From an uncultured bacterium (lineage in GTDB: Bacteria; Patescibacteriota; Minisyncoccia; UBA6257; UBA9933): a stretch of DNA of 64,000 nucleotides. A program made the position numbers and the translations under genes. Positions 1-64,000 of this stretch are shown piece after piece. The DNA lies in contig CAJVXI010000001.1 of the NCBI GenBank assembly GCA_913009635.1, positions 2,915 to 66,914 of the forward strand. Reading direction: 5' to 3'. How positions within the stretch are numbered: position 1 is the first letter of the stretch; each line of letters begins with the position of its first letter. The notes below the pieces were generated by a model. That model ran no database searches. It was not told the DNA's origin and saw only the letters and a list, made by a program, of their open reading frames with translations.

Positions 1-58
1 CTAATACGGAAAGTCAGCATAAGTCAGTGTTTAGTCTGTGTAAGTCCGCGTTGGTAGT
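1..58. repeat. Repeat family H copy at the window edge. It is about 75% identical to 1050-1108 and carries (r)AGTC-rich motifs.
   Basis: By eye, 'ctaatacggaaagtcag..agtcagtgtt.agtc.gt.t.agtc.gcgtt' is shared between 1-58 and 1050-1108. Confidence 0.5.
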
Positions 59-1247
59 GGCGGTGGCGGTTTTTGTTTTAATTTTCCTTTTGGCCGGATT
101 CTTTGGCTATAATCCATCAGCGTCTTTTTGGTCTAATTTTGAGCGTGGCGAAGGCAGTTTTCAAATGCTTCATCTTTTTATTTTTTTTATTTTATTAATT
201 TTACTTTTTAGAGATAAAGCATCTTGGCGCCGATTGTTTATTATTTCAATAATAGTCGCGAGTTTAGTTATTCTTTACGGAGTTGCCGCTAGCTTAAAAT
301 ATGTTGATGCTGAAATGATTGGCCAAGAATTATCCGGCAAAGGAGGTCCATTTTTTCAAGCTTTTCATAATTTTCCGGGCCAGGCATTTAATGCCCCGGG
401 ATTTCGTTTTGCCGGTTCGCTTGGAAATTCGGCTTATTTGGGCACTTATTTAATTTTTGCCATGTTTTATGCTTTATATCTTATAACAGAATTAAAACGT
501 AAAAAAGTTTTTCGTTATATTTTAATAGGATTAACAGCAGTTTTTATAATATTTTTATTTTTGAGCGGAACAAGAGGCGCGTTTTTGGGATTGGGAGCGG
601 CTGTTTTAGCTGGTCTGTTTTATTTATTTTCTATTTTGCCATCTGGCTGGCTTCGTAAAACAATATTATCTTTTCTTATTGTTTTAATTATTTCCAGTTC
701 ACTCGGTTTTATTTTTCGTCAATCAATACCAATATTAAATAATAGAATTTTTAATATTTCTTTTTTATCAGAAACATTTCAAACAAGATTGTTGCTTTGG
801 CATCAGTCAGTAAAGGCGTTTAATGAGCGGCCGATTTTGGGATGGGGACCTGAAAATTTTCAAGTTTCTTTTGAGAAAAATTACAATCCGTACTTTAGGG
901 TTTGGTTTGATAGAGCTCATAATATATTTTTTGATTATTTAGTTTTTGCGGGAATTTTGGGTTTACTTAGCTTTATGGCGATTTTTGTTGTTTATTATCG
1001 GCAATTCTTCAAGACACGGACTTATGCAGACGAGACACGGACTAATACGGAAAGAAGTCAGTATGAGTCAGTGTTAAGTCCGTATGAGTCTGCGTTATTA
1101 TTCTCTCTGCCTATAGCATATCTTGTCCAAGGACTGGTTCTTTTTGATGTTTTACCAATATATATTAATTTGTTTTTGTTTTTAGCGTTTGCGGTATACA
1201 AATTCCAAGCACCAAGCACCAAATTACAAATAAATTCCAATGACTAA
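27..1247 (+). CDS. O-antigen ligase / Wzy_C-like polytopic membrane protein. The start is uncertain because the 5' end lies in a repeat at the window edge. The C-terminal codons are supplied by a repeat family E fragment.
   Basis: Many TM helices. The 'SGTRGAFLGLGAAVLAGLFYLF' loop is typical of the O-antigen ligase family. It sits directly upstream of the type IV pilus genes. Confidence 0.5.
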   Translation: MFSLCKSALVVAVAVFVLIFLLAGFFGYNPSASFWSNFERGEGSFQMLHLFIFFILLILLFRDKASWRRLFIISIIVASLVILYGVAASLKYVDAEMIGQELSGKGGPFFQAFHNFPGQAFNAPGFRFAGSLGNSAYLGTYLIFAMFYALYLITELKRKKVFRYILIGLTAVFIIFLFLSGTRGAFLGLGAAVLAGLFYLFSILPSGWLRKTILSFLIVLIISSSLGFIFRQSIPILNNRIFNISFLSETFQTRLLLWHQSVKAFNERPILGWGPENFQVSFEKNYNPYFRVWFDRAHNIFFDYLVFAGILGLLSFMAIFVVYYRQFFKTRTYADETRTNTERSQYESVLSPYESALLFSLPIAYLVQGLVLFDVLPIYINLFLFLAFAVYKFQAPSTKLQINSND

Positions 1248-1287
1248 AATTTCTAATTTCTAATTTCTAATTTTTATTAAATTTTTA
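1248..1287. repeat. Short tandem repeat (ttctaat)n that fills an intergenic gap.
   Basis: The sequence reads 'aaatttctaatttctaatttctaattt'. Related copies are at 1683-1721, 7006-7041 and 61223-61262. Confidence 0.8.
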
Positions 1288-1686
1288 ATGGAACAATTTT
1301 CAAACAATAAAAACAGAGAATACGATTTAGAAGAAAGAACTGCTAAATTCGGCGAGGATATAATAGAATTTGTGAGAAATATTAAAAGAGATGATATTAA
1401 CCGCAATATTATTGTTCAATTGGCGCGAGCGGTTACCTCTATAGGTGCTAATTATTGCGAAGCCAACGCCTCCAGCTCTAAACGAGATTTCAGAAATAAA
1501 ATTTATATCTGCAAGAAAGAAACTAATGAAACGAAATATTGGTTAAGAATATTAGCCAAACACCACCCAGAATTAAAAGAAAAAATAAGAAATTTTTGGA
1601 AAGAGGCGCATGAATTGCATCTTATTTTTCAGAAAATCACTAACACTTTGGATAAAAAGCAAAAAAGTTTAGAAATTGAAAATTAG
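1288..1686 (+). CDS. Four-helix-bundle protein (23S rRNA intervening-sequence protein family, TIGR02436-like).
   Basis: The motif pattern 'QLARAVTSIGANYCEA..S.RDF..K......ETNETKYWL' matches this family. Confidence 0.6.
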   Translation: MEQFSNNKNREYDLEERTAKFGEDIIEFVRNIKRDDINRNIIVQLARAVTSIGANYCEANASSSKRDFRNKIYICKKETNETKYWLRILAKHHPELKEKIRNFWKEAHELHLIFQKITNTLDKKQKSLEIEN

Positions 1687-1721
1687 AAATTCAATAGAAA
1701 TTAAAAATTAGAAATTGAAAA

Positions 1722-3437
1722 TTGTCTATGCTTCAAATTCCTCCTCAAAAACTCAAAGAACTTTTAGTTAAACAGGATTTAATTGCTCCGCAACTTTTTG
1801 ACGATTTAGTTTTAGAAGCTGAGCGAATGAAGCAGAACCTTGGCGATATTTTAATTTCCCGCGGAATAATCAGCTATAGTTATTTTTACACTGTTTTAGC
1901 TAATTATTTAGGCGTAGAAAAAACTGATTTAGCCACTCGTTCAATTGACGAAAAAATTTTAAAGTTATTAGATGAAGAAACAGCTCGAAGGAAAAAATTA
2001 ATTCTATTCGCAAAACAGCCGGACGGCGTTTTATCTGTTGCGATGGAAGACCCGAGCGATTTAGAAGCGATTGAATTTTTAGAAAAACGCCTTAATTTAA
2101 AAATCAAACCTTATTTGGCAACCCAAGAAGATTTAGACAGAGGATTCGCGCTTTATGGTCAGCAATTGGTTGAAAATTTCAAAAAAATCGTTGAGGAAAA
2201 TATTTCCGTTTCTCTTAAAGCGCGCGTAAAGAATATTAAAGAAGCAGCTGCTCAAGTACCGATTGTTGCTATTGTTGATAATTTGCTTTCTTATGCTATT
2301 TCACTTCGCGCTTCAGATATTCATATTGAAATCTTAGAAGACGTTATTTTAATTAGATTTAGAATTGATGGAGTGCTTCATGAAATTATCAGAATTCCTA
2401 AAGAGATTCATCCGGCAATTACCGCCCGAATTAAACTTTTGGGTGGTTTAAAAATTGACGAACATATGAAGCCGCAAGACGGACGATTTAGATATAAGAT
2501 AGGGTCCGATTTAATTGATATCCGAGTAGCAATAATGCCCATTTTTTACGGTGAGAAAATTGAAATGCGGCTTTTGTCGTCTACGCAAAAACCATTGTCT
2601 TTTGAGGAATTGGGAATGTTTGAAGATGTGGTAAAAATTGTTGAAGAAAATATTAAAAAAAGTTATGGAATGGTTTTGATTTGCGGGCCAACCGGCTCCG
2701 GAAAAAGCACTACTCTTTATTCAATTTTAAATATTCTTAATAAGCCGGAAGTTAATATTGTTACAATTGAGGACCCAATTGAGTTTGATATAAAATACGT
2801 TAATCAAACACAAATAAATAATTTAGCTGGCATTACTTTTGCAAATGGACTTCGCGCAATTTTAAGGCAAGACCCAAATATAATTATGGTAGGTGAGATT
2901 CGTGATGAAGAAACAGCTGAAATCGCGGTTCATTCAGCGTTAACCGGTCATCTATTACTTTCCAGCTTACACACCAATGATGCTGTTACAGCTATTCCGA
3001 GATTTATTGATATGAAAATTGCTTCGTTTTTGGTTGCTGCTGTTCTTAATATGGTTTTAGCTCAGAGGTTAGTGAGAAAAATTTGTTTGGATTGCATTGA
3101 ATCATTTTCGCCTGATGCCGAAATGATAAAATCTTTAGAAAAACAATTTAAAGAATTAAAAATAGAATCAGGAATCAGTGTTCCAAAAATTCTTTATCGT
3201 GGACGTGGATGTCCAGCTTGCAGCGATACGGGTTATAGGGGTAGATTTGGAATTTTTGAGGTTTTAAGTGTTGATGAAAATATTAGAAAAGTAATTATTG
3301 ACACGAATTTTTCTTTGGATACTTTAAAAGAAGCAGCTAGAAAACAAGGTATGATTACTATGTTTGAAGATAGTTTAAAAAAGGTCGCGAGGGGGTTAAC
3401 AACAATAGAGGAAGTATTGAGAGTTATTAGGGAATAA
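1722..3437 (+). CDS. pilB: Type IV pilus assembly ATPase PilB (GspE family).
   Basis: T2SSE N-domain followed by Walker A 'GPTGSGKST'. The C-terminal tetracysteine 'CLDC...CPAC' is also present. Confidence 0.9.
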   Translation: MSMLQIPPQKLKELLVKQDLIAPQLFDDLVLEAERMKQNLGDILISRGIISYSYFYTVLANYLGVEKTDLATRSIDEKILKLLDEETARRKKLILFAKQPDGVLSVAMEDPSDLEAIEFLEKRLNLKIKPYLATQEDLDRGFALYGQQLVENFKKIVEENISVSLKARVKNIKEAAAQVPIVAIVDNLLSYAISLRASDIHIEILEDVILIRFRIDGVLHEIIRIPKEIHPAITARIKLLGGLKIDEHMKPQDGRFRYKIGSDLIDIRVAIMPIFYGEKIEMRLLSSTQKPLSFEELGMFEDVVKIVEENIKKSYGMVLICGPTGSGKSTTLYSILNILNKPEVNIVTIEDPIEFDIKYVNQTQINNLAGITFANGLRAILRQDPNIIMVGEIRDEETAEIAVHSALTGHLLLSSLHTNDAVTAIPRFIDMKIASFLVAAVLNMVLAQRLVRKICLDCIESFSPDAEMIKSLEKQFKELKIESGISVPKILYRGRGCPACSDTGYRGRFGIFEVLSVDENIRKVIIDTNFSLDTLKEAARKQGMITMFEDSLKKVARGLTTIEEVLRVIRE

Positions 3438-3572
3438 CTCTCAAAAATGTAAAATTTAAAAATCAAAAATCAAAATGCCAATGTAAAATTTCAAAATGAG
3501 TTAAAAAAACGAAAACAATTTTAACATTTTGATCTGTCATTTTCCATTTTGATATTTACATTTTGAATTTTT
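3438..3572. repeat. Repeat family A copy that fills the pilB-pilC gap.
   Basis: It runs from the pilB stop to the pilC ATG and has an internal imperfect palindrome. Confidence 0.8.
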
Positions 3573-4784
3573 ATGAGATTTCATTACATTGCGTCACAGC
3601 CAAACGGTAAAATAGTTGAAGATGAAATTGATGCCCAGGGTCCGGCTGAAGTTTTGGAATTTTTAGCCAATAAGGGTTTAAAGCCAGTTTCTCTTAAACA
3701 AATTAAGGGTTTTGAGCAGACCATTAAACGGCATATTTTCGGTCAGACAATTACGATAGATGATAAAGTTTTTTTAACAAAGTATTTGGCGTTGATGCTT
3801 AAGGTTGGCACTGATCTTTTTAAGGCAATTAATATTTTAATCGCTGATTTTGATAAGCCGTCAGTTAAAGCGTTATTGATCGAAATTCGTAATTCTTTAG
3901 AAAAGGGACAGCCATTTTATACGACTTTTGCTAAATATCCTAAATTTTTCTCACCGGTTTTCGTAAATTTAATTAAATCAGGTGAAGCGTCCGGGAATTT
4001 AGAACAAATTTTTGAAGATTTAAGCAATTCAGTTCAAAAAGAACAGGAGCTTCGCAATCGGATTAAAGCCGCTTTAACTTATCCAATTATTCTTTTAGTG
4101 GTTTCGACAATGATTCTTGTTCTATTGGTAAGTTTTGCTTTGCCGAGAATCGCGAATATTTTTATGTCCAGCGGTTTTGATCCGCCAACTTTTTCAAAAA
4201 TTGTTTTTGCAGTTGGTTTATTTTTTGGTAAATTTGTTTGGATTATTTTAGGCGTAGGAGCGCTTTTGTTATTTGGAAATTGGTTTTTTATTAGTAAAAC
4301 TTTAATTGGTAAAAGATTTATTCAGCGGTTATTTTCTAAGACACCGGTAGTAAAAACAGTTATAAAACGAATCGCCATTCAGCGTTTTGCCACTACCCTT
4401 GCATCGCTTTTAAAAGCAGGTTTGCCCATAACTGATTCTTTAGAGATTACCGCGCAAGCCGTTGGTTTCGAAGAATTAAAGGATGCTCTTTTAAGAATTT
4501 CTCGAGAGGGAATCATTAAGGGAGCGACCATTGGAGAGGCCTTTAAGCGTGAACCGTTTTTCCCAAAGACAGTTTCTAATTTGGTGGCAATTTCTGAAAA
4601 AGCCGGACATATAGAAAATATTTTAGGCGTTTTAGCCCATTTTTATGAATCAGAGATTGATTCGTCAATTAAGTCAATGGTTTCTTTTCTGGAGCCAGTA
4701 TTACTTTTGGTTATTGGATTTATAATTGGCTTAATAGCTCTTTCTATTATCGTGCCGATTTATCAGTTGGTGGGACAGTTCTAA
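3573..4784 (+). CDS. pilC: Type IV pilus platform protein PilC (GspF family).
   Basis: Two GspF-type repeats with TM helices. It lies next to pilB. Confidence 0.85.
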   Translation: MRFHYIASQPNGKIVEDEIDAQGPAEVLEFLANKGLKPVSLKQIKGFEQTIKRHIFGQTITIDDKVFLTKYLALMLKVGTDLFKAINILIADFDKPSVKALLIEIRNSLEKGQPFYTTFAKYPKFFSPVFVNLIKSGEASGNLEQIFEDLSNSVQKEQELRNRIKAALTYPIILLVVSTMILVLLVSFALPRIANIFMSSGFDPPTFSKIVFAVGLFFGKFVWIILGVGALLLFGNWFFISKTLIGKRFIQRLFSKTPVVKTVIKRIAIQRFATTLASLLKAGLPITDSLEITAQAVGFEELKDALLRISREGIIKGATIGEAFKREPFFPKTVSNLVAISEKAGHIENILGVLAHFYESEIDSSIKSMVSFLEPVLLLVIGFIIGLIALSIIVPIYQLVGQF

Positions 4785-4848
4785 TAAATTGCTAAACTGA
4801 TAAATTGTTAAACTGTTGCGCTAACGAATTGATAAAAACAATTTAACA

Positions 4849-5325
4849 ATGAAACAATTCAACAATAGATCATTCACGCTTATAGAGCTTGTAATCGTTA
4901 TTTCTATTACATTACTTCTTTTTTCAGCTGGATTTTTAAAGCTTTTAGATTATCGTCAGCATCAGGCATTAAAGTTGACAAAACAAAATATTGCAGCGGT
5001 TTTAAGAAACGCCCAAAATCTTTCTATTAGTCAGGAATCCGGCAATCGTTGGGGGATTCATTTCGAAAATCCATCTGGAAGCGGTAATGATTTTTACGAA
5101 TTATTTTCAGGAGTGAGCTATAGCACAAGTACTGTTATTTCAAAAAATAATTTAGACCCGGAGCTTCAATTTAACGATCCAGCATCCGGAGTTTCTGAAA
5201 ATATAATTTTTTTGCCTCTTAGCGGAAAATTAAGCGCTGCGGCTTCCATAAATATTTCTTTAGTAAGTGATACTTCGGTTTCCAGTACAATCATTATAAA
5301 TGCTAATGGGCAGATAGAGTATTAA
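4849..5325 (+). CDS. Prepilin-type N-terminal cleavage/methylation-domain pilin.
   Basis: The N-terminus 'NRSFTLIELVIVISI' has F+1 and E+5 of a class III signal. Confidence 0.7.
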   Translation: MKQFNNRSFTLIELVIVISITLLLFSAGFLKLLDYRQHQALKLTKQNIAAVLRNAQNLSISQESGNRWGIHFENPSGSGNDFYELFSGVSYSTSTVISKNNLDPELQFNDPASGVSENIIFLPLSGKLSAAASINISLVSDTSVSSTIIINANGQIEY

Positions 5326-5420
5326 AGACGAGGTTTTAGGATTTAGAATATAGAATATAGGGGTAGGCATTAAAATTTAACAAAACTCCTAAATTCTAAA
5401 TTCTAAATTTTCATAATAAA

Positions 5421-6464
5421 ATGGCAAAACCCCTAAATTCTAAATCCTACCGCGCCCGACATCGCCTTGTGAAGTCAAGGCGGGCGGGTATTCTAAATTC
5501 TTTTAATAAAGGTCAATCTTTTATTGAGATTATTATTGCTTTTTTGATAGGCGCTCTTTTAATTATCGCTTCATCAAGCGCCGTTGTTTTAATAGTTAGG
5601 AATAATTTGGAATCCAAGAATAATCAAATAGCCGCCTTTTTGGTTCAAGAATTAGTTGACAATATTCAGGCAGTTTCTGAATCTGATTGGAATAGTTTTT
5701 ATAACCTTGCTCCAAAAGGCTCGAGTTCACAATATTACGTGAGTTCTACTCGCGCGATTATTAATGACGTGGAAGTTTTAACTATCAAAGAAAGGAATTA
5801 TACTCGATATTTTTCTATTGAGAATGTTAATCGTGATATTTGCGGTACCGGCGATATTAGCAGTGCCGCAACCAGTACTTGTTTGGGTGCTGAGGTTTTA
5901 GAAGACCCATCAACGCAGAAAATTACTGCTTTTGTAAATTGGGCTGGCAATCATTCAATTAGCATAGTTCAATATTTAACTCGGCACCGTGATTCTGTTT
6001 TTGCTCAGAGCAATTGGTCTGGAGGAGTTCTATCGGATGAAATAATTACTTTCTCTAATTACAGATTTTCTACGTCAACTAATATTGATTTTGCCACCAC
6101 CACTGGTTCAATAGTTTTAAGCGCGGGTCAAACAAGCGGTAATTTAACATCCAGCATTTTTGATACTCAAAGAACAGATGGAGCGGCCTTTAATGCCATT
6201 CTTTGGCAGGGCGATATAGGCGACGGAACGGTAAAATTTCGAATTGCTTCGTCAGCCACTTCCACCGATCACTGGAATTATTACGGTTGGGATGGCAGTG
6301 GAAGCACTGATTATCCGGCCAGCGGCTCTGTTGATGACGATACATCGGTTTTAATTATGCCGGAGCATCATAATAATGATAGATACGTTCGTTATAAAGT
6401 ATTTTTAAATAAAACTTCTAATAGTCCGCGAATTGACGACATAATAATTAACTGGAGCTCATAA
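5421..6464 (+). CDS. Large pilin-like protein (minor pilin). The true start is possibly the GTG near 5469.
   Basis: 'KGQSFIEIIIAFLIGALLI' is a prepilin-like signal. The long N-terminal leader includes a GC-rich hairpin and the ctaaattctaaat repeat. Confidence 0.5.
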   Translation: MAKPLNSKSYRARHRLVKSRRAGILNSFNKGQSFIEIIIAFLIGALLIIASSSAVVLIVRNNLESKNNQIAAFLVQELVDNIQAVSESDWNSFYNLAPKGSSSQYYVSSTRAIINDVEVLTIKERNYTRYFSIENVNRDICGTGDISSAATSTCLGAEVLEDPSTQKITAFVNWAGNHSISIVQYLTRHRDSVFAQSNWSGGVLSDEIITFSNYRFSTSTNIDFATTTGSIVLSAGQTSGNLTSSIFDTQRTDGAAFNAILWQGDIGDGTVKFRIASSATSTDHWNYYGWDGSGSTDYPASGSVDDDTSVLIMPEHHNNDRYVRYKVFLNKTSNSPRIDDIIINWSS

Positions 6465-6465
6465 A

Positions 6466-7005
6466 ATGAAACTAAAAACTAAAAACCCCCGCCTGCGCCG
6501 AGGCTTCGGCCTTCGGCCGACGAAGTCGCCTTCGGCCGACGAAGTCGGCGGGCAGGAAAAACTAAAAGCTAATAAAGGTATAATTGCATTGCCGACAATG
6601 CTTTTAATCGGCGGGGTTATTGTGGAAATTGGAATTGCCGGACTTTTAGTTTCTTATTTTTTAATACAGAGCAATCTTGGTATTAGGTTGTCAGCCGAAG
6701 CATTGGCAGTGGCTCGGTCAGGGACCCAGGATGCTATAATTAAAATTATTCGTGATAAAAACTTTACTAGCGGTTCACCTTATTCTTTAACTGTTGGTGA
6801 ATGGTCTGCTCAAATTATTGTTTGTAAAGATTCAAGAACAATTTCCACTGCTTGTGATGACCTAGATCCTTCAAATAAGGGGAAACATGAAATTACATCT
6901 TTGGGGATAGTTCAAAAAAAACAACGTAAAATTCAAACAATTCTTAACGTTAATAGCGCAACTGGAGAAGTTAATGTAGAATCAATAGAAGAGATAGCTA
7001 TTTAA
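6466..7005 (+). CDS. PilX_N-like pilus assembly / minor pilin protein. The N-terminal 40 aa are encoded by a GC-rich tandem hairpin element.
   Basis: 'KGIIALPTMLLIGGVIV...SAEALAVARSGTQDA' resembles the PilX N-domain. Confidence 0.45.
   Translation: MKLKTKNPRLRRGFGLRPTKSPSADEVGGQEKLKANKGIIALPTMLLIGGVIVEIGIAGLLVSYFLIQSNLGIRLSAEALAVARSGTQDAIIKIIRDKNFTSGSPYSLTVGEWSAQIIVCKDSRTISTACDDLDPSNKGKHEITSLGIVQKKQRKIQTILNVNSATGEVNVESIEEIAI
6486..6556. repeat. GC-rich tandem hairpin element (2 x 'ccttcggccgacgaagtcg') inside the 5' end of the ORF.
   Basis: This is a 70 bp GC-rich palindromic segment in a 30% GC genome. A related hairpin 'gccgaaggcgtcgacttcgtc' is at 51387-51412. Confidence 0.7.
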
Positions 7006-7041
7006 AATTTCTAATTTCTAATTTCTAATTTTCAAATATTA
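7006..7041. repeat. (ttctaat)n tandem repeat that fills a stop-to-start gap.
   Basis: The sequence reads 'aaatttctaatttctaatttctaatttt'. Confidence 0.8.
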
Positions 7042-8544
7042 ATGAAAATCAATTTTAAAAAAATACTTAACGCTATAAATCCGCAGCCGGCTATTGGCGG
7101 TCTTGAGATTAATAATTTAGAATTGCGATTTATTAAATTAAAAGGCAATAACCTTTCTTCTATTTCCCAAAAATTACAGCCTGGCATTATTGAAAAGGGA
7201 AAAATAAAAGATCGGGCTAATTTTATAGCAGCTCTTTCAAATCTCCATTTTCAGATTACTCGTAGAAAAAAGAAAAAAATTTACGTAATTGTCGACGTTC
7301 CCAATATTAACGTTTATGCTAAAGTCTTTAATTTACCGAGCGTTGCTTTGGGGAATCTTGAAGAAGCCGCTAAACTTAATCTTCAAATGATTTCACCGAT
7401 TGATTTTGCTGATACATATAATGATTGGCATTCGGTTGGTAATAGTGGATATAATGAGAATCAAATAGAAATTTTGGGAGCTTTGGCGCCGAAATCTATT
7501 ATAGAAGAATTTAGCAGTTCTTTGGAAGAAGCAGGTTTTGGAATAGCGGCAATTGAATTTTCTGCTTTGTCATTAATAAGATTAGCGGTTAATTTTGGGG
7601 TTGGGATTGATATTAAAAATAATTATCTTTTACTTCAGATAGGCAGTGATGGTTTGAATTTTAATATAATGAAGAACGGTAATTTGTATTTCGCGCATTT
7701 TTATTCGTGGGAAACAGACACAAAAAAACAAAAGCAAATATCTTTTTCGGATTTTAAAGAATTAATTACCAGAGAAACTCAAAAAGTATTGAATTTTTAT
7801 GAAACTCATTGGGAAGGAAGAATTAATAAAGTAATTTTAGTAAGCTCAGGACTTGTTAAAGAAACAATTAGTATGCTTTCTGAAAATTTATCACTTGAGG
7901 TTCAGGTATTAACTCTTAAGAAATTTAATAAATTATCTCCAGATTGGTATAGTGCTTTAAGCTCGGCGCTTAGAGGATTAATTCCTCGTTCTCAGGACAC
8001 TATTATTAGCTTAGCAAGCGTCGGCACTGAAGAAGGGTTTAGGCGTTATCGTGTTATTAATTTTATAAATATTTGGCGTAATATTATTTTTGCTTCGCTA
8101 ATTTTCGTTATCGTAGTTTTTGGAGCGTCCGTATGGTTGTTAATAAATACGATGGAATCAGTAAATTTATCGGACATAACTTTGTCGAATGTTTCGGAAA
8201 TCGCAGAATTAAATATACTTCAGGAAAAGGCCAAAAGTTTTAATGAAAAAGTAGAGTTAGCGTTGAAATCACAAAAAACAGGAGCTAATTGGTCTTCATT
8301 TTTTGAGAGAATTAAGGGTTTAATCGGAAATGATATTGTCTTGGAAAGAATTTTTATTCAATCCTTGGAAACTCCGGTCTTGATTAATGCTACGGCAGTT
8401 AGTCAAGAAGCTGCAATAAATTTTAAAAACATTTTAACTCAACAGTCGCAATTTTATGAAATAAATTTGCCTTTATCAAATATTATTTCTTCAACTGAAG
8501 GACCGGTTAAATTCAGTATTAGCTTTAAGATAAGGGGGTTATAA
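7042..8544 (+). CDS. PilM-like actin-fold protein fused to a PilN-like TM/periplasmic segment.
   Basis: A 330-aa cytoplasmic domain is followed by the TM helix 'IIFASLIFVIVVFGASVWLLI' and a ~140-aa tail. The gene sits in the T4P cluster. Confidence 0.45.
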   Translation: MKINFKKILNAINPQPAIGGLEINNLELRFIKLKGNNLSSISQKLQPGIIEKGKIKDRANFIAALSNLHFQITRRKKKKIYVIVDVPNINVYAKVFNLPSVALGNLEEAAKLNLQMISPIDFADTYNDWHSVGNSGYNENQIEILGALAPKSIIEEFSSSLEEAGFGIAAIEFSALSLIRLAVNFGVGIDIKNNYLLLQIGSDGLNFNIMKNGNLYFAHFYSWETDTKKQKQISFSDFKELITRETQKVLNFYETHWEGRINKVILVSSGLVKETISMLSENLSLEVQVLTLKKFNKLSPDWYSALSSALRGLIPRSQDTIISLASVGTEEGFRRYRVINFINIWRNIIFASLIFVIVVFGASVWLLINTMESVNLSDITLSNVSEIAELNILQEKAKSFNEKVELALKSQKTGANWSSFFERIKGLIGNDIVLERIFIQSLETPVLINATAVSQEAAINFKNILTQQSQFYEINLPLSNIISSTEGPVKFSISFKIRGL

Positions 8545-8792
8545 AAATCTTTTTTTCAAAAAAATCTTTTCCCGCCAGCCAACAATAGCGCCTAACAATT
8601 TTTCGTTCATCAGCCGTTGTCACCTCGTTCGCTTTACGATTTTCTGGCGGCTTAAAGGACGCTTCGCTCCCGTCAAAAAATCTACTCACTTCGGAACAAC
8701 GCGTTTGAATTCGCTCAAAACATTAGGCGCTATTATAGTAACAGGCTGGCCACAAAAAAGATTTTTGCTTTTCTTTGGCTACAAAAAGATTT
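8545..8792. repeat. MITE-like or structured element with ~22-bp terminal inverted repeats 'AAAATCTTTTCCCGCCAGCC ... GGCTGGCCACAAAAAAGATTTT'.
   Basis: The termini are conserved with the element at 31249-31470. The inner sequences have diverged but are homologous, and each has a nested inverted repeat. Confidence 0.6.
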
Positions 8793-9356
8793 TTATTTAT
8801 TGGTGGTTGTGTTGAAGAGCTGCGCTTGGGCAGATTGAAAGACCTTGTTAAAAATCGTGAGGTCTTTTTTTGTTATTTTTTTGAGTACAAACTCTCCGGC
8901 TTTCGCTCTTCGAGCTCTTGATACTTGTTTCGGCCTAATACCTATGCGTAAACGCCAGAAATTTTTTGTTTTCAAGGATTTAATTATTGACTCTATGCCT
9001 TTGTGTCCAGCTGAACCGCGTCCATAAGAAAATTTATATTTTTCTAATTCAATATCCGAATCATCATGAACAATTAATATTTCTTTAGGGTCAATTTTAT
9101 TATCTTTAGTGGAGAAATATTTTATTGCTGATAGTACTGCTTTTCCAGATTCATTCATAAAGACAGATGATTTTATGACATGAATTATGAATTGTGAATC
9201 ATGAATTTTGAATTTTGATGCAATAAATAATTTATGTTTTATATTCCAAGCTTCATGTTCTATGAGCCATGATAAAAAAAGTTGCCCCACGTTATGATAA
9301 GTTAAGATGTGTTGGAAATCGGGGTTCCCAAGGCCAATAATCAGCTTGATTTTCAT
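8793..9356 (-). CDS. pth: Peptidyl-tRNA hydrolase.
   Basis: 'IIGLGNPDFQHILTYHNVGQ' is the Pth N-terminal motif. Confidence 0.85.
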   Translation of the reverse strand: MKIKLIIGLGNPDFQHILTYHNVGQLFLSWLIEHEAWNIKHKLFIASKFKIHDSQFIIHVIKSSVFMNESGKAVLSAIKYFSTKDNKIDPKEILIVHDDSDIELEKYKFSYGRGSAGHKGIESIIKSLKTKNFWRLRIGIRPKQVSRARRAKAGEFVLKKITKKDLTIFNKVFQSAQAQLFNTTTNK

Positions 9357-9398
9357 ACAATTTAATTATATAGTATTTATGAAAATATATTAAATTTT

Positions 9399-9947
9399 AT
9401 GAAATCTTTTCTTTATTCAATTTGGGAGATTATTGAAGTTGTTTTAATAGCTATTATCACAGTAATTGTTGTTAGAAATTTTTTAATCCAGCCATTTTTA
9501 GTTAGTGGCGCGAGTATGGAGCCAAATTTTTCAAATGGAGATTATCTCTTGGTTGACGAGATTACTTATCGTTTTCGTAAGCCGCAGAGAGGAGAAGTTA
9601 TTGTTTTTTATTACCCCGGCGATGAAGTTACATATTATATTAAAAGAATTATAGGTCTTCCAGGCGAACGAATTAACATTAAAAACGGGCAGATTACGAT
9701 TTACAGTAATGATTATTCCAGTGAATTGGTTCTTGAAGAATATTATTTGCCGCTTGATATTAAAACTTCTGGAGATAAAGAAATTGCCATTAGTGATAAT
9801 GAGTATTTTGTTTTAGGAGATAATCGTTATTATAGTTTTGATTCGCGTAGTTGGGGTCCTCTTAATGAAGATGAAATTATTGGTTTAGTGCGTTTGCGCC
9901 TTTGGCCATTTAATAATGTGATGGCATTTGAGAAACCAGTTTATTAA
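9399..9947 (+). CDS. lepB: Signal peptidase I.
   Basis: The boxes 'GASMEPNF', 'YIKRIIGLPGERI' and 'VLGDNRYYSFDSRSWGP' are present. Confidence 0.85.
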   Translation: MKSFLYSIWEIIEVVLIAIITVIVVRNFLIQPFLVSGASMEPNFSNGDYLLVDEITYRFRKPQRGEVIVFYYPGDEVTYYIKRIIGLPGERINIKNGQITIYSNDYSSELVLEEYYLPLDIKTSGDKEIAISDNEYFVLGDNRYYSFDSRSWGPLNEDEIIGLVRLRLWPFNNVMAFEKPVY

Positions 9948-10077
9948 AAATTAAAAATGTAAATATCAAAATGGAAAATGACAATGTAAAATTTCAAAAT
10001 GAGTTAAAAAAACGGAAATAATTTCAATATTTTGATTTGTCATTTTGATTTTTGATTTTTTAATTTTACATTTTATT
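9948..10077. repeat. Repeat family A copy (palindromic 'aatgtaaaatttcaaaatgag...tgtcattttg' element).
   Basis: About 85% identical by eye to 3438-3572. Related copies are at 50571-50663, 54637-54746 and 59230-59339. Confidence 0.8.
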
Positions 10078-10131
10078 ATGTTTAAGCCTCAAAAAAAGAA
10101 AATTATTAAAAAAGCAAAGAATAAAAAGAAG

Positions 10132-11406
10132 ATGAAAAAGATGCTATTTCAGTCCCCAAAAGGCATGCATGATATTTTGCCAGAAGAACAGTCATATTGG
10201 GAAAAGATAAGAAAGGTCAGTCGAGAAATTGCTGATTTTTATAATTTTTCAAGAATTGACACTCCAATTTTAGAAACAGCAGAAATTTTTGAACGCTCTA
10301 TCGGAGAAACTACTGATATTGTTGAAAAGCAGATGTTTATTCTTAAAACTAAGAGCGGTGACCGTTTAGCGCTTAGACCGGAAGGCACAGCGCCAATTAT
10401 TAGAGCTTATCTTCAGCATGGTTTAAGTCGAACAGGGCATCCATTAAAACTTTATTATAATGGACCGATGTTTCGCTATGAAAAACCTCAAGCTGGCCGA
10501 TATCGTCAGTTTAATCAAATCGGTTTTGAGATTATTGGCAGTGACGACGATCCAATTTTTGACGCCCAAATAATTTTAGTTACCTACCAATTAATTAAAG
10601 AATTAAAAATTAAAGATTTAACTATTCAGATTAACAGTATTGGTTGTAAGAATTGTCGTTCAACTTACCAAAAAAAATTGCAAAATTATTATAATAAATT
10701 AGGATTAAATAAAATTTGCAAGGATTGCCAGCGTCGTTTGATGATTAATCCGCTGCGCCTACTTGATTGTAAAGATAAAAATTGTGAAGAATTTAAAGAG
10801 CAAGCACCGATTATTCTTGATAACCTTTGTAATTCTTGCAATAATCATTTTAAAGTAACTTTAGAATTTATTGACGAGCTTAAGCTTCCATACAATCTTA
10901 ATCCTACTTTAGTGCGTGGTTTGGATTACTACAATAAAACAGTTTTTGAAATATTTACCGAGGGCGTTGAAGTTGCCATAGCAAGCGGCGGCCGTTATGA
11001 TTATTTGACAGAAATGCTTGGTGGCCGCAAAATAGCGGCAGTTGGCAGTGGTTTGGGCATAGAGCGTATTGTCGAATTAATGAAAGACAGAGAGATTGTG
11101 GTTCCACCGGCAAAAAGCAAGCCAAAGGCCTTTTTAATTCATATCGGAGAACCGGCAAAAAAACAAAGCTTAGGTCTAATTGAGGAGTTTCGGAAAGGCG
11201 GAATTAAAATAATCGAATCGTTGGGAAGAGATTCACTTAAGTCACAGCTTCGTATAGCTGACAAGGAAAAAGTATTTTTTGCTTTGATTTTGGGGCAAAA
11301 AGAAGTTTTTGAAGAATCAATTATTATTAGAGATATGAGAAGTGGAGCTCAAGAGACAGTGCCAATAAGAAAGGCAGTGGAGGAGGTTAAAAGACGACTT
11401 AAGTAA
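10132..11406 (+). CDS. hisS: Histidine--tRNA ligase. The ORF opens at 10045 inside the repeat, so the likely start is 10132 or 10141.
   Basis: The sequence contains 'MHDILPEE', 'ALRPEGTAP' and the class II motifs. Confidence 0.9.
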   Translation: MKKMLFQSPKGMHDILPEEQSYWEKIRKVSREIADFYNFSRIDTPILETAEIFERSIGETTDIVEKQMFILKTKSGDRLALRPEGTAPIIRAYLQHGLSRTGHPLKLYYNGPMFRYEKPQAGRYRQFNQIGFEIIGSDDDPIFDAQIILVTYQLIKELKIKDLTIQINSIGCKNCRSTYQKKLQNYYNKLGLNKICKDCQRRLMINPLRLLDCKDKNCEEFKEQAPIILDNLCNSCNNHFKVTLEFIDELKLPYNLNPTLVRGLDYYNKTVFEIFTEGVEVAIASGGRYDYLTEMLGGRKIAAVGSGLGIERIVELMKDREIVVPPAKSKPKAFLIHIGEPAKKQSLGLIEEFRKGGIKIIESLGRDSLKSQLRIADKEKVFFALILGQKEVFEESIIIRDMRSGAQETVPIRKAVEEVKRRLK

Positions 11407-11504
11407 AGCTATAAATGTTATAATTGTTCTATCGTTTCGTTTGTTGTAATTGTTTCAACTAAAGCAATTATAACAGTTAGAACATTATAACATTATAACA
11501 TTTC

Positions 11505-11909
11505 ATGCCTTGTCTATTTTGTAAAATTATAAATAAAGAAATACAGGCAGATTTAATATATAATGATGATGACACTATTGGAATTTTAGATATTCATCCT
11601 GTAGCACCTGGACATACGATGATAATTCCAAAATTTCACAGCGAGAATATTTTGGACTTACCGGATGATAAAATTGGAGCAGTTTTTTCGGCGGTTAAAA
11701 AAATCACCGAAATTCTTGATAAATCTTTGAATCCCGATGGTTTTACTATAGGTATCAATCATGGTCGGGTAAGCGGACAAGCGGTTGATCATCTTCATAT
11801 CCATATTATTCCAAGATTTAAAAATGACAAAGGAGGGTCGATACATACCATAATTCATAATCCTCCTAAGGAGTCGTTGGAGGAAATAAAGAAGAAAATT
11901 AAAGCGTAA
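11505..11909 (+). CDS. HIT family protein.
   Basis: The histidine triad 'VDHLHIHIIPR' is present. Confidence 0.85.
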   Translation: MPCLFCKIINKEIQADLIYNDDDTIGILDIHPVAPGHTMIIPKFHSENILDLPDDKIGAVFSAVKKITEILDKSLNPDGFTIGINHGRVSGQAVDHLHIHIIPRFKNDKGGSIHTIIHNPPKESLEEIKKKIKA

Positions 11910-12112
11910 TGTCAATATACGAATGCGTACTAATGATACGAATAAATAAATACTAATATATGATGCCAATATACTAATGGATACTAATGATACGAATAAA
12001 TACTAATTCAATTCGTATGTATTAGTATAATTAGTATGAATTCGTATATTAGCATTTCACATAAGTATAATTAGCATGAATTAGTATATTAGTATTTCAT
12101 TAAGCGAAGCGT
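11904..12112. repeat. Repeat family C copy, long form. It contains the HIT stop codon and abuts the rpsU ATG.
   Basis: The element runs 'gcgtaatgycaatatacgaatgcgtactaatgatacg ... cattaagcgaagcg' and has imperfect TIRs. Confidence 0.85.
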
Positions 12113-12322
12113 ATGGAATTAAAACGTAAACAAGGAGAACAAATAAGTTCGTTTTTATACCGCTTTTCTAAAAAAATTCAGCAAAGCGGAATTTTACGCG
12201 AAGCAAAAAAACGTCGGCATAAGGATCGTTCGACGTCTAAAAGACAAAAACGGCTTTCAGCCATTTATCGAGTTAAGAAGAAAAAAGAAGTGGAAAAGGC
12301 GAAGAAAATGGGAACACTATAA
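12113..12322 (+). CDS. rpsU: 30S ribosomal protein S21.
   Basis: The pattern 'LYRFSKKIQQSGILREAKKRRHKDRSTSKRQKR' resembles S21 (RRFKR..GIL.E.RRR..Y). Confidence 0.6.
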   Translation: MELKRKQGEQISSFLYRFSKKIQQSGILREAKKRRHKDRSTSKRQKRLSAIYRVKKKKEVEKAKKMGTL

Positions 12323-12410
12323 TTAGCCACTAGCGACTAGCCACTAGTGAATTAGTGTTGAAATAAAATTTCCTAGTGGCTAAACCCTAGTGGCTAGTGG
12401 TTTTATTTAT
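12323..12410. repeat. Repeat family B copy ('ccactagtgattag...ccctagtggctaaaccctagtggct' palindrome).
   Basis: Other copies are at 20461-20561, 47566-47656, 51937-52022 and 55596-55686. Confidence 0.85.
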
Positions 12411-12872
12411 ATGTCTCTTTTAGAAACCATCAGAGATAATTTAAAAACGGCTATAAAAGAAAAACAGGAATTTAAAACTGGTGTTTTAAGATTGCTTAAC
12501 GCGATTTTCCAAAATAAAGAAATTGAGAAAAAAGGCAAAGGACTGGAAATTGAATTATTAGATGAGGAAGTTGTTGAAATTTTAAGCCGTGAAGCTAAAA
12601 AAAGAAAAGAAGCGATTGAAATGTACAAACAAGGAAGCCGTGATGATTTAGCTCAAAAAGAAAACAATGAATTAGAAATTATTAATAAATATTTGCCAGA
12701 ACAGTTAAGCAAAGAAGAAATCGAAAAAATCGTAGTAAAAGCTATTGAAAAAATTGGCGTCAAAGATTCTAAAGATTTTGGCAAGGCAATGGGTGAATCA
12801 ATGAAAGAATTAAAAGGGCAAGCTGATGCTAAAATAGTAAGTGAGATAGTGAAGAAATTGTTAAATGGTTAA
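12411..12872 (+). CDS. GatB/YqeY domain protein.
   Basis: The full-length YqeY pattern is present ('LKTAIKEKQE..LLNAI....IEKKGKG...DEEVV.IL'). Confidence 0.8.
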   Translation: MSLLETIRDNLKTAIKEKQEFKTGVLRLLNAIFQNKEIEKKGKGLEIELLDEEVVEILSREAKKRKEAIEMYKQGSRDDLAQKENNELEIINKYLPEQLSKEEIEKIVVKAIEKIGVKDSKDFGKAMGESMKELKGQADAKIVSEIVKKLLNG

Positions 12873-12888
12873 TTGTTAGATTGTTAAT

Positions 12889-13446
12889 ATGACGAATAAA
12901 ATATTGGTTGTGAGCTTAGAAAAAGGATTTGAAAAATTTGAGAAAGAAATAAAAAAAACAGTATTTAAAGCGTTAAGAATTTTAAAAAAGAAAAACGTTT
13001 CAGTGGAGATTTATTTGGTTGGAAGCCCAAAAATGCGGTTTTTAAACAAAAAATTTCGTGGTAAAGATAAAACAGCTGATATATTAAGTTTTGAAGAGCC
13101 CAAAAATGGCTTTATTTATCCTTCGTCATCTGCCACTGGCGGAGGCGAATCAAAATTTAAGAGAATTGGTGAAATATACCTCAATCTTGATATATCGCAG
13201 ATAAACGTAGATGAAACGCAGATAAATCCCCCACATATAAATATATGTGGGATAAACGCAAATAAAAAAATCAGCGAAAATCTGCGTAAAAATCTGCGTG
13301 GATCAGTACTTTTAGTGCATGGCTTGCTTCATCTTTTTGGCTATCATCATAATAAGAAAAATGATAAAATTAGAATGGATAAAGCGGAGCAGAAATTACT
13401 CCTTCAAATTACAGATTCCAAACACCAAGCACCAAATAACAAATAA
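12889..13446 (+). CDS. ybeY: rRNA maturation endoribonuclease YbeY carrying an in-frame ~105-bp palindromic insertion. Its C-terminal codons come from a repeat family E copy.
   Basis: The zinc motif 'VHGLLHLFGYHH' is present. The insertion at 13196-13301 encodes 'ISQINVDETQINPPHINICGINANKKISENLRKNLRG', which is not part of the conserved YbeY fold. Confidence 0.7.
   Translation: MTNKILVVSLEKGFEKFEKEIKKTVFKALRILKKKNVSVEIYLVGSPKMRFLNKKFRGKDKTADILSFEEPKNGFIYPSSSATGGGESKFKRIGEIYLNLDISQINVDETQINPPHINICGINANKKISENLRKNLRGSVLLVHGLLHLFGYHHNKKNDKIRMDKAEQKLLLQITDSKHQAPNNK
13196..13301. repeat. Palindromic mini-element (family F, 'acgcagataaa' units around 'cccccacatataaatatatgtggg') inserted in-frame in ybeY.
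   Basis: Left arm 'acgcagataaa' x2 and right arm 'aaatctgcgt' x2. A related unit sits in secF at 20698-20748. Confidence 0.75.
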
Positions 13447-13576
13447 GCACCAAATTCTAATTCGCCAGCTGGCGAACTAAACACGAGTTTCGATAATTGG
13501 AATTTCGGTCATTGAAATTTACCCCTCAGTCCTGAAATTCTCGGGGTTGAAGGATTTGTGATTTGGAATTTGTTAT
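13412..13576. repeat. Repeat family E copy ('caccaagcaccaaataacaaataa ... cgccagctggcg ... acccctcagtcctgaaattctcggggt').
   Basis: Its reverse complement is at 26602-26778. A 5' fragment forms the end of the ORF at 1196-1247. Confidence 0.85.
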
Positions 13577-14815
13577 TTGGGATTTAGTATTATGTACATC
13601 ACTGCCTTAGATATTGGATCAGCTCAAATTAAGACATTGGTAGCTGAAGTTCAGAAGAATGGACAATTAGCTATAATAAATGTTTTTAAAACACCTTCAG
13701 AAGGAATTCGCAAAGGCGAGGTTATTGATATTGAAGACGCTACTCGTTCAATAAATTCTTCTTTAGCAGAAGTAAAACATTTTAATAAATCCGCGCTTAA
13801 AAATATTTTTGTTAATATTGGTGGAAGTAATGTAAAAATTCATAACTCACGTGGAATTATTGCTGTTTCCAGAGCTGATAATGAAATTAGTCAGGATGAT
13901 ATTGATAGAGTTATTAAGGCATCTCAAGCGATTAATCTTTCTCCAAATAGAATGATTCTTCATACTCTTGCTCGTGAGTTTATTATTGATAATATCAGTA
14001 ACATTAAAGAACCGTTAGGAATGATAGGAACTCGTTTAGAGGTAAATACTTTAATTATTGATGCTTTTTCTCCAGCTGTTAAAAATCTTATTAAATGTAT
14101 TGAAACCGCTGGCGGTAATTTGGGCGGTTTAATTTATGGTCCTTTAGCTGCTGCTCGTTCAGTTTTGACAAAGAATCAAAAAATATTAGGCTCAATTTTA
14201 GTGGATATTGGTTTTGGCACTACCGGTATGGCTGTTTATGAAGATAATAAACTTTTGAATGCTTCTGTTTTTCCTGTTGGTACCGGCAATATTACCAATG
14301 ATTTAGCAATTGGATTAAAATGTTCAATTAAAACAGCTGAAAAGGTAAAACTTTCTTTTGGTTCTGCTTTAGCAAGAGAAGTTCCCAGTAAAGAAAAAGT
14401 TGATATGTATGAAATAGACGAAACTATTAAAGCGTCTCCGAGTCGTAAATTTATTTCTGAAATTATTGAAGTTCGTTTGGCTGAGGTTTTTGAATTTATT
14501 AATAACGAGTTAAAATTTATTGGTAAAATGAGACAGTTGCCGGCAGGCATTGTTCTATGCGGCAGTGGCGCTAAAATGCCTGGAATTGCTGAGTTGGCGA
14601 AACGAGAATTAAAACTGCATGTTCAAATTGGTATTCCTGAGACAGATGTTTTAGAATTAACTAATGCCGAATTCAGCAGTCAGATTGAAGATCCGGAATT
14701 TGCTACTGCGGTTGGACTGTTATTGTGGGGCAATGATCAACTTGCCAGGGATAGTAATTGGCTTCCGATAAAAAAGTTTTCAATAATAAATATTTTAAAA
14801 CATTTCAAACCCTAG
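13577..14815 (+). CDS. ftsA: Cell division protein FtsA. The start may be at 13592.
   Basis: 'ALDIGSAQIKTLVAEV' is an actin-fold phosphate-1 motif. The gene is adjacent to ftsZ. Confidence 0.85.
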   Translation: MGFSIMYITALDIGSAQIKTLVAEVQKNGQLAIINVFKTPSEGIRKGEVIDIEDATRSINSSLAEVKHFNKSALKNIFVNIGGSNVKIHNSRGIIAVSRADNEISQDDIDRVIKASQAINLSPNRMILHTLAREFIIDNISNIKEPLGMIGTRLEVNTLIIDAFSPAVKNLIKCIETAGGNLGGLIYGPLAAARSVLTKNQKILGSILVDIGFGTTGMAVYEDNKLLNASVFPVGTGNITNDLAIGLKCSIKTAEKVKLSFGSALAREVPSKEKVDMYEIDETIKASPSRKFISEIIEVRLAEVFEFINNELKFIGKMRQLPAGIVLCGSGAKMPGIAELAKRELKLHVQIGIPETDVLELTNAEFSSQIEDPEFATAVGLLLWGNDQLARDSNWLPIKKFSIINILKHFKP

Positions 14816-14940
14816 AGTAATCATTAATTAGCGAATAATTGTCTGTCCGCAATGCTTAAGCATAGCGATAGCAGGCGGACGAATATGGCGAATAATAAAT
14901 TTGTATATTCGCAGGAATTCGTCAATTCGCGAATACTTTT
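14816..14940. repeat. Repeat family D copy ('gagtaatcaytaattagcgaata...attcgcgaacact') that fills the ftsA-ftsZ gap.
   Basis: Other copies are at 16117-16213, 26215-26295 and 44752-44807. Confidence 0.85.
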
Positions 14941-16116
14941 ATGAAGCATAAAGAAGAAAAATATACTCTTGCCAGAATTAAAGTTATAGGCGTTGGCGGA
15001 GGAGGAAGCAACGCGATTACAAGAATGAATAAAGATTTTCCGCGCGCAGTTGATTTGATTGCGATTAATACGGACGTTCAAGATCTTAATTATTGTAACG
15101 CTAAAAAGAAAATTCATATTGGTCAAGAAGTTACTAAAGGATTAGGAGCAGGAATGAATCCTGATTTAGGGCGTCAGTCAGCCGAAGAGAATCGCTCTGA
15201 AATTGCGGATATACTCAAAGGAGCGGATATGGTTTTTATAACAGCGGGTTTTGGTGGCGGCACTGGAACTGGAGCTTCGCCGATAATTGCCGAAATAGCC
15301 AGAGATTTAGGAATTCTTACAATAGCTGTTGTTACTAAGCCGTTTAGTTTTGAGGGCTCTCAGCGAAATCAAATTGCTCAAGAAGGCATAATTAAGCTTA
15401 AAGACAAAGTTGATACTTTAATTGTTATTCCGAATGATAGAATTTTTTCTTTAATTGATAAAGATACTTCATTAATTAAAGCTTTTGAAAAGATTGATGA
15501 AGTTTTAAATAATTCAGTTAAGGGAATTACAGAATTAATAATGAATCCCGGCATTGTTAACGTAGATTTCGCCGATGTTAAAACAGTGATGGAAGAAGGC
15601 GGTTCCGCGGTTATCGGAATTGGTTTAGCTAGTGGTCAGGAAAGAGCCCTAAGCGCGGCCAATCAAGCTATTAATTCGCCTCTTTTAGAAACTTCTATTG
15701 ACGGCGCCAAAGGAGTTCTTTTTAGTATTTCCGGGCGTCGTGATTTAAAAATGAACGAGGTTAATGAAATTGCCAAATTAATTTCTGAGAACGTTGATTC
15801 AACTGCTAAAATAATTTTTGGAACATATAATGATAGAAGGATTAGAAAGGGGCAAATTAAAGTGACTCTTATTGCCACTGGATTTGATAATATTTTAAAA
15901 AATAATGATATCACCGGCTTATTTAGTTCAGTTAGCTTAGAAGAAGATTCTTCTCCGGCTACTGCTTCTTCTTTGTTGTCAGATAGCAAAAAAGAAGATA
16001 AAAATAAAGAGGAAAAAAGTAAAGAAATAAAAAAGAATAGTAAAATTGAACCAAAAAAGAAAACAGACGATATTTGGGACATACCGACGTTTTTGAGGAG
16101 AAGGAGAAAAAAATAA
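14941..16116 (+). CDS. ftsZ: Cell division GTPase FtsZ.
   Basis: '[10 protein letters not shown]' and '[10 protein letters not shown]' are tubulin signature motifs. Confidence 0.95.
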
Positions 16117-16213
16117 GAGTAATCGCTAATTAGCGAATACTTGCGAATATACAAATCGTGAATAAATTATTCGCTATATTCGCAGGAATTTGCTAATTCG
16201 TGAACACTCCTTT
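16117..16213. repeat. Repeat family D copy that fills the ftsZ-nrdJ gap.
   Basis: It starts at the ftsZ stop and ends 'ttcgtgaacactcctttATG'. Confidence 0.85.
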
Positions 16214-18793
16214 ATGTTCAGAAAGATTTATAAACGAAACGGCCATACAGTGCCGTTTAAAATTGAAAAAATTACGCAGGCCATTTACAGGGCCTCTATT
16301 GCTGTTGGTGATCCAAATTGGCAAATGGCGAATAATTTTTCCAAAGAGGTAATTAAGCGTCTTGAGAAAAAAATAAAAAAAGGAGCTATTCCAAATGTTG
16401 AAGAAGTGCAGGATGTGGTTGAACAAGTTTTAATAGAAAAGGTTCATCCTCGGATAGCTAAAGCGTATATTTTATATCGTCAGCATCGAGCGGAAATTCG
16501 TCAGGAGAAAAAACAAGTTCTTAATAAAACCGAGATTGATGAAGTTGATAAAAAATTTGACATTAATGCTTTGCGGGTTCTTGCTTCTCGTTATCTTAAG
16601 AAAAATGAGGATGGCAAAATTATTGAATCGCCGAAAGAACTTTTTGAAAGAGTTGCTGTTCATGTTGTTTTGTCATCGCTTTTTTATGACTCTAAAATTT
16701 ATAAAAAACAGAGCGGAACAATAGAACATCGAATTGAAGAATTTGATCCGCAGAAATTTGAAGATAAGTTTTCTATCGGTAAATTTAAACTTAATAGATT
16801 TCATCTGGAAGCCGCTAAAAGAGTTTACGATCGATTTGCCAAAGAAAAGAAAATTAAAGTTTCCTGGATTAAATTTTTAGATTTATTAAAGAAAGGTTAT
16901 TTTTCAAAATATGAAAATGAAATTATCTCTTATTATGATTTAATGGTTAGCAGGCGATTTTTGCCAAATACGCCGACTTTAGCGAATTTTGGCAATCATT
17001 TAGGAATGGGTTCCGGTTGTTTTGCTTTAGGCATAGAGGATTCTATAGATTCTATAATGGATACGTTAAAATCCGCGGCTATTATTTTTAAATCCGGCGG
17101 CGGAGTTGGTTATAATTTTTCTAATTTGCGAGCAGAAGGCGATTTTGTTAAAACAACCAGTGGCGTGTCTTCCGGTCCGATTAGTTTTATGTCAATGTTT
17201 GACGTAATGACAGATGTGATAAAACAGGGCGCTATGCGTCGGGGGGCAAATATGGGAATTTTGAATAGTTCACATCCGGACATTGAAAAATTTATTAAAG
17301 CGAAAGAAGGCAATAAAGCGTTGAGAAATTTTAATATTTCAGTAATGCTTATGCCGGAATTCTGGAGGGCCTACAAAGAAAATAAAACATACGATTTGGT
17401 AAATCCGCGAACAGGGAAACCAGTCAAAGAAATAAACAGTCGTCAACTTTTTGATAATATTAGCCATCAGGCATGGGAATCAGCTGAGCCTGGAATTTTA
17501 TTTTTTGACCGAATCAATGAACATAATCCATTTTTGAAATCTTTAGGGCCGATTGAAAACACTAATCCGTGCAGTGAGCTTCCACTTTATCCAAATGAAA
17601 GCTGTAATTTGGGCTCTATTAATGTGTGGGCTTATTTAAAGAAAAATGGCGATAAGAAACCTAAATTTAATTGGTTGCAATTAGAGCGGGACGTTAAATT
17701 TGCCACACGATTTTTGGATGGCGTAATTGATGTTAATAAATATCCATTAAAAGAGATTGAAGAAATGACTTTAAGCACCAGAAAGATTGGGTTAGGCGTG
17801 ATGGGAGTTGGCGATTTACTTTATGAGCTGGAAATTCCGTATGCCTCTAAGAAAAGCATACAATTCATGGAAGAGTTAATGGAATTTATCAACTATCATT
17901 CAAAGGAAGCTTCAGTGGAATTATCCAAAGAACGCGGCCGGCTGCCATATTTTAGTAAATCGTTTTACAAAGAAGGAAAATTGCCGTTTTCCGGTTTAAA
18001 AGATAAAAAATCATGGCATTTTGATTGGGCTGAATTAATTAAAAAGATTAAGAAGTATGGTATTAGAAATGCCGGAACTACTACTGTTGCTCCAACGGGT
18101 TCCATTTCTATGCTTGCTGGCACATCTTCCGGCATTGAACCAGTTTACAGTTTAGTTTTTGAAAAAAATGTGGCTGTTGGCAGTTTTTATTATGTTGATC
18201 CAGTTTTTGAAGAAGAAATGAGGAAAGCTGGCTTAATGGACGAAGATTTAATTACTGACACTTCTCGTTTTAGCGGCAGTATTCGTCATATTTCTTATAT
18301 CCCAGAAAAATATAAAAAGATATTTGTTACCGCGATGGATGTTGCGCCGTCTGACCATATCAAGGTTTTAGCGTCTTTTCAAAAATGGGTTGATTCAGCG
18401 ATTTCTAAGACTAATAATTTTCCGTCCGAAGCAACGGTTGATGATATTAAAAGAGCTTACCTTTTAGCTTACGAGTTGGGTTGCAAAGGTATTTCTGTTT
18501 ATCGTGATAAATCTTTACATACTCAGGTTTTAGTCGGTGGCAGCACCAAAAAGAAACCCAAGGACATTCAAAGATTGTCTGTTGTTAAAAAAGATGAAAA
18601 AACTAAGGGCTTAGTTGTTTATCATGAATCCGGGACTCAAACAGAGGTCAGTTCTTTAGAATTGCCTCCTATTGAAACAAATAATTCTTTTGAAATTAAA
18701 GAAATTAAAGATTGTCCTAGTTGTAAAATTCCTTTAGTGCGTCAGGAGGGCTGTAAAAAATGTCCGTCATGCGGATGGGGAATGTGTTCGTAA
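16214..18793 (+). CDS. nrdJ: Class II (adenosylcobalamin-dependent) ribonucleotide reductase with an N-terminal ATP-cone and a C-terminal zinc ribbon.
   Basis: ATP-cone 'MFRKIYKRNGHTVPFKIEKI', active-site 'NTNPCSELPL' and C-terminal 'CPSCK...CKKCPSCG'. Confidence 0.8.
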   Translation: MFRKIYKRNGHTVPFKIEKITQAIYRASIAVGDPNWQMANNFSKEVIKRLEKKIKKGAIPNVEEVQDVVEQVLIEKVHPRIAKAYILYRQHRAEIRQEKKQVLNKTEIDEVDKKFDINALRVLASRYLKKNEDGKIIESPKELFERVAVHVVLSSLFYDSKIYKKQSGTIEHRIEEFDPQKFEDKFSIGKFKLNRFHLEAAKRVYDRFAKEKKIKVSWIKFLDLLKKGYFSKYENEIISYYDLMVSRRFLPNTPTLANFGNHLGMGSGCFALGIEDSIDSIMDTLKSAAIIFKSGGGVGYNFSNLRAEGDFVKTTSGVSSGPISFMSMFDVMTDVIKQGAMRRGANMGILNSSHPDIEKFIKAKEGNKALRNFNISVMLMPEFWRAYKENKTYDLVNPRTGKPVKEINSRQLFDNISHQAWESAEPGILFFDRINEHNPFLKSLGPIENTNPCSELPLYPNESCNLGSINVWAYLKKNGDKKPKFNWLQLERDVKFATRFLDGVIDVNKYPLKEIEEMTLSTRKIGLGVMGVGDLLYELEIPYASKKSIQFMEELMEFINYHSKEASVELSKERGRLPYFSKSFYKEGKLPFSGLKDKKSWHFDWAELIKKIKKYGIRNAGTTTVAPTGSISMLAGTSSGIEPVYSLVFEKNVAVGSFYYVDPVFEEEMRKAGLMDEDLITDTSRFSGSIRHISYIPEKYKKIFVTAMDVAPSDHIKVLASFQKWVDSAISKTNNFPSEATVDDIKRAYLLAYELGCKGISVYRDKSLHTQVLVGGSTKKKPKDIQRLSVVKKDEKTKGLVVYHESGTQTEVSSLELPPIETNNSFEIKEIKDCPSCKIPLVRQEGCKKCPSCGWGMCS

Positions 18794-18819
18794 ATAAAAA
18801 AGGGCTATTACCCCCCTTT

Positions 18820-19140
18820 TTATTTCATTGATTCACTTGCTTCGTCTATTAGTTTTGGAGAAGAATTAGCGTAAAAGATAATCGCGATTACAAGAGTAAT
18901 GTGATGCAAGGCGTTAAATAGAAAGCCAAGCGGCGCTTCTACTAAATGATCAATTATTGCCAAAAGAAAAGAAAAAGTGAAAATAATTGATCCTAAAACT
19001 AAATAATTAAAAGGTTTTTTAAAAATTGAACCAACAAGCGAAGCTCTGATTTTTCGGCTTTTAAAAATAAAGATTAATCCTATTAAAAAACCAATAAAGT
19101 TAAGAATTAAAACCATTAATTCAAAATAATTTTCATTCAT
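18820..19140 (-). CDS. Hypothetical small membrane protein (3 TM helices).
   Basis: The hydrophobic profile is the only evidence. Confidence 0.35.
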   Translation of the reverse strand: MNENYFELMVLILNFIGFLIGLIFIFKSRKIRASLVGSIFKKPFNYLVLGSIIFTFSFLLAIIDHLVEAPLGFLFNALHHITLVIAIIFYANSSPKLIDEASESMK

Positions 19141-19210
19141 AATTTTTTTACGTATTTTAACGACCTTTGCTTTTTATTATATTATATGATATTTTTATGT
19201 AATAAAACAA

Positions 19211-20476
19211 ATGAGTAAGAAATATTCTATAATTTTATTATTATTGATTATTATTCTGGCAATAGGAGCCGGGATTTTTATTTACCCTTTATTCAATAAA
19301 TTAAACGTTCGTCCTTGGCGTTTAGGTTTGGATTTGGTTGGTGGCAGCCATTTAATATACGAAGTGGATATGTCTCAAGTTGATAAAAAAGACAAGGATT
19401 CAGTAATGAACGGCTTAAGGGAAGTAATTGAAAAAAGAGTTAATTTATTCGGCGTTAGCGAACCTAGAGTAACTGCCAGTAAGATAGGAGAATCTTTTCG
19501 TTTAATCGTTGAATTAGCTGGCATTAAGGATATTGGAGAAGCCGTAAAAGAGATTGGCTCAACTCCACTCTTGGATTTTCGAGAAGTTATATATACACAA
19601 ATAGAAGAAAAGACGAATGATAATACAAAAGAAAGCATTCAATTCATTCCGACAAATTTAACTGGTCGTTATATGGAAGGGGCTCAACTTGATTTTAATC
19701 AAACAACAGGTGCTGCTCAAATAAATATTCAATTTAATAGCGAAGGAGCAAAAATTTTTGAAGAGTTAACTGAAAAAAATGTTGGGCAGCCATTGGCAAT
19801 TTTTCTTGATAATCAACTTATTGAAATGCCTATGGTTAGAGAAAAAATTACTGGCGGTCGGGCGCAAATTACCGGGAAATTCACGATTGATGAAGCTAAA
19901 AAAATGGTGGAGCGTTTCAATGCAGGCGCTTTACCAGCTCCAATTAATTTAATTAGTCAGTATACTATTGGAGCTAGTTTAGGTGCTAGGTCTTTGGATA
20001 GCGCAATCAAGGCAGGGGCATGGGGAATACTTCTGATAATGATTTTTATGGTTCTTTATTATAGGAGTTTTGGAGTTTTTGCTTCGCTAGCGCTTTTAAT
20101 TTACGTTATTTTGACTTTATCTGTATTTAAGAGCCTATCGATTACCATGACTTTAGCTGGTATTGCAGGATTTATTCTTTCTATTGGAATGGCAGTTGAT
20201 GCTAATATTTTAATTTTTGAAAGAACTAAAGAAGAAATCAAAAAAGGCCTTTCACGAATTTCAGCTGTTGAGGAAGGATTCAAGCGGGCTTGGTCATCAA
20301 TTCGTGATTCCAATATTGCTACTATTATTAGTTCAGTTATTTTGTATTATTCTACCTCAAGTTTTGTAAAGGGATTTGCTTTAGCGCTTTTAATCGGAGT
20401 TTTAGTTTCAATGTTTAGCGCAATAACAGTGACAAGAACAATGTTGAGAGTGTTCACGCGAGCCACTAGCGACTAG
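19211..20476 (+). CDS. secD: Protein translocase subunit SecD. Its last codons and stop lie in the repeat family B copy.
   Basis: N-terminal TM and periplasmic domain 'LGLDLVGGSHLIYEV', followed by a C-terminal 6-TM bundle. Confidence 0.9.
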   Translation: MSKKYSIILLLLIIILAIGAGIFIYPLFNKLNVRPWRLGLDLVGGSHLIYEVDMSQVDKKDKDSVMNGLREVIEKRVNLFGVSEPRVTASKIGESFRLIVELAGIKDIGEAVKEIGSTPLLDFREVIYTQIEEKTNDNTKESIQFIPTNLTGRYMEGAQLDFNQTTGAAQINIQFNSEGAKIFEELTEKNVGQPLAIFLDNQLIEMPMVREKITGGRAQITGKFTIDEAKKMVERFNAGALPAPINLISQYTIGASLGARSLDSAIKAGAWGILLIMIFMVLYYRSFGVFASLALLIYVILTLSVFKSLSITMTLAGIAGFILSIGMAVDANILIFERTKEEIKKGLSRISAVEEGFKRAWSSIRDSNIATIISSVILYYSTSSFVKGFALALLIGVLVSMFSAITVTRTMLRVFTRATSD

Positions 20477-20561
20477 CCACTAGTGATTAGTGTTGACAAC
20501 AAAGTTTTTTAGTGACTAACTCCCTAGTGGCTAGTGGCTAATTTACTAGTGGCTTAAATTT
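20461..20561. repeat. Repeat family B copy between secD and secF.
   Basis: The sequence runs 'agccactagcgactagccactagtgattag...ccctagtggctagtggctaatttactagtggc'. Confidence 0.85.
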
Positions 20562-21470
20562 ATGAATATAATAGGACATCGTAAAATTTTTCTTTCTATT
20601 TCCGGCATTTTAGTCATTGCTAGTATTATTGCTGTTGTAGTTTTTGGTCTTAAACCGGGAATTGATTTTGTTGGCGGTACTTTATGGCAACTTCGATTAA
20701 CGCAGACAAACGCAGATGGTACGCGGATAAACGCAGATTTAATAAAAAATTTTTTTGAAGAAGAATTAGCAGTAAAAAATATAACTATTTATCCATCAGA
20801 AGATAAGAGTTTTCTGATTCGATTTGGTCATATTTCTGAAATTGAACATCAGCAATACATTCAAGCGTTTAATAATAAATTTGGAGAAATTGAGGAGATG
20901 CGTTATGAAACAATCGGACCGACAATAGGCGTAGAGCTTAAGAAAAAAGCTATTTGGGCGATTATTTTGGTACTTTTGGGAATTTCTTTGTATATTTCTT
21001 TTGCTTTTAGAAAAGTATCTTATCCGATTAAATCTTGGAAATACGGAATTATTGCTTTAATTACGCTTTTTCATGATGTTTCTATTTCTGTTGGATTTTT
21101 GGCTATTTTTGGCTGGCAATTAGGAATCGAATTAGATACAAATTTTATAGTGGCTCTTTTGGTAATTATGGGTTTTTCAATTCATGACACTATCGTAGTT
21201 TTTGACCGAATTAGAGAGAATGTTTTAATCAATCGTCATCGTCTTAAATTAGATGAAATTATTAATCAAAGCGTTAACCAGACAATAATGCGTTCAATTA
21301 ATACTTCATTTACTTTAATATTGGTATTATTAACTTTATTCTTTATTGGTCCTGCTTCATTAAAATATTTTATTTTAGTGATATTGTTGGGTACAATTAT
21401 TGGCACTTATTCTTCAATCTTTGTAGCTTCACCGCTATTGACAATTTGGCACAAATCTGATAAAAAGTAG
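20562..21470 (+). CDS. secF: Protein translocase subunit SecF with a small tandem-unit insertion at 20698-20748.
   Basis: 'GIDFVGGT' followed by a C-terminal TM bundle. The insertion 'acgcagacaaacgcagatggtacgcggataaacgcagat' encodes 'TQTNADGTRINAD'. Confidence 0.9.
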   Translation: MNIIGHRKIFLSISGILVIASIIAVVVFGLKPGIDFVGGTLWQLRLTQTNADGTRINADLIKNFFEEELAVKNITIYPSEDKSFLIRFGHISEIEHQQYIQAFNNKFGEIEEMRYETIGPTIGVELKKKAIWAIILVLLGISLYISFAFRKVSYPIKSWKYGIIALITLFHDVSISVGFLAIFGWQLGIELDTNFIVALLVIMGFSIHDTIVVFDRIRENVLINRHRLKLDEIINQSVNQTIMRSINTSFTLILVLLTLFFIGPASLKYFILVILLGTIIGTYSSIFVASPLLTIWHKSDKK

Positions 21471-21494
21471 AAAGAGTACGAAATACTAAATAAT

Positions 21495-22532
21495 ATGAAA
21501 GTTATGATTAATCTTAATGAAATAATCAACAATTTAATCAGTGATTTGACTCCGCGACAAAAAGAAATCCTAGAAGGAAGATTTGGATTAAAGACGGGAC
21601 ATAAAATGACTTTAGCTGCTTTAGGGGAAAAGTATGGTCTTACTCGGGAGAGAGTGAGGCAGATAGAAGAAGAAGTTTTGAAGTCAATTGCCAAGAAAAT
21701 TAAATTAGGTCCAACAGCTAAAATTTTAACGGAGATAACTAATTATTTTAAAAAAATTGGCAATGTACGTCGTGAAGATTTTTTAGTTGAAGATCTTAGA
21801 AAATTATTAAAAGATAAAACTTTAACGACTTGGCAGCTCAAGTTTATTTTTGAGGCGGCTGGTTATCCTAATTATCACATTGAGGATAAAAATTTTTATA
21901 GTTTTTGGTATAAAGATAAGGCAATATTTAAGAAAGTTAATGATTTTATTAATAAATTGACAAAATTTTTCAGTAACAAAAAAGAAGATTTGATTACTCA
22001 TAAAAAATTTGACAAACTCTTTACTCAAATAATTAAACCTCACGCTTTACAAGATGTAATTGCATTAAATTATATTTCGGTTTCCAAAAAATTTGACACT
22101 AATAGTTATGGTGATTTTGGATTGAGCCATTGGGAAGAAATTAGACCTAAAACAATGAGAGCTAAGGCATACTTGGTGATAAGAAAACATCAAAAACCAA
22201 TGCATTTTAAGAAAATAACAGAATCAATTAATAAAGCTAATTTTGATAAACGAGTGGCTTTGCCTCAGACTATTCATAATGAATTAATTAAAGATCCACG
22301 ATTTGTTTTGGTTGGCCGTGGAATGTACGGTCTTAAAGAATTTGGCCTTATGCCTGGAACTGCCAGAGAAGTTATTGCTCGGCTGCTAAAAACTAAAGGA
22401 CCACTTTTATCTTCTGAAGTAATAAATTTAACTCTTCAACAAAGAGTTCTTAAGAAATGCACTATTCTTCTTAATCTCCAAAATAAAAAGCATTTCAAGC
22501 GATTGCCTGATGGAAGATATCACGTAGCATAA
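21495..22532 (+). CDS. Sigma-70 region-4-like HTH protein with an uncharacterised C-terminal domain.
   Basis: 'LTPRQKEILEGRFGL.....TLAALGEKYGLTRERVRQIEEEVLKSI' matches sigma region 4. The remaining ~250 aa are unassigned. Confidence 0.5.
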   Translation: MKVMINLNEIINNLISDLTPRQKEILEGRFGLKTGHKMTLAALGEKYGLTRERVRQIEEEVLKSIAKKIKLGPTAKILTEITNYFKKIGNVRREDFLVEDLRKLLKDKTLTTWQLKFIFEAAGYPNYHIEDKNFYSFWYKDKAIFKKVNDFINKLTKFFSNKKEDLITHKKFDKLFTQIIKPHALQDVIALNYISVSKKFDTNSYGDFGLSHWEEIRPKTMRAKAYLVIRKHQKPMHFKKITESINKANFDKRVALPQTIHNELIKDPRFVLVGRGMYGLKEFGLMPGTAREVIARLLKTKGPLLSSEVINLTLQQRVLKKCTILLNLQNKKHFKRLPDGRYHVA

Positions 22533-22630
22533 AGAATTGTTAAATTGTTATATTGTTATTTATTTAATAAAAAAAAACTCGTAAAATTCATTTCAACAAT
22601 TTAATAATTTAACAATTTAGCAATAAATTT

Positions 22631-23998
22631 ATGTCCGAGCTGTTTATAGAGCCTTTTTCTCTTATTGTAGATTTCTTCAGGACTTACTCAGTAATTTTTC
22701 AATGGCTGGGGATTTTTATTTTATTAATAGTGTTGTTTAAAGTATTTGAGCAGGCATGGCTTTTTCATCGACGATCACTTTATAAAAATAATATTAAATG
22801 GATTCTTTTAGAAATTAAGATTCCTCGGGAAGTTCAAAAAACGCCTTTGGCAATGGAGCAGTTTTTTATGAGTATTCATAGTTTAAAAAATACCCCAGGT
22901 AATTTTTTTGAAAAATATATTGAAGGAGTAGTAACTATGTGGTGGAGTATGGAAATAGTGAGTTTTGGCGGTGAGATTCATTTTTATATTAGAACTTCTG
23001 AAAGACACAAGAAAATAATTGAGGCAGGTCTTTATGCTCAATATCCATACGTAGAGGTGTCTGAGGCAAAGGATTATATAGATGAATTTTCAAAAGAAAC
23101 TAAAGAGATTTACCAGAAAGGATATGATATTTTTGGAGGCGAATTTATTTTGGATAAAGAAGATGTTTATCCAATTACCACTTATGAATATTTTGAAAAA
23201 GACAAAGAAGAGTTGGCTATTGATCCGATTTCCACGCTTTTAGAAACTTTTTCTAATATTCATAAAGAAGAGACGGTGTTTATGCAAATTCTTATTCGGC
23301 CGATTGGGTCTGAATGGCATGATGCAGGAAAGAAATTAGTGGATAAGCTAGTTGGCAGAAAAGAGCAGAAAAAAGGCGGCGGAGGAGATACTTTAGCTGA
23401 TACAGCAAGGAACGTATTTATGGCGCCGATTGAACATCCGGCATGGTCTGAAAAAGCAGATAATAAAGAAGAAAAAGATTTGATGAAAAAGTTAACTCAC
23501 GGCGAACAGGAAATTATTAAAGCAATTGAAAGAAATATTTCAAAACCGGGTTTTGATACTGTAATTCGTTATGTTTATTACGCGCAAAACTCTGTTTTTA
23601 ACGCTAATTTCGCCAAAATGGGTCTTTTGGGAGCAATAAATCAATATGCCTCACAATCTCTTAATTCTTTTAAGGGAAATAAAATGATTGAAACACGAAG
23701 CCGCTGGATTTTTTTTCCGTATCTTTTTGTTAATAAAAGAATTGAAGCCAGAAAACAGCGGCTTTTATATAATTACCGTAATAGGAAAATGCCGGAAGAA
23801 TTAAAATTAGGCAGAGTTTATACGTCGCATCCTTTAAATTTTAATACTAAATCAAAGAGTTTTATTTTAAGCACCGCGGAATTAGCCACTATTTATCATA
23901 TCCCAGCTGAAGGGGTTTTGACTGCTCCGCATACCAAAAGAGCTGAAAGCAAGAAAATGGGTCCTCCGGCTGGCTTGCCAATATTTACAGAAGAATAA
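22631..23998 (+). CDS. Hypothetical N-terminally membrane-anchored protein (455 aa).
   Basis: One TM helix 'VIFQWLGIFILLIVLF' and no recognisable motifs. It lies upstream of the ATPase island. Confidence 0.35.
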   Translation: MSELFIEPFSLIVDFFRTYSVIFQWLGIFILLIVLFKVFEQAWLFHRRSLYKNNIKWILLEIKIPREVQKTPLAMEQFFMSIHSLKNTPGNFFEKYIEGVVTMWWSMEIVSFGGEIHFYIRTSERHKKIIEAGLYAQYPYVEVSEAKDYIDEFSKETKEIYQKGYDIFGGEFILDKEDVYPITTYEYFEKDKEELAIDPISTLLETFSNIHKEETVFMQILIRPIGSEWHDAGKKLVDKLVGRKEQKKGGGGDTLADTARNVFMAPIEHPAWSEKADNKEEKDLMKKLTHGEQEIIKAIERNISKPGFDTVIRYVYYAQNSVFNANFAKMGLLGAINQYASQSLNSFKGNKMIETRSRWIFFPYLFVNKRIEARKQRLLYNYRNRKMPEELKLGRVYTSHPLNFNTKSKSFILSTAELATIYHIPAEGVLTAPHTKRAESKKMGPPAGLPIFTEE

Positions 23999-24048
23999 AA
24001 CTTTGAAACTCTGAAATTTTTAAACTCTGAAACTTTAAACTTTTAAGC

Positions 24049-24570
24049 ATGGTCACATTTTTTTCTATTCTAAAAATTATCATTACTGTTTTATTAGCCG
24101 GACTTTTAACCGGTATCTTGGTTTTATTTGTAAAATCGTTTCATTTTGGGCCTAAAATAAGAATTTTTCATGCAATGAATTTTGCTAAGGAGTCTAAGGT
24201 TTCTGATAGCCGATATCAAGAAATTATGCGTCATCGGGAAATTATTCGTAGAAAATGGGAAAAATTGTTAGAGAAAATAAAATCCGGCGATGAACGAGAT
24301 TTACGTTTGGCAATTATTGAGGCTGACAATTTAGTTGATGAGATTTTAATTAGACATGGCTATTCGGGGAAAGATATGGGAGAGCGTTTAAAATCTATTC
24401 ATCCCAGCGAAATTGAAAATCTTGACGATTTATGGAAAGCGCATAAAATTAGGAATAGAATAGCTCATGAGTCGGAATTTCATATTGCTCAAGTAGAAGC
24501 TAAAAAAATAATTACTGTTTATCATAAGACATTAAAAGATTTAACGTCAAAAGATTTGGAGCTTGTGTAA
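24049..24570 (+). CDS. Hypothetical small membrane-anchored protein.
   Basis: One N-terminal TM helix. Its stop codon lies in the repeat family C copy. Confidence 0.35.
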   Translation: MVTFFSILKIIITVLLAGLLTGILVLFVKSFHFGPKIRIFHAMNFAKESKVSDSRYQEIMRHREIIRRKWEKLLEKIKSGDERDLRLAIIEADNLVDEILIRHGYSGKDMGERLKSIHPSEIENLDDLWKAHKIRNRIAHESEFHIAQVEAKKIITVYHKTLKDLTSKDLELV

Positions 24571-24774
24571 AGCGTAATGCCAATATACGAATGCGTACTA
24601 ATGATACAAATAAATAAATACTAATATATGATGCCAATATACTAATGGATACTAATGATACAAATAAATACTAATTCGTATGTATTAGTATAATTAGCAT
24701 GAATTCGTATATTAGCATTTCACATAAGTATAATTAGCATGAATTAGTATATTAGCATTACATTAAGCGAAGCA
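24571..24774. repeat. Repeat family C copy, long form.
   Basis: Nearly identical to 11904-12112. It ends 'cattaagcgaagcaATG'. Confidence 0.85.
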
Positions 24775-26214
24775 ATGAGAGAAGGTAAAATCCAAATAAT
24801 TAAATACGCTCCGCCTCCACCGGATTTACCAATCTATGGTCAGGTAGATCCAAATGAAACTTCTTTTTTTGGCAGGACCAATTACGAGGCAGGTTTAGAA
24901 TCAAAAAGATTCATTTTTGGCATTAAAAGACGAGATAGGCGTCGCCATTTTTATGTTGTTGGTAAATCAGGGGTTGGTAAATCAAAACTTTTAGAATTAT
25001 TAATTCGTCAGGACATTACTTATGGACATGGTTTGTGTCTGATGGACCCGCACGGTGATGTTATTGCTAATATTCTTGATTTTATTCCCGAGCATAGAAT
25101 AAAAGACGTAGTTTTAATTGACCCTTCGGATACTCAATGGCCGGTTTCTTTTAATCCATTGATGAATATTACTCCTGAACTGAAGCATCAAGTTACTCAA
25201 GGTTTGATTGAGGTAATGGAAAAACAGTTTGGCGCTAATTGGACTCCACGGTTGGAGCATGTTTTTAGATTTACATGTTTGGCTTTATTGGATTATCCAG
25301 GTGCAACAATGAGAGGGATGATTTTAATGTTAACTGACAGGAATTATCGTCACAAAGTTATTGAATATATTGAAGATGAAATGGTTAAGCGGTTCTGGGC
25401 GATTGAATTCGCTGATTGGTCAGAGAAATTTGATACAGACGCTATTATCCCTTTAGTAAATAAATTAGGACAATTTCTTTCAAATCCTTTACTTCATTAT
25501 ATTTTTGGCCAAAAAGACAATAAAGTTGATATTCAAAAGATAATGAATGAAGGAAAAATTCTTTTAATTAATTTGTCTAAAGGAAAGTTAGGAGAAGAAA
25601 ATTCCAGTTTTTTCGGTTCAATGTTTATTACTAAAATTCATCAGGCAGGCATGGCAAGAGCTGATATATCCGAAGAAGAGCGAAAGGATTTTTATCTGTA
25701 TGTTGATGAGTTTCATAATGTAGTTACTGATACTTTTATCAATGTTATAACTGAAGCGAGAAAATACGGTATTTGCGCAACTTTAGCTCATCAATATCGA
25801 GCCCAGCTTCCTATACAGATTATGGCAACTATTTTGGGTAATGTCGCTAATATTGTTATTTTTAGAGTTGGCGGAGATGATGCCAAGTTTTTTGAGAAAG
25901 AAATGACACCTGTTTTTAAAGATAAAGATATGATTAATCTGGGAATGCAGGAATTTTATATCAAGATGACTATTGACGGTGAAACTCATGATCCTTTTTC
26001 AGCTGAAACTTTAAAAATTCTTTCACCTACGCATCCTTCTTATAAAAATGAAATTATTGAATATAATCACAAAACGTATTGTTTGCCATTAGAAGAAGTA
26101 AAAAGAAAAATTACTGAAGCAGAAGGATTAACTGTACAGCAGCAGTCAAAGGTCGCAGAAACCACTCCTGGCGAGTCTCGTTCTGATGAACGGAAAGAAG
26201 AGCCAATCGTGTAA
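24775..26214 (+). CDS. TraG/TraD/VirD4-like (type IV coupling protein family) P-loop ATPase, soluble form without N-terminal TM helices.
   Basis: Walker A 'VGKSGVGKSKLL', Walker B 'FYLYVDEFHN', then 'EARKYGICATLAHQYRAQL', which resembles the VirD4 'DEF.N...E..R.YG....QS..QL' region. It is a paralogue of 28852-30501. Confidence 0.5.
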   Translation: MREGKIQIIKYAPPPPDLPIYGQVDPNETSFFGRTNYEAGLESKRFIFGIKRRDRRRHFYVVGKSGVGKSKLLELLIRQDITYGHGLCLMDPHGDVIANILDFIPEHRIKDVVLIDPSDTQWPVSFNPLMNITPELKHQVTQGLIEVMEKQFGANWTPRLEHVFRFTCLALLDYPGATMRGMILMLTDRNYRHKVIEYIEDEMVKRFWAIEFADWSEKFDTDAIIPLVNKLGQFLSNPLLHYIFGQKDNKVDIQKIMNEGKILLINLSKGKLGEENSSFFGSMFITKIHQAGMARADISEEERKDFYLYVDEFHNVVTDTFINVITEARKYGICATLAHQYRAQLPIQIMATILGNVANIVIFRVGGDDAKFFEKEMTPVFKDKDMINLGMQEFYIKMTIDGETHDPFSAETLKILSPTHPSYKNEIIEYNHKTYCLPLEEVKRKITEAEGLTVQQQSKVAETTPGESRSDERKEEPIV

Positions 26215-26295
26215 GAGTAATCACTAATTAGCGAATACTCGCGAATATAGCGAATTCGCCATATTCGCAAAGATTTGTAATTCGCGAACACTCCC
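26215..26295. repeat. Repeat family D copy.
   Basis: It fills the gap to cutA. The antisense ORF 26067-26297 is partly its translation. Confidence 0.85.
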
Positions 26296-26601
26296 ATGAT
26301 ATTTATTTATACAACTTGCCAAACTGCTGATGAAGCTAAGAAAATCGGCAAAATGATTATTGAAAAGAAATTAGCTGGCTGCGTTAATATTTGGCCTATC
26401 AATTCAATGTATTTTTGGAAAAACGAATTTAAAGAAGAGGAGGAAACAGTGCTTTTAATAAAGACAATTGAAGCAAGACTTCAAGAGATTGAAGATTTAA
26501 TTCAGGGCAGTCATAGCTATAGTGTTCCTTGTATTGCAACTATAGATATTAAGCGGATAAACCGTCCATATAAGGAATGGTTGGCGCAATGCATTGAGTA
26601 G
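26296..26601 (+). CDS. cutA: Divalent-cation tolerance protein CutA.
   Basis: The full-length CutA1 pattern is present ('IYTTCQTADEAKKIGKMIIEKKLAGCVNIWP'). Confidence 0.75.
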   Translation: MIFIYTTCQTADEAKKIGKMIIEKKLAGCVNIWPINSMYFWKNEFKEEEETVLLIKTIEARLQEIEDLIQGSHSYSVPCIATIDIKRINRPYKEWLAQCIE

Positions 26602-26778
26602 AAATTTCAAATAACAAATTCCAAATCTCAAATCCTTCAACCCCGAGAATTTCAGGACCGAGGGGTAAATTCCAATGACCGAAACGTGTTTGAAATTTTA
26701 AATTTAGAATTTGGTGCTTATTTGTTATTTGGTGCTTGGAATTTGGTGCTTTTTAATACTTAGATTTAGCAATATATT
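26602..26778. repeat. Repeat family E copy, reverse orientation.
   Basis: It is the reverse complement of 13412-13576. Confidence 0.85.
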
Positions 26779-28518
26779 ATGTCAAATACTCCCCAATTTA
26801 ATAAAGCTCTAAACGACATTTTAACTACCCTTACGCCTCATCAAAAAACCTGCCTTCAATGCAACAGTGTTTTTGATATTTTTCAGGAAGATATTGATTT
26901 TTATAAAAAACTGAAAGTGCCTCCTCCAACATTGTGTCCAGAATGTAGAAAGCAAAGAAGATTTGCTTTTTATAATACTATTTTAAAATTTTATAAAAAG
27001 GATTGTTCTGCTCATAAGGATGAGAAGCCCATTTCTACTTTTTATTCTCAAAGTCCGTATAAAATATTTGATTTAAAATATTGGTGGTCTGACAAGTGGG
27101 GTGGGGAAGATTATTCCAGAGATTACGATTTTAATAAGACGTTTTTTGAACAATTTCAAAAATTTAATTTATTGGTTCCGCATCCTGCAATTACTCATTA
27201 TTGGAAAGGAGTAATTAACAGCCCTTATACGATTTCTATTATTGATGTTAAAAATTGTTATTTTACGTCTTTAGGAGGGTATCTTGAAAACGTCCATTAT
27301 TCGCATTGGATGGGTGAATCAAAAGATTGTTTAGATTCTTTAAATTTTGGCAGGTGTGAGAACTGCTACGAACTTATAACTTCCGATAACTGCTATAATT
27401 GCAAATTTTGTCATGATTCTTTTAGTTGCGTTGACAGTACTTTTTTGTATGATTGTAAAAATTGTCAAAGTTGTTTTGGATGCGCGAATTTAAGGCATAA
27501 ATCGTATTGTTTTTTTAACGAACAATTAACAAAAGAAGAATACAATAAAAGAATTCAGGAAATTAATTTAGGGAATAGAGATACTGTTAATGAGTACATC
27601 AAGAAATTTGAAGCTCTTATTAAAAAATCAATTAGAAGAAATTTACTTAATGATAAGAAGAATGTTGATTGCGTTGGGGATAGGATATGGGAATCAAAAA
27701 ATTGTTATCAGGTTTTTAGGGCTGAACAAACGGAAAATTTGCGTTATTGCGTGGATGTAGCGCATGAAATAAAAGATTCAATGGATATCTGGGTAATTGG
27801 TCCACATGTTGGTTTATCTTACGAACTTATAGAGGCGTATGATTGTTCTAATATCAAATTTTCTTATTTTATTAAAGACGGCATAGACCTGGAATATTGC
27901 CTTGAATGCCACAATTGTCAGAATTGTTTTGGATGTGTAGGTTTGCGTAATAAAAAATATCACATTTTTAACAAATCATATTTAGAAGAAGATTATTGGA
28001 AAAAATTAGATGAAATTAAAGTAAAGATGTTGAAAGACGGCGAATATGGCGAATTTTTTCCAGCATCAATAGCGCTTCATCCATATAATAATACTTATGC
28101 TTCAGTGGAATTTCCTTTATCAGAAAAAGAAGCAAAACAAAATGGCTGGGATTGGCACGAAGATGAATTAGGAGCAGATATTGGAAATTTAGAGTTAATT
28201 GAGGCAAAAGACGTGCTAAAAGATATTAAAGATGTTGATGATGATATTCTTAATAAAGCAATAATTTGCGAGACATCAAAAAAACCATTTAGAATTATAA
28301 AAGCAGAACTGGATTTTTATAGAAAGAATAATTTACCTCTTCCCATAAAACATCCATATAATAGATTACTTGAAAGATTCCAAAAAAGAAATCCTTCAAA
28401 AATCTGGAAATCATCCTGTTTTAGATGTCATAATGATATGTACACTTCCTATCCGCTTAAAAAACAGGAAGAACTAAAGATTTACTGTGAAAAGTGTTAC
28501 CAGGAGGAAGTTGTGTAA
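26779..28518 (+). CDS. Large cysteine-rich repeat protein with an N-terminal zinc ribbon and repeated 'NC..C.GC..LR.K.Y' modules.
   Basis: 'CLQCN...CPECRK', then modules 'CENCYEL..DNCYNCKFCHDS.SCVDS..LYDCKNCQSCFGCANLRHKSYCFFN' and 'CLECHNCQNCFGCVGLRNKKYHIFN', ending 'CFRCHN...CEKCYQ'. Confidence 0.45.
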   Translation: MSNTPQFNKALNDILTTLTPHQKTCLQCNSVFDIFQEDIDFYKKLKVPPPTLCPECRKQRRFAFYNTILKFYKKDCSAHKDEKPISTFYSQSPYKIFDLKYWWSDKWGGEDYSRDYDFNKTFFEQFQKFNLLVPHPAITHYWKGVINSPYTISIIDVKNCYFTSLGGYLENVHYSHWMGESKDCLDSLNFGRCENCYELITSDNCYNCKFCHDSFSCVDSTFLYDCKNCQSCFGCANLRHKSYCFFNEQLTKEEYNKRIQEINLGNRDTVNEYIKKFEALIKKSIRRNLLNDKKNVDCVGDRIWESKNCYQVFRAEQTENLRYCVDVAHEIKDSMDIWVIGPHVGLSYELIEAYDCSNIKFSYFIKDGIDLEYCLECHNCQNCFGCVGLRNKKYHIFNKSYLEEDYWKKLDEIKVKMLKDGEYGEFFPASIALHPYNNTYASVEFPLSEKEAKQNGWDWHEDELGADIGNLELIEAKDVLKDIKDVDDDILNKAIICETSKKPFRIIKAELDFYRKNNLPLPIKHPYNRLLERFQKRNPSKIWKSSCFRCHNDMYTSYPLKKQEELKIYCEKCYQEEVV

Positions 28519-28545
28519 TTATAATAAAAAAGTATAATTATAAAA

Positions 28546-28848
28546 ATGCATAATTTTCTTTCTTCTTTGGTTAAATATATAGTTGCCTTACTTGAACTCT
28601 TGTTGGGAATTAGATTGGTTTTAAAATTTTTAGGAGCTAGCGAAAGAGCGATGATAGTTGATTGGCTTTATAAAATAAGCGATGTAATTGTTTCGCCTTT
28701 TGATTTTATATTTTCTAATATTTACACACGACAGGGGATGATTGATATTGTGGCAATTTCAGCAATAGTAGGATATTTTATTTTAACACTTATAATTTTA
28801 AAATTATTAGACGTTCTTTTTAATAAAAAACTGACACCCGAAACTTAA
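28546..28848 (+). CDS. Hypothetical small membrane protein (2 TM helices).
   Basis: Hydrophobic N- and C-termini. Confidence 0.35.
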   Translation: MHNFLSSLVKYIVALLELLLGIRLVLKFLGASERAMIVDWLYKISDVIVSPFDFIFSNIYTRQGMIDIVAISAIVGYFILTLIILKLLDVLFNKKLTPET

Positions 28849-28851
28849 TAC

Positions 28852-30501
28852 TTATCCTTCCAACGCTTTCTTAATACTTTCTTTTAGTCCCTCAATATCT
28901 GGGGATTTTTTTTCAGATGGTTCTTTTTTATATTGCCTTTCTTGTTGAGTCGGTTCTTGCGTTTTTGGCAATTCTTTTAAAGAGATAAATTTTTTTGGTT
29001 TGTTCTGATTTTGCTGAGGAGTTTCTTCTTTTTTAGCATTTTTTTCTTCTACGGTTTTCAGAATTGAAGTTTGTCTTTTTTGCGGTTCAAATTCTATGCC
29101 TATATCTCTTAAACTTTCAGCGTATTTAAATCTTGGCTCGGCTTCTTTTCGTGAAAATCTTTTTTTATCTTTATCTGGGAATTTACCTCTGGACATTGAT
29201 ATTCTAGAGCCCATAAATCCGCTCCATTGATTAATGTCCGCCTCTACTTTTTCTCGTGGCTGAGAATAACGCTCTCTTGATATTTTAATTACTTTTTCTT
29301 TATTATCGCTATGAGTAGCCATTGCAAACGGCGGTAAAGTAGAGGCAGAAAAAGGACGACTGGTTATTCCGTCAACCATTAATTTAAGATAGATATTATA
29401 GTTTGGCAGATTAATTATGTCTTGAGCATTAAATTCCGGCTCAAATTCTTTTTCAAGAAATTCCGCATCAGCTGCTCCGACTCTAAAAACGAGCATTGTG
29501 CCGACATTGCCAAAAATAGCATCTCTAACCTTAGTTGACGTTTCGGTTAATAATTGGCCAACGTATTGGTGGGCAATAGTAATGTTAAGCCGATATTTCC
29601 TGGCTTCTGAAAGAATGCCGGCAAATGACTCTGTAACAAAGTTTTGGAATTCATCGACATATAAGTAAAAATCTTTTCTTTCTGTTTCCTGAATTCTTAC
29701 TCTTTCCATTGCCGCTAATTGAATTTTAGTAATAAGCATTGCTCCTAAAAGCGCGGAATTATCTTCGCCGATTCTTCCTTTTGACACGTTAATAAGCAGA
29801 ATTTTTTCTTCATTCATTATTTTTTGGATATTAATAGTGCTTTTGGTTTGTCCTACCACGTTTCTAATAAGAGGCGTTGATAAAAATTGGCCTACTTTAT
29901 TTTGAATAGGCACAATAGCTTCATTTCTGAATTGGTCTCGCCAGCCCTCATATTCGTGAATCCAAAATGATTTAACAATTGGGTCTTTGATATTAGCGAC
30001 TATTTGTTGACGGTAATCTTTATCAACTAAAATTTTAGGAACACCCAAGAGAGTAGTACCTGGAGTGTCAAGAAGAGCAAGTATGCAATTGCTTAAAATA
30101 TATTCCATTCGCGCTGACCAAACTCCAGCCCAAATTTTAGTAAAAATTCCCATTAAATCCGAGACAACCAAATGTTTATATTTAGGGTCAGGAACTTCTA
30201 AAATATTAAAACCAATAGGATAATCCATATCAGCCGGATTAAAATAAATAACATCATTAATCCGGTTTTCAGGTATTTTATCAATAATACTTTCAACAAA
30301 TTCACCATGCGGGTCAACAATACAGATACCTTTGCCGTTCATAACGTCTTGGATGGCTAAATTAGCCAATAGAACACTTTTTCCGGTTCCGGTTTTTCCG
30401 ATGACGTATATATGCTGCCTGCGGTCAGCTTGTTTGATGCCAAAAGTTTTTTCTTGATTCCTAAAGTTTGTTTTAGCGAATAGAGTTATCTGATTCGTCA
30501 T
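28852..30501 (-). CDS. TraG/TraD/VirD4-like P-loop ATPase, paralogue of 24775-26214, with a K/E-rich C-terminal tail.
   Basis: 'HIYVIGKTGTGKSVLL', 'FYLYVDEFQNF' and 'EARKYRLNITIAHQYVGQL'. Roughly 45% identical by eye to the + strand copy. Confidence 0.5.
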   Translation of the reverse strand: MTNQITLFAKTNFRNQEKTFGIKQADRRQHIYVIGKTGTGKSVLLANLAIQDVMNGKGICIVDPHGEFVESIIDKIPENRINDVIYFNPADMDYPIGFNILEVPDPKYKHLVVSDLMGIFTKIWAGVWSARMEYILSNCILALLDTPGTTLLGVPKILVDKDYRQQIVANIKDPIVKSFWIHEYEGWRDQFRNEAIVPIQNKVGQFLSTPLIRNVVGQTKSTINIQKIMNEEKILLINVSKGRIGEDNSALLGAMLITKIQLAAMERVRIQETERKDFYLYVDEFQNFVTESFAGILSEARKYRLNITIAHQYVGQLLTETSTKVRDAIFGNVGTMLVFRVGAADAEFLEKEFEPEFNAQDIINLPNYNIYLKLMVDGITSRPFSASTLPPFAMATHSDNKEKVIKISRERYSQPREKVEADINQWSGFMGSRISMSRGKFPDKDKKRFSRKEAEPRFKYAESLRDIGIEFEPQKRQTSILKTVEEKNAKKEETPQQNQNKPKKFISLKELPKTQEPTQQERQYKKEPSEKKSPDIEGLKESIKKALEG

Positions 30502-30564
30502 ATTGGCATAATTATACCATAAATTTAGTTGTTTACAATTAACGGGAAAATGGCTATATTATAA

Positions 30565-30675
30565 AGCGTGATATCAATATACGAATGCGTACTAATGATA
30601 CGAATAAATACTAATTCGTATCCATTAGTATAATTAGCATGAATTAGTATATTAGCATTACATTAAGCGAAACGT
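30565..30675. repeat. Repeat family C copy, short form.
   Basis: It ends 'cattaagcgaaacgtATG' at efp. Confidence 0.8.
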
Positions 30676-31248
30676 ATGTTGTCTTATACCGATTTAAAAT
30701 CAGGTGTTTATATAGTGGTTGATTCACAGCCTTATTTAGTGGTGGAGTCAGAGTTTGTGAGAATGCAGCAAAGAAAGCCAGTAATGAAAACGAAAATTAA
30801 GAATTTAATAACTGGCAAAACAGCAGAGAGGTCATTTCAGCCAAGTGACAATATTGAAGAAGCTGAACTTGAAAAGATGAAAGTAATTTTCATTTACGAG
30901 AGCCGCGGAGAATACTGGTTTAGCGAGCTAAACAATCCAAAGAATAGATTTTTATTAAAAGAAGAAGAAATTGGCGAATTAGCCAAGTTTTTAAAGCCAA
31001 ATTTGGAAATTACAGCATTAAAATTCAAAGACAAAATTATTAACATTGAATTGCCAATTAAGGTTGACTATAAAGTAGTTGAAGCGCCGCCTGCCATTAA
31101 GGGTGATACTGCGCAGGGCGGAACTAAAACCGCGGTTATTGAAACTGGTGTTAAAATTACTGTTCCGCTTTTTATTCAAGAAGAAGATATAATTCGTATT
31201 AATACTCAAACTGGTGAGTATGCGGAGAGAGTAGAGAAGGGATCGTAG
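30676..31248 (+). CDS. efp: Elongation factor P.
   Basis: The N-terminal KOW-like domain has 'KPGKG'-region analogues and the three-domain length is correct. Confidence 0.85.
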   Translation: MLSYTDLKSGVYIVVDSQPYLVVESEFVRMQQRKPVMKTKIKNLITGKTAERSFQPSDNIEEAELEKMKVIFIYESRGEYWFSELNNPKNRFLLKEEEIGELAKFLKPNLEITALKFKDKIINIELPIKVDYKVVEAPPAIKGDTAQGGTKTAVIETGVKITVPLFIQEEDIIRINTQTGEYAERVEKGS

Positions 31249-31470
31249 AAAATCTTTTCTTGCCAGCCAAGCTAAGTAAAAATCTTTTCTCGTTCGTAGT
31301 GCTACACCAAATGAAAATCTTACTTCGCTCATAACTAGAAAATACCACCCTGCTACGCGGGTACCCGGTATTTTCTCTATTCGCTCAGAGATTTTCTATT
31401 CGGCTCCGCAATACTCTCTGTGAAAAGATTTTTGCTTAGTTAGTTAACGGGCTGGCTACAAAAAGATTTT
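31249..31470. repeat. MITE-like or structured element, second copy, with termini 'AAAATCTTTTCTTGCCAGCC ... GGCTGGCTACAAAAAGATTTT'.
   Basis: The termini match 8545-8792. It has the nested inverted repeat 'gctaagtaaaaatcttttc ... gaaaagatttttgcttagtt'. Confidence 0.6.
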
Positions 31471-31502
31471 CTACTAGTCTTAATTGAGAAAAATAAGAAA
31501 AT

Positions 31503-31530
31503 AAAAAAGCCGGCTTTAGAGGTAGCCGGC
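31503..31530 (-). terminator. Rho-independent terminator-like hairpin on the minus strand (gccggc..gccggc followed by a T-run on the - strand).
   Basis: On the + strand it reads 'aaaaaagccggctttagaggtagccggc'. Confidence 0.4.
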
Positions 31531-31800
31531 AACCTTTAATTTGTGGTGCTTACGCATTTCTTCTTCGTTCGAAGCACCAATTAACGAAGAATATCTCTGT
31601 CTAGTATACTCGCACGGCCGAGAAACGCCATTGTGCGATAATCTATATCTTTTGTATTGGATAACTCGCTGAGCGATTATTCAAGCAATTTCAGTGTACT
31701 ATTAATAGTATACACATATTAAAACATTTGTCAATAGTGCGCCAAAACATCTCATTTTTAGCCCAAATAAATCCCACACTTTTCATTCGAGAGGTGCGGG

Positions 31801-31840
31801 ATAAACGGCTCACACGGCGTGTGAGCCGTTTATTTTCTAA
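31801..31840 (+). terminator. Perfect hairpin 'aaacggctcacacggcgtgtgagccgttt' followed by a T-run. An identical hairpin is at 42080-42112.
   Basis: A 12-bp GC-containing stem is followed by 'attttc'. No + strand CDS lies upstream within 550 bp. Confidence 0.55.
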
Positions 31841-31980
31841 ATTTTCAATTTATCATAATTTAACGTAATCAAATTACGTTAAATTATTTAATACAAAGCG
31901 TCATTTGAATGACACTTTATTTATTGGTTAAGTTTGATAATTTGAGAAAAAAAATTTCTGATGATATAGTTTAGTTAATT

Positions 31981-33219
31981 ATGAAAGCAAAAGATAAAAA
32001 AATCGTATTCGTAGCGCTATCAGGCGGCGTTGATTCAAGTGTTGCGGCTTTATTATTAAAAAAACAGGGCTATTATGTAGTTGGTGTTTTTATGCGTTGT
32101 TGGAGAGATGAAAGCCCCGACGCTTCGGTCGGGGCAAGCTGTATGGAAAAAGATGCTGAAGATGCCAGAAAGGTGGCGGAAAAATTGGAAATTCCTTTTT
32201 ATGTTTGGGATTTTGAAAAAGAGTATAAGAAAAGAGTGGTTGATTATATGGTTAATGGTTATAAAAAAGGCATCACTCCTAATCCTGATGTAATGTGCAA
32301 TAAAGAAATCAAGTTTGGTTTGTTTTTGGAAAAAGCGCTGAAGATGGGAGCGGATTATGTGGCAACGGGACACTATGTCCGGCTTTACAGCGTTGTAAAT
32401 GTTCAAAATGTTGTAGATGTTGTAAATGAAAAACAATTACAACAAGCGAAGCGATCCAACAAGCGAAGCGATACAGCATTACAACTTTTTGAGGCTAAGG
32501 ACAAGAATAAAGACCAATCTTATTTTCTTTGGACCTTAACGCAAAAACAATTACAGCATTGCCTTTTTCCTATTGGTGATTATTTGAAGTCCGAAGTTCG
32601 GAAAATCGCTAAAAAAGCTGATTTATTAACAGCTGAGAAAAAGGATTCTCAGGGTATTTGTTTTTTGGGCAAAGTAACACTTGATGATTTTTTGGGTAAA
32701 TATATTCCTAAAAAGAAAGGGGATATTATTAATATTTCAGGGGAAAAAATCGGCGAACACAAAGGCGCTTATTTTTATACTATTGGCCAGCGGCGCGGAC
32801 TTGGAATTGGCGGCCGCCCAATAAAATTGGGCGAGTCTCGTCCCAAAGGGACGGGAGGCGCACCTTATTATGTCGTTGAAAAAGACGTTAAGAAAAACAT
32901 TATTAAAGTTGCCGAAGGAAAAAGCGAAGCGCTTTATAAAAAAGAAATTGAATTATCGGATGTTAATTTTATCAATCCTATAATTCATAATTCAAAATTC
33001 ATAATTCCAGTGTTGGCTCGGGTGCGTTATAGGCAGCCTTTAATAAAAGCCAAATTAGTAATTAGTAATCAGGAATTAGTAAATAGGAAAAACAAAAAGT
33101 CCCTAGTTACTAGTTACTATTTACTATTTACTGAGCCCATTAAATTCATCGCTCCTGGCCAGTCAGCAGTGTTTTATAGTTCAAAAGGTGAAATGTTGGG
33201 CGGAGGTGTGATAAAATAA
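31981..33219 (+). CDS. mnmA: tRNA-specific 2-thiouridylase MnmA with small repeat insertions.
   Basis: PP-loop 'VALSGGVDSSV' and the region 'CNKEIKFGLFLEKA'. In-frame repeats are at 32108-32135, 32441-32473 and 33095-33135. Confidence 0.85.
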   Translation: MKAKDKKIVFVALSGGVDSSVAALLLKKQGYYVVGVFMRCWRDESPDASVGASCMEKDAEDARKVAEKLEIPFYVWDFEKEYKKRVVDYMVNGYKKGITPNPDVMCNKEIKFGLFLEKALKMGADYVATGHYVRLYSVVNVQNVVDVVNEKQLQQAKRSNKRSDTALQLFEAKDKNKDQSYFLWTLTQKQLQHCLFPIGDYLKSEVRKIAKKADLLTAEKKDSQGICFLGKVTLDDFLGKYIPKKKGDIINISGEKIGEHKGAYFYTIGQRRGLGIGGRPIKLGESRPKGTGGAPYYVVEKDVKKNIIKVAEGKSEALYKKEIELSDVNFINPIIHNSKFIIPVLARVRYRQPLIKAKLVISNQELVNRKNKKSLVTSYYLLFTEPIKFIAPGQSAVFYSSKGEMLGGGVIK

Positions 33220-33223
33220 TATT

Positions 33224-33760
33224 ATGATTATTATTTTTACGGGAAACGGAAAAGGTAAAACAACTGCAGCATTGGGGCAGGCGATTCGTGCTTTGGGGCA
33301 GGAGAAGAAAGTTTTGATTATTCAGTTTATAAAAAATATTTCTAGCGGCGAACATAAATTTTTTTCCTCTTTCCTCTTTCCTCTTTCCTCTTTTAGAATC
33401 ATTAAAGGAGGTAAAGGGTTTGTAGGAATTTTAGGCGACAAGCTTCCATTTTCCGAACATAAAAAAGCCGCGCAAAAAATATTAAAATTAGCAGCCCAAA
33501 AAATTAATCCGCCAGCTGGCGGAAAAAAATACGATTTGATTGTTTTAGACGAAATAAACGTGGCTGTAAATTTGAAATTGTTAAGCGCTAAAAAAGTATT
33601 GGATATTTTAAAAAATTTTCCTAAAGACAAAGACATAATTTTAACTGGCCGTAGCGCGCCAAAAAGTTTTATAAAAATAGCTGATTTAGTGACTGAAATG
33701 AAAGAAGTTAAGCACCCGTTTAAAAAAGGCGTGAGGGCAAAAAAAGGAATTGAATTTTAA
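33224..33760 (+). CDS. Cob(I)yrinic acid a,c-diamide / cob(I)alamin adenosyltransferase (CobA/CobO/BtuR family) with an in-frame (cctcttt)n insertion.
   Basis: P-loop 'IIFTGNGKGKTTAALG' and 'LIVLDEI'. The insertion at 33359-33394 'tcctctttcctctttcctctttcctctttt' encodes 'FSSFLFPLSSF'. Confidence 0.7.
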   Translation: MIIIFTGNGKGKTTAALGQAIRALGQEKKVLIIQFIKNISSGEHKFFSSFLFPLSSFRIIKGGKGFVGILGDKLPFSEHKKAAQKILKLAAQKINPPAGGKKYDLIVLDEINVAVNLKLLSAKKVLDILKNFPKDKDIILTGRSAPKSFIKIADLVTEMKEVKHPFKKGVRAKKGIEF

Positions 33761-33782
33761 AGATTTTCTATAAATTTGGCAT

Positions 33783-35252
33783 ATGCGCATATATGATATT
33801 GCTTTTTATGTAGTTGTTTTCTTTTTGCTTGGAATATTGGCAGCGAGTTTAAAAATAGATTTTATAATTATTGTATTGGCTGCTGTTTTGGTGGCAGCCA
33901 TATTTTTATTTTCCACCTATTTTCAATCTTACGAGGTTCAACCTCGTAAGATTGAGAGAAAGCTTTTTTGGTTTGCTGGCTTGTCTTTATTTATTATTGT
34001 CGGCGCTCTCTATTATTTTGTGGATGATTATCGTTCCAGAAATATCAATATTACTTTTGATCAGAAAATAAGTTTTGAGGGGATAGTGACAAGAAATCCT
34101 GCGAGAGGCAATCAACAAAAATTAACAATTGAACTTCAACTGCCTTATTCTGGAAGAGTTTTGGTAAAACTTAAAAATTATCCGAGTTTTAATTATGGAG
34201 ATTTAATAAGTTTTGAAGGACAAATCAAAAAACCAGAAAAGGGCTCATATGCCAATTATTTAGCCAAGGATAAAATTTTCGGTACCATCAGTTATCCAAA
34301 AACTAATTTTATTAGTAGTGGTCACGGTTCAAAAATTAAATCAACACTTTTTTCTTTGAAAGAAAGAACAGTCAGTAATTTTCAGAAGGTTTTACCCGCG
34401 GAAAACGCCGCTTTTTTATCCGGAATTACTTTAGGTGAACGAGCCGAATTTTCCAAAGAATTCAAGGAAGCAATGAGTAAAAGCGGTACTACTCATCTGG
34501 TGGCGCTTTCAGGATACAATATTACTATTTTAGTGGTTGCTATCGCTTATATTTTGAGTTCTTTTGTATCACGCCGTTTAGTTTTTTGGTTAACGCTTCT
34601 TATAATAATTGGTTTTGTAATAATGACAGGTGCCGAGGCCTCAGTAGTGCGAGCAGCTGTAATGGGTGGAATTATTCTGTTAGCAAAGCGTGCTAACCGA
34701 CTTTATAGTTTTCGCAATGCTATTGCTATCGCTGGTTTTTTAATGGTTTTGGAAAATCCAAAAGTTTTGAGTTTTGATATTGGTTTTCAGCTCTCTTTTA
34801 TGGCTTTATTGGGTATAGTTTATTTGCGGCCGGCTATTCAAAAATTCTTTAAATTTAGCGAAAAGCCAGGATTTCTTTTATGGAAAGAAAATTTTTTAAC
34901 TACTTTCTCAGCTCAGTTATTTGTTTTGCCGCTGCTTGTTTTGTATTTTGGCAATTTTTCTCCAATATCTTTATTGTCCAATATTTTAATTCTTAGCGTT
35001 ATTCCCTTAACAATGACTTTGGGTTTTATTATCGGGTTCTTGGGATTTATTCATTATTATTTTTCCCTGATTTTTGGATGGCTCACCAACTTACTTTTAT
35101 CTTATGAGACATTTGTAATTAAGTTTTTGGGAGAGTTGAATATTTTACAAATTAATTCATTAAGTGTTCCTTTGGTAATTACTTATTATTTTATTTTAAT
35201 CGTTTTTATTTTGTATGCTCGCCGCCTTCCGAAGCCGCGCCAAAATTTTTAA
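33783..35252 (+). CDS. comEC: ComEC/Rec2 competence (DNA internalisation) channel domain protein.
   Basis: DUF4131-like N-terminal domain plus the competence-domain motif 'GTTHLVALSGYNITIL'. It has multiple TM helices. Confidence 0.8.
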   Translation: MRIYDIAFYVVVFFLLGILAASLKIDFIIIVLAAVLVAAIFLFSTYFQSYEVQPRKIERKLFWFAGLSLFIIVGALYYFVDDYRSRNINITFDQKISFEGIVTRNPARGNQQKLTIELQLPYSGRVLVKLKNYPSFNYGDLISFEGQIKKPEKGSYANYLAKDKIFGTISYPKTNFISSGHGSKIKSTLFSLKERTVSNFQKVLPAENAAFLSGITLGERAEFSKEFKEAMSKSGTTHLVALSGYNITILVVAIAYILSSFVSRRLVFWLTLLIIIGFVIMTGAEASVVRAAVMGGIILLAKRANRLYSFRNAIAIAGFLMVLENPKVLSFDIGFQLSFMALLGIVYLRPAIQKFFKFSEKPGFLLWKENFLTTFSAQLFVLPLLVLYFGNFSPISLLSNILILSVIPLTMTLGFIIGFLGFIHYYFSLIFGWLTNLLLSYETFVIKFLGELNILQINSLSVPLVITYYFILIVFILYARRLPKPRQNF

Positions 35253-35416
35253 AACATAATTAGTTAATGTATATAGCAATGTATGTTATGATTTGATTTT
35301 AACATATCAATCAAATGACACTATGTCATTTGATTGACATATTGCTATGGTTGATAATAAAATATAAATAGAATTAAGATGAAATTAAAATTAGAAGCTA
35401 AAGATAAAAAATAAAA

Positions 35417-35803
35417 ATGGTTAATGTTAATAAAAAATATTTAGATAAAGAATTTAAGAAATCTATTTGGTATGCTTTTGTTAGCGAGCTTAAAAAAGCG
35501 AAAACCGAAAAAGAGATAAAGAAAATAATTGGCAAAATTATTACTCTTTCAGAGATGACGATGATTGAGAAACGATTAGGAATTTTAGCTTTACTTAAAA
35601 AAGGGTTTAATCAAAGAGAGATAGGAAGAATTCTTGATGCTGTGCCGGGTACGGTTAGATTTGTTAAAAGAGGATTAGATAGAACTTCGCGTAATTTACG
35701 GCCACATACACCATGGCCAAGCAAGAAAAAACGTCCAGTTTCAAATTCAAAATTTCCAGCTTATACAGGAAAAGGAAGATGGCGATTTTTGGATAATTAT
35801 TAA
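35417..35803 (+). CDS. TrpR-like YerC/YecD family DNA-binding protein.
   Basis: 'LSEMTMIEKRLGILALLKKGFNQREIGRILDAVPGTVRFVKRGL' matches the YerC/YecD HTH. Confidence 0.6.
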   Translation: MVNVNKKYLDKEFKKSIWYAFVSELKKAKTEKEIKKIIGKIITLSEMTMIEKRLGILALLKKGFNQREIGRILDAVPGTVRFVKRGLDRTSRNLRPHTPWPSKKKRPVSNSKFPAYTGKGRWRFLDNY

Positions 35804-36012
35804 ATTTTTAGCCAAGAGTTTATTATTTTATAGGATGTGTTTTTTATGGGTATGTTTGTGTAAATATGTTGGTTAATTAATTTAAATGTGTCATTCGAAT
35901 GACACACTGAATTATTTTTTACATCAATTTATGTTAATTTTTACAATTATATTATTATATTAAGCTTATATATTATTATATTAACTTACAGTATATTGAT
36001 TAATTTACAATA

Positions 36013-36864
36013 ATGAAAATTGATAATTGGGTTATTTTGTTGGTTTTGTTTTTAATTCTTTTTGATGTTTTTGTTTGGAAGCAGGTTGTTTTTGACAGTC
36101 CGAATGAAAATCTGGAAGTTTATTTCTTGGAAGTTGGACAAGGCGACAGTGAATTGGTTTTTTTGCCGGGCGGGGTCAAAATCCTGATTGACGGAGGTCC
36201 TAATAGCAAAATTCTTGATGAATTATCGTCAATTTTAAGGCCAACTGACCGCTATATTGATTTAGCGGTTCTTTCTCATCCGGAGTTAGATCATTTTGGC
36301 GGTTTGATAGATGTTTTAAAAAGATATCAAATTGGCGCTTTTATTTTTAACGGTCGACGCGGCACAGCTCCAGCTTTCCATGATTTAGAGAAAATCATAA
36401 AAGAAAATAACATCGCAGCCGTTGTTCTTGGCGAAGGAGACGGCATTAAATATATTGAAAATCAGTTTAGTATTCTATCTCCATCAGAGGAATTTTTAAG
36501 CAGTTATGAATTAAATGACACGACTTTAGTAATGAAGTTTGAGAATGAAAGCGTTAAAATTTTATTTACCGGAGATATTGATAAGAAAATTGAATATTAT
36601 TTAATTGAAAAATACGACTTAAATGTTGATATTCTTAAGGTCGCTCATCATGGCTCAAGATTTTCTTCAAGTGAGGGGTTTATAAAAGAAACAAGCCCGA
36701 AAGTATCAGTTATTGAGGTTGGTAAGAATTCTTATGGTCATCCAACAAAGTATGTTTTAAATAAATTAGCTTCAATTGGTTCCCAGATTTTTCGTACTGA
36801 CAAAAACGGAACTGTGAAATTAGTAATAGACGCAGAAAATATAAGTATTTTTAATAAATATTAA
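36013..36864 (+). CDS. ComEC-type metallo-beta-lactamase domain protein. This is the C-terminal ComEC domain encoded as a separate gene.
   Basis: 'VYFLEVGQGDSELVFLPGGVKILIDGG', 'SHPELDHFGGL', 'LFTGDID' and 'KVAHHGSRFSS'. Confidence 0.75.
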   Translation: MKIDNWVILLVLFLILFDVFVWKQVVFDSPNENLEVYFLEVGQGDSELVFLPGGVKILIDGGPNSKILDELSSILRPTDRYIDLAVLSHPELDHFGGLIDVLKRYQIGAFIFNGRRGTAPAFHDLEKIIKENNIAAVVLGEGDGIKYIENQFSILSPSEEFLSSYELNDTTLVMKFENESVKILFTGDIDKKIEYYLIEKYDLNVDILKVAHHGSRFSSSEGFIKETSPKVSVIEVGKNSYGHPTKYVLNKLASIGSQIFRTDKNGTVKLVIDAENISIFNKY

Positions 36865-36892
36865 TCTATGGACATTCGATGTCCTTAAATTA

Positions 36893-36925
36893 GAAAAGAA
36901 AATAAAACATTGACAAGCCCTCTTT
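36893..36925 (+). promoter_or_regulatory. Sigma70-like promoter with -35 TTGACA, a 17-nt spacer and -10 TATAAA.
   Basis: 'cattgacaagccctcttttatatgctataaat' lies upstream of the small ORF at 36990. Confidence 0.4.
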
Positions 36926-36989
36926 TATATGCTATAAATAAATTTAATAGGAAATAGAAAATTAAAAAATAAATAAAGAGGGACAGGAG

Positions 36990-37142
36990 ATGAATACGAA
37001 TGAAAGAACGAAGTCGTTAATACCAGCATTAATCGTTGTTGCGGTTTGTTTGACAGTGGCTTTTATTGGAATGGTATCTGGCCGTGAAGTGTTAACCATA
37101 TCAGCTTTAGTTGGAGCATTGATGTCTTTGATATGGGCATAG
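36990..37142 (+). CDS. Unannotated 50-aa hydrophobic peptide (MNTNERTKSLIPALIVVAVCLTVAFIGMVSGREVLTISALVGALMSLIWA). It is below the 60-aa cut-off of the ORF track.
   Basis: It has its own promoter and a purine-rich 'agagggacaggag' stretch before the ATG. It predicts two TM helices. Confidence 0.3.
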   Translation: MNTNERTKSLIPALIVVAVCLTVAFIGMVSGREVLTISALVGALMSLIWA

Positions 37143-37197
37143 ACAAAGATAACGGCCTAGAAAAATTTAAACGCTCAAGTATTATACTTGAGCGTTT

Positions 37198-38148
37198 TTA
37201 TTTTTTTAAAGCTAATGAAATAATTTTATCTAAGAGTTTTGGAAATTCAAGACCTACCAATGCGGCAGATTGCGGTAAGAGGGATGTTTCAGTCATTCCT
37301 GGCAAGGTATTTAATTCTAAAATATAAATTTTGTCTTTATTTATCCTATTAGAAATTCCATTTCTAATTGGGTTAATTATAAAATCAGAGCGTGAATAAT
37401 GACGGCATTTTAATATTTTATGCGCGATAATTGATTGTTTTTGAATTTCTTTGGTTAATTTATTTGATATTTTTGCCGGCGTTATCTCATTGGAAGCGCC
37501 TTTTTTATATTTGGCTTCATAATCAAAGAATTTATATTTTTTATTAGGGATTATCTCTGTTATTGGCAAAGCAAAGAATTTTTTGCCTTTATAATTTTCA
37601 ATAATACCGCATGTAAATTCTCGACCAGATAAATATTCTTCCGCCAGAATTTTCTTATCGTATTTTTTTGCCAGATTTATGGCTTTTTTTAGTTGAGATT
37701 TTTTATAGACAATTGTCATTCCAATACTTGAACCGCGGCCAATTGGCTTAACGATCAACGGAGGATTAGTGGTTATCATTGGTATATTTAATCCGGCAGA
37801 TTTAAATAATTTTCTACTGGCGATTTTATCCATTGCAAGTCGTGATGATTTCGGTCCCGAACCAGTATAGGCAATTTTATATTGTTCAAGTAGTTTTTGA
37901 ATTACACCGTCTTCGCCAAATTCACCGTGCATTGCGTTAAATATTAAATCAACTTTTTTTAGGAATTTTTTAGCAGGAATTTTTTTACCATTTTCAAGCC
38001 AAATTTCTTTTTTAGAAATAACACAAGGAAAAATAAAATATTTATCTTTATTTAAGTTTTTAATAATCATTTCGCCGGTTTTTAACGAGATGTCATGTTC
38101 AGCCGAAGGCCCTCCCATCAATACGCCGATTTTAAGCTTCTTTTTCAT
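37198..38148 (-). CDS. ddl: D-alanine--D-alanine ligase.
   Basis: 'KIGVLMGGPSAEHDISLKTG' and the ATP-grasp C-terminal domain. Confidence 0.9.
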   Translation of the reverse strand: MKKKLKIGVLMGGPSAEHDISLKTGEMIIKNLNKDKYFIFPCVISKKEIWLENGKKIPAKKFLKKVDLIFNAMHGEFGEDGVIQKLLEQYKIAYTGSGPKSSRLAMDKIASRKLFKSAGLNIPMITTNPPLIVKPIGRGSSIGMTIVYKKSQLKKAINLAKKYDKKILAEEYLSGREFTCGIIENYKGKKFFALPITEIIPNKKYKFFDYEAKYKKGASNEITPAKISNKLTKEIQKQSIIAHKILKCRHYSRSDFIINPIRNGISNRINKDKIYILELNTLPGMTETSLLPQSAALVGLEFPKLLDKIISLALKK

Positions 38149-38189
38149 AATTGTTGTTTTTTAATTGAGATGTTATTATTATAAACACA

Positions 38190-39578
38190 ATGCGTACTTT
38201 AGTTAAGGATATTATAAATAAGGAAGGCGAGAAGGTTGAATTGGCAGGGTGGGTAGCAGTGCGACGTGACCATGGCAAGGTTATTTTTATTGATTTGCGG
38301 GACAGGAGCGGAATAGTTCAAATGGTTTTTACGCCATCCAATAAAAAACTTTATGAAGTAGTTGAACAACTACGACCTGAGTGGGTGATAAAAGTAATTG
38401 GTAAAGTAAGCCGTCGGCCGGAAAAAATGAAAAATCCTAACATAGAAACGGGTGAATTTGAAATTCAGGCCGAAGGATTGGAAATTTTAAATCTAGCTGA
38501 AACTCCGCCATTGGCTGTTGATACTGATGGCTATGAAATTGGAGAAGATGTTAGGATGAAATATCGCTATTTGGACTTGCGCAGGCCGCGTTTACAGAAG
38601 AATCTAAAATTACGGGCTAATATTATTAAATTTATACGTGATTTTTTGATTGATAAAGAATTTATTGAAGTGGAAACGCCTGTTTTGGGTAAATCAACTC
38701 CTGAAGGAGCAAGGGATTATCTAGTGCCTTCGCGTCTTCAGTCGGGTAAATTTTACGCTTTACCTCAATCACCGCAGCAATACAAACAGCTTTTAATGGT
38801 GGCTGGTTTAGAGAGGTATTTTCAGATTGTTAAGTGTTTTCGAGACGAAGATACGCGTGGTGATCGTCAGCCGGAATTTACACAGCTTGATATAGAGATG
38901 AGCTTTACTAATCAGGAAGAGATTTTGAAATTAGTAGAAGATCTTTACGTAGAAGCCGTTAAGAAGTTTATGCCGGAGAAGAAAATTAAAGAAATTCCTT
39001 TTCCGAGAATATCTTACAAAGAAGCGATGGAAAAATACGGCAATGATAGGCCTGATTTACGCGAGGATAAAAACAATAAAAGTGAATTAGCTTTTGCTTT
39101 TGTTGTTGATTTTCCGATGTTTGAATGGCGCGAAGAGGAAAAACGCTGGGACGCGGTTCATCATCCATTTACCAAGCCGAAAGTTGAAAAAATAGAAGAA
39201 TTAAAAGATGACCCTTCTAAAGTCGGCGCTTATCAATATGACCTTGTATTAAACGGAGAAGAAATTGGAGGAGGAAGTATTAGAAGTCATGATCCAGAAA
39301 TTCTTAAAGCAGTATTTGAAATAATGGGGCATAGTAAAGAAAACATTAATAAACAGTTTGGTCATTTAATGGAAGCATTTAAATATGGTACGCCTCCACA
39401 CGGAGGAATTGCATTGGGGCTTGATAGATTACTGGCAGTTTTATTGGATGAACCAAATATCCGTGAAGTAATTGCTTTTCCAAAAACCGGAGACGGAAGA
39501 GATTTAATGATGCAAGCGCCCAGTGAGGTCGATGAAAAACAATTAAATGAATTAAATATAAAAATAAACAAAAAATGA
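38190..39578 (+). CDS. aspS: Aspartate--tRNA ligase, compact form lacking the GAD insertion.
   Basis: OB-fold N-domain and motif 2 'FRDEDTRGDRQPEFTQLDIEMSF' (compare E. coli 'FRDEDLRADRQPEFTQID'). Confidence 0.8.
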   Translation: MRTLVKDIINKEGEKVELAGWVAVRRDHGKVIFIDLRDRSGIVQMVFTPSNKKLYEVVEQLRPEWVIKVIGKVSRRPEKMKNPNIETGEFEIQAEGLEILNLAETPPLAVDTDGYEIGEDVRMKYRYLDLRRPRLQKNLKLRANIIKFIRDFLIDKEFIEVETPVLGKSTPEGARDYLVPSRLQSGKFYALPQSPQQYKQLLMVAGLERYFQIVKCFRDEDTRGDRQPEFTQLDIEMSFTNQEEILKLVEDLYVEAVKKFMPEKKIKEIPFPRISYKEAMEKYGNDRPDLREDKNNKSELAFAFVVDFPMFEWREEEKRWDAVHHPFTKPKVEKIEELKDDPSKVGAYQYDLVLNGEEIGGGSIRSHDPEILKAVFEIMGHSKENINKQFGHLMEAFKYGTPPHGGIALGLDRLLAVLLDEPNIREVIAFPKTGDGRDLMMQAPSEVDEKQLNELNIKINKK

Positions 39579-40171
39579 AAACAGAAAAAACATTTATTAT
39601 AATTAAACCAGACGGCGTGCAGAGATCTTTGATTGGAGAAATTATTCAACGACTTGAAAGGACGGGGCTGAAACTTGTTGCCGTAAAAATGATTGTCCCA
39701 GACGAAAATTTTATTGAAAAGCATTACACAATTGACCCAGAGTGGAAAGGGACTGTTGGAGAAAAAACAATTAAAAGCTATCGCGAAAAGGGGCTGAAAC
39801 CGCCGTATGACGATCCGCATAAAGTAGGAAATATAGTTCTTGGTAATCTTAAAAAATTTATGACTTCAGGTCCAGTGATTGCCATGGTTTTGCAGGGGCT
39901 TCATGCCGTGAAACTTGTCAGAAAATTGGTTGGCGGCACCGAACCGTTCGCTTCTGATGTAGGCACAATCCGCGGTGATTTTGTTTTAGATTCGTATCAG
40001 CTGGCTGATATTGATGGAAGAGCTATTAGAAATCTTGTACATGCATCCGGTTCAATTGAAGAAGCAAATAAAGAAATCGCTTTGTGGTTTAAGCCGGAAG
40101 AAATCATAAATTATCGTCTGATTCAGGAAAGGATTTTATATGATGTTAATTTAGATGAGATTTTGGAATAA
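39575..40171 (+). CDS. ndk: Nucleoside diphosphate kinase, a long form with an insertion.
   Basis: 'TFIIIKPDGVQRSLIGEII' and 'NLVHASGSIEEANKEIALWF'. Confidence 0.85.
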   Translation: MKTEKTFIIIKPDGVQRSLIGEIIQRLERTGLKLVAVKMIVPDENFIEKHYTIDPEWKGTVGEKTIKSYREKGLKPPYDDPHKVGNIVLGNLKKFMTSGPVIAMVLQGLHAVKLVRKLVGGTEPFASDVGTIRGDFVLDSYQLADIDGRAIRNLVHASGSIEEANKEIALWFKPEEIINYRLIQERILYDVNLDEILE

Positions 40172-40204
40172 GCGGCTATTGACTCTTTATTTTTATGTTA
40201 TAAT

Positions 40205-40357
40205 TATAGCGAGTTCCAGTTAGTGATTTCTCGGATCAAATCGGATTTTCAGGGAGAACAACAGCGCTTTGGCTCTTGGGCTAAAGTTGAGTTCACCCAC
40301 TTGGCGAATAGCCGAGAGAATCCAACGGCTGGAACTCATGAAAAAGCAGTGGAATGA
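40205..40357 (+). ncRNA. Candidate structured RNA or leader. It has the long-range pairing 'gagttccag...ctggaactc', nested 'ttctcgg/ccgagaa' pairing and an intrinsic terminator hairpin 'aaaaagcagtggaatgactgcttttt'.
   Basis: The pairing was read by eye. It lies in a 330-bp gap upstream of rpmB. No family was recognised. Confidence 0.3.
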
Positions 40358-40503
40358 CTGCTTTTTCGTTTCTAAACTTACCGAAGGATTGATACTTCGG
40401 AAATGTGCTCAGTATCAATCTCCTCGAGTCTGAGTCTCGGAGTCGAAGATCTGAGCTTACCGAAGGATTGATATTTTATAAATTATTTGTAATACTTATT
40501 GTT

Positions 40504-40689
40504 ATGAAACAATGCGAAATATGTGGGAAGGGTTCAATTATGCGAAATGCCAGAAAAAAACTTCGTGGTATTTATAACCCGACCGGCAAAAAAAGAAAAT
40601 ATCCCAATATTCAGAAAACTCGTTGTTCGGAAGGGAAGCGAATTTTAGCATGCACAACTTGTATTAAAAAAATAACTAAACCCCGTTAG
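40504..40689 (+). CDS. rpmB: 50S ribosomal protein L28. The ORF track opens at 40405, so the likely start is 40504.
   Basis: 'MKQCEICGKGSIMRNARKKLRGIYNPTGKKRKYPNIQKTR...ACTTCIKK' shows the L28 pattern (C..TGK....GN.......PTGK.R..PNLQK.R) with Zn-ribbon cysteines. Confidence 0.6.
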   Translation: MKQCEICGKGSIMRNARKKLRGIYNPTGKKRKYPNIQKTRCSEGKRILACTTCIKKITKPR

Positions 40690-40811
40690 AAAAAGGAGAG
40701 TTTAACTCTTTTTTAATATTTTTTAATATATGCGAATAACTTTACCTATAGAGAGTTGTGATGTTTTTTCTAACGGGGTAAATCTAAATAGGACTTAGTT
40801 ATTTTTTATTT

Positions 40812-41270
40812 ATGGATAGATATCAAATTATCAGTTTAATAATTCAAGGATTAATAGCTTTTGGAGCTTTTGGCGGTTGGCAGTTGATTGTCAGCAAGCG
40901 CAAGAAAAGATTACAGGAAATTATTACAGTATCAATAGAATCGGATAAAGATTTTATAAAATTTTTTAATACTGGAAAGATAAATTTATATATTCATAAC
41001 ATAGAAGTTAAAGATGAGAAGACCCGTCAGTTAATTGGAGAAGATAGTGTTTTTGACGAGCCACGGCTTTTGGTTGCCGGAACCGCGGAATCAAGTTATT
41101 ACGAGTATCCAATTTCCAAAGATTTACTGGAATACAAGAAAATTAGATTTTGTTTGTTTTTAACAGATGAACTTGGCAAGAAATGGTTTTCTGAACATGG
41201 CGGTGAGATTAATAATGGAGAGATAAGAGTTTGGTCTTATAAAAATTACGAAAAAGAGTGGAGTTTGTGA
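40812..41270 (+). CDS. Hypothetical protein with an N-terminal TM helix.
   Basis: No recognisable motifs. Confidence 0.35.
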   Translation: MDRYQIISLIIQGLIAFGAFGGWQLIVSKRKKRLQEIITVSIESDKDFIKFFNTGKINLYIHNIEVKDEKTRQLIGEDSVFDEPRLLVAGTAESSYYEYPISKDLLEYKKIRFCLFLTDELGKKWFSEHGGEINNGEIRVWSYKNYEKEWSL

Positions 41271-41273
41271 ATT

Positions 41274-41741
41274 ATGAAAAAAATTTTAACACTTTGCATG
41301 ATTCATAATGACACTCATATGCTTTTAGGAATGAAGAAGCGTGGTTTTGGCGAAGGCAGATGGAATGGTTTTGGAGGCAAGGTAACAGACGGAGAAGCAA
41401 TAGAAGAAGCAACAAAAAGAGAATTAAAAGAAGAAGCAGGAATAACTGTGGTAGATATAGATAAAAGAGGAATAATAGGTTTTTCTTTTGAAAATAATTC
41501 TGAAATGATAGAAGTTCATATTTTTAGCGCTTGTAATTTTGAGGGAGAACCCACGGAAAGCGAAGAAATGAGGCCACAATGGTTTGCGAAAGATGAAATT
41601 CCTTTTGACACGATGTGGATAGATGATGAGCATTGGATACCCATGTTTTTAGAGGGGAAGAAGTTTCGCGGTAATTTTCATTTTACAGAAGATGAAAAAA
41701 GTATAATTAGTTATAATATTGAGGAAGTATTAGAGTTATAA
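41274..41741 (+). CDS. NUDIX hydrolase (MutT-like).
   Basis: Nudix box 'GGKVTDGEAIEEATKRELKEEAGI'. Confidence 0.85.
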   Translation: MKKILTLCMIHNDTHMLLGMKKRGFGEGRWNGFGGKVTDGEAIEEATKRELKEEAGITVVDIDKRGIIGFSFENNSEMIEVHIFSACNFEGEPTESEEMRPQWFAKDEIPFDTMWIDDEHWIPMFLEGKKFRGNFHFTEDEKSIISYNIEEVLEL

Positions 41742-41749
41742 ATTAATCT

Positions 41750-42076
41750 ATGAAATACTTAATTTTAATTATTGCCGGGATTTTGGGGATTTGGGTTGGC
41801 AGGAAGTTGGCGATGTGCAGGACGATGAATAAAGGTAGTACGGTTGGCAAGGGAAATTTAATGGAATTGAATGAAGCGAAAAAAATTGCCAAAGAGAAAA
41901 ACAAAGAGAAAATACTTGAATTATTAAAAGAAAAGGACCAAATCACAAATAACGATATTGAAAGCGCCTTAGGTGTTTCTGACGCGACAGCTACTCGTTA
42001 TTTTGAGGAATTAGAACAAGAGGGAAAGATAATCCAAAAAGGAGAAGGAAGAGGAGTTTATTATATAAAAACTTAA
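41750..42076 (+). CDS. Winged-helix DNA-binding protein, possibly with an N-terminal TM helix.
   Basis: The C-terminal wHTH is 'KILELLKEKDQITNNDIESALGVSDATATRYFEELEQEGKIIQKG'. Confidence 0.4.
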   Translation: MKYLILIIAGILGIWVGRKLAMCRTMNKGSTVGKGNLMELNEAKKIAKEKNKEKILELLKEKDQITNNDIESALGVSDATATRYFEELEQEGKIIQKGEGRGVYYIKT

Positions 42077-42077
42077 T

Positions 42078-42118
42078 AAATAAACGGCTCACACGGCGTG
42101 TGAGCCGTTTATTGTGGG
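42078..42118 (+). terminator. Hairpin 'aaacggctcacacggcgtgtgagccgttt' plus 'attgtgggtaattttt'. It is identical to the hairpin at 31801-31840.
   Basis: It sits immediately 3' of the CDS that ends at 42076. Confidence 0.5.
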
Positions 42119-42187
42119 TAATTTTTATATCTCTAATTCGCGCGAATGGTAGAATGAAGAAAGTTTTTGTTATATAATAATTGAGAT

Positions 42188-42448
42188 ATGCGAAATTTAG
42201 AAAAAAATTTAAAAGTGTTAGCTAATCGGCGGCGCTTGGCCATACTTAAGTATTTAAAACGCAATAAGGAGGCACCAGTGGCAGAAATTGCTCATGAAAT
42301 CAATTTATCATTTAAAGCCACTTCAAAACACCTTTGTATTTTAGCTGCTGTTGATATTATTAAGAAAGACCAGAGAAATTTACAAATGTTTTATCGTTTG
42401 TCTACTAGTCAAAACCCAGTAGTTAAACATATTTTTTCTCTTCTTTAA
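42188..42448 (+). CDS. ArsR/SmtB-family HTH transcriptional regulator.
   Basis: 'LANRRRLAILKYLKRNKEAPVAEIAHEINLSFKATSKHLCILAAVDII'. Confidence 0.6.
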   Translation: MRNLEKNLKVLANRRRLAILKYLKRNKEAPVAEIAHEINLSFKATSKHLCILAAVDIIKKDQRNLQMFYRLSTSQNPVVKHIFSLL

Positions 42449-42512
42449 TTATTTTTTAATTTCTTTTTAACCTTCTCTAATTCGCGCGAATTAGAGAATA
42501 GTAAAGAATAGT

Positions 42513-42821
42513 ATGGATAAAATAAAAATTAATTGGCTTACTAAAATATTTTTAAAACTTTGGCCAAAATTGGCAATGAAGCATTTCGCAAAAAAGATGG
42601 GTATCAATAATTCATTATTTGACCAAGCCCACGAAGTTTTTTCTCAAACTAACCGCATTGATATTTTGCCATTAAAATCCGGGCATCGTGGCTTTATGAT
42701 TATTATGGACAGGAAAACCGCTCTTTATTTTTATCAAGACAACGACCATTTTATTTATGATGGTTTTGAGATGAGGAAATATAACAAAGGCGATGTGATA
42801 ATATTTGATAATGTTAAATAA
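42513..42821 (+). CDS. Hypothetical protein.
   Basis: ORF only, with no motif. Confidence 0.3.
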   Translation: MDKIKINWLTKIFLKLWPKLAMKHFAKKMGINNSLFDQAHEVFSQTNRIDILPLKSGHRGFMIIMDRKTALYFYQDNDHFIYDGFEMRKYNKGDVIIFDNVK

Positions 42822-42853
42822 GGAGGAATTAATAATTATGGTAAATTAAATTT

Positions 42854-43420
42854 ATGAAAAGAGCGGTTATCATACATTGTTGGGGAGGGAAACCGAATTA
42901 TTGCTGGTATCCAAATACCAAAAAAGAATTAGAGGATAAAGGGTATGAGGTTGCTGTTCCTGAAATGCCGGACACTGATTATCCCAAATTTGATAAATGG
43001 TTTTCAAAATTAAAAGAAGTTATTGGAGATCCGGATGAGAATCTTTATTTAATCGGGCACAGCTTGGGGTGTATTACTATTTTAAGATATTTGGAATCTT
43101 TAAAAGAAGGAGAGAAAATCGGTGGAGCTGTTTTAGTGGCGGGTTTCGCAGGCGGTATAGACATTGAAGAAATTGAAAGCTTTATAAATAAGCCGGTTGA
43201 TTTTAAAAAAATTAAATCGCATTGTAAAAATTTCATTGCTATTCATTCTGATAATGATCCTTTTGTTCCATTGAAACACGGAGATATTCTTAAAGAAAAG
43301 CTTGGCGCTAAATTAATTATTAAGAATAATATGAAGCATTTTTCAGGCGAGATAGATAAAGAAGAAAATTGTATTGAATTGCCTGATGTTGTAGAGAATT
43401 TATTAGAGATTAGTAAATAA
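42854..43420 (+). CDS. Serine hydrolase of the RBBP9/YdeN alpha/beta-hydrolase family.
   Basis: 'AVIIHCWGGKPNYCWYP' and the nucleophile elbow 'GHSLGC'. Confidence 0.7.
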   Translation: MKRAVIIHCWGGKPNYCWYPNTKKELEDKGYEVAVPEMPDTDYPKFDKWFSKLKEVIGDPDENLYLIGHSLGCITILRYLESLKEGEKIGGAVLVAGFAGGIDIEEIESFINKPVDFKKIKSHCKNFIAIHSDNDPFVPLKHGDILKEKLGAKLIIKNNMKHFSGEIDKEENCIELPDVVENLLEISK

Positions 43421-43481
43421 AAATTTTACGATTATTTAGTGGAAAACATTTTTTATATAATGTACTATTAGGGAATATATT

Positions 43482-44111
43482 ATGGATGTTTTTTCTATAA
43501 AAATATTTTTGTATCTTATAATCGTTCTTTCAGCGGTTTTTCACGAATATGCCCATAGTTGGGTAGCTTATCGTTTGGGGGATATGACGGCTAAAAATGC
43601 CGGCCGACTGACTTTGAATCCATTGGTCCATTTGGATTTATTTGGTACTGTTATTATGCCGTTATTTCTTTTATTTACTTCGGGAATTTTTCTTGGTTGG
43701 GCAAAGCCGGTTCCTTATAATCCTTTTAATTTAAGAGATAAGAAATACGGCACTTTGAAGGTTGGAATTGCCGGGCCTTCTGCTAATTTATTAATTGCTT
43801 TGTTTTTTGGATTGTTTTTGAGATTTTTCAGCGGCTATTTTTTGGCAGCTGCTATTCTTCCGCCGATTTTTATTCAGTTCTTAGGGTTGATTATTTACAT
43901 TAATATTTTTCTGGCTTTGTTTAATCTTTTGCCGTTTCCGCCGCTTGATGGTTCAAAGGTATTTGCAACTTTATTCCCACGACAATGGCGATCTTTTAGC
44001 CGACTTGGCTTTATGGGAATCTTTTTGGCTTTATTTATCGCATTTTTTATTCTTTCTCCGATAGCTCAATTTATTTTTTGGCTGATTACAGGAGTTGGGT
44101 TTAGTTTTTAG
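43482..44111 (+). CDS. Site-2 protease family (peptidase M50) membrane metalloprotease.
   Basis: HExxH 'HEYAHS' and 'NLLPFPPLDG'. Confidence 0.8.
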   Translation: MDVFSIKIFLYLIIVLSAVFHEYAHSWVAYRLGDMTAKNAGRLTLNPLVHLDLFGTVIMPLFLLFTSGIFLGWAKPVPYNPFNLRDKKYGTLKVGIAGPSANLLIALFFGLFLRFFSGYFLAAAILPPIFIQFLGLIIYINIFLALFNLLPFPPLDGSKVFATLFPRQWRSFSRLGFMGIFLALFIAFFILSPIAQFIFWLITGVGFSF

Positions 44112-44337
44112 ATTATTGACAATTATCAGCTTATTTTGTTATTATTTATAGGCCTTTAATGAGGTTTTTATTTTTCCCGATTTTATATGAGCGTAGCGAA
44201 TTAATAAAATTGAGGACCACGTTAGATAAAGCCCTGTCCCATTAGATATTTATCTAACGGGGTGGACTCATCTAACGGGGTGCTTAATTTTATAGATAAA
44301 TTTTATCGCTTTGCTCAAAAATTTATACAAAATTCGT

Positions 44338-44751
44338 ATGCCAACATTAAATCAATTAATTAAAAATAAAAGAAAGAAAGCCAAAAAGAAATCCAAATCA
44401 CCTGCGATGGGTTTTTATTTTAATACTATACAAAATAAACCTGTTTATTCTAATTCGCCTTTTAAAAGAGGTGTTTGCCTGAAGGTGTTTACAACAACGC
44501 CAAAAAAACCGAATTCCGCTTTGCGAAAAGTTGCAAGAGTGCGGTTAACCAACGGAATGGAAGTAACGGCTTATATTCCAGGCCAAGGACATCAACTTCA
44601 GGAACATTCAGTAGTAATGCTTAGGGGAGGGCGAGTTAAGGATTTGCCTGGAGTGAGATACCATATTGTTAGAGGAGTTTTGGATACAACCGGCGTAGAG
44701 GGTAGAAAGCAAGAAAGGAGCAAATATGGAACAAAGCGTTCCAAAGAGTAA
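44338..44751 (+). CDS. rpsL: 30S ribosomal protein S12. The ORF opens at 44311 and the canonical MPTLNQL start is at 44338.
   Basis: '[14 protein letters not shown]' and '[16 protein letters not shown]'. Confidence 0.95.
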
Positions 44752-44807
44752 TCACTAATTAGCGAATACTTGCGAATATAGCGAATTCGCCATATTCGCG
44801 AACACTC
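44752..44807. repeat. Repeat family D copy, short form, that fills the rpsL-rpsG gap.
   Basis: 'gagtaatcactaattagcgaatacttgcgaatatagcgaattcgccatattcgcgaacactcATG'. Confidence 0.85.
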
Positions 44808-45281
44808 ATGAGAAGAAAACGTAAATATAAAAAACAATATAGTTCTGATATTCAATATGACAGTATTGCTGTTGGTCGTTTTATTAATTATTTAATGGAA
44901 GACGGTAAAAAATCAGTGGCTGAAAAAGTTCTTTATGGTGCTTTTAAAAATATAGAGAAAGAAATAAAGCATGTGAATAACGCACTTTCGGTTTTTGAGA
45001 AGGCACTTGAGAACGTTTCGCCAGTATTGGAAGTAGTTTCGCGTCGCGTCGGCGGTGCTAATTATCAGGTCCCAAGAGAAGTAAGGCCGGAACGAAAGTT
45101 TTTTTTGGCTTGTAATTGGATTCTTGAAGCAGCTCGGTCGCGTAAGGGGAAGCCAATGGCGCAGAAATTGGCCGAAGAATTAATTATGGCATCCAATAAT
45201 GAAGGAGCGGCCATTAAGAAAAAAGAAAATGTTCGAAGAATGGCGGAAGCTAATAGGGCGTTCGCTCATTTCGCCAGATAG
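44808..45281 (+). CDS. rpsG: 30S ribosomal protein S7.
   Basis: The S7 pattern is present, including 'LENVSPVLEVVSRRVGGANYQVP'. Confidence 0.95.
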   Translation: MRRKRKYKKQYSSDIQYDSIAVGRFINYLMEDGKKSVAEKVLYGAFKNIEKEIKHVNNALSVFEKALENVSPVLEVVSRRVGGANYQVPREVRPERKFFLACNWILEAARSRKGKPMAQKLAEELIMASNNEGAAIKKKENVRRMAEANRAFAHFAR

Positions 45282-45423
45282 GCTATAAATTTACAATTTT
45301 CAATTATCAATTTCTATTAAATTTACAATGACTTAATTTTCAATGACTAAACTTTTAGTCGTGTTTGCAAAATTATTGAATTAAAGATTCAATGAAAATT
45401 AAAAATTAGAAATTAAAAATTCT

Positions 45424-47565
45424 ATGCGAATGTATCCATTAGAAAAATACAGAGACATAGGCATTATTGCTCATATTGATGCTGGAAAAACTACCGTTAC
45501 AGAACGGGTTCTTTTTTATACTGGAATTTCTCATAAAATTGGTGAAGTTCATGAAGGTCAGGCAATTATGGATTGGATGGAACAAGAACGAGAGCGCGGT
45601 ATTACTATTACTTCAGCTGCTACAACTTGTTTTTGGGTTTCATCTCGTTATTTAGAAGGCGTTGATGATGATAAAGAAAAACATAAAATTCGTGAAGTTA
45701 ATGAGCATCGAGTTAATATTATTGATACACCAGGCCATGTTGATTTTACAGTTGAGGTTGAGAGATCGTTACGTGTTTTAGACGGCGGAGTAGTCGTTTT
45801 TGATGGAGTTGCCGGAGTAGAACCGCAATCAGAAACAGTTTGGCATCAGGCGGATAAGTATAAGGTACCGAGAATTTGTTTTATTAATAAACTTGATCGA
45901 ATAGGAGCGAGTTTTGAAAATTCTCTCCTTTCTATTCAAGAGCGCCTTAATTCTAATGCTGTAGCAGTCCAAATACCAATTGGTTCAGAGGCTAATTTTG
46001 AAGGCGTTATTGATTTAATTCAACTCAAGGCATTTAATTTTGATGGAGAGAGGGGTGAAAAAATTATCAAAAAAGACATTCCAGAGAATCTTAAAGAAGA
46101 AGTTGAAAAATACAGGCATATTTTAGTTGAAAAAATTGTTGAGCATGATGAAAATTTAATGACAAAATATTTAGATGGCAAGGAAGTTTCTGAAGACGAA
46201 CTCCGTTCTGTTTTAAGGAGAGCTACTATAGATAATAAATTAATTCCGGTGCTTTGCGGTTCAGCTTTAAAAAATAAAGGAGTTCAATTGGTGCTTGACG
46301 CGGTTTTGGATTATTTGCCGTCTCCTTTGGATATATCGGAATCAAAAACAATAAAAGGAATTGATCCGAAAACCGACAAAGAAATTGTACGTCAACCAAA
46401 AGATGATGAGCCGTTTACAGCTTTGGCTTTTAAAATTGCTACTGATCCTTTTGTGGGAAGTTTAACTTATTTTAGAATTTATAGCGGTGCTCTTAAACGC
46501 GGAAGTTATATTTTAAATTCATCTAAAGGAAAACAGGAACGGATAGGTAGAATTGTTAGAATGCACGCTGACAAAAGAGAAGAGGTTGAAGAAATGTACG
46601 CAGGCGACCTTGGAGCTATTGTTGGATTAAAAGGAACTACTACCGGCGATACGCTTTGCGATATTGATAACCAAATTATTTTAGAAAAAATTATTTTTCC
46701 TGAACCGGTAATTTCTATTAGAATTGAACCAAAAACAAAAGCTGACCAAGAAAAAATGGGAATAGCAATGAGACGTTTAGCTGAGGAAGATCCGACTTTT
46801 AAAGTAGGAGGTGATCCTGATACTGGTGAAACAATTATTTCCGGAATGGGAGAGCTTCATTTAGAAATTCTTGTTGATAGAATGAAAAGAGAGTTTAGTG
46901 TTGAGGCCAATATCGGTCGTCCACAAGTTGCTTATAGAGAAACAATTAAGGGAACTGCTGAAGCTGAAGGAAAATATATTCGTCAGTCTGGCGGTCGCGG
47001 TCAATATGGTCATGTTTGGCTAAAAGTAAATACATTAGAAATGGGCAAAGGATTTATTTTTGTCAATAAAATAAAAGGTGGAATTATTCCCCAAGAATTT
47101 ATTCCTGCCATTGAAAAAGGCGTTAAAGAAGCAACAAATAAAGGGGTTTTAGCCGGATATCCCGTAACTGATATTGAAGTGACTCTTTATGACGGTTCTT
47201 TTCATGATGTTGATTCTTCAGAAGCAGCTTTCAAGATTGCCGGTTCAATGGCTTTTCAAGAAGCAACCAGAAGAGCTAAGCCAGTTATTTTAGAGCCAGT
47301 AATGAAGATTCAAGTAATTGCGCCAGCGGAATTTCTTGGTGATATTACAGGTGATCTTAATGCTAAGCGCGCTAAAATTGAATCAATGGGAGACAGAGGC
47401 AATATAAAAATTATTGATTCTAAGGTTCCTTTAGCTGAAATGTTTGGTTACGCAACAAAATTACGTTCTATGACTCAGGGTCGAGGAAGTTTTTCAATGG
47501 AATTTGATCATTATGAAGCAGTGCCGAATAATATTGCTCAGATGATAATAGAAGGGAAAAAGTAG
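45424..47565 (+). CDS. fusA: Elongation factor G.
   Basis: G-domain 'AHIDAGKTT' and 'DTPGHVDF', at full length. Confidence 0.95.
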
Positions 47566-47656
47566 AATAGCCACTAGCCACTAGTGATTAGGGTTTAGGG
47601 TTTTAATTTAAGTATTTTAACCCTAGTGGCTAAACCCTAGTGGCTAATCACTAAAA
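47566..47656. repeat. Repeat family B copy.
   Basis: It fills the gap from the fusA stop to the ATG at 47657. Confidence 0.85.
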
Positions 47657-47860
47657 ATGGATACTTATTTAAAAATTAAACAAACCTTAAATAATAGCAG
47701 TGGCTCTTGTGTTGTTCTTCGTAAAGGCGATCCTTATTGCGTAGTAATGACTTGGCAAGAGTATGAAAAATTTGCTAATATAATTAATGATAATAAAAAA
47801 TTAAAAAACGGTCGAGAAAAAATTGGAAATGGGGTTGACATAAATAGTATCCCCGTGTAA
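47657..47860 (+). CDS. Small Phd/YefM-like (antitoxin-fold) protein inserted between fusA and tuf.
   Basis: 'GSCVVLRKGDPYCVVMTWQEYEKFANI' resembles the Phd/YefM 'vitr.gkpvaVlms.eeye'. Confidence 0.35.
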   Translation: MDTYLKIKQTLNNSSGSCVVLRKGDPYCVVMTWQEYEKFANIINDNKKLKNGREKIGNGVDINSIPV

Positions 47861-47939
47861 AATTAAAAATTATGAAACATGAAGTATGAAGCGTGAAACA
47901 TAAAGTTTCAAGTTTCAAGTTTCAAGTTTCAATAGAAAT

Positions 47940-49139
47940 ATGGCAGAAAAAGCAAAATTTGATAGATCCAAGACGCATATTAATATTGGGACCATTGGCC
48001 ATGTTGACCACGGTAAGACAACTTTAACCGCGGCAATTATGCATGTTCTTAAATTAAAAGGTTTAATTGAAAAAACAGAATCAGTTGACCAAATTGATAA
48101 TGCTCCCGAGGAAAAAGCTCGAGGCATTACTATTGCTCTCCATCATTCTGAATATCAAACAGACAAACGGCATTACGCTCATATTGATACTCCAGGGCAT
48201 GCTGACTACATTAAAAATATGATTACAGGCGCCGCACAGATGGACGGTGCAATTTTGGTAGTTTCAGCGGCTGACGGTCCAATGCCTCAGACAAGAGAAC
48301 ACATTCTTTTAGCGCGTCAGGTTGGTGTACCGGCAATTATAGTTTTTCTTAATAAAATTGACCAAGTTGACGATCCTGAATTAATAGATTTAGTTGAAGC
48401 TGAAATTAGGGAACTTTTAAAGAAATATAATTTCCCAGGAGATGAAACTCCAATTATTAGAGGTTCAGCCATTAAAGCATTGGAAACAAAATCTATTGAT
48501 GATGAAGCAGCTAAACCAATTTTGGAATTAGTTAAAGCGCTTGACGAATACATTCCGGAGCCAACAAGAGAAACTGATAAACCATTTTTGATGCCAGTTG
48601 AAGATGTTTTTTCAATTGAGGGCAGAGGAACAGTGGTAACCGGAAAGGTTGAACGCGGCATTGTTAAAATTAACGAAGAGATTGAAATTATTGGCATTAA
48701 AGCAACTCAAAAAACCGTTGTTACTGGTATTGAAATGTTTAATAAATTGCTTGACGAAGGCAGTGCTGGCGACAATATTGGAATTCTTTTAAGAGGTATT
48801 AAAAAAGAAGACATTGAGCGCGGTCAGGTTATTGCTAAACCAGGCAGTGTTACTCCTCATACTGAATTTGATGCAGAGATTTACGTGCTTAATAAAGAGG
48901 AAGGTGGACGTCACACCCCATTCTTCAAAGGGTATAAACCGCAATTCTATATCAGAACAACTGATGTAACTGGTGAAGCAATTTTGCCAGAAGGAATGGA
49001 AATGGTTATGCCAGGCGATACTGTTAACTTATCAATTAAATTAATCGCGCCAGTAGCCTTAGAAGAAAAGCAAAGATTTGCTATTCGAGAAGGCGGTAAG
49101 ACAGTTGGAGCAGGAGTGGTTACTAAAATAAATAAATAA
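47940..49139 (+). CDS. tuf: Elongation factor Tu.
   Basis: '[10 protein letters not shown]', 'DTPGHADY' and 'NKID'. Confidence 0.97.
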
Positions 49140-49164
49140 TCATTGTTTAAAATAGTTCTTTGTT

Positions 49165-49500
49165 ATGCCTAAGAAGAAAGAAGAAGTTGTACAAACTAAA
49201 TTAAGAATAAGGATTCGTTCTTATGATCATAAACTTATTGATAATTCTGTAAAACAGATTATTGATACGGCTATTCGTAATGGCGCTGAGATAGTAGGTC
49301 CAATTCCTTTACCAACAGAGTTTAAGCGTTATACTGTAAATCGCTCAACGTTTATTTTTAAAGACGCGAGAGAACAGTTTGAATTAAGAATTCATAAACG
49401 TTTAATAGATATTCTTAATCCAAGCCAAAAAATAATTGAATCGTTATCTAATCTTAATTTACCGGCTGGAGTGGATATTGAGATTAAAATGACTTCATAA
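49165..49500 (+). CDS. rpsJ: 30S ribosomal protein S10.
   Basis: 'LRIRIRSYDHKLID'. Confidence 0.95.
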   Translation: MPKKKEEVVQTKLRIRIRSYDHKLIDNSVKQIIDTAIRNGAEIVGPIPLPTEFKRYTVNRSTFIFKDAREQFELRIHKRLIDILNPSQKIIESLSNLNLPAGVDIEIKMTS

Positions 49501-49946
49501 ATTAAGCAAAATCCTCCTAAATGGTGGATTTTGTTTATATGAATAATTTATTTAGTTAGAAATAATACACATCCGCTCTGCGGCGCAAGTTATCGCTTAT
49601 AGTAATTTCTACGGCAATCTAAATACTCAGCGGGAATTTCTAACGGGATTTATTGACAAAAAATTTGATATTTGTTAACTTTAACTAAAGTTGAACAATG
49701 ATTAGATTATCATTAAATTTAGAATAATATAGGAAATATACGACAGATTTAGCCAAAATTTTTTAAAAAATAGCTAGGCTATGTCTGGCTGTTTTTTTGT
49801 TGTTACGTCCAATATGAGGATTTTAAAAGCGTTTTTCTAAAAGAAAAACATAGAGTTCTTTATTGGGTATGAGATTTAAGCATTAATCAAGAAAAGGAAT
49901 TCAAATAAAATTTAAGTATTTTCTATTTGAAATTTTTCTACTGGGT

Positions 49947-50570
49947 ATGGCGTTTATATTAGGTAAAAAACTGAATATGTCTCAGATTTGGAAAGACGAT
50001 AAAGTGATTCCTGTTACGGCTGTTAAGGCCGGACCAATAACTATAACTCAAATTAGAATAGAAGAAAAAGATGGTTATGAAGCAATGCAAGTTGGATTTG
50101 ACGCGACAAAAAAGAAATTAAATAAGCCGATGAAAGGACATTTAAAAGATTTAGGGAATTTCAGATATCTAAAAGAATTTAAAAGTGAACAGGAGAAAAA
50201 GTATAAAGTAGGTGATATTCTGGATGTTAGTCAGTTTCAAGAAGGTGATAAAGTAAAAGTTAGCGGTTTAAATAAAGGCAGAGGATTTCAAGGGGTAGTC
50301 AAGCGACATGGTTTTCATGGTGGACCCAAGAGTCATGGCCAAAAAGATCGTTTGCGGGCGCCGGGCTCAATTGGTTCTACTGATCCGCAAAGAGTAATAC
50401 CAGGTAAGAAAATGGCCGGTCATATGGGTCAAGAAAGAATAGCGATAAAAAATTTGAAAATAGTTAATATTGATAAAGAGAACAACATTTTAATGATTAA
50501 AGGCGCGGTGCCTGGAATGAGAGGGACACTTTTAGAAATTCAAAATGTAAAAATTAAAAATTCAAAATGA
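49947..50570 (+). CDS. rplC: 50S ribosomal protein L3.
   Basis: The L3 pattern is present ('GKKLNMSQIW', 'KGRGFQGVVKRHGF'). Confidence 0.95.
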   Translation: MAFILGKKLNMSQIWKDDKVIPVTAVKAGPITITQIRIEEKDGYEAMQVGFDATKKKLNKPMKGHLKDLGNFRYLKEFKSEQEKKYKVGDILDVSQFQEGDKVKVSGLNKGRGFQGVVKRHGFHGGPKSHGQKDRLRAPGSIGSTDPQRVIPGKKMAGHMGQERIAIKNLKIVNIDKENNILMIKGAVPGMRGTLLEIQNVKIKNSK

Positions 50571-50663
50571 CAAATCAAAATGTTAAAATTGTTTCCGTTC
50601 GTTTTAATCCATTTTGAAATTTTACACTGTCATTTTCCATTTTGATATTTACATTTTACATTT
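50571..50663. repeat. Repeat family A copy that fills the rplC-rplD gap.
   Basis: '...aatgttaaaattgtttccgttcgttttaat...cactgtcattttccattttgatatttacattttacatttATG'. Confidence 0.8.
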
Positions 50664-51332
50664 ATGAACGTTGATGTATTTGATAAACAAAACAATAAGG
50701 TAGGCAAGGTTGAGTTGCCAGACAGGATATTTGCCATAAAGTGGAATGCTGATTTAGTTCATCATGCTTTGCAGGCGCAAATTGCTAATTCCAGACAGAA
50801 TTTGGCGCATGCAAAAACTCGCGCTGAAATTCGTGGAGGTGGACGTAAACCATGGCGTCAGAAAGGAACTGGGAGAGCTAGGCATGGTTCAATACGTTCG
50901 CCAATTTGGATTGGCGGAGGAGCGACCCATGGTCCGTTGAAAGAAAAAATATTTGAGAAGAAAGTAAATAAAAAAATGAGACGGTTGGCGATTTTTAGCG
51001 CACTTTCCAAAAAATTAAAAGATGGAGAACTAAAAGTTATTGATTCGTTGAAATTAACCGATTTTAAAACAAAGGAATTATTTCAAGTATTAAAAAGTGT
51101 TTTAAGTTCACAACCAAACGTTATTTTGATTTCATCCTTGGATACTAAAAATATTCATCAAGCAATTTCCAATATTAAAAAAGTAGATGCAATTAGTTCA
51201 CGATCATTAAATGTTTATGATTTGTTAAAATATAAAAATATTATTTTAGAGAAAGATGCAATTAAAGAAATAGAGGAACATTATAAAGGGCTTGGTATAA
51301 ATTTTGGAGCCAAAGGCGAACAAAATTTATGA
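50664..51332 (+). CDS. rplD: 50S ribosomal protein L4.
   Basis: Position in the operon and L4 pattern. Confidence 0.9.
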   Translation: MNVDVFDKQNNKVGKVELPDRIFAIKWNADLVHHALQAQIANSRQNLAHAKTRAEIRGGGRKPWRQKGTGRARHGSIRSPIWIGGGATHGPLKEKIFEKKVNKKMRRLAIFSALSKKLKDGELKVIDSLKLTDFKTKELFQVLKSVLSSQPNVILISSLDTKNIHQAISNIKKVDAISSRSLNVYDLLKYKNIILEKDAIKEIEEHYKGLGINFGAKGEQNL

Positions 51333-51340
51333 ACCAAACC

Positions 51341-51458
51341 TTTACCCGCCTAAATTTTTATACCAAATATGAAATATTACAAAAATAGAGCCGAAGGCGT
51401 CGACTTCGTCTCCTAATATGCTAAAAGTAAAAGTTTTTGACAAAAATTTAGGCGGGTG
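51341..51458 (+). other. Structured intergenic element. The long-range stem 'tttacccgcctaaattttt / aaaaatttaggcgggtg' encloses the GC hairpin 'gccgaaggcgtcgacttcgtc'.
   Basis: Read by eye. It lies between rplD and rplW, where these genes usually abut. Confidence 0.4.
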
Positions 51459-51516
51459 CTCAAATTTCTAGATAAATTTGACTTCGCTCCACTCGTAAAA
51501 TTTATAAAAATTTGAC

Positions 51517-51936
51517 ATGTCTATTTTAGATAAATTTAAAAAAGAAAAATCAAAAAAGAAAGAGCCGAAGAAAATAACAGAGAAGAAAGTGAAAGAAGCA
51601 GAAAAAGAAGTAAAAGAAGTAAAAGAAATAGGTGAAATTAAAGAAAGCAAAGGAATTTCGCCGGCATCTCTTATTAAACACGTTTGGATTACAGAGAAAG
51701 CAGGTAATTTGGTTAATTTAAGACAATATACTTTTATTATTAAAAGAGAAGCTAATAAACCGAGAATAAAAAAGGCGGTTGAAATAATTTATGGAGTAAA
51801 AGTAATTTCAGTTAATATTGTTAATATAAAAGGTAAACCAAGGCGAATGGGACGAACTCTCGGTAGAACTTCATCATATAAAAAAGCAATTGTTACATTA
51901 AAAGAAGGGCAGAAGATTGACGTAATGCCAACGTAA
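51517..51936 (+). CDS. rplW: 50S ribosomal protein L23 with a K/E-rich N-terminal extension.
   Basis: C-terminal L23 core 'HVWITEKAGNLVNLRQYTFIIKREANKPRIKKAVEIIYGVKV'. Confidence 0.85.
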   Translation: MSILDKFKKEKSKKKEPKKITEKKVKEAEKEVKEVKEIGEIKESKGISPASLIKHVWITEKAGNLVNLRQYTFIIKREANKPRIKKAVEIIYGVKVISVNIVNIKGKPRRMGRTLGRTSSYKKAIVTLKEGQKIDVMPT

Positions 51937-52022
51937 CTAGCCACTAGCCACTAGCCACTAGTGATTAGGGTTTAGGGTTTTAATTTTTAACCCTAGTGGC
52001 TAAACCCTAGTGGCTAATCACT
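51937..52022. repeat. Repeat family B copy that fills the rplW-rplB gap.
   Basis: 'ctagccactagccactagccactagtgattagggtttagggtttta...ctaatcactATG'. Confidence 0.85.
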
Positions 52023-52844
52023 ATGAAAAAATACAAGCCAACAACTCCATCAAGAAGACAAATGACAACCGTTGATTACGGTGTTTTAAGTGCGGTTAAA
52101 CCGTTTAAGAAATTGTTAAAAAGATTACCTAAGCGCGCTGGTCGGAATAAACAAGGAAAAATAACCATGAGGCACCAGGGCGGAGGTAATAAAAAACTTT
52201 ACAGAATTATTGATTTCTGTCAAAATAAATTGGACGTTCCGGCAAAAGTTGAATCATTGGAATATGACCCTTACCGAACTGCTTTTATTGCCTTGATTTT
52301 ATATCGGGATGGCGATAGAAAATATATTTTAGCTTCAAAAAATTTGAAAGTTGGAGATGAAATAATTTTTTCTCAAAACACGCCTCTCAAAGACGGGAAT
52401 CGGTTAGAATTGAAGAATATTCCAGTTGGCTATTTAATTTATAATATTGAATTGAATAAAGGAAAAGGTGGACAGTTGGCGAGGTCAGCCGGTTCTTATG
52501 CTGAAATTTTGGCACAAGACGGTGATTTTACGCATTTGAAATTATCCTCTAAAGAAGTAAGAAAAGTGCGTGGAGAAAATTTTGCTTCTTTAGGACAAGT
52601 TTCTAATTCTGACCATAATTTAGTAGTTATTGGTAAAGCAGGTCGTTCAAGGTGGCTTGGTATTAGGCCAACGGTGCGAGGTTCAGCAATGAATCCATGT
52701 GATCATCCATACGGTGGAGGCGAAGGTAGATCTAAACGCGGTACCAAAAAGCCAAAAACAAAATGGGGTAAAGTTACTGGCGGCAGGAAAACAAGAAATA
52801 AAAAGAAATGGAGTAATAAATTAATTATTAAACGCAGGAAGTAA
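52023..52844 (+). CDS. rplB: 50S ribosomal protein L2.
   Basis: 'GRNKQGKITMRHQGGG' and 'HPYGGGEGR'. Confidence 0.95.
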   Translation: MKKYKPTTPSRRQMTTVDYGVLSAVKPFKKLLKRLPKRAGRNKQGKITMRHQGGGNKKLYRIIDFCQNKLDVPAKVESLEYDPYRTAFIALILYRDGDRKYILASKNLKVGDEIIFSQNTPLKDGNRLELKNIPVGYLIYNIELNKGKGGQLARSAGSYAEILAQDGDFTHLKLSSKEVRKVRGENFASLGQVSNSDHNLVVIGKAGRSRWLGIRPTVRGSAMNPCDHPYGGGEGRSKRGTKKPKTKWGKVTGGRKTRNKKKWSNKLIIKRRK

Positions 52845-52934
52845 TATCAGCAAAAATCCGCATAAATCAGCGTAAGGACATCATAAACGCTGATTAATGC
52901 TGATACGGCTGATTTATGCTGATAAATTATAAAA

Positions 52935-53228
52935 ATGTCACGTTCATCAAAAAAAGGTCCATACGTTGATCCTAAGTTATTGAAGAAAATAGCTAATTTA
53001 AAGCCGGGCGATAGAACGGCTATTAAAACGTGGTCGCGAGAATCTGAAATTGCACCAGAAATGGTTGGTTTTATTTTTGATGTTCATAATGGAAAAGATT
53101 TTATTTCAGTTAGGGTTTCCGAAGAAATGGTTGGCCACCGTTTAGGTGAATTTTCACCGACAAGGAAATTTACAAGGCATGGAGGCAAAATACAAAGAGA
53201 ATTAGAGCAAAAATCCCAACAGAAATAA
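52935..53228 (+). CDS. rpsS: 30S ribosomal protein S19.
   Basis: '[12 protein letters not shown]' and 'GHRLGEF'. Confidence 0.95.
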
Positions 53229-53311
53229 GTATGAATTATGAATTGGAAATTAAGAATTAGAGGTAATAATTTATAATTCAAAAATCAATATTTTTAATTA
53301 AAACCAACAAT

Positions 53312-53866
53312 ATGACAAAAAGCAATTCAAAAGAACAAATCGCAAAATTAAGATATTTACGGATAGCGCCACGAAAAGTGCGTTTGGTTACTAATGTTGT
53401 AAAAAAATTATCAATCAATGAAGCCGAAGCTCGACTTTTAACGAGTCCCAAAAGAGTTGCGGAACCAATTTTAAAACTTTTGCGTTCGGCGATTGCTAAT
53501 GCCAAGAATAATAAACAGATGGAAATTAATCATCTTTTTATTAAAGAAATTAAAGTGGATCAAGGGCCAGTGATTAAAAGATTGATGCCGAGAGCTCGAG
53601 GTCAAGCAGGAATGATTCAAAAGAAAGAAAGTCATATTACTTTAATTTTAGCGGAATCAAATAAATTAAAAGCACCGAGATTTAATATTATCAAGCCAGA
53701 AAGAATTAAAAAAACAGAGTTTGAAAAAATAAAAAAACAAAAAGAAACAGACATAAAAAAAGAAAAACCAAAAGAAACATTAAAAGTAGAAACTAAAAAA
53801 ACGGAAATTAAGTCCCAAAAGGGTCAGGGATTTATTAAAAGAATGTTTAGAAGAAAAAGTATTTAA
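53312..53866 (+). CDS. rplV: 50S ribosomal protein L22 with a K-rich C-terminal extension.
   Basis: 'LRYLRIAPRKVRLV'. Confidence 0.9.
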   Translation: MTKSNSKEQIAKLRYLRIAPRKVRLVTNVVKKLSINEAEARLLTSPKRVAEPILKLLRSAIANAKNNKQMEINHLFIKEIKVDQGPVIKRLMPRARGQAGMIQKKESHITLILAESNKLKAPRFNIIKPERIKKTEFEKIKKQKETDIKKEKPKETLKVETKKTEIKSQKGQGFIKRMFRRKSI

Positions 53867-53952
53867 AATAACTAACGACTAACGACTAACAACTAACGAC
53901 TAATAATTTTTTAAGTCGTAGGTTATAAGTCGTGAGTCATAAGTCAAATAAA
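53867..53952. repeat. Palindromic tandem repeat: (taacgac)n followed by its inverse (gtcgt..taagtc)n.
   Basis: 'aactaacgactaacgactaacaactaacgactaa...ttaagtcgtaggttataagtcgtgagtcataagtc'. Confidence 0.7.
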
Positions 53953-54636
53953 TTGGCGCAGAAAATTAAACCAAATTCATTTAGATTAGGGATAATTAGA
54001 GATTGGGATGCGCGTTGGTTCCCTAAAAAAACTAATTATAAATCTTCTTTAGAAGAGGATGTTTTGTTAAGAGAAATAATTCGTGAAAAAATCGGTAAAG
54101 CTGGTATTGATAGAATTATTATAGAGAGAACTGGAAATAGTTGTAAAATTTTTATTAAAGCTGCCAGACCTGGATTAATTATCGGACGGGGGGGAAAGGG
54201 AATTGAAGAATTGACTAAATTATTAGAAAGCAAATTAAGTGAATTAAGAAAGAATAGAAAATTTACTGAATTGATTTCTTTGAGTTTAAATATAGAGGAG
54301 TTAAAACGTTCAGAGATTTCAGCTTCAGTGGTTGCGCAAAATATTGCCTGGGATTTAGAAAAAAGATTGCCATTTCGTCGGATGATTAAAAGATCTTTAG
54401 ATCAAATTATTCAAAATAAAGACGTTAAAGGCGCGAAGATTGAAGTTTCTGGCAGATTGAATGGAGCAGAAATTGCTCGTAGAGAACATTTAAATAAAGG
54501 AGAAATGCCTCTTCAGAATCTTAGGGCCAATATTGACTATGGAGAAGCTACTGCTTTTACTACTTTCGGAACTGTCGGAGTGAAAATATGGATATATAAA
54601 GGAGAAGTGTTCGCCGATAAAATCGGCTCAAATTAA
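53953..54636 (+). CDS. rpsC: 30S ribosomal protein S3. The likely start is TTG at 53953, and the ATG at 53932 lies in the palindromic repeat.
   Basis: '(L)AQKIKPNSFRLGIIRDWDARWF' aligns with the E. coli '[23 protein letters not shown]'. Confidence 0.9.
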   Translation: MAQKIKPNSFRLGIIRDWDARWFPKKTNYKSSLEEDVLLREIIREKIGKAGIDRIIIERTGNSCKIFIKAARPGLIIGRGGKGIEELTKLLESKLSELRKNRKFTELISLSLNIEELKRSEISASVVAQNIAWDLEKRLPFRRMIKRSLDQIIQNKDVKGAKIEVSGRLNGAEIARREHLNKGEMPLQNLRANIDYGEATAFTTFGTVGVKIWIYKGEVFADKIGSN

Positions 54637-54746
54637 AAAATCAAAAATCAAAATAACAAATCAAAATTTCAAAATGGTTTAAATTAAAAATTTAACATTT
54701 TACACTGTCATTTTCCATTTTGATATTTATATTTTACATTTTTAAC
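54637..54746. repeat. Repeat family A copy that fills the rpsC-rplP gap.
   Basis: About 95% identical to 59230-59339. Confidence 0.85.
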
Positions 54747-55157
54747 ATGTTAATTCCAAAAAAAGTAAAACATCGCAAATGGCATAAGGGACGTTCTAGG
54801 AAACGGCAAGTTGAAACTAGAGGGATTACTCTAAGTTTTGGCGCTTTTGGATTACAAGCATTGGAAAGCGCGTGGATTAATTCAAGACAAATAGAGGCCT
54901 CTAGAAGAACGATTACTCACTTTACTAAAAGAGGAGGAAAAGTTTGGATAAGAATTTTCCCCGATAAACCAGTAACTAAGAAACCACCAGAAGTAACTTT
55001 AGGCGGCGGTAAAGGGGCAGTAGATCATTATGTGTTCCCAGTGAAACCCGGCAGGATATTATTTGAAATTGATGGAGTAGATGAAGAGATGGCAAAGGAG
55101 GCATTACGGAGAGCTGGACATAAATTGCCAATTAAAACTAGAGTCATATCTAAATAG
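54747..55157 (+). CDS. rplP: 50S ribosomal protein L16. The ORF track opens at 54720 inside the repeat.
   Basis: '[16 protein letters not shown]'. Confidence 0.95.
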
Positions 55158-55170
55158 TTATTAAGTTATT

Positions 55171-55368
55171 ATGAAACAGAAAGACAATCAACAATTTAAA
55201 AACAAACCTTTGCCGGAGCTTAGGGAAAATTTAGCTGATTATCATGAAAAATTGAGGAAATTGAAATTTGACTTAGCTGCGGGCAAGGTGAAAAATATTA
55301 GAGAGATTAAAGCGATTAAAAAGTCAATCGCCAGAGTTTTAACTGCAACAAGTAATAACAATCAATAA
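55171..55368 (+). CDS. rpmC: 50S ribosomal protein L29.
   Basis: Size, position and the 'ELRE...LRKLKFDLA' pattern. Confidence 0.85.
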   Translation: MKQKDNQQFKNKPLPELRENLADYHEKLRKLKFDLAAGKVKNIREIKAIKKSIARVLTATSNNNQ

Positions 55369-55369
55369 T

Positions 55370-55606
55370 ATGAAACGTAAATTACAAGGAATAATAGTTT
55401 CAGATAAAATGAATAAAACTAGAGTGGTAAGCACTACTCGGCTTAAAAAACATTCAAGATATTTGAGGCGTTATAAAGTAACCCAAAAATTTAAGGCGCA
55501 TGATGAAAATAACGAATATAAAATTGGTGATAAAGTTATTATTGAAGAAACGAAACCAATAAGTAAAGATAAACGGTGGATTATAAAAAGCAAAATTAGC
55601 CACTAG
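55370..55606 (+). CDS. rpsQ: 30S ribosomal protein S17. Its last codons and stop lie within the repeat family B copy.
   Basis: 'KLQGIIVSDKMNKTRVV'. Confidence 0.9.
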   Translation: MKRKLQGIIVSDKMNKTRVVSTTRLKKHSRYLRRYKVTQKFKAHDENNEYKIGDKVIIEETKPISKDKRWIIKSKISH

Positions 55607-55686
55607 CCACTAGTGATTAGGGTTTAGGGTTTTAATTTAAGTATTTTAACTCTAGTGGCTAAACCCTAGTGGCTAATCACTAATAT
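55596..55686. repeat. Repeat family B copy that fills the rpsQ-rplN gap.
   Basis: 'ttagccactagccactagtgattagggtttagggtttta...ggctaatcactaatatATG'. Confidence 0.85.
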
Positions 55687-56052
55687 ATGATTCAAGAACG
55701 TTCAATATTAAAAGTAGCTGATAACAGTGGCGCTAAAGTCATACGTGTTTTTAGGATTTTAGGCGGCACCAGACGACGTTATTCAAGAATAGGCGATCTT
55801 GTTGTTGCCTCAGTAAGAGAAGTTGAACCAAGAAAAGCAGTAAAAAAGAAAGATATAGTTAGGGCAGTAATCGTAAGGCAACGCCAACCATTTCGTCGTT
55901 CTGATGGTTCTTATATTAGATTTGATGAAAATGCAGCAGTTTTAATTGAAAAGAAAGAACCGCGAGGAACAAGGATTTTTGGACCAATACCAAGAGAATT
56001 AAAAGAAAAAGGTTTTGAAAAAATAGTAACTATGGCGGAGGAAATAGTGTAA
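55687..56052 (+). CDS. rplN: 50S ribosomal protein L14.
   Basis: '[17 protein letters not shown]'. Confidence 0.95.
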
Positions 56053-56158
56053 GCGTAATGCCAATATACAAATGCGTACTAATGATACGAATAAATACTA
56101 ATTCGTATCCATTAGTATAATTAACATGAATTAGTATATTAGCATTTCATTTATTAGT
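56053..56158. repeat. Repeat family C copy, short form, that fills the rplN-rplX gap.
   Basis: 'gcgtaatgccaatatacaaatgcgtactaatgatacg...'. Confidence 0.85.
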
Positions 56159-56467
56159 ATGCGAATCAAAAAAGGAGATATGGTAAAAATAATTACCGGT
56201 AAAGACAAGGGTAAGGCTGGTAAAATTATAAAGGTTTTTCCTGATAAGGGTTCAATTTTGATTGATGGATTAAATATTTACAAAAAACATGCTAAACCGA
56301 AAAAACAAGGAGAAAAAGGGCAGACGGTTTTGGTGCCGAGACCGATTAATGCTTCAAATACAATGATTGTATGCTCGGCTTGTAATAAAAATACTAAAAT
56401 CGGATACCGGTTAGAGAATAAAAATAAAATTAGATATTGTAAAAAATGTTCTGCCGCTCTACGTTAA
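56159..56467 (+). CDS. rplX: 50S ribosomal protein L24 with a C-terminal Cys4 ribbon.
   Basis: The KOW motif 'IKKGDMVKIITGKDKGKAGKI' and 'CSACN...CKKC'. Confidence 0.9.
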   Translation: MRIKKGDMVKIITGKDKGKAGKIIKVFPDKGSILIDGLNIYKKHAKPKKQGEKGQTVLVPRPINASNTMIVCSACNKNTKIGYRLENKNKIRYCKKCSAALR

Positions 56468-56518
56468 TAAAACTAACGTTTAATGTGAGAGAAATTTTCC
56501 ACTTATTTATACAAAATT

Positions 56519-57070
56519 ATGGCAAGTTTAAAAGCAAAATATAATACGGAAATAGTGAAAAAAATGAAAAAATCTTTTGGCTATAAAAATGATTTAGCCG
56601 TACCTAAATTAAGTAAGGTGGTTATTAATGTTGGCGTGGGAAGGTTAAGCCAGCAGCCAAATTTTGAAGAGAAAATTTTGCCGGAAATAAGTAAAGAATT
56701 ATCATTTATTACAGGACAGAAACCTTTATTTACAGCTGCTAAAAAATCAATTGCTGGATTTAAAACGCGAGCTGGTCAAACTATTGGGCTAAAGACAACA
56801 CTAAGGCGCCAAAGAATGTATGATTTTTTAGAAAGATTGATTAATATTACTATGCCGCGAGTCAGAGATTTTAGGGGCATTAATCTGAAAAGTGTTGATA
56901 AAAAAGGAAATTTAACTATTGGGATGAAAGATCAATTGGCATTTCCGGAAATTAATCTTGAATTCTCAAAAATTGACTTTGGCTTGGAAATCACTATTGT
57001 AAGTAATGCCGCAAAAAGAGAAGAGGCAATAGAATTGTATAGATTATTGGGAATACCATTAAAGAAATAA
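56519..57070 (+). CDS. rplE: 50S ribosomal protein L5.
   Basis: The L5 pattern is present. Confidence 0.95.
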
Positions 57071-57074
57071 AATT

Positions 57075-57260
57075 ATGGCAAAAAAATCAGTAATAGCTCG
57101 AGCAAAAAAGAAGCCAAAATTTTCTACAAGAGACGTGAAAAGATGTTTTCGTTGCGGTCGAAAACGAGGTTATATGCGCGATTTTGGTCTTTGTCGCATT
57201 TGTTTCAGGGAAATGGCGAGTAGAGGTGAAATACCCGGAGTGAAAAAAGCAAGCTGGTAA
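57075..57260 (+). CDS. rpsZ: 30S ribosomal protein S14, type Z (zinc-binding).
   Basis: '[23 protein letters not shown]'. Confidence 0.9.
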
Positions 57261-57265
57261 AAATT

Positions 57266-57649
57266 ATGTACATCAATTTATTAACAAACATAAAAAATGC
57301 TCAAGCGGTGAAAAAAGAGAATATCAAAGTGCCTTACTTAAAAATGGACGAGGGCGTTCTTAGTGTTTTAAAGAAAAATAAATATATAGAAACTTATACA
57401 AAAAAAGGAAGAGGCATAAAGAGATTTCTTGATATTAAATTAGATTATCTTGATAATAAAGAAGGAGTAATTAATGGCGTTAAATTTATTAGCAAACCAT
57501 CTCGACGGATTTATATTGGTTATCATGAATTAAGGCCAATAAAACATGGTTATGGATTGTTAGTTATATCTACGTCCAAAGGTATTATGAGCGGTAAGGA
57601 AGCAAAAAAGTCGAAATTGGGCGGAGAGATATTATTTGAAATCTGGTAA
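57266..57649 (+). CDS. rpsH: 30S ribosomal protein S8.
   Basis: Position in the operon and S8 pattern. Confidence 0.95.
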   Translation: MYINLLTNIKNAQAVKKENIKVPYLKMDEGVLSVLKKNKYIETYTKKGRGIKRFLDIKLDYLDNKEGVINGVKFISKPSRRIYIGYHELRPIKHGYGLLVISTSKGIMSGKEAKKSKLGGEILFEIW

Positions 57650-57651
57650 TT

Positions 57652-58197
57652 ATGAGTAAAATAGGTAAAAAACCAATAGAGATTCTAGAAGGAATTGAAG
57701 TCAAAATTAATGGCGGCGAATTAGAATTGAAAGGAAAAAAAGGAGAAATGTCAGTAAAAATTCTTCCGTATGTTAAAATAGAAATTAAAGACAACCAAAT
57801 CCTTTTTGATATTCAAGTCAATTCTAAACAAGCGCGGGCTAATTGGGGGACAATACGGTCATTAGTTCAAAACGCTGTTTTGGGATTAAATGAAGGGTTT
57901 ACAAAGATTTTAGAAATTAATGGTGTTGGCTATCGTGCGGAAATGCAAGGAGATGACTTAATTCTTAATATTGGCTTAAGCCACTCCGTAAAAGTAAGCT
58001 CACCTGAAAATATTAAAATTTCCGTTGAAAAAAACATTATCAAGGTTTTTGGGGTTGATAAAAGTATAGTAGGAGAAATAGCGGCTAAAATTAGAGCTTG
58101 CAAGAAACCAGAGCCGTATAAAGGAAAAGGAATTAGGTATCAAGGAGAAGTGGTGCAAAGAAAGGCAGGGAAGAAGGTAGCTGGAACCGCAACATAG
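57652..58197 (+). CDS. rplF: 50S ribosomal protein L6.
   Basis: 'SKIGKKPIEI'. Confidence 0.95.
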   Translation: MSKIGKKPIEILEGIEVKINGGELELKGKKGEMSVKILPYVKIEIKDNQILFDIQVNSKQARANWGTIRSLVQNAVLGLNEGFTKILEINGVGYRAEMQGDDLILNIGLSHSVKVSSPENIKISVEKNIIKVFGVDKSIVGEIAAKIRACKKPEPYKGKGIRYQGEVVQRKAGKKVAGTAT

Positions 58198-58399
58198 CGT
58201 AATGCCAATATACAAATGCGTACTAATGATACGAATAAATAAATACTAATATATGATGCCAATATACTAATGGATACTAATGATACGAATAAATACTAAT
58301 TCGTATATATTAGTATAATTAGCATGAATTCGTATATTAGCATTTCACATAAGTATAATTAGCATGAATTAGTATATTAGTATTTCATTAAGCGAAGCG
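58198..58399. repeat. Repeat family C copy, long form, that fills the rplF-rplR gap.
   Basis: Nearly identical to 11904-12112 and 24571-24774. Confidence 0.85.
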
Positions 58400-58723
58400 A
58401 TGAATTCAAGAAAAACATTAAATAAAATAATACAGAGAAGAAAGATGAGGACTCGAAGTAAAATACACGGTACTGCTAGTAGGCCGCGATTTTCGATTTT
58501 TAGAAGCAACCAAACTGTTTATGTTCAATTAATTGATGACAAAGAAGGTAAAACTTTAGTCAGCGCGTCAACAAAAGAGTCAAAGAATTTAGGAGAATTA
58601 ATTGGTAAAAAGGCGTTTGAAAAAGGTATTAAAAAAGTGGTTTTTGATAGAGGTTCATACAAGTTTCATGGTCGAATAAAAAAAATAGCCGAAGAAGCGC
58701 GAAAAGCAGGACTACAAATATAA
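58400..58723 (+). CDS. rplR: 50S ribosomal protein L18.
   Basis: '[20 protein letters not shown]'. Confidence 0.9.
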
Positions 58724-58779
58724 TTTTTTGAATTTAAAATAATTCGAGGTGTTTTTGAGATAATTTAAGAAATAAATTT

Positions 58780-59229
58780 ATGAGAGAATTAAAACCTAAA
58801 AGTGAATTTAAGGATAAGGTATTAGATTTGCGTCGAGTGACGCGTGTTGTTGCTGGCGGTAAGCGTTTTCGTTTTAGAGCAACAGTGATAATTGGAAATG
58901 AAAAAGGTAAGGTTGGAGTAGGTGTTGCTAAGGGGCTAGATGTAGCTCAAGCAGTTAATAAAGCTAAAACTAATGCTAAGAAAAAAATAATTATTATTAA
59001 TCTTAAAAATAAAACTATTGCGCATGAGGTTGAAGCAAAGTATAGCGCTGCTAAAGTAATGATTAAGCCGGCTAAAATTGGACACGGTCTTAAGGCAGGA
59101 GGCGCTGCAAGAGTAGTATTGCTTTTAGCCGGCGTTAGAGACGCTACTGCAAAGTGTTTAGGAGGAACTAAAAATAAATTAACTAATGCTTTGGCGACGA
59201 TAGAAGCGTTGAAAAAATTAAAAAATTAA
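58780..59229 (+). CDS. rpsE: 30S ribosomal protein S5.
   Basis: 'RVTRVVAGGKRFRFRA'. Confidence 0.95.
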   Translation: MRELKPKSEFKDKVLDLRRVTRVVAGGKRFRFRATVIIGNEKGKVGVGVAKGLDVAQAVNKAKTNAKKKIIIINLKNKTIAHEVEAKYSAAKVMIKPAKIGHGLKAGGAARVVLLLAGVRDATAKCLGGTKNKLTNALATIEALKKLKN

Positions 59230-59339
59230 AAATCAAAAATCAAAATAACAAATCAAAATTTCAAAATGGTTTAAATTAAAAATTTTAACATTTTACACTG
59301 TCATTTTATATTTTGATATTTACATTTTACATTTTTAAC
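59230..59339. repeat. Repeat family A copy that fills the rpsE-rplO gap, where rpmD (L30) normally sits.
   Basis: It ends 'ttacatttttaacATG'. Confidence 0.85.
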
Positions 59340-59753
59340 ATGCAATTACATCAATTAAAACCAAAAACTAAATCAAAAAATAAAAAACGCATAGGTAGAG
59401 GCGGAAAGCGCGGTACTTATTCTGGTCGTGGGATAAAAGGTCAGAAGTCCAGGGCCGGTCACAAAATTAGGCCAGCTGAGCGAGATTTGATTCAGCGTTT
59501 GCCGAAACTGAGGGGCATTAAGAATAAACCGCTTAAATCAAAGCCTGTAGTGGTTAATTTTAGCGATTTGGAAAAGAAAATTAAAGGTAATATAATTAAC
59601 AGAGACGTTTTATTAAAAGCTGGATTAATCAGAAAGTCAGATAAGCGAGTAAAAATTCTTGGTCCAAAGAGCGGAAAGATAAAACGGACTTTTCAGATAG
59701 AGGGGCTAGAGGTGTCAAAAAAACTCAAACATGAACAATCTAATTTTTCTTAA
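59340..59753 (+). CDS. rplO: 50S ribosomal protein L15.
   Basis: 'MQLHQLKPK...RIGRGGKRGTYSGRG'. Confidence 0.9.
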   Translation: MQLHQLKPKTKSKNKKRIGRGGKRGTYSGRGIKGQKSRAGHKIRPAERDLIQRLPKLRGIKNKPLKSKPVVVNFSDLEKKIKGNIINRDVLLKAGLIRKSDKRVKILGPKSGKIKRTFQIEGLEVSKKLKHEQSNFS

Positions 59754-59952
59754 AAATTTTGCTACTTACTCTGAAGCAGAACTTGCAAAAAACCTTTTAG
59801 AAAACAATGATATTAAATCAATGCTTCAAAAGGGGGATATTGCAGTTGCGGGAGAATTTAGTGGATATGCTGGTGACGCGAATTTATTTGTTTTAGAAAA
59901 AGATCACAATAAAGCAAAAGAAATTTTAGGAATTAAAGATAATAGGGATTAA
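59731..59952 (+). CDS. DUF2007-like small protein inserted between rplO and secY. It overlaps the rplO 3' end by 23 nt.
   Basis: 'YSEAELAKNLLENNDIKSMLQKGDIAVAGEFSGYAGDANLFVLEKDHNKAKEIL' matches the DUF2007 pattern. Confidence 0.4.
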   Translation: MNNLIFLKNFATYSEAELAKNLLENNDIKSMLQKGDIAVAGEFSGYAGDANLFVLEKDHNKAKEILGIKDNRD

Positions 59953-59953
59953 C

Positions 59954-61222
59954 ATGAACAAAATCCTCCAAATATTTAAAATCAAAGACCTTCGCAATAA
60001 AATTTTAATTGTTGCTTTTTTATTGCTGTGTTTTCGAGCATTATCTGTTGTTCCTATTCCTGGAGTTGATGTTTCCAAATTGCAGGAATTTTTTTCTTCT
60101 AACCAGCTTTTAGGTTTTCTTAATATTTTTTCTGGAGGCGCTTTGGCGAATTTGTCAATTGTTATGTTGGGAGTTGCTCCTTATATTACAGCTACTATTA
60201 TAATGCAGCTTTTAACAATGATTTTCCCAAAATTGAAGGCAATATATTATGAAGAAGGAGCTGCTGGTCGTGCAAAGTTTAATCGTTTATCTCGTTATTT
60301 AACAGTACCTTTGGCTGGACTTCAATCTTACGGATTTTTAAACTTATTAATTTCTCAAAACGTAATTTCACAATTAGGGATTTTTGACACCATAAGAAAT
60401 GTATTGATTATTTCAGCTGGTTCAATGATTTTAGTTTGGATAGGAGAATTAATTAGCGAACAAAAAATTGGTAATGGTATTTCTTTGATTATTTTTGCCG
60501 GTATTATTAGTGGACTTCCTAATATTATAAGAGGAGCAATTATTTCTTACAACCCGACTGTTTTATCCACTTATTTTACTTTTTTAGTAGTAGCTATTTT
60601 AGTTATTGCCGGCGTGGTTTTTATCAACGAAGGAGAAAGAAAGATACCTATTGCTTATGCCAAGCGCGTAAGAGGTATGAAAATGTACGGTGGTGTTTCC
60701 AGCTATTTGCCGCTTAAAGTTAACCAAGCTGGCGTTATCCCGATTATTTTCGCGATTTCAATCTTACTTTTTCCGCAGTTTGCAGCTCAAATTAGCACAA
60801 TAATTTCACAGGATTTTGCTTTAAAATTTAATGAATTAGTTAATCGTCTTTTTAATAATCAGTATTTTTATACTGCTGTTTATTTTGCTCTAGTAATGGT
60901 TTTTACTTATTTTTATACAGCAGTTACGTTTGATCCTAAAGAAATTTCTAAAAATCTTCAACGCGCAGGCGGATTTATTGCCGGCATTAGACCAGGTGAG
61001 TCAACTTCAATATTTTTAGGAAAAATTATTAGCAGAATAACATTATTTGGCGCTATTTTCTTGGGCTTGATAGCTATTTTACCAAACTTAACCAGGATGG
61101 TTACTGGAGTTACCATGCTTACAATTGGTGGAACAGCTCTTTTGATTGTGGTTTCGGTTGTTTTGGATTCAATGAAACAGATAAATTCGCAGTTGGTGAT
61201 GAGAGAATATGAGGAAATATGA
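59954..61222 (+). CDS. secY: Preprotein translocase subunit SecY.
   Basis: 10-TM topology and 'GGTALLIVVSV'. Confidence 0.97.
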   Translation: MNKILQIFKIKDLRNKILIVAFLLLCFRALSVVPIPGVDVSKLQEFFSSNQLLGFLNIFSGGALANLSIVMLGVAPYITATIIMQLLTMIFPKLKAIYYEEGAAGRAKFNRLSRYLTVPLAGLQSYGFLNLLISQNVISQLGIFDTIRNVLIISAGSMILVWIGELISEQKIGNGISLIIFAGIISGLPNIIRGAIISYNPTVLSTYFTFLVVAILVIAGVVFINEGERKIPIAYAKRVRGMKMYGGVSSYLPLKVNQAGVIPIIFAISILLFPQFAAQISTIISQDFALKFNELVNRLFNNQYFYTAVYFALVMVFTYFYTAVTFDPKEISKNLQRAGGFIAGIRPGESTSIFLGKIISRITLFGAIFLGLIAILPNLTRMVTGVTMLTIGGTALLIVVSVVLDSMKQINSQLVMREYEEI

Positions 61223-61262
61223 TAAAAAATTTCTAATTTCTAATTTCTAATTTCTAATCAAT
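61223..61262. repeat. (ttctaat)n tandem repeat.
   Basis: 'aaaaatttctaatttctaatttctaatttctaatc'. Confidence 0.8.
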
Positions 61263-61330
61263 TTTTAATGTTCTAATGTTTAAAAATTAAAGAATTATAA
61301 ATTTATTAAAAATTAATAATTAAAAATTCT

Positions 61331-62023
61331 ATGATCGCCATTATATTATACGGTTCGCCGGGTTCTGGAAAAGGAACTCAAGCCAAGCTAATAGCTGATA
61401 AATTAGGTTTGGTGCATTTTGATACTGGCCAATATCTTCGCGAGCTGCTTTATAATCCTAAATTTCAGAAAAATAAAATTATTCAAAGAGAGCTGAAGCT
61501 TAATAAGGCAGGTAAACTTAATACTCCCTCCTGGGTTTTAAAGATAATTAGTCAAAGAGTTAAAAAAATAGCTAGCTTAGATCAAGGAGTCGTTTTTAGT
61601 GGTTCGCCACGAACTATTTTTGAAACTTTTGGTACAGGTAAAAAACAAATAGGTTTAATGAAATTATTAGAAAAACTTTATACTAAAAAGAATATTTTTA
61701 TTTTTACGCTAAATATTTCTGCTAAAGAATCAATTAATAGAAATACTTCACGATTATCTTGCTTAGTTTGTCATACTCCTATAATGGGCACAAAAGTATC
61801 AAGTATGAAGTATAAAGTATTAAGTTGTCCGTTTTGCGGCGGAAAAATAAAACGAAGAAAAGATGATAGAAAAGAAATTATTTTAATAAGATTAAAAGAA
61901 TATCAAGAAAGAACTAAACCGATTTTTAAAAAACTTAAAGAAAAAGGATACCAAATTAAGCAACTTGACGGCACTTCGCTACCGTACAAAATTCATCAGA
62001 AAATTATTAAGTTATTGGATTAG
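61331..62023 (+). CDS. adk: Adenylate kinase, a long form with a Zn-ribbon lid.
   Basis: P-loop 'GSPGSGKGTQA' and lid 'CLVCH...CPFCGG'. Confidence 0.85.
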   Translation: MIAIILYGSPGSGKGTQAKLIADKLGLVHFDTGQYLRELLYNPKFQKNKIIQRELKLNKAGKLNTPSWVLKIISQRVKKIASLDQGVVFSGSPRTIFETFGTGKKQIGLMKLLEKLYTKKNIFIFTLNISAKESINRNTSRLSCLVCHTPIMGTKVSSMKYKVLSCPFCGGKIKRRKDDRKEIILIRLKEYQERTKPIFKKLKEKGYQIKQLDGTSLPYKIHQKIIKLLD

Positions 62024-62812
62024 ATGACCGTAAAATTAAAGAATCAAGAAGAAATTGAGATGATTGCTGCTTCTGGCAGGATTTTGGCTAAGGTTTTTAA
62101 AAAAGTTCTAAAAGAAGTTAGAGTCGGAACAAGCTTAGAGTATTTAGATAAATTGGCGCGGCAGTTAATTATAGAATATGGCGGTAAACCGGCATTTTTA
62201 GGTTATCAGCCAGATGGAGCGAGCTGTCCTTATCCTGCAACGATTTGCGCTTCAGTTAATAGTACGGTTGTTCATGGTCTTCCATTGAATTATCAATTGA
62301 AATCCGGAGATGTTTTTAAGCTTGATTTCGGAGTAATTTACCCTTCAATAATCTCAGGGCAAGTTAAAAATTTTTATTCTGACGCCGCTAAGACAATAGC
62401 AGTTGGAAAAATTTCTAAAACAGCAAAAAAATTAATTAAAGTTACCAAAAAAGCTCTTGAACAAGCAATAAAACAAGCAAAACCTGGTAATCATATTGGT
62501 GATATTGGTTATATAATCAACAAATGCGTTGAGAAAACTGGCTTTAAGGTAATTTATGGATTAACAGGGCATGGCACTGGTTTTAATCTTCACGAAGAGC
62601 CAACTGTTTATAATTTTGGTAAAAAGGGCGATGGAATAGAATTAAAGCCCGGAATGGTTTTAGCGATTGAACCAATGGTAAGTGTTGGTAACGGCCGAAT
62701 AGTTAAAAAACCAGACAATAGCTATGTTACTGCTGACGACACTTTATCAGCTCATTTTGAACATACAGTTGCCATTACTGAAAAAGGACCAAAAATTTTA
62801 ACAAAATTGTAG
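62024..62812 (+). CDS. map: Methionine aminopeptidase type I.
   Basis: 'DFGVIYP..', 'GHGTGFNLHEEP' and 'EPMVS'. Confidence 0.9.
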   Translation: MTVKLKNQEEIEMIAASGRILAKVFKKVLKEVRVGTSLEYLDKLARQLIIEYGGKPAFLGYQPDGASCPYPATICASVNSTVVHGLPLNYQLKSGDVFKLDFGVIYPSIISGQVKNFYSDAAKTIAVGKISKTAKKLIKVTKKALEQAIKQAKPGNHIGDIGYIINKCVEKTGFKVIYGLTGHGTGFNLHEEPTVYNFGKKGDGIELKPGMVLAIEPMVSVGNGRIVKKPDNSYVTADDTLSAHFEHTVAITEKGPKILTKL

Positions 62813-62843
62813 TGTTGTAATATTCTAATGTTATAATGTTTGT

Positions 62844-63605
62844 ATGAAAAACCCATACCTTTCGGTTATAATTCCTGCTTATAACGAGGCAAAAAATTTA
62901 CCTTTTACTTTAATTGATGTTAATAAGCATCTTTTAGAAATGAAGTTTCTTTCAGTAAATTCAGGACAAGCTTACGAAATTATTGTTATTAATGATGGAT
63001 CAAAAGATGCTACTGTTGAAATTGTCAGACGTTTTTCTTATTTAATAAAAAATTTGCGATTAATTGACAATAAAAAAAATCACGGTAAGGGATGGGTAGT
63101 GCGGCAGGGCATGCTTGAGGCAAAAGGCGACATCCGTTTATTTATGGATGCTGATAATGCTACTTCAGTTGATCAGTTTAATAAGATGATTCCACATTTA
63201 AAGGAAGGATATCAAGTAGTTATTGGCTCAAGAGATATTGAGGGAGCGAAATTAATTCCACCACAGCCATTTTATAGAAGATTTTTAGGCAATATTGGCA
63301 ATGCGATTATTCAAGTTTTACTTTTGCCTGGATTTTGGGATACCCAGTGTGGTTTTAAAGCATTTACCAAAGAAGCAGCAGAAAAGATTTTTTCTTTGAC
63401 TAAGATTGATAAATGGGGCTTTGATCCCGAGGTCTTGGCATTAGCAAAAATATTTGGGTATAAGATTAAGGAAATCCCGGTTGTTTGGGTTAATAACCCT
63501 GTTTCTCGAGTAAAAATCACTTCTTATATTCAAATGTTATTGGAAGTTTTTAAAATAAAATGGTGGATTATAACAAAAAAATATAAAACAAGGGCTAATA
63601 ATTAG
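62844..63605 (+). CDS. Family 2 glycosyltransferase (polyprenyl-phosphate sugar synthase-like).
   Basis: 'LSVIIPAYNEAKNL', 'VINDGSKD' and 'FMDADN'. Confidence 0.8.
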   Translation: MKNPYLSVIIPAYNEAKNLPFTLIDVNKHLLEMKFLSVNSGQAYEIIVINDGSKDATVEIVRRFSYLIKNLRLIDNKKNHGKGWVVRQGMLEAKGDIRLFMDADNATSVDQFNKMIPHLKEGYQVVIGSRDIEGAKLIPPQPFYRRFLGNIGNAIIQVLLLPGFWDTQCGFKAFTKEAAEKIFSLTKIDKWGFDPEVLALAKIFGYKIKEIPVVWVNNPVSRVKITSYIQMLLEVFKIKWWIITKKYKTRANN

Positions 63606-63664
63606 TAAATAGTAAACAGGGTTATATCCCTAGTTCCTAGTTACTGATTCTTATTTACTTAATT

Positions 63665-64000
63665 CATGAAACATTACCTTACTATCGAACGTCTCAAAGA
63701 ATTAAAAATTGAATTGGAGCGTTTGAAAAAAGATGCGCGTTTGGAAATTGCCGAAAGATTAAAGCATGCTAAAGAACTTGGCGATCTTTCGGAAAATTCG
63801 GAATATTCAGATGCTAAAGACACTCAAGCAAAGGTTGAAAGCCGGATCTTTGAATTGGAGGACATATTAAGAAATACCTCTATAATCAAGAAGAAAGTAG
63901 GTCAGGAAATTGTTCATATCGGCTCAACGATTGAGATTAAAAGAGACGGTAAACGTTTTACTTATACGATTGTCGGTTCTCAAGAAGCCAGGCCGGAAGC
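63665..64000 (+). CDS. greA: Transcription elongation factor GreA, truncated by the window end.
   Basis: 'LGDLSENSEYSDAKD'. Confidence 0.8.

Follow-up and report, generated by a model that had tools for sequence, protein, structure and literature searches.

A TrpR-family regulator gene flanked by candidate palindromic operators lies between the two ComEC genes of a Wolfebacteria genome

Bacteria of the CPR/Patescibacteria are nucleotide-auxotrophic and host-dependent and have very few transcription factors, and to our knowledge nothing is known about the control of DNA uptake in this group. Nearly all of them have ComEC, the protein through which Saccharibacteria undergo natural transformation (PMC10633639). 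A "DC" domain profile is commonly found in bacteria (PMC6299819), and fusion of ComEC to its metallo-beta-lactamase (MBL) domain is reported to be "essentially absent in CPR" (PMC6744442). Among small regulators of the TrpR family, TrpR itself binds palindromic operators of 18-20 bp with 5-bp half-sites 8 bp apart, an arrangement described as GNACT-N8, and is known for tandem sites and autoregulation; HisR of Firmicutes uses lineage-specific 20-bp palindromic motifs, likewise with frequent autoregulation (PMC9413887).

Here we describe a 64-kb stretch of DNA, referred to as the window, from a Wolfebacteria (CPR) genome in which ComEC is encoded as two ORFs with a small TrpR-family gene between them (Table 1). 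Because candidate palindromic operators of its own flank the gene, this regulator very probably acts on its own gene and on the ComEC nuclease gene. We favor, at a probability of roughly three in four, a model in which a dimeric TrpR-fold regulator would act on GTGTC-N8-GACAC sites, repressing its own gene, controlling the ComEC MBL gene and, in this lineage, also the mnmA-cobO-comEC_N run, in response to a ligand. The model is built on the fold, the site statistics, the conservation of the sites, their presence or absence with the regulator, their co-variation with it and their overlap with a promoter-like site.

Table 1. Genes, promoter-like sites and candidate operators of the ComEC locus (window positions)
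Feature	Position	Strand	Remarks
Candidate operator O(mnmA)	31895..31918		AAAGCGTCATTTGAATGACACTTT; 29.8 bits, second best in the window
Promoter-like site directly before mnmA	31942..31970	+	TTGAGA-17-TATAGT with upstream TG; consensus scan, 10/12; inferred only
mnmA (tRNA 2-thiouridylase)	31981..33219	+	Pfam tRNA_Me_trans, 2.2e-79; first gene of the run
cobO (CobA/CobO/BtuR family)	33224..33760	+	Pfam PF02572, 3.8e-56
comEC_N	33783..35252	+	489 aa; OB-fold (DUF4131) and transmembrane Competence channel domain (Pfam)
Candidate operator O1, distal of the tandem pair	35301..35324		core TATCAATCAAATGACA; 19.8 bits
Candidate operator O2	35320..35343		core TGTCATTTGATTGACA; 27.1 bits
Putative promoter of the regulator gene	35334..35363	+	TTGACA-18-TAAAAT; consensus scan, 11/12
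TrpR-family regulator gene	35417..35803	+	128 aa; Pfam Trp_repressor PF01371, 35.5 bits (cut-off 27)
Candidate operator O3, between regulator and MBL genes	35885..35908		perfect palindrome GTGTCATTCGAATGACAC; 32.3 bits, best in the window
Promoter-like site upstream of the MBL gene	35918..35947	+	TTTACA-18-TACAAT; consensus scan, 10/12; weak
comEC_C (MBL gene)	36013..36864	+	283 aa; Lactamase_B (Pfam), ComEC-type metallo-beta-lactamase (nuclease) domain

The first-pass annotation of this DNA had placed the channel and MBL domains of ComEC on separate ORFs, with a TrpR-like gene between them, and both statements hold exactly as made. The product of comEC_N combines an N-terminal OB-fold (DUF4131, PF13567, 9.9e-14) with a Competence domain (PF03772, 2.2e-51, residues 215-481), and the MBL domain is found not on this polypeptide but on a separate ORF 760 nt downstream. 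Together the two ORFs tile the NCBIfam model TIGR00361 (ComEC_Rec2), comEC_N covering positions 108-407 and comEC_C positions 424-663, with whole-protein scores of 87 and 117 bits that are below the cut-off of 190. The comEC_C product starts with its own transmembrane helix, followed by an MBL domain that matches the solved ComEC MBL domains 9ic4 (7e-29) and 30bt (residues 530-788). The VGQGD, H-x-E-x-D-H and HHGS motifs are kept in alignment with both structures, SHPELDH here corresponding to tHPDaDH there. Upstream, mnmA, cobO and comEC_N form a tightly packed run with intergenic gaps of 4 and 22 nt, and the synteny of the cobO-family gene is kept in relatives.

It had also been suggested that the regulator gene is what splits ComEC, a view that the relatives contradict. 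When they were checked for the same split, the two-gene state turned out to be the clade norm in Wolfebacteria, including at junctions that lack the regulator: each of the 120 best MBL homologues is a protein of its own (274-299 aa, mostly 283), comEC_N directly abuts the MBL gene in four relatives (L030, L031, L033 and L034), and in another (L029) an unrelated 596-aa ORF fills the gap. Unfused ComEC in CPR has already been published, and the split itself is no news. Nor is it an assembly or frameshift artefact, because the three-gene layout was assembled independently: the 12 contigs read gave 10 listed places from about nine samples or assemblies, and the MBL start MKIDNW is conserved among relatives. 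ComEC would already have been two adjacent genes in the ancestor, with the regulator and its operators coming to occupy the comEC_N/MBL junction and being lost or replaced in some relatives. In a neighbor-joining tree of the MBL proteins, loci with and without the regulator are intermixed at bootstrap values of 33-69%, too weak to tell loss from gain.

By its family alignment, the regulator comprises a conserved N-terminal arm (MVNVNKKYLD), a helix-turn-helix at about residues 66-87, a basic linker and a C-terminal FPxYxGKGRWRFL motif. Its AlphaFold2 model has a core pLDDT of about 87, with helices at residues 11-27, 31-41, 44-62, 66-73 and 77-87, and the top 37 Foldseek matches of this model in the PDB are all TrpR or TrpR-like (target-normalised TM-scores of 0.54-0.70). 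Profile comparison likewise matches S. aureus 3kor and E. coli TrpR. The PF01371 domain is present in 12 of the 12 homologues returned by a word-index protein search, which with only 12 relatives under-estimates the size of the family; an exhaustive profile search puts the subfamily at no fewer than 243 clusters at 50% identity (E up to 1e-10). Judged by profile scores, the regulator is a member of an uncharacterised subfamily outside the TrpR and HisR/YerC equivalogs.

Palindromes do exist near the ComEC genes, as the first-pass annotation had noticed, although their coordinates needed slight correction: GCGTCATTTGAATGACAC lies at 31898-31915 instead of 31897-31914, and GTGTCATTCGAATGACAC at 35888-35905 instead of 35873-35894. 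What had been taken for an "inverted arrangement" at about 35312-35336 is no different type of site; it resolves into two adjacent 16-bp sites, TATCAATCAAATGACA at 35305-35320 and TGTCATTTGATTGACA at 35324-35339, that form a tandem operator pair. The motif proper is GTGTC-N8-GACAC, a palindrome of 18 bp with the core TGTCA-N6-TGACA, from which O(mnmA) departs by one mismatch. Allowing up to one mismatch, GTCATTNNAATGAC matches the window 3 times (0.20 expected) and the core 5 times (0.99 expected). A 24-bp weight matrix trained on non-window loci only (L011, L013 and L015) finds exactly four sites in the window, all intergenic, at 32.3, 29.8, 27.1 and 19.8 bits, against a best score of 14.1 bits in 100 simulated windows. 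Within 64 kb the data show a putative local regulon; beyond the scanned stretch it may be larger.

Other identities for these repeats were considered and set aside. The heptamer TGTCATT occurs 22 times in the window (9.7 expected), partly owing to an unrelated intergenic repeat family. The AATGACA...TGTCATT pairs at about 9977/10038 and 50566/50628 are not tRNA acceptor stems, the window containing no tRNAs, but members of an intergenic repeat family without relation to the motif. DNA-uptake sequences do not fit a motif with only four copies in 64 kb, all of them local, and simple restriction-modification sites (with the centres TTCGAA, GTTAAC, GTTTAAAC and ACGCGT) were rejected because conservation extends over 18-24 bp.

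Among relatives, palindromes are kept at the same intergenic positions: the tandem pair recurs in the same mirror-image arrangement in L013 and L015, and the regulator-MBL gap holds a site in 7 of the 7 lineages that have the regulator in the comEC context. Window-type sites scoring at least 12 bits occur neither in the roughly 46 kb of six related loci that lack the regulator (L029-L031 and L033-L035; five are syntenic) nor in the loci with diverged regulators. At the same places the latter have different palindromes that retain the 5+8+5 geometry. With comEC_N/regulator/MBL synteny unchanged, GTGTC-N8-GACAC of the window type is replaced by TGTCCAGTTAACTGGACA in L014, GATACAGTTAACTGTATC in L023 and GGTCTAACGCGTTAGACC in L032, and each site type is found twice, once before the regulator and once before the MBL gene. 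Homologues in other contexts (L016-L020 and L026-L028) are each bracketed by their own palindromes. In the family alignment, regulators whose recognition helices are identical or alike go with a common operator type; all site types conform to two half-sites of 5 bp with 8 bp in between, and three lineage variants have the operator centre AGTTAACT in common, which fits the trp operator consensus nGTnnACn. The earlier proposal that the palindromes are the operators of the regulator and tie expression of the parts of ComEC to it is thereby very probably right, given the conserved positions, the absence of sites without the regulator and their replacement when it diverges. Such co-variation speaks for a regulator of the TrpR family, probably a repressor, that acts on itself and the ComEC nuclease gene.

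The position of the sites relative to promoter-like elements suggests how such control could work. The right half of O2 coincides with the -35 hexamer of the regulator promoter-like site, an overlap conserved in L011, L013 and L015, where the equivalent promoter-like sites match the consensus at 11-12 of 12 positions; in 4 of the 4 window-type lineages the proximal operator embeds the -35 (TTGACA or TTGACG), followed by an 18-nt spacer and a -10. A dimeric regulator recognising the 18-bp palindrome GTGTC-N8-GACAC would, by occupying O1 and O2 over its own -35, shut off its own transcription (negative autoregulation). Occupancy of O3 would block either the MBL promoter or read-through from the regulator gene. 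The MBL promoter-like site is not conserved in position among relatives, and in them the operator lies anywhere between 10 and 124 nt from the MBL start codon, which means that no one promoter geometry is conserved in front of this gene. In this lineage a fourth site, O(mnmA), is separated by about 25 nt from the downstream -35 of the promoter-like site of the mnmA-cobO-comEC_N run, which encodes the channel half, and would place both halves of the DNA-uptake protein under one regulator. This mnmA-upstream site is found only in the window lineage, inside a 730-nt efp-mnmA spacer that is absent from the other syntenic loci examined. Control presumably responds to a small-molecule ligand. Binding, repression as opposed to activation, ligand control and the physiological meaning of the arrangement are the parts of the model that we infer.

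In the window, placement of the sites before the MBL gene and mnmA would also fit activation. Both lie upstream of the best -35 candidates, with centres at about -58 and -70 respectively, and class I activators bind at such upstream positions; dual activator and autorepressor behaviour is, moreover, common among transcription factors. The regulator might then be a competence activator of both ComEC operons that represses only itself. We consider this unlikely: these promoter calls come from consensus matches only, and the TrpR-family members TrpR and HisR are ligand-dependent repressors (PMC9413887). In addition, no more than 10, 17 and 30 nt separate the MBL-proximal site from the start codon in L032, L013 and L011, too little for a promoter to lie in between, a placement consistent with occlusion or a roadblock.

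All family members examined have identical palindromes on either side, irrespective of the neighbouring genes, and the unit is patchy among close relatives, as seen in the mixed MBL tree and the different gene at the L029 junction. Several members adjoin tRNA-Leu(TAG), a classic integration target, and L016 carries 8 palindrome copies in 1.5 kb. These features could describe a small mobile or selfish cassette that inserted repeatedly between comEC_N and the MBL gene and at other places such as next to tRNA-Leu, its palindromes being recombination or transposition ends and no transcriptional operators. Such an origin strikes us as quite improbable, since the loci show no recombinase, transposase or target-site duplication, the protein consists of a helix-turn-helix domain with TrpR fold only, the proximal operator forms part of a conserved -35/-10 promoter, and the 64 kb contain no dispersed copies. 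The identity ranks of the regulator (78, 72, 67 and 40%) follow those of the flanking MBL protein (69, 65, 61 and 60%), fitting vertical descent with losses. Phage or mobile origin was likewise rejected after a search of 2.9 million viral contigs gave no relatives and no PHROG family matched meaningfully.

An RNA-level role for the palindromes (terminators, attenuators or stabilising hairpins), with their nearness to the TrpR-like gene being incidental, appears very improbable: the window does hold many repeated intergenic hairpin families and duplicated terminators, and the tandem pair (35307-35337), directly after comEC_N, folds into a 14-bp hairpin (-16.9 kcal/mol, z = -5), but the folds of single sites are weak (-7 to -9 kcal/mol, z of about -2.3 to -2.6) and have no adjacent T-run, which also disqualifies them as intrinsic terminators, the outer TGTCA/TGACA are fixed while the central 6 bp vary uncompensated (ATCAAA, TTTGAT, TTAATT), the two upstream sites of L011 cannot pair mutually, and sites vanish without the regulator and change when it diverges. 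Sites that overlap the -35 hexamer are, furthermore, upstream of the transcript on which an RNA element would act, and an Rfam search of the spacers gave no match at gathering score and only chance-level matches at E up to 1.

Under the operator model, the protein of 128 aa and its defined 18-bp candidate site form a pair that can be tested cheaply, and with operator specificity naturally changed in nine or more lineages, the locus lends itself readily to studies of how the recognition code of the TrpR fold evolves. The ligand, if found, would lead to the signal by which CPR bacteria switch on the nuclease half of their DNA-uptake machine. Elsewhere, the genes downstream of family members (tRNA-Leu, smpB, folD) are unrelated to DNA uptake, and the family is therefore no dedicated competence regulator. 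More tentatively, and with doubts that outweigh our confidence, we suggest that this apparently CPR-only TrpR subfamily (at least 243 clusters at 50% identity), with its N-terminal arm and GKGRWRFL tail, travels as an operator-gene-operator module that imposes ligand-dependent control on what lies downstream, gating the ComEC nuclease in one Wolfebacteria clade and, here, also the channel. If that is true, a sensed metabolite would switch DNA uptake. In some lineages, such as L016 with its 8 sites in 1.5 kb, the protein might even assemble into a larger nucleoprotein array.

Compared with HisR (YerC/YecD, the histidine repressor), the regulator is likewise a small TrpR-family protein, and 3kor and 3g1c are among its sequence and fold matches. 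The label YerC/YecD that it had first been given is nonetheless unjustified, because it scores 18.2 bits against the TIGR02531 cut-off of 42.2, its motif is unlike cacTTTAnnnnnnTAAAgtg (cacTTTA-N6-TAAAgtg), no his or transporter genes lie near it in the gene neighbourhoods examined, and it is longer (128 aa versus under 100 aa).

With E. coli TrpR the regulator has in common Pfam PF01371, an Arg equivalent to TrpR R54 and, as far as the structural model goes, the fold, the top Foldseek matches being 1trr, 1tro and 1zt9 at probability 1.00. The candidate sites have the same 5+8+5 geometry as the E. coli trp operators, and a tandem pair is found here as in TrpR, where the title of PDB 1trr reads "tandem binding". 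The regulator nevertheless scores 31.2 bits against TrpR proper (TIGR01321), below the equivalog cut-off of 67.25, and carries two additions, a conserved N-terminal arm (MVNVNKKY) and a basic tail of about 40 residues ending in GKGRWRFL. TrpR R84, a ligand and DNA contact, is an invariant Phe here, and the ligand can therefore not be deduced by homology. The half-site sequence also differs, the putative targets are the ComEC genes, and the gene neighbourhoods examined contain no trp or aro genes.

With respect to ComEC/Rec2 of the B. subtilis type, in which DUF4131, Competence and Lactamase_B follow one another on one chain, all three domains are present and profile-collinear, but they are distributed over two polypeptides, of which the MBL half is anchored by a transmembrane segment at its own N-terminus. 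While the split of ComEC was known, the new element of this locus is the regulator gene, together with its candidate operators, in the ComEC junction.

The channel and nuclease halves of ComEC are encoded in this window (33% G+C; placed by the source databases' protein names in a Candidatus Wolfebacteria MAG, CPR/Patescibacteria) by two genes, comEC_N and the MBL ORF, with a TrpR-like gene between them, and all three ORFs lie exactly where the first-pass annotation had located them. The NCBIfam ComEC_Rec2 full-length model is tiled by the first ORF (profile positions 108-407) and the third (424-663), and together the pair makes up a single ComEC in collinear order, divided where its domains meet. 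In the MBL half, which can be aligned to solved ComEC MBL domains (9ic4 at 7e-29; 30bt residues 530-788), VGQGD, H-x-E-x-D-H and HHGS are retained, and it therefore looks functional. The three-gene layout was seen on 12 contigs (10 places are shown, from about nine samples or assemblies), a recurrence that rules out an assembly or frameshift artefact as the source of the split.

The regulator gene did not itself do the splitting, as had been proposed. The MBL ORF's 120 best homologues are without exception stand-alone proteins (274-299 aa, mostly 283), and in four close relatives free of the regulator (L030, L031, L033, L034) MBL directly follows comEC_N, overlapping it or separated by at most 48 nt. 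In the closest relative, L029 (MBL 85% identical), the gap is filled by an unrelated Cys-rich ORF. ComEC is thus two genes in relatives with or without a regulator between the halves, and the junction is a variable spot between two pre-existing genes, with the regulator cassette present in some lineages. The ComEC-MBL fusion is reported to be essentially absent in CPR (PMC6744442), and domain profiles in which ComEC lacks Lactamase_B are common (PMC6299819). The L029 ORF (1607-3397, 596 aa), which stands where the regulator would be, has many CxxC pairs, no match in Pfam or PHROG and a preceding hairpin with 17-bp arms.

Features of the window and their coordinates
Feature	Position	Details
TraG/VirD4-like genes	24775-26214, 28852-30501	TrwB_AAD_bind, DUF87
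efp-mnmA spacer	31249-31980	730 nt, non-coding
Long inverted repeat in spacer	31248-31290 with 31422-31471	GAAAATCTTTTC motif
Terminator-like site in spacer	31530-31509	minus strand
Promoter-like site in spacer	31734-31707	minus strand
Terminator in spacer	31801-31833	duplicate at 42079-42113
Palindrome in spacer	31855-31887	33 nt
Site O(mnmA) in spacer	31895-31918	fourth operator-like site; 29.8 bits, weight matrix
comEC_N	33783-35252	489 aa; Pfam DUF4131 + Competence
Palindrome in comEC_N	33923-33955	33 nt, perfect, 16-bp arms; TCAATCTTACGAGGTTCAACCTCGTAAGATTGA
Site O1	35301-35324	19.8 bits, weight matrix
Site O2	35320-35343	27.1 bits, weight matrix
TrpR-like regulator	35417-35803	128 aa; Trp_repressor PF01371, 35.5 bits (cut-off 27)
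Site O3	35885-35908	32.3 bits, weight matrix
MBL ORF	36013-36864	283 aa; N-terminal hydrophobic helix, then Lactamase_B
Hairpin	36866-36880	GGACATTCGATGTCC
Membrane-protein ORF	36990-37142	50 aa
Intergenic repeat copies	3443-3575, 9944-10074, 50536-50672, 54621-54749, 59207-59339	
Intergenic repeat copies	12325, 20461, 47557, 51927, 55586	
Intergenic repeat copies	11902, 24570, 30511-30718, 56051, 58195	
Intergenic repeat copies	14814, 16115, 26213, 44744	

The regulator's alignment profile matches S. aureus 3kor and E. coli TrpR, and the 37 best PDB matches of its AlphaFold2 model (core pLDDT ~87) are all TrpR or TrpR-like. It scores 31.2 against the TrpR equivalog (cut-off 67.25) and 18.2 against HisR/YerC (cut-off 42.2); by these models it is neither, and the YerC/YecD identity assigned on first pass does not hold. 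At the N terminus, family members have an arm, MVNVNKKYLD, that hardly varies, and at the C terminus a basic tail that ends FPxYxGKGRWRFL. The protein appeared rare in a word-indexed homologue search (12 clusters), but an exhaustive profile search returned 243 clusters (50% identity) at E ≤1e-10, making this a sizeable, uncharacterised subfamily.

The palindromes reported earlier are present as strings, at slightly different coordinates. Their true unit is a 16-bp core, TGTCA-N6-TGACA, usually widened to GTGTC-N8-GACAC with AAA/TTT flanks, and the supposed inverted arrangement near 35312 is two adjoining core units (35305-35320 and 35324-35339) that are mirror images. Cores with at most one mismatch number five in the window against 0.99 expected, the one at 30835, within efp, being probably a chance match. 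A 24-bp weight matrix trained solely on sites in other genomes (L011, L013, L015) finds exactly four matches in the window, the remainder scoring ≤8 bits; 100 simulated windows gave no score higher than 14.1.

The argument rests chiefly on comparison with other loci, where these sites follow the regulator. Gene order is the same in loci whose regulators are 78% (L015/L025), 72% (L013), 67% (L011/L022/L021), 51% (L023) and 40% (L014) identical, and in L032, where it is more divergent still. In L011, L013 and L015 the core is confined to the same two intergenic gaps (6-12 kb scanned), while L014, L023 and L032 carry other perfect palindromes (TGTCCAGTTAACTGGACA, GATACAGTTAACTGTATC and GGTCTAACGCGTTAGACC, respectively) in these gaps, upstream of the regulator and directly before MBL. 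No site of at least 12 bits was found in about 46 kb from six related loci free of the regulator (L029-L031, L033-L035), five of which have comEC_N next to MBL. Operator type is shared where the recognition helix is identical or similar; for example, regulators with PGTVRFVKRGL have GTGTC sites, and those with [ASG]TVSFV[RK][NQ]GF have GATAC sites. Across the loci compared, the sites thus occur with the regulator, vanish without it and change as it changes, which agrees with the earlier proposal that they are its putative operators.

In all four window-type lineages (the window, L011, L013, L015), the operator nearest the promoter includes the -35 hexamer (TTGACA or TTGACG) of a promoter match ahead of the regulator (11-12 of 12 positions, 18-nt spacer). 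A dimer bound there would occlude RNA polymerase, giving negative autoregulation, which is common in the TrpR family (PMC9413887). The mirror-image tandem pair O1-O2 is kept in the window, L013 and L015, and suggests two dimers side by side. Lineages differ in the distance from the end of the MBL-proximal site to the start codon (10 to 124 nt); L032, L013 and L011 have too little space there for a downstream promoter, which favours repression, by occlusion or by a roadblock to read-through from the regulator gene. Activation by the TrpR-like protein would be permitted by the site positions in the window (about -58 and -70), but the short operator-to-ATG distances elsewhere disallow it and make it unlikely. 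Some 25 nt downstream of the fourth site is a TTGAGA-17-TATAGT promoter match for the close-packed run mnmA-cobO-comEC_N, and in the window lineage both ComEC halves are thus preceded by an operator-like site. The TrpR-family protein is probably a repressor of the ComEC genes; its binding to the sites, the direction of its control and its response to a ligand are inferences.

Outside the comEC context, family members are bracketed by their own palindromes, upstream and downstream: GCTACGTTTAAACGTAGC (L016), GCTTCAGTTAACTGAAGC (L017/L026), GATACGTTTAAACGTATC (L018/L027), GCTTTGTTTAAACAAAGC (L019) and GGTGCAGTTGACTGCACC (L020), the one ambiguous case being L024. Their neighbours are tRNA-Leu(TAG), smpB and folD. 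A mobile palindrome-gene-palindrome cassette would fit this bracketing, the patchiness of the distribution and the proximity to tRNA genes, but recombinases and dispersed copies are absent, no viral or PHROG relatives were found and the operator is embedded in a promoter; we consider it quite improbable. Regulator-bearing and regulator-free loci intermix in a weakly supported neighbour-joining tree of MBL proteins, and regulator identity ranks agree with those of flanking genes; a regulator ancestral at the junction and repeatedly lost is favoured.

In a second clade (L016-L018, L026, L027), the TrpR-like gene and palindromes adjoin tRNA-Leu(TAG), and in L017 and L018 parA/parB-like ORFs, identified from N-terminal sequences alone, follow within ~1.5 kb. 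L016 has eight GCTACGTTTAAACGTAGC copies (0-2 mismatches) ~90-190 bp apart at 4394-5848, in ~1.5 kb of mostly non-coding DNA on both sides of the gene, an iteron-like array that suggests a larger nucleoprotein complex. In L019 the gene lies upstream of smpB and tmRNA.

That the palindromes act as RNA hairpins or terminators is very improbable: repeated intergenic hairpins abound in the window genome and O1-O2 folds well as RNA, but single sites fold weakly and lack T-runs, central changes are uncompensated, L011's two upstream sites cannot pair and the sites follow the regulator's presence. The hairpin-forming repeats in the intergenic spacers are long and of several families (e.g. AAAATGTAAATATCAAAATGGAAAATGACA...TGTCATTTTCC..., AGCCACTAGCCACTAGTGATTAGGGTTT..., AGAGTAATCACTAATTAGCGAATA...), and some of the enrichment in the heptamer TGTCATT is due to them.

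Other elements surround the locus. The palindrome inside comEC_N, flagged terminator-like by scan, supplies most of the codons for a loop insertion of 8-10 aa, QSYEVQPRKI, which is missing from L029 and most others; L031 and L034 have unrelated insertions there. The palindrome has the look of an element inserted in frame. The efp-mnmA spacer is absent from other syntenic loci examined and has no Rfam match; its minus-strand promoter-like and terminator-like sites could mark the two ends of a small RNA. Two TraG/VirD4-like coupling-protein genes, oppositely oriented and just upstream of the locus, share a 135-nt inverted repeat (76% complementary), and comparable genes flank the locus in L013 and L031. 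Immediately 3' of the MBL stop codon, a hairpin is followed by a TTGACA-17-TATAAA promoter match (read from the sequence, not in the promoter scan list) and a conserved membrane-protein ORF, which several assemblies annotate as a gene.

We found no paper connecting ComEC with a Trp-repressor-family protein, and to our knowledge competence regulation in CPR is unstudied. Transformation in Saccharibacteria is mediated by ComEC (PMC10633639). A TrpR-family regulator with palindromic operators and autoregulation is already familiar; new here are the subfamily, with its extra N- and C-terminal motifs and operator-gene-operator packaging, and the predicted target, namely the ComEC nuclease and, in the window genome, also the channel. 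As a prediction it is solid and testable, and it introduces no new principle. Compared with E. coli TrpR, the family keeps the equivalent of Arg54 and has an invariant Phe at the position of Arg84. TrpR operators are arranged as GNACT-N8, and HisR and TrpR palindromes span 20 bp (PMC9413887); every operator type found here fits 5-bp half-sites 8 bp apart, like TrpR, and the centre AGTTAACT, common to three of them, matches the trp operator consensus nGTnnACn.

Follow-up and report, generated by a model that had tools for sequence, protein, structure and literature searches.

The 64,000-nt stretch of DNA analysed here, hereafter the window, carries just downstream of fusA (47566-47656) one of five copies of a palindromic repeat called family B. 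All five copies of the original prediction, at 12323-12410, 20461-20561, 47566-47656, 51937-52022 and 55596-55686, were confirmed. The core CCCTAGTGGCT, with at most one mismatch, is present 16 times in the window, while 0.21 occurrences are expected from shuffles. Each copy is an imperfect palindrome that folds as a hairpin, its arms pairing into a stem of about 30 bp. The RNA minimum free energies of copies 1 to 5 are -37.4, -42.1, -36.8, -36.0 and -32.7 kcal/mol, with hairpin z-scores of -4.0 to -6.2. Copies 3 and 5 are 94% identical, loops included, and copy 4 has three TAGCCAC units rather than two together with a shorter loop. The secD-secF copy recurs base for base in six assemblies obtained independently for this organism (ENA, Logan and NCBI; L127-L132), ruling out an assembly artefact.

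All family B copies adjoin protein-coding genes only, none being situated in rRNA helices. On one side their stems start anywhere from 16 nt ahead of the upstream stop codon to 3 nt past it; on the other they finish 2-10 nt short of the next start codon. Copies 4 and 5 are found inside the S10/spc ribosomal operon, where they separate the genes of L23 and L2 and those of S17 and L14, respectively. Spacers represent 11.8% of the window compared with ~2-5% in relatives, the latter value being worked out by hand from spacer lengths. No rRNA, tRNA or tmRNA was found in the window. Rfam gave no match at gathering score over the whole window, and none at E ≤ 0.1 for the long structured spacers. The features of the locus are collected in Table 1.

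Table 1. Coordinates in the window of the family B copies, of the sister-family cassettes and of the repeat-coded protein tails (all on the + strand).
Feature	Coordinates	Remarks
Family E, tail of ORF 27-1247	1197..1247	...FQAPSTKLQINSND-stop; Wzy_C-domain ORF
Sister-family cassette, left arm	1248..1287	TTTCTAA array; upstream:downstream flank z = -5.9
Sister-family cassette, 4HB gene	1288..1686	PF05635, E = 4e-15; in the cassette 'loop'
Sister-family cassette, right arm	1687..1721	TTAGAAA-type complement
Family B copy 1	12324..12400	Subfamily B1; between rpsU and yqeY (ATG 12411)
Copy 1 arms	12324-12357 (left), 12372-12400 (right)	
Family E, YbeY tail	13410..13460	...TDSKHQAPNNK-stop; stop 13444-46
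Family B copy 2	20461..20554	Subfamily B1; between secD and secF
Copy 2 arms	20461-20493 (left), 20510-20554 (right)	
Repeat-coded SecD tail	20462..20476	ATSD and stop
ORF-less TTTCTAA cassette copy	45282..45423	Between rpsG and fusA; keeps ATG ACT TAA start-region remnant
Family B copy 3, left arm	47568..47603	TAGCCAC TAGCCAC TAGTGAT TAGGGTT TAGGGTT
Family B copy 3, loop	47604..47619	Putative ORF remnant
Family B copy 3, right arm	47620..47654	ACCCTAGTGGCTAAACCCTAGTGGCTAATCACTAA; ends 2 nt before ATG at 47657
Family B copy 4	51938..52022	Between rplW and rplB (ATG 52023)
Family B copy 5	55597..55683	Between rpsQ and rplN (ATG 55687)
Repeat-coded S17 tail	55598..55606	SH and stop
ORF-less TTTCTAA cassette copy	61223..61330	After secY; 83% and 74% in two repeat comparisons

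The arms of family B are composed of 7-nt modules, TAGCCAC, TAGTGAT and TAGGGTT on the left and their complements (...CTAGTGGCTAAACCCTAGTGGCTAA) on the right. At least three heptamer words are thereby mixed as an inverted pair, instead of one word being directly repeated. From arm to arm the modules are shuffled, and different elements do not align in register. In the left arm of copy 3, five TAG follow one another at a spacing of 7 nt (47568-47598), the arm starting 2 nt past the fusA stop. The 7-nt period brings a TAG or TAA every 7 nt and closes the three frames within 21 nt, on both strands. A strict tandem-repeat detector found nine arrays at period 7 and none at periods 5, 6 or 8-11 in the window. 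Since it catches perfect arrays only and misses mixed-word arms such as those of family B, a test for phased stops was added. Runs of four or more phased TAA/TAG occur 12 times on the plus and 14 times on the minus strand at spacing 7, and 0-2 times at other spacings. In 620 kb of loci picked without the motif, there are 29 such runs at spacing 7 against 1-7 otherwise. Lag-7 identity is 0.356 in intergenic versus 0.28 in coding sequence. When all repeat families are considered (27 well-repeated co-directional spacers), the left edge of the repeat lies 2-5 nt inside the stop-codon end in about half of them and deeper inside the ORF in nine more.

The original prediction proposed that the repeats define protein C-termini, either because they inserted just inside the 3' ends of genes and now supply new stops or because a mechanism recognising stop codons places them. 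The gene ends on which it was based are correct. SecD terminates inside copy 2 as CGA GCC ACT AGC GAC TAG (RATSD-stop; stop 20474-20476, in the second left-arm module) and S17, encoded by rpsQ, inside copy 5 as ATT AGC CAC TAG (ISH-stop; stop 55604-55606). Similarly, another repeat, family E, supplies the ...HQAPNNK-stop tail of YbeY and the ...YKFQAPSTKLQINSND-stop tail of the ORF at 27-1247, the last one verified by hand translation of 1197-1247, a segment whose DNA is 82% identical to the 3' end of ybeY. The general statement is nevertheless too strong. An own stop is kept just before the repeat in fusA (EF-G, TAG 47563-65), rplW (L23, TAA 51934-36) and rpsU (S21, TAA 12320-22), and in 10 of the 16 orthologue pairs of the syntenic block the native last residue and stop are maintained with the element directly after. 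New stops provided by insertion just inside the 3' end thus concern a minority of genes, SecD, S17 and YbeY, while most genes are untouched.

In these few proteins the exchange is small. SecD homologues (60 sequences) end in ...RVF[TIV]K plus 0-4 residues; the closest one ends in ...RVFTKRES-stop and the window protein in ...RVFT-RATSD-stop. The NCBIfam SecD model stops at residue 412 of 421, which leaves the conserved core intact, and 4-5 residues are coded by the repeat; according to these alignments, SecD has lost only its non-conserved tail. In relatives, S17 ends in RWxxxxK[IS]-stop and its gene often overlaps that of L14, whereas the window S17 gains only SH. YbeY carries an 11-residue repeat-coded tail and has 185 aa in the window versus 137 aa in one relative. 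The window ybeY also includes an in-frame palindromic insertion of ~40 residues. As nearly every 7-nt unit carries a stop codon, overwriting of the last few codons would be harmless. Unrelated proteins share short tails (ATSD, SH, LVAKP, each before the stop, or QAP...) because these are repeat-derived, a point of importance for annotators and for builders of CPR protein families.

Syntenic relatives provide the corresponding empty sites. The secD and secF genes overlap by ATGA in one of them (L124) and are 3 nt (L133) or 10 nt (L123) apart in two others, against a 100-nt element in the window. Likewise, the rpsU-yqeY gap measures 17 nt in the relative L125 and 88 nt in the window. This comparison shows that the copies of the window are insertions, at junctions which overlap or do not exceed 17 nt in the relatives. 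Their mobility is suggested by presence or absence among these relatives (~78-87% SecD identity), together with dispersed near-identical copies. No target-site duplication can be defined at filled versus empty junctions; as each module itself begins with TA, a TA at the flank carries no information. Neither transposase nor integrase nor RAYT linked to the elements was detected among 20 window ORFs compared with Pfam or NCBIfam. A family-B-like element is also present at the S17-L14 junction of a distant locus (L062), where site preference or function, as opposed to passive survival, is possible.

The window copies carry the same arms as cassettes bearing an ORF. Genes for a four-helix-bundle protein (4HB, PF05635) of a subfamily designated B-type are preceded in four loci (L007, L019, L029 and L030) by TAGCCAC/TAGGGTT modules and have the right-arm 23-mer at their 3' end. 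Three further loci, L148, L149 and L151, which had been selected independently of the motif, show this framing as well. The B-type subfamily was missed by phmmer with the window 4HB protein and found with a small profile; no B-type gene is present within the 64-kb window. Among 120 clusters of 4HB homologues, VAKP is the C-terminus in 53 and L[VAL] occupies the matching positions in 87, which corresponds to the translated arm. The loop of copy 3 and the first bases of its right arm align to the last codons (...LNKLIST) of B-type genes, over 45 columns with the 3' ends of L019 and L030 and with ~16 of 21 identities upstream of the arm. Family B loops thus look as if they keep ~20 nt of a 4HB gene 3' end, the match being short and AT-rich.

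A sister family with TTTCTAA arms displays both ORF-bearing and ORF-less copies in the window (Table 1), and homologues of its 4HB protein (80-90% identical) are framed by the same arms in four further gene neighbourhoods. To compare flanks we used a shuffle-normalised z-score. Complementary flanks (z ≤ -3) were found for 12 of 17 4HB genes not chosen by motif and for 20 of 564 control ORFs (Mann-Whitney p = 3e-8), and both 4HB flanks show an excess of lag-7 periodicity (p = 1e-5 and 1e-8). Raw duplex energy between the flanks was rejected as a measure; dominated by G+C content, it gives no separation from controls. Most of the 14 plasmid-borne PF05635 genes examined are also flanked by short-period arrays. 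Inverted heptamer arrays border PF05635 genes of cyanobacteria and Bacteroidota as well as Azospirillum, the genera concerned being Nostoc, Anabaena, Geminocystis, Picosynechococcus, Stanieria, Riemerella and Azospirillum. Some PF05635 genes depart from this pattern, namely those of Nostoc 7120 (no complementary arms), Pseudanabaena (direct arrays), Gemmatirosa (8-nt units), Calothrix (array on one side only) and L068 (none). 4HB genes are thus associated with heptamer arrays, and every 4HB subfamily is accompanied by a heptamer word of its own, a concrete and testable clue to what the protein might bind.

The exact right-arm 23-mer is present in 42 loci of 38-57% GC, never within a spanning ORF. 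These loci belong mostly to CPR bacteria (Kaiser-, Harrison-, Sungii- and Saccharibacteria, Paceibacterota). Relative to the genes beside it, the 23-mer favours one orientation without being confined to it (14 '++' vs 4 '--'). Arms of family B are also encountered 2-18 nt upstream of start codons, beside convergent genes and around 4HB genes.

Family B is best read as an ORF-less mobile palindrome resembling the intervening sequences (IVS) of rRNA. Probably it represents a MITE-like derivative, devoid of the gene, of a small mobile cassette that is common throughout Patescibacteria (CPR). In its complete version, this cassette is likely to consist of a ~120-codon 4HB gene (PF05635, S23p or '23S rRNA intervening-sequence protein', Avd-like) placed between inverted heptamer arrays. 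Insertion would be tolerated at cistron boundaries only. If an element landed a few codons inside a 3' end, its next module would terminate the protein and leave a repeat-coded tail of 2-11 residues, which would explain SecD, S17 and YbeY here as well as SmpB and RRF elsewhere. Once transcribed, the stem would bring the upstream stop and the downstream start to its base. By analogy with rRNA IVS, it would probably be cleaved by RNase III, so that the operon mRNA is split harmlessly; this could explain why tolerated sites are limited to rRNA helices and gene junctions. The RNase III signature ERLEFLGD is encoded in three of the motif-carrying loci. The 4HB protein may serve as a cofactor or bind the arrays, and unit slippage could alter array length. 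The cassette reading accounts for the hairpin-filled gene junctions of this ultra-small Wolfebacteria genome. If the stems are indeed RNase III sites, the elements would represent non-spliced intervening sequences of operon mRNAs, and RNase III cutting would offer a selfish element a cheap way to occupy essential operons such as S10/spc.

Alternatively, although this is unlikely, the hairpins could have formed in place, by heptamer slippage and fold-back copying, and been kept for tuning expression without being mobile. They could act in mRNA 3'-end protection, in ribosome stalling at stops or in translational coupling via the stop and start codons at the stem base. The position of the stems between stop and start codons is in agreement with such a role, as is the ribosome stalling caused by REPs that lie at most 15 nt from a stop codon (PMC12306157). 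Two junctions likewise speak for formation in place: between secD and secF, L123 has a tandem array GTGAATC ATGAATA ATGAATT ATGAATA, evidently derived from the secF start region, and the arrays of the ybeY-ftsA junction differ between the window and L124. However, slippage explains array length and not the dispersal of one composite sequence. The resemblance of copies from unlinked junctions extends from the arms to the loops (94%), the same 23-mer is encountered in different phyla at loci differing in GC content, and close relatives work with overlapping genes and no hairpin.

It is still less probable that family B is of REP/REPIN type, in other words extragenic palindromes copied on folded ss DNA by a single-copy RAYT (IS200-like Y1) and unrelated to 4HB genes. 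As hairpin doublets of ~90 nt, extragenic within operons, in many copies and often at most 15 nt from the stop, the elements recall E. coli REPs. Yet neither a Y1 transposase nor a RAYT is encoded among the 20 window ORFs scanned with Pfam or NCBIfam. Moreover, the 7-nt modules that make up the arms set them apart from REP consensus motifs; the same arms frame 4HB genes, and the loops appear to keep a 4HB 3' remnant.

The phased CTAG-centred modules, for example the palindrome CACTAGTG, could also be arrays bound by proteins at the DNA level, either operators or nucleoid-protein sites, the hairpin being incidental. The 23-mer is conserved at sequence level across phyla, and the heptamer word proper to each 4HB subfamily hints at sequence-specific recognition. 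We consider this explanation quite improbable, as the sites have no link to promoters and are found inside the S10/spc operon, and the two arms invariably form an inverted pair. If the 4HB protein recognised the modules, this would in any case fit the cassette reading without competing with it.

Placement by a mechanism that recognises stop codons and sets the repeat in a fixed register, the second possibility of the original prediction, is very improbable. It is true that the left edge clusters 2-5 nt inside the stop-codon end in many families and that three of the five B copies start 0-2 nt after the native stop. But among 85 phased-stop arrays abutting long ORFs no phase is preferred, the stop in use being in phase 0, 7 and 14 in 19, 18 and 27 cases, respectively, and 20 further stops lie 3-12 nt upstream. 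The same arms are also situated upstream of starts, by convergent genes and around 4HB genes. With ancestral spacers of 0-17 nt, any surviving insertion must abut a stop. Placement is sufficiently explained by the presence of a stop in every module and by selection against insertions within genes.

Rho-independent terminators or attenuators can practically be dismissed. The hairpins are strong and contain G+C, and TTTTATTT comes after copy 1. However, there is no T run in the sequences found after copies 3-5 (AATCACTAAAA, AATCACT and AATCACTAATAT), no sense-strand terminator-like call coincides with these copies, and the elements separate L23/L2 and S17/L14, which need co-expression. Several other candidates were dropped: integron attC sites and CRISPR/TIGR arrays, the elements being located between housekeeping genes and having no spacer structure; Shine-Dalgarno or anti-SD complementarity, there being no GGAGG; and promoters, the elements being too close to start codons.

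To go beyond the CPR cassette is more speculative. The PF05635 4HB genes lying in inverted heptamer arrays may possibly constitute one pan-bacterial class of selfish 'intervening' cassettes, which would settle where the transcript can be cut and left unligated, i.e. in rRNA helices and cistron junctions, and be excised by RNase III. Their spread would be helped by their own array-specific 4HB protein, conceivably via an RNA intermediate in the manner of Avd and reverse transcriptase. Avd works with reverse transcriptase in diversity-generating retroelements. The junction palindromes saturating some CPR genomes and the heptamers of cyanobacteria (STRR) and Beggiatoaceae, which have long lacked an explanation, would then be ORF-less derivatives. 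Independently of this wider view, the present findings link the rRNA IVS, the heptamer repeats known from several phyla and the very abundant 'four helix bundle protein' family, to which no function is assigned, three subjects that are mostly considered apart. We found no published description of such elements in a search largely outside subscription journals, so that an earlier description is possible.

Family B and several known systems share some features. Like the REP, BIME and REPIN sequences of proteobacteria, its members are many-copy extragenic imperfect palindromes forming inverted pairs inside operons. REPs, by contrast, are mobilised by RAYT and have neither heptamer substructure, nor phased stops, nor a cargo-bearing form. 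The Rickettsia palindromic elements (RPE) are palindromic repeats that join coding sequence, and the ~40-residue insertion of the window ybeY is a directly parallel case. Translation continues in frame across an RPE, whereas family B terminates every frame and adds short tails only.

Heptamers are also the units of the STRR, which Mazel et al. 1990 reportedly described as tandem 7-nt units dispersed in direct arrays between genes of Nostocales. The inverted heptamer arrays that flank PF05635 genes on plasmids of Nostoc, Anabaena and other cyanobacteria are of the same unit length. The STRR differ by being direct arrays, for which no gene link was found in the literature. The direct repeats of the heptamer TAACTGA in marine Beggiatoaceae, cyanobacteria and Bacteroidetes (MacGregor 2015, PMC4679880) lie between genes, in many cases immediately ahead of a start codon that lacks a Shine-Dalgarno sequence, and some are located in operons for ribosomal proteins. 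In thirteen sets the repeat overlaps with the upstream stop codon, and horizontal spread is suspected (PMC4679880). They have in common with family B the 7-nt units, the stops in three frames and the intergenic position, but consist of one direct word, with no hairpin and no reported 4HB link, while family B combines several words in an inverted pair.

MITEs such as the Correia elements of Neisseria have a similar organisation. They are short, non-coding and internally deleted, have retained the terminal inverted repeats of a parent that bears a gene, and are inserted at gene boundaries and co-transcribed. In the same way, family B has its arms, and apparently ~20 nt of an ORF 3' end, in common with a longer element that carries an ORF. 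The difference is that the putative parent encodes no recognisable transposase, the 4HB protein being no known transposase.

Family B is also comparable to the rRNA IVS. In the Coxiella 23S IVS, the S23p ORF is situated in the loop of a 28-bp stem, which is cut by RNase III, and is preceded by a variable number of tandem GACAGAT heptamers (PMC4990558). IVS with an S23p/PF05635 ORF are known in Coxiella, Leptospira and Brucella and ORF-less IVS of ~100 nt in Salmonella, with a patchy distribution suggestive of horizontal transfer (PMC4990558, PMC11270868). Terminal inverted repeats, a stem of ~28-30 bp, a 4HB ORF in the loop and the existence of ORF-less forms are common to both systems. Cutting of the transcript with no subsequent ligation is what makes IVS tolerable, and we propose by analogy that the same may apply to family B. 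On the other hand, IVS occupy rRNA helices 25 and 45, whereas family B occupies spacers between protein-coding cistrons, with arms that are whole arrays of stop-containing modules, and the window harbours dozens of copies from several families in 64 kb.

The window has a G+C content of 33%, carries nearly all its genes on the + strand and includes the str/S10/spc ribosomal genes, secD and secF, and ftsA and ftsZ. Its SecD is 100% identical to a protein annotated as from a Candidatus Wolfebacteria MAG (Patescibacteria/CPR), and independent assemblies of marine metagenome runs (ENA, Logan, NCBI) carry the identical SecD as well. All five copies of the palindromic repeat family B were read directly from the sequence where the original prediction had placed them (Table). 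The secD-secF copy is base-for-base the same in six independent assemblies and is therefore not an assembly artefact. The core CCCTAGTGGCT, with at most one mismatch, occurs 16 times in the window against 0.21 expected, and the hairpins formed by the copies have energies of -33 to -42 kcal/mol (z -4 to -6). The arms are not simple palindromes, being strings of 7-nt modules, so that every 7 nt brings a TAG or TAA. CTAG being self-complementary, the opposite strand is likewise studded with stops, and none of the six frames stays open beyond 21 nt.

Such 7-nt periodicity is a general property of this genome's spacers: lag-7 identity reaches 0.356 in intergenic versus 0.28 in coding DNA, and the window holds nine perfect tandem arrays of period 7 and none of periods 5, 6 or 8-11. 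At spacing 7 there are 12 (+) and 14 (-) runs of four or more phased TAA/TAG, and any other spacing gives 0-2; all but two of the + strand runs are wholly intergenic, these two touching coding sequence only in the final codons of secD and rpsQ. Among co-directional spacers of 25 nt or more, 27 of 51 contain sequence repeated at least three times elsewhere in the window (counted by hand), and the majority of spacers above 60 nt fold significantly. Several repeat families stand side by side, their words including TTTCTAA, AAAATCA, CGACTAA, GCACCAA and TAGCGAATA.

Elements and arrays discussed in the text (plain coordinates are window positions; the last nine rows are regions matched in the plasmid search)
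Feature	Position	Upstream (left) arm	Downstream (right) arm	Remark
Family B modules		TAGCCAC (x2 or x3), TAGTGAT, TAGGGTT (x2)	AACCCTA GTGGCTA AACCCTA GTGGCTA ATCACTA
Family B copies 1 to 5	12323-12410, 20461-20561, 47566-47656, 51937-52022, 55596-55686
PF05635 4HB ORF	1288-1686	TTTCTAA array, 1248-1287	complementary array, 1687-1721	E = 4e-15
TTTCTAA family, ORF-less copies	45282-45423, 61223-61330
TTTCTAA family, solo arm	7006-7041
Largest family, ~200-nt copies	11910-12112, 24571-24774, 58198-58399			hairpins -53 to -60 kcal/mol
Largest family, ~100-nt copies	30564-30664, 56053-56158
ATGAATT-like arrays	9180-9207, 53231-53258
In-frame element in ybeY (12889-13446)	13200-13304			~105 nt, -42 kcal/mol
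fusA-tuf ORF	47657-47860	family B	ATGAAAC/GTTTCAA heptamer palindrome, 47861-47939	67 codons
RNR-secD spacer	18794-19210			minus-strand ORF of 106 codons, 18820-19140
Long non-coding stretches	8545-8792, 31249-31980
Structured spacer	40172-40404			-90.8 kcal/mol, z -5.2
Structured spacer 5' of rpsL	44112-44310			-70.3 kcal/mol, z -6.2
N. edaphicum		GTAGGGA x8	TCCCTAC x5
Nostoc C052		GGGAACA x4	TGTTCCC x7
Anabaena 90	between cas6 and cas4	CAGGTGA	TCACCTG
Geminocystis		AAAGGGA	TCCCTTT
Picosynechococcus	between cmr2 and cmr3	array	array
N. punctiforme		array	array
Stanieria		array	array
Riemerella (Bacteroidota)		array	array
Azospirillum		array	array

As predicted, secD ends in RATSD and rpsQ in ISH inside the repeat, their stops (20474-76 and 55604-06) each falling within the left arm's second module. 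Two explanations had been offered: insertion just inside 3' ends, supplying new stops, or placement by a stop-recognising mechanism. Sixty SecD homologues end in ...RVF[TIV]K plus 0-4 residues; the closest (87% identity) ends in ...RVFTKRES and window SecD in ...RVFT-RATSD, the NCBIfam model being already complete by residue 412 of the 421 in the window protein. In syntenic relatives, secD and secF overlap by ATGA (L124) or are separated by 3 nt (L133) or 10 nt (L123), and TAAATTT just 5' of the window secF ATG is still similar to the relatives' secD tail. The element thus landed a few codons inside secD, where it took the place of a non-conserved tail and its stop. S17 in relatives ends in RWxxxxK[IS], often overlapping L14, and has two extra residues in the window. 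YbeY measures 185 aa against 137 aa in a relative; its tail is indeed repeat-coded, with 11 residues from GCACCAA modules, and the same DNA (82% identity) codes for the tail of the unrelated Wzy-domain ORF 27-1247. On the other side, the native residue and stop are retained in 10 of 16 orthologue pairs of the syntenic block, the element starting directly after, and the stops of fusA, rplW and rpsU precede a family-B element by 0-2 nt. Insertion inside 3' ends is thus correct for a minority of genes only (SecD, S17, YbeY).

Stop-guided placement failed when put to the test. The window and about 110 non-redundant loci gave 85 phased-stop arrays that abut an ORF of 100 codons or more. The ORF's stop fell on array phase 0 (19 cases), 7 (18) or 14 (27), or stood 3-12 nt upstream of the array (20), hence without preferred phase, some long ORFs of G+C-rich loci being possibly spurious. 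The observed copies and tails of the original prediction stand, and its interpretation is only partly supported. A terminator role for copies 3-5 was rejected, as no sense-strand terminator-like prediction coincides with them.

In L124, a Hainich relative, the YbeY C-terminus ...FLISNF is encoded by TTTCTAA x3 (4738-4761); the ybeY junction thus carries different arrays in different genomes, which indicates array turnover. At the secD-secF junction of L123, the 87%-identical relative (1485-1520), the tandem heptamers GTGAATC ATGAATA ATGAATT ATGAATA were evidently built from the secF start-codon region, and this case suggests that arrays may also be generated in place by 7-nt duplication; ATGAATT-like arrays occur in the window as well. 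In the distant relative L062 (7660-7724 and about 10068; L14 61% identical, 36% G+C), the S17-L14 junction is likewise occupied by a family-B-like element, inside which S17 ends in ...KATSQ. The absence of this element from the closer relatives L043 and L045-L049 points to recurrent use of this junction. Within ybeY, a palindromic element is inserted in frame just before the HGxLHLxGYxH motif; like Rickettsia RPE, it adds residues (~37-40, ...SQINVDETQINPPHINICGINANKKISENLRKNLRGS...), which are missing from the 137-aa orthologue in L124.

In GTDB representative genomes, the exact family-B right-arm 23-mer CTAGTGGCTAAACCCTAGTGGCT was found at 42 loci (G+C 38-57%), most of them from Kaiser-, Harrison-, Sungii- and Saccharibacteria and Paceibacterota, two bins being labelled Nanoarchaeota and Acidobacteria. 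Across the loci examined it never lies inside a spanning ORF, and its usual place is 5-18 nt 5' of a start codon or the 3' end of a gene. Of the upstream ORFs, six run into it, all ending in LVAKP, including one SmpB and four encoding a four-helix-bundle (4HB) protein (PF05635, S23p/Avd-like). Left-arm modules (TAGCCAA TAGCCAC TAGCGAC and similar) were found 5' of the 4HB genes that end in the 23-mer, and the gene therefore sits in the 'loop' of a family-B palindrome. Since these loci had been chosen through the motif, contigs were looked up blindly via homologues of this B-type 4HB: in L148, L149/150 and L151, TAGCCAC/TAGGGTT arrays with their complements frame three of three genes, and the RRF gene upstream in L149 ends within the left arm. 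VAKP closes the protein in 53 of the best 120 B-type homologue clusters, and L[VAL] occupies the corresponding positions in 87; this ending is the right arm in translation. In the search for solved relatives, the B-type protein hits XCC0516 (2gsc). Moreover, in the ORF-less window copies the loop aligns to the final codons of the 4HB ORF, directly adjoining the arm (window TTAATTTAAGT-ATTTTAACC/CTAGTGG versus TTAAATAAATTGATTTCAACC/CTAGTGG in L019), the pattern that would be expected for internal-deletion derivatives.

In the sister TTTCTAA family, ORF-bearing and ORF-less forms both occur within the window. Its 4HB, whose closest solved relative is the pentameric four-helix bundle 2rld, has homologues (P0121-P0240) in more than 100 clusters from varied Patescibacteria, at 80-90% identity. 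Across the same kinds of genomes SecD and L14 are less conserved, falling to about 80% identity in the nearest relatives, which is consistent with a recent horizontal spread of the cassette. The same arms accompany homologues in four further neighbourhoods (DUF7619/peptidase M16, DprA/TopA, sigma/DUF5667, LigA/FtsW), and other 4HB genes use other words, GTATCGN (L035) and AAACCTT/AAACTTT (second gene of L144).

For 17 4HB genes not selected via the repeat motif, the 70 nt upstream were compared with the 3' flank by shuffle z: complementarity reached z <= -3 in 12, against 20 of 564 control ORFs (Mann-Whitney p = 3e-8), and both flanks showed excess lag-7 periodicity (p = 8e-6 and 1e-8). A tblastn search of 72,556 plasmids with the B-type protein matched 38 records, the bulk of them cyanobacterial (Nostoc, Calothrix, Anabaena and others), and short-period arrays flank the PF05635 gene in most of the 14 regions examined. 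Exceptions are a Pseudanabaena plasmid (L162) with direct, not inverted, arrays (GCTAAAA x14 upstream, GCCAAAA x10 downstream), a G+C-rich Gemmatirosa plasmid (L164) with 8-nt units CTCCTGCC, and Nostoc 7120 and Calothrix, with an array on one side only.

Other features of the window deserve mention. Its largest repeat family, with ATACTAATG and ATACGAAT among its words, has both single and doubled copies. Two long non-coding stretches with inverted ends, AAATCTTTT...GCCAGCC and GGCTGGC...AAAAGATTT, are a different, larger element type; a Rfam search of 31200-32000 gave no match at E <= 0.1. At the same threshold neither strongly structured spacer matches a Rfam family, and both may be uncharacterised leaders or small RNAs. 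The genes fusA and tuf are normally adjacent; here they are separated by an ORF without Pfam/NCBIfam match, framed by heptamer repeats, which may be another cargo gene. The RNR-secD spacer is only 47-48 nt in L124 and L133; the ORF filling it here, without family match, is a lineage-specific insertion. The whole 64-kb window yielded no tRNA, tmRNA or Rfam family. Shine-Dalgarno-like GGAGG is rare before start codons, the relatives' junctions being likewise AT-rich, SD-less and frequently overlapping.

Family B is best read as the ORF-less form of a cassette resembling the intervening sequences (IVS) of rRNA genes: it is an insertion, shares the arms of the ORF-bearing form, retains a remnant of the ORF, folds as a hairpin and carries stops in all frames. 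With a stop in every module, insertions at 3' ends, or slightly within them, would be able to survive. By analogy with rRNA IVS, the transcribed stem would be cut by RNase III, and the operon transcript would thus contain the element as an unspliced intervening sequence; three motif-carrying loci encode an RNase III signature. The stem would also set the upstream stop beside the downstream start and may preserve the coupling formerly given by the ATGA overlap. REPs within 15 nt of a stop codon stall ribosomes (PMC12306157). PF05635 proteins are homologues of Avd (PMC10053308), which makes a role of the 4HB protein as nucleic-acid-binding accessory factor plausible.

In the literature searched, with subscription journals mostly outside the search, a PF05635/TIGR02436/S23p gene is tied to heptamers only in the Coxiella IVS paper (PMC4990558), and full-text searches for CPR intergenic palindromes or heptamers and for the element sequences gave no further such link. 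The link between repeat and gene thus appears previously undescribed within that scope, and it seems to hold across phyla. A metagenomic survey of cas genes found PF05635 genes wedged into cas operons, the repeats passing unremarked, and the nearest account of stop-containing heptamers overlapping upstream stops in ribosomal operons is MacGregor's TAACTGA study (PMC4679880). In the Coxiella 23S IVS, the S23p ORF lies in the loop of a 28-bp stem, in which RNase III cuts, and is preceded by two or three tandem GACAGAT heptamers, their number varying between strains (PMC4990558). Family B belongs with such IVS- or MITE-like palindromic elements.

Follow-up and report, generated by a model that had tools for sequence, protein, structure and literature searches.

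The window, the whole 64 kb stretch of DNA analysed here, comes from the Wolfebacteria-like CPR (Patescibacteria) genome of an ultra-small bacterium and includes the ribosomal S10-spc operon. The gene identities from rpsJ to rplO in the first-pass annotation are backed by full-length NCBIfam equivalog matches; the true start of rpsC is probably the TTG at 53953. Inverted repeats of 80–200 nt, with arms consisting of 7–10 nt units in tandem, occupy 11 of the 18 junctions between rplC and rplO, and such repeats are found in about 30 of the 43 same-strand gaps of the whole window. The operon positions first given for families A, B and C are all correct. The three families first recognized become at least six, plus singletons. 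Families already seen in the operon do recur at pilB-pilC (A), at fusA and its downstream open reading frame (B) and at secD-secF (B) as had been proposed, but the elements at rpsL-rpsG, ftsA-ftsZ and ftsZ-nrdJ belong to a fourth family, D. The elements are as follows.

50559..50663, no strand assigned: family A, rplC-rplD gap (first given as 50571-50663); in opposite orientation to the remaining family A copies
54630..54746, + strand: family A, rpsC-rplP gap (first given as 54637-54746); weak RNA hairpin, z = −0.8
59222..59339, + strand: family A, rpsE-rplO gap (first given as 59230-59339); orthologous site 3 nt in relative L187
3438..3572, + strand: family A, pilB-pilC gap
9948..10077, + strand: family A, lepB-hisS gap
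51937..52022, + strand: family B, rplW-rplB gap; CTAGCCA heptamers, z = −4.4
55596..55686, + strand: family B, rpsQ-rplN gap; rpsQ takes its final codons and its TAG stop (55604-55606) from the element
12323..12410, + strand: family B, rpsU-yqeY gap
20461..20561, + strand: family B, secD-secF gap; secD stop (20474-20476) inside the element
47566..47656, + strand: family B, gap between fusA and a 67 aa open reading frame
56053..56158, + strand: family C single unit, rplN-rplX gap; 13-codon remnant of the parental GxxExxY open reading frame, ATG 56082 to TAA 56120
58198..58399, + strand: family C double unit (L1 L2 loop R2 R1), rplF-rplR gap; orthologous site 1 nt in relative L188
11903..12112, + strand: family C double unit, gap between a HIT gene and rpsU; HIT stop (11907-11909) inside the element
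24571..24774, + strand: family C double unit
30564..30675, + strand: family C single unit, immediately upstream of efp
14816..14940, no strand assigned: family D, ftsA-ftsZ gap; TAGCGAATA units
16110..16218, no strand assigned: family D, ftsZ-nrdJ gap; z = −9.9
26215..26295, no strand assigned: family D
44744..44807, no strand assigned: family D, rpsL-rpsG gap
1248..1727, + strand: family E full-length cassette; arms 1248-1289 and 1682-1723, open reading frame 1288-1686
61223..61330, + strand: family E without open reading frame, secY-adk gap; left end plus right end of the cassette; orthologous site 2 nt in relative L187
45282..45423, no strand assigned: family E without open reading frame, rpsG-fusA gap; matches D5 at 73% and D11 at 88%
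7006..7041, + strand: family E solo left arm; AATTTCT repeated 3.7 times
51333..51516, no strand assigned: singleton, rplD-rplW gap; long-range inverted repeat ACCCGCCTAAATTTTT...AAAAATTTAGGCGGGT
52845..52934, no strand assigned: singleton palindrome, rplB-rpsS gap; ATCAGC units, z = −5.3
53867..53952, no strand assigned: singleton palindrome, rplV-rpsC gap; TAACGAC heptamers, z = −4.6
5326..5420, no strand assigned: singleton hairpin, heptamer arms TAGAATA / CTAAATT; similar element in the S8-L6 gap of relative L185
11407..11504, no strand assigned: singleton hairpin, ATTATAAC octamers
22533..22630, no strand assigned: singleton hairpin, ATTGTTAT octamers; similar units in Moraniibacteriota locus L023
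47861..47939, no strand assigned: singleton hairpin upstream of tuf, ATGAAAC / AAGTTTC heptamers, z = −9.1
33053..33132, + strand: heptamer-armed hairpin, in frame and translated within mnmA; coincides with an insertion of about 12 aa relative to solved MnmA structures

Same-strand gaps of 40–260 nt (n = 43) were scored for hairpins with Watson-Crick pairs only and compared with 20 shuffles of each gap. The score exceeds all 20 shuffles in 30 gaps, where about 2 are expected, and lies above the shuffle 99th percentile in 20; coding-region controls display no comparable excess. The operon with its repeats is found again in at least five independent assemblies at 99.9–100% identity and with no indels, thus the assembly artefact considered in the first-pass annotation is excluded. 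Such elements occur throughout the window and again in genomes of different CPR phyla. A literature search gave no description of such elements located between protein-coding genes.

Comparison with related genomes reveals empty sites. The L6-L18 spacer is 202 nt in the window but 1 nt in L188, which shares 83% L6 identity; the S5-L15 and SecY-Adk spacers are 110 nt and 108 nt in the window but 3 nt and 2 nt in L187. The protein ends flanking these three sites are intact and conserved in the relatives, therefore the gap fillers of the window are insertions. In relative L185 other junctions are filled, and by different elements, and occupancy is wholly different between relatives even at 75–83% L6 identity. 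Gaps of 0–12 nt are found in most CPR relatives. When 75 operon loci are scored (window counted), 41 have at most one expanded junction and only 8, scattered over CPR phyla, are half-filled or more.

The elements have entered spacers of 1–10 nt that separate the stop codon of one gene from the start codon of the following gene. They had been described as flush from stop to ATG; this is so for family C, where the ATG is 0–1 nt from the element in four of five copies, but is approximate in general, with median distances of about 1 nt from stop to arm and about 10 nt from arm to start. In three cases (rpsQ, secD and the HIT gene) the element contains the stop codon of the upstream gene, in some instances donating it, and elements are found nested in one another and both ways round. 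Insertion at stop/start junctions, part of the earlier proposal of strongly targeted insertion, agrees with the empty sites and conserved protein termini of relatives. Strong targeting is not demonstrated: leftover spacers of 0–16 nt differ from copy to copy, some copies are nested, and additional in-frame copies, partly verified, are apparently present inside mnmA. Since other spacers in this host are only 0–12 nt, insertions confined to junctions are expected from selection alone. Untargeted filling of half of the 1–10 nt spacers would, however, come at a large cost in lethal insertions, and a degree of targeting may therefore be present.

Two families can be traced to longer forms that carry an open reading frame. 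In the family E cassette, inverted arms of 42 nt, 86% complementary, surround the 1288-1686 open reading frame, which matches PF05635/TIGR02436, the four-helix bundle 23S rRNA intervening-sequence protein (IVP). Family E arms also surround homologues elsewhere, in the arrangements dprA|IVP|topA and pilin|IVP|peptidase. The family E copies without an open reading frame match the left 66 nt and the right 43 nt of the cassette (D5 and D11). Family C ends, also inverted, enclose GxxExxY open reading frames in five other CPR genomes (L093, L126, L199, L200 and L202). This cargo, PF13366/TIGR04256, is nuclease-like and falls in the PD-(D/E)XK superfamily. A conserved 21-mer of family C includes the ATG of the GxxExxY open reading frame and is retained by the window copies. 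As the short copies keep both ends and the first codons, they are MITE-like internal-deletion derivatives of the cassettes. About 2 Mb of retrieved sequence, scanned in an unbiased way, gave six PDDEXK_3 and five PF05635 open reading frames flanked by inverted repeats; the sole other cargo was one open reading frame with a PaaX/Cas2-like domain. No parent with an open reading frame was identified for families A, B and D. Searches of the 64 kb gave no gene for a transposase, a RAYT or a GxxExxY protein, and target-site duplications were not detectable at the element sites. We know of no demonstrated mobility function for PF05635 or PF13366.

The IVP protein is 81% identical between hosts and the cassette DNA 79–80% identical over about 480 nt, whereas the same hosts share only 47–53% identity in Pth, LepB and HisRS. 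This difference indicates that the cassettes spread horizontally between very distant CPR genomes. The family C core is present in 97 metagenome stretches, whose hosts, where comparable, show a median 51% protein identity to the window.

The gap fillers are probably (about 0.7) selfish inverted-repeat DNA elements spread horizontally among Patescibacteria. The full-length form would be a cassette of about 0.5 kb with two inverted arms of tandem 7–10 nt units enclosing one small gene of 125–135 aa, a PF05635 protein in family E or GxxExxY in family C. Internal deletion would leave the 80–200 nt operon copies, in which the two arms and the opening codons of the missing gene survive. Mobilisation would be in trans by a cassette-encoded protein, for which the nuclease-fold GxxExxY is the best candidate, and copies would persist solely where nothing is broken. 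GGAG or GAGG is found upstream of only 2 of 76 genes, below random expectation. Initiation free of Shine-Dalgarno sequences would explain the tolerance of the S10-spc operon, as no ribosome-binding site would be displaced. The elements would be co-transcribed with their neighbours. Should RNase III cleave the long stems, as it does in rRNA intervening sequences, the cleavage would be incidental and not a function maintained by selection.

The first-pass annotation also suggested a co-opted role in inter-cistronic processing, as hairpin sites or in re-initiation. On this view the transcribed hairpins would serve RNase III as processing sites or act as 3′-end stabilisers, dividing the operon mRNA into segments of independent stability in the manner of phage T7 RNase III sites and E. 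coli REPs, or would insulate start codons. When folded, families B and C and the singletons are stable far beyond shuffles (z about −4 to −5, the strongest hairpins reaching −10), stems of 20–45 bp suit RNase III, which cleaves the stems of rRNA intervening sequences (PMC4990558), element ends lie near start codons, and Shine-Dalgarno sequences are lacking in the host. Hairpins of this strength (z −4 to −10), lying in the operon with the highest expression, might have been co-opted nonetheless. However family A, with three operon copies, is palindromic in sequence yet does not fold stably as RNA (z −0.6 to −1.5). Orientation relative to the genes is 8 versus 10, with flipped copies within the window too. 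Stem mismatches on the sense strand are A·C in 55 cases and G·T in 32, so that G·U is not in excess, and they fall at the free N of ATACNAAT units, tracking the element rather than the direction of transcription. Occupancy is not conserved among relatives, most of which manage with gaps of 0–12 nt, and neither an Rfam match nor a terminator signal was found at the elements. Evidence for a co-opted role is thus lacking, and this explanation is unlikely.

Palindromes grown locally, by slippage that expands the units and intra-strand template switching that copies an arm, would need no mobility. Arms that are tandem arrays of period 7 to 10 nt, unit numbers that differ among copies (CTAGCCA three times versus twice), simple units like AATTTCT or TTGTTAAA recurring in unrelated CPR genomes, and heptamer arrays within genes all fit such growth, and slippage may remodel arms after insertion. 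As the origin of the elements it is improbable given complex copies 94–97% identical at unlinked junctions, and family C and E ends shared with cassettes in hosts only about 50% protein-identical. Still less probable are arrays of protein-binding sites with a DNA-level function for the host (uptake signals, or sites for nucleoid organisation, replication or segregation). The ATACNAAT-type units do recur every 9–10 nt or so with conserved sequence and a free central base, and ComEC and type IV pilus genes are encoded in the window; but the units are of many unrelated sequences with no single over-represented motif, the elements are absent from the closest relatives, and the conserved family C core is accounted for as 5′ coding sequence of the parental open reading frame. 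Known RNA-guided or recombination arrays (TIGR-Tas guide arrays, integron attC, CRISPR-like repeats) have a negligible likelihood, although stem-loop TIGR arrays are present in CPR bacteria (bioRxiv 10.64898/2026.09.09.750476) and the alternation of gene and palindrome resembles a cassette array. Stems extend nearly to the apex and leave no room for two unpaired spacers, the window proteins scanned include no Nop-domain protein or integrase, the genes belong to the core set and follow the universal order, and the sole Rfam CRISPR match is noise (E = 0.56).

The gap fillers share features with several known systems. MITEs (Correia/NEMIS of Neisseria, RUP/BOX of pneumococcus, ERIC, Nezha) are likewise about 100–200 nt with inverted ends and no open reading frame, have many intergenic copies co-transcribed with flanking genes, and are internal-deletion products of a longer element that bears an open reading frame. 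Correia elements are cleaved by RNase III. The window elements differ in that no target-site duplication is found, none of the parental open reading frames is a recognised transposase, the ends consist of short units arrayed in tandem, and hosts at phylum-level distances share them. REP/BIME/REPIN sequences are also extragenic palindromes inside operons, in high copy number and as singlets and hairpin doublets, and their mobilisation in trans is attributed to one domesticated gene, RAYT, itself flanked by repeats, which would be similar here. However REPs are 20–40 nt and GC-rich with a GTAG/CTAC motif, whereas the window elements are AT-rich, 80–200 nt and of several unrelated families together, with no RAYT gene seen in the window. 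Rickettsia palindromic elements (RPE), palindromic repeats of 100–150 bp in the reduced AT-rich genome of a host-dependent bacterium, are similarly both intergenic and intragenic in frame and likewise have no known transposition machinery, but, unlike families C and E, they have no known parent with an open reading frame. The likeness to RPE drawn here is one of size, layout and setting, and in-frame copies are few here (mnmA, partly verified). Free-standing homing endonuclease genes of T4-like phages also place a small nuclease-family gene precisely between two conserved genes, are patchy among relatives and are far more mobile than their neighbours, but they lack inverted-repeat arms and dozens of derivatives without an open reading frame at unrelated sites, and GxxExxY is only a putative nuclease.

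The 23S rRNA intervening sequences of Leptospira, Coxiella, Salmonella and others also have complementary ends that form a long stem able to enclose a PF05635 open reading frame, are sporadic and horizontally acquired, and exist in short forms without the open reading frame. In the classic form the PF05635 open reading frame is bounded by stems that RNase III cleaves, excising the sequence (PMC4990558); RNA-level excision of the window elements is hypothetical. Insertions in CPR rRNA genes are reported to carry a PF05635 open reading frame, as in family E (PMC11270868). Unlike intervening sequences, the window elements lie between protein genes, possibly in frame within them, rather than in rRNA helices, have arms of tandem 7–10 nt units, reach dozens of copies of several families per 64 kb, and include a second cargo gene, GxxExxY.

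The window is 33% GC and is transcribed almost entirely from the plus strand. Each gene from rpsJ (49165) to rplO (59340) is a full-length NCBIfam equivalog, and the universal S10-spc gene order is kept. The gaps from rplC to rplO sum to 1362 nt, compared with a median of about 200 nt in the operons of 80 relatives. The repeat coordinates of the first-pass annotation were all correct on re-examination. The repeats are not an assembly artefact, because at least five independent assemblies contain the operon together with its repeats, at 99.9–100% identity and with no indels.

Assemblies with the identical operon
ENA: a 95.6-kb contig
NCBI: GCA_011039985.1
Marine metagenomes: three contigs

The rpmD (L30) gene is absent from the operon. 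A 73 aa DUF2007-like open reading frame (59731–59952) follows rplO, sharing 23 nt with the end of that gene, and precedes secY. The rpsJ-rplC gap (49501–49946) is 446 nt long (relatives: median 182 nt); it shows no Rfam match and carries, at 49765–49797, the one good terminator-like site in the operon.

The hairpins are found window-wide, beyond the ribosomal operon. The 43 same-strand gaps of 40–260 nt in the window were each compared with 20 shuffles by a Watson-Crick-only hairpin score. Thirty of the 43 outscore all of their own shuffles (chance expectation, about 2) and 20 of the 43 score above the 99th percentile of them, a behaviour that coding controls do not show. The elements are 80–200 nt long with 15–43% GC, and the arms consist of arrays with a period of 7 to 10 nt (Tandem Repeats Finder). 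Three unrelated families had been proposed, but direct-repeat analysis and alignments, by which families are defined here, yield at least six as well as singletons.

Repeat families and the units of their arms
Family A: A-rich/T-rich units
Family B: CTAGCCA
Family C: ATACNAAT
Family D: TAGCGAATA
Family E: AATTTCT
Family F: CCAAGCA

The median distance from stop codon to arm is about 1 nt and from arm to start codon about 10 nt; in three cases (rpsQ, secD and the HIT gene) the stop codon is inside the element. Folding of the copies shows stable structure for family B, family C and the singletons (well above shuffles, z −4 to −10) but not for family A, which folds no better than shuffles (z −0.6 to −1.5).

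A protein search gave closer relatives than the genome collection holds; the closest species-representative genomes in a GTDB genome scan, Paceibacteria and Harrisonbacteria, show an L6 identity of only 56–63%. In contigs of these closer relatives the comparison with orthologous operons, proposed as a check in the first-pass annotation, reveals empty sites of 1–3 nt, and the protein termini flanking them are conserved.

Junctions filled in the window and empty in a relative (L6 identity in parentheses)
L6-L18: 202 nt in the window, 1 nt in relative L188 (83%)
S5-L15: 110 nt in the window, 3 nt in relative L187 (74%)
SecY-Adk: 108 nt in the window, 2 nt in relative L187 (74%)

On these comparisons the gap fillers are shown to be insertions. 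Another relative, L185 (75%), displays a different heptamer hairpin at SecY-Adk and a further one at S8-L6, a junction that is empty (2 nt) in the window. Among 75 scored operon loci, the window counted, 41 have at most one expanded junction, and in 8 half or more of the junctions are expanded. The highly expanded loci are scattered over Moraniibacteriota, Saccharibacteria-labelled MAGs, Falkowbacteria and Jorgensenbacteria. Gaps in these loci are filled by tandem-unit hairpins of like kind, the units of which are sometimes similar. Two Moraniibacteriota loci, L018 and L023, carry in several ribosomal protein gaps a different, GC-richer palindrome family of 160–230 nt, of the pattern TGTCATTCC(C/G)...GGGAATGACA, besides heptamer hairpins.

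Family E has a form with an open reading frame and shorter copies without one.

Family E features in the window
1248–1289: 42-nt arm
1288–1686: open reading frame, '23S rRNA intervening-sequence protein' (PF05635, E-value = 4e-15; TIGR02436, E-value = 3.9e-21)
1682–1723: 42-nt arm, 86% complementary to the first
45282–45423: copy without the open reading frame
61223–61330: copy without the open reading frame

The two ORF-less copies consist of the left 66 nt of the cassette, with the first codons included, and its right 43 nt. Homologues of the intervening-sequence protein with 81–86% identity are found in other genomes next to different housekeeping genes and between like arms. A search of the fetched loci for further genes of this protein (tblastn and a narrow HMM) gave the expected copies only.

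Family C has the ends GATACCAATATAC...GTATATTGGTATC. In the one metagenome scan, run with the family C core, this 21-nt sequence is present in 97 stretches, most of which are complete hairpins that fill intergenic gaps. In two of the fetched loci, L093 and L126, the arms are about 410–425 nt apart and enclose a GxxExxY protein of 131–134 aa (TIGR04256, PF13366, PD-(D/E)XK superfamily), with the open reading frame in either orientation. The same inverted ends bound GxxExxY genes, between housekeeping genes, in three more genomes (Minisyncoccota, Pacebacteria and Wolfebacteria). The conserved core, TACTA-ATG-ATA-CRA-ATA-AAT-A, holds the start of the GxxExxY open reading frame (MIQINTN), and window copies keep it as a 13-codon remnant, e.g. 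at 56082–56120. Thus the short copies of families E and C are shown, at the level of sequence, to be internal-deletion derivatives of one-gene cassettes. This parent-derivative relationship covers families E and C; families A, B and D are without an established parent.

"Double" family C copies, arranged L1 L2 loop R2 R1, are 95–97% identical across three junctions. In other genomes GC-rich hairpins are nested within family C copies, which shows that the elements insert into one another. Small GC-rich hairpins, e.g. CCTGCCTACCGGCAGGCAGG, interrupt the right arm of family C at almost the same point in L112, L137, L147 and L152. In L200 (GCA_028712565.1, Pacebacteria) a GxxExxY cassette (1501–1905) and a PF05635 cassette (3121 onward) flank dnaX at neighbouring junctions.

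All sequence that had been fetched, some 2 Mb, was scanned for small open reading frames between inverted repeats; this returned six PDDEXK_3 and five PF05635 cargo open reading frames, the arms around which belong to several different families. The other returns were host genes between neighbouring elements and one open reading frame with a PaaX/Cas2-like domain. Between the window and L189, a locus from another genome, the intervening-sequence protein shows 81% identity and the DNA of the complete cassette 79–80% (about 480 nt compared), whereas the host proteins Pth, LepB and HisRS are only 47–53% identical. Those contigs bearing family C that could be compared with the window show a median protein identity of 51% and an L6 identity of 48–49%. 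Judged by these identities, horizontal spread of the elements between hosts is shown. Phage as the vector was rejected, as viral contigs contain neither the family B core nor the family C core.

The best-supported interpretation is that these are selfish inverted-repeat elements, of which ORF-less derivatives have spread into the very short stop/start spacers of a compactly organised genome. The elements would be mobilised in trans by the cargo proteins and would be co-transcribed with the operon. Their long stems may be incidentally cleaved by RNase III, by analogy with rRNA intervening sequences, where the long stems are cut by this enzyme (PMC4990558).

A co-opted role in processing, as hairpin sites or in re-initiation, had been offered as one explanation and is not borne out. 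Family C is found in both orientations with respect to the flanking genes (8 co-oriented, 10 anti-oriented), and flipped copies are also found inside the window. In the family C stem, mismatches coincide with the unconstrained base of the ATACNAAT units; read on the strand of the element itself, they are far more often A·C than G·T, whichever way the flanking genes point. When all hairpins of the window are pooled, the sense strand displays 55 A·C and 32 G·T mismatches. This excess of A·C over G·T means that there is no sign of G·U tolerance in the transcript, and the asymmetry was rejected as a signal of RNA selection, as it runs in the opposite direction or tracks the element. Rfam gave no match at gathering thresholds and only noise at E ≤ 1. 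Neither promoter-like nor terminator-like sites are enriched in the window (13 terminator-like sites versus 8.1 ± 2.7 expected), and the sole terminator-like site that overlaps an element, a family B copy, is on the minus strand at 55616–55600. The RNase III signature motif is not found in the available sequence, which is too small a part of the genome for this to count for or against the enzyme. Neither tRNAs nor rRNA were found in the window. Selection for stop codons in the heptamer arms, where a period of 7 equals 1 mod 3, was also dropped; the number of frames closed within the first 30 nt exceeds that in shuffles by little, equally in every orientation, and all three frames are closed in 11–14 of 30 elements whichever orientation is read. 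The elements are shown to be without orientation or wobble constraints.

The other explanation, targeted insertion at stop/start junctions, stands in part: insertion at junctions is borne out by the empty sites, but strict targeting is not. Insertion may be directed at these junctions or may only be filtered by selection. The sheer occupancy of targets of 1–10 nt argues for some junction preference. Against strict targeting, the residual spacers are variable, elements are nested in one another, and mnmA carries probable in-frame copies. GGAG or GAGG is found upstream of only 2 of 76 genes, below random expectation, thus the organism is independent of Shine-Dalgarno pairing. Elements abutting start codons would be tolerated because the host does not rely on this pairing. 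The 20 nt upstream of the 76 starts are A/T-rich and G-depleted, with T at −1 in 49.

Several known systems resemble the elements. As in the 23S rRNA intervening sequences, complementary ends form a stem around an optional PF05635 open reading frame in the family E cassette. Unlike them, the window copies are all between or within protein-coding genes rather than in an rRNA helix. PF05635 open reading frames have already been reported within rRNA-gene insertions of CPR bacteria (PMC11270868). The elements are like MITEs in being short, ORF-less and multicopy with terminal inverted repeats, and families E and C share ends with a longer ORF-bearing element. Unlike MITEs, they show no target-site duplication, the flanks being palindromic extensions, and the parents encode PF05635 or PF13366 and no recognised transposase. 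No consistent direct repeat is found in the filled-versus-empty comparisons or in 33 aligned family C copies. REP/REPIN sequences (20–40 nt, GC-rich, GTAG/CTAC motif) differ from these AT-richer, longer, tandem-unit elements, and no RAYT (Y1 transposase) gene is present among the scanned proteins of the 64-kb window. An integron cassette array (attC) was ruled out by the universal S10-spc order and by the lack of an integrase among the scanned window proteins. A TIGR-Tas array was ruled out as well, on stem-loop criteria taken from bioRxiv 10.64898/2026.09.09.750476: the stems are paired almost without interruption as far as their small loops, and no Nop-domain protein is among the scanned window proteins. 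Intrinsic terminators (GC-rich stem and U tract) were ruled out, with one overlap with an element, on the minus strand. No description of the intergenic elements was found in the full texts searched, a result that is limited to that library and is no proof of novelty.

A wider reading is tentative and, in our estimate, rather unlikely. It would place all of these elements in one previously unrecognised mobile class typical of CPR bacteria, in which the arm arrays are recognised and moved by the cargo (GxxExxY of the PD-(D/E)XK type as the nuclease, with the four-helix bundle PF05635 as nucleic-acid-binding partner or as alternative). Insertion would be at exposed sites, i.e. stop/start spacers, hairpin apices and rRNA tetraloops. 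If this is true, the classic rRNA intervening sequences would be its rRNA-resident members, and a role would emerge for two large families of proteins with no known function. How rRNA intervening sequences arose and how they move has been unsettled since the early 1990s; the cassette link gives a concrete, testable model for both. Two abundant small-protein families with no known function, PF05635 ('IVS protein', Avd relatives) and PF13366/GxxExxY, are tied to inverted-repeat cassettes that spread among very distantly related hosts. Even in a minimal genome, over half of the junctions of the most conserved operon can be occupied by a mobile element, and this occupancy bears on whether CPR bacteria couple the translation of adjacent cistrons.

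The repeats also have practical effects: they break and mis-join CPR metagenome assemblies, and they mislead gene calling into spurious C-terminal extensions and wrong start sites. In L006 (ENA ERZ909564 contig, 2209 nt) rplW is joined directly to rplN across two family B copies and rplB-rpsQ is missing, which reflects a collapse during assembly or else a genuine deletion by recombination. The same cause probably explains why many close relatives are seen only as contigs of about 1 kb.

In-frame insertion is the trait of the Rickettsia palindromic element. In mnmA (31981–33219) the repeat/hairpin segments 32386–32470 and 33053–33132 are translated in frame, and at each of them the protein has an extra stretch (about 27 aa and about 12 aa, respectively) that solved MnmA structures in the PDB lack; they are probable in-frame element copies, as judged from the alignment. 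A perfect heptamer array in the pth coding sequence (ATGAATT x5.6, 9180–9218) is not supported as an insertion, the segment being of normal length against one homologue. Another perfect array, TTTCCTC x4.4, is in the coding sequence of a cobA/btuR-like gene (33363–33393). Family F (CCAAGCA / CCAAAT units; 1197–1247, 13410–13591 and 26602–26778) overlaps the 3′ ends of a Wzy_C gene and ybeY. YbeY is 185 aa long versus a 129-position profile, and the excess suggests translated repeat-derived sequence.

The window contains three long non-coding stretches, 31249–31980 (732 nt), 8545–8792 (248 nt) and 40172–40503 (332 nt), none with an Rfam match at gathering score. The first two have in common long AAAATCTTTT...CCAGCC / GGCTGG...AAAGATTTT palindromes around 150–250 nt. 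The 9-mer AAGCGAAGC, a motif of family C right ends, occurs seven times on the plus strand and not on the minus strand of the window. It directly adjoins the 5′ side of the ATG in three family C copies, and two copies are present in the first mnmA segment. It contains GCGAAGC, a very stable mini-hairpin.
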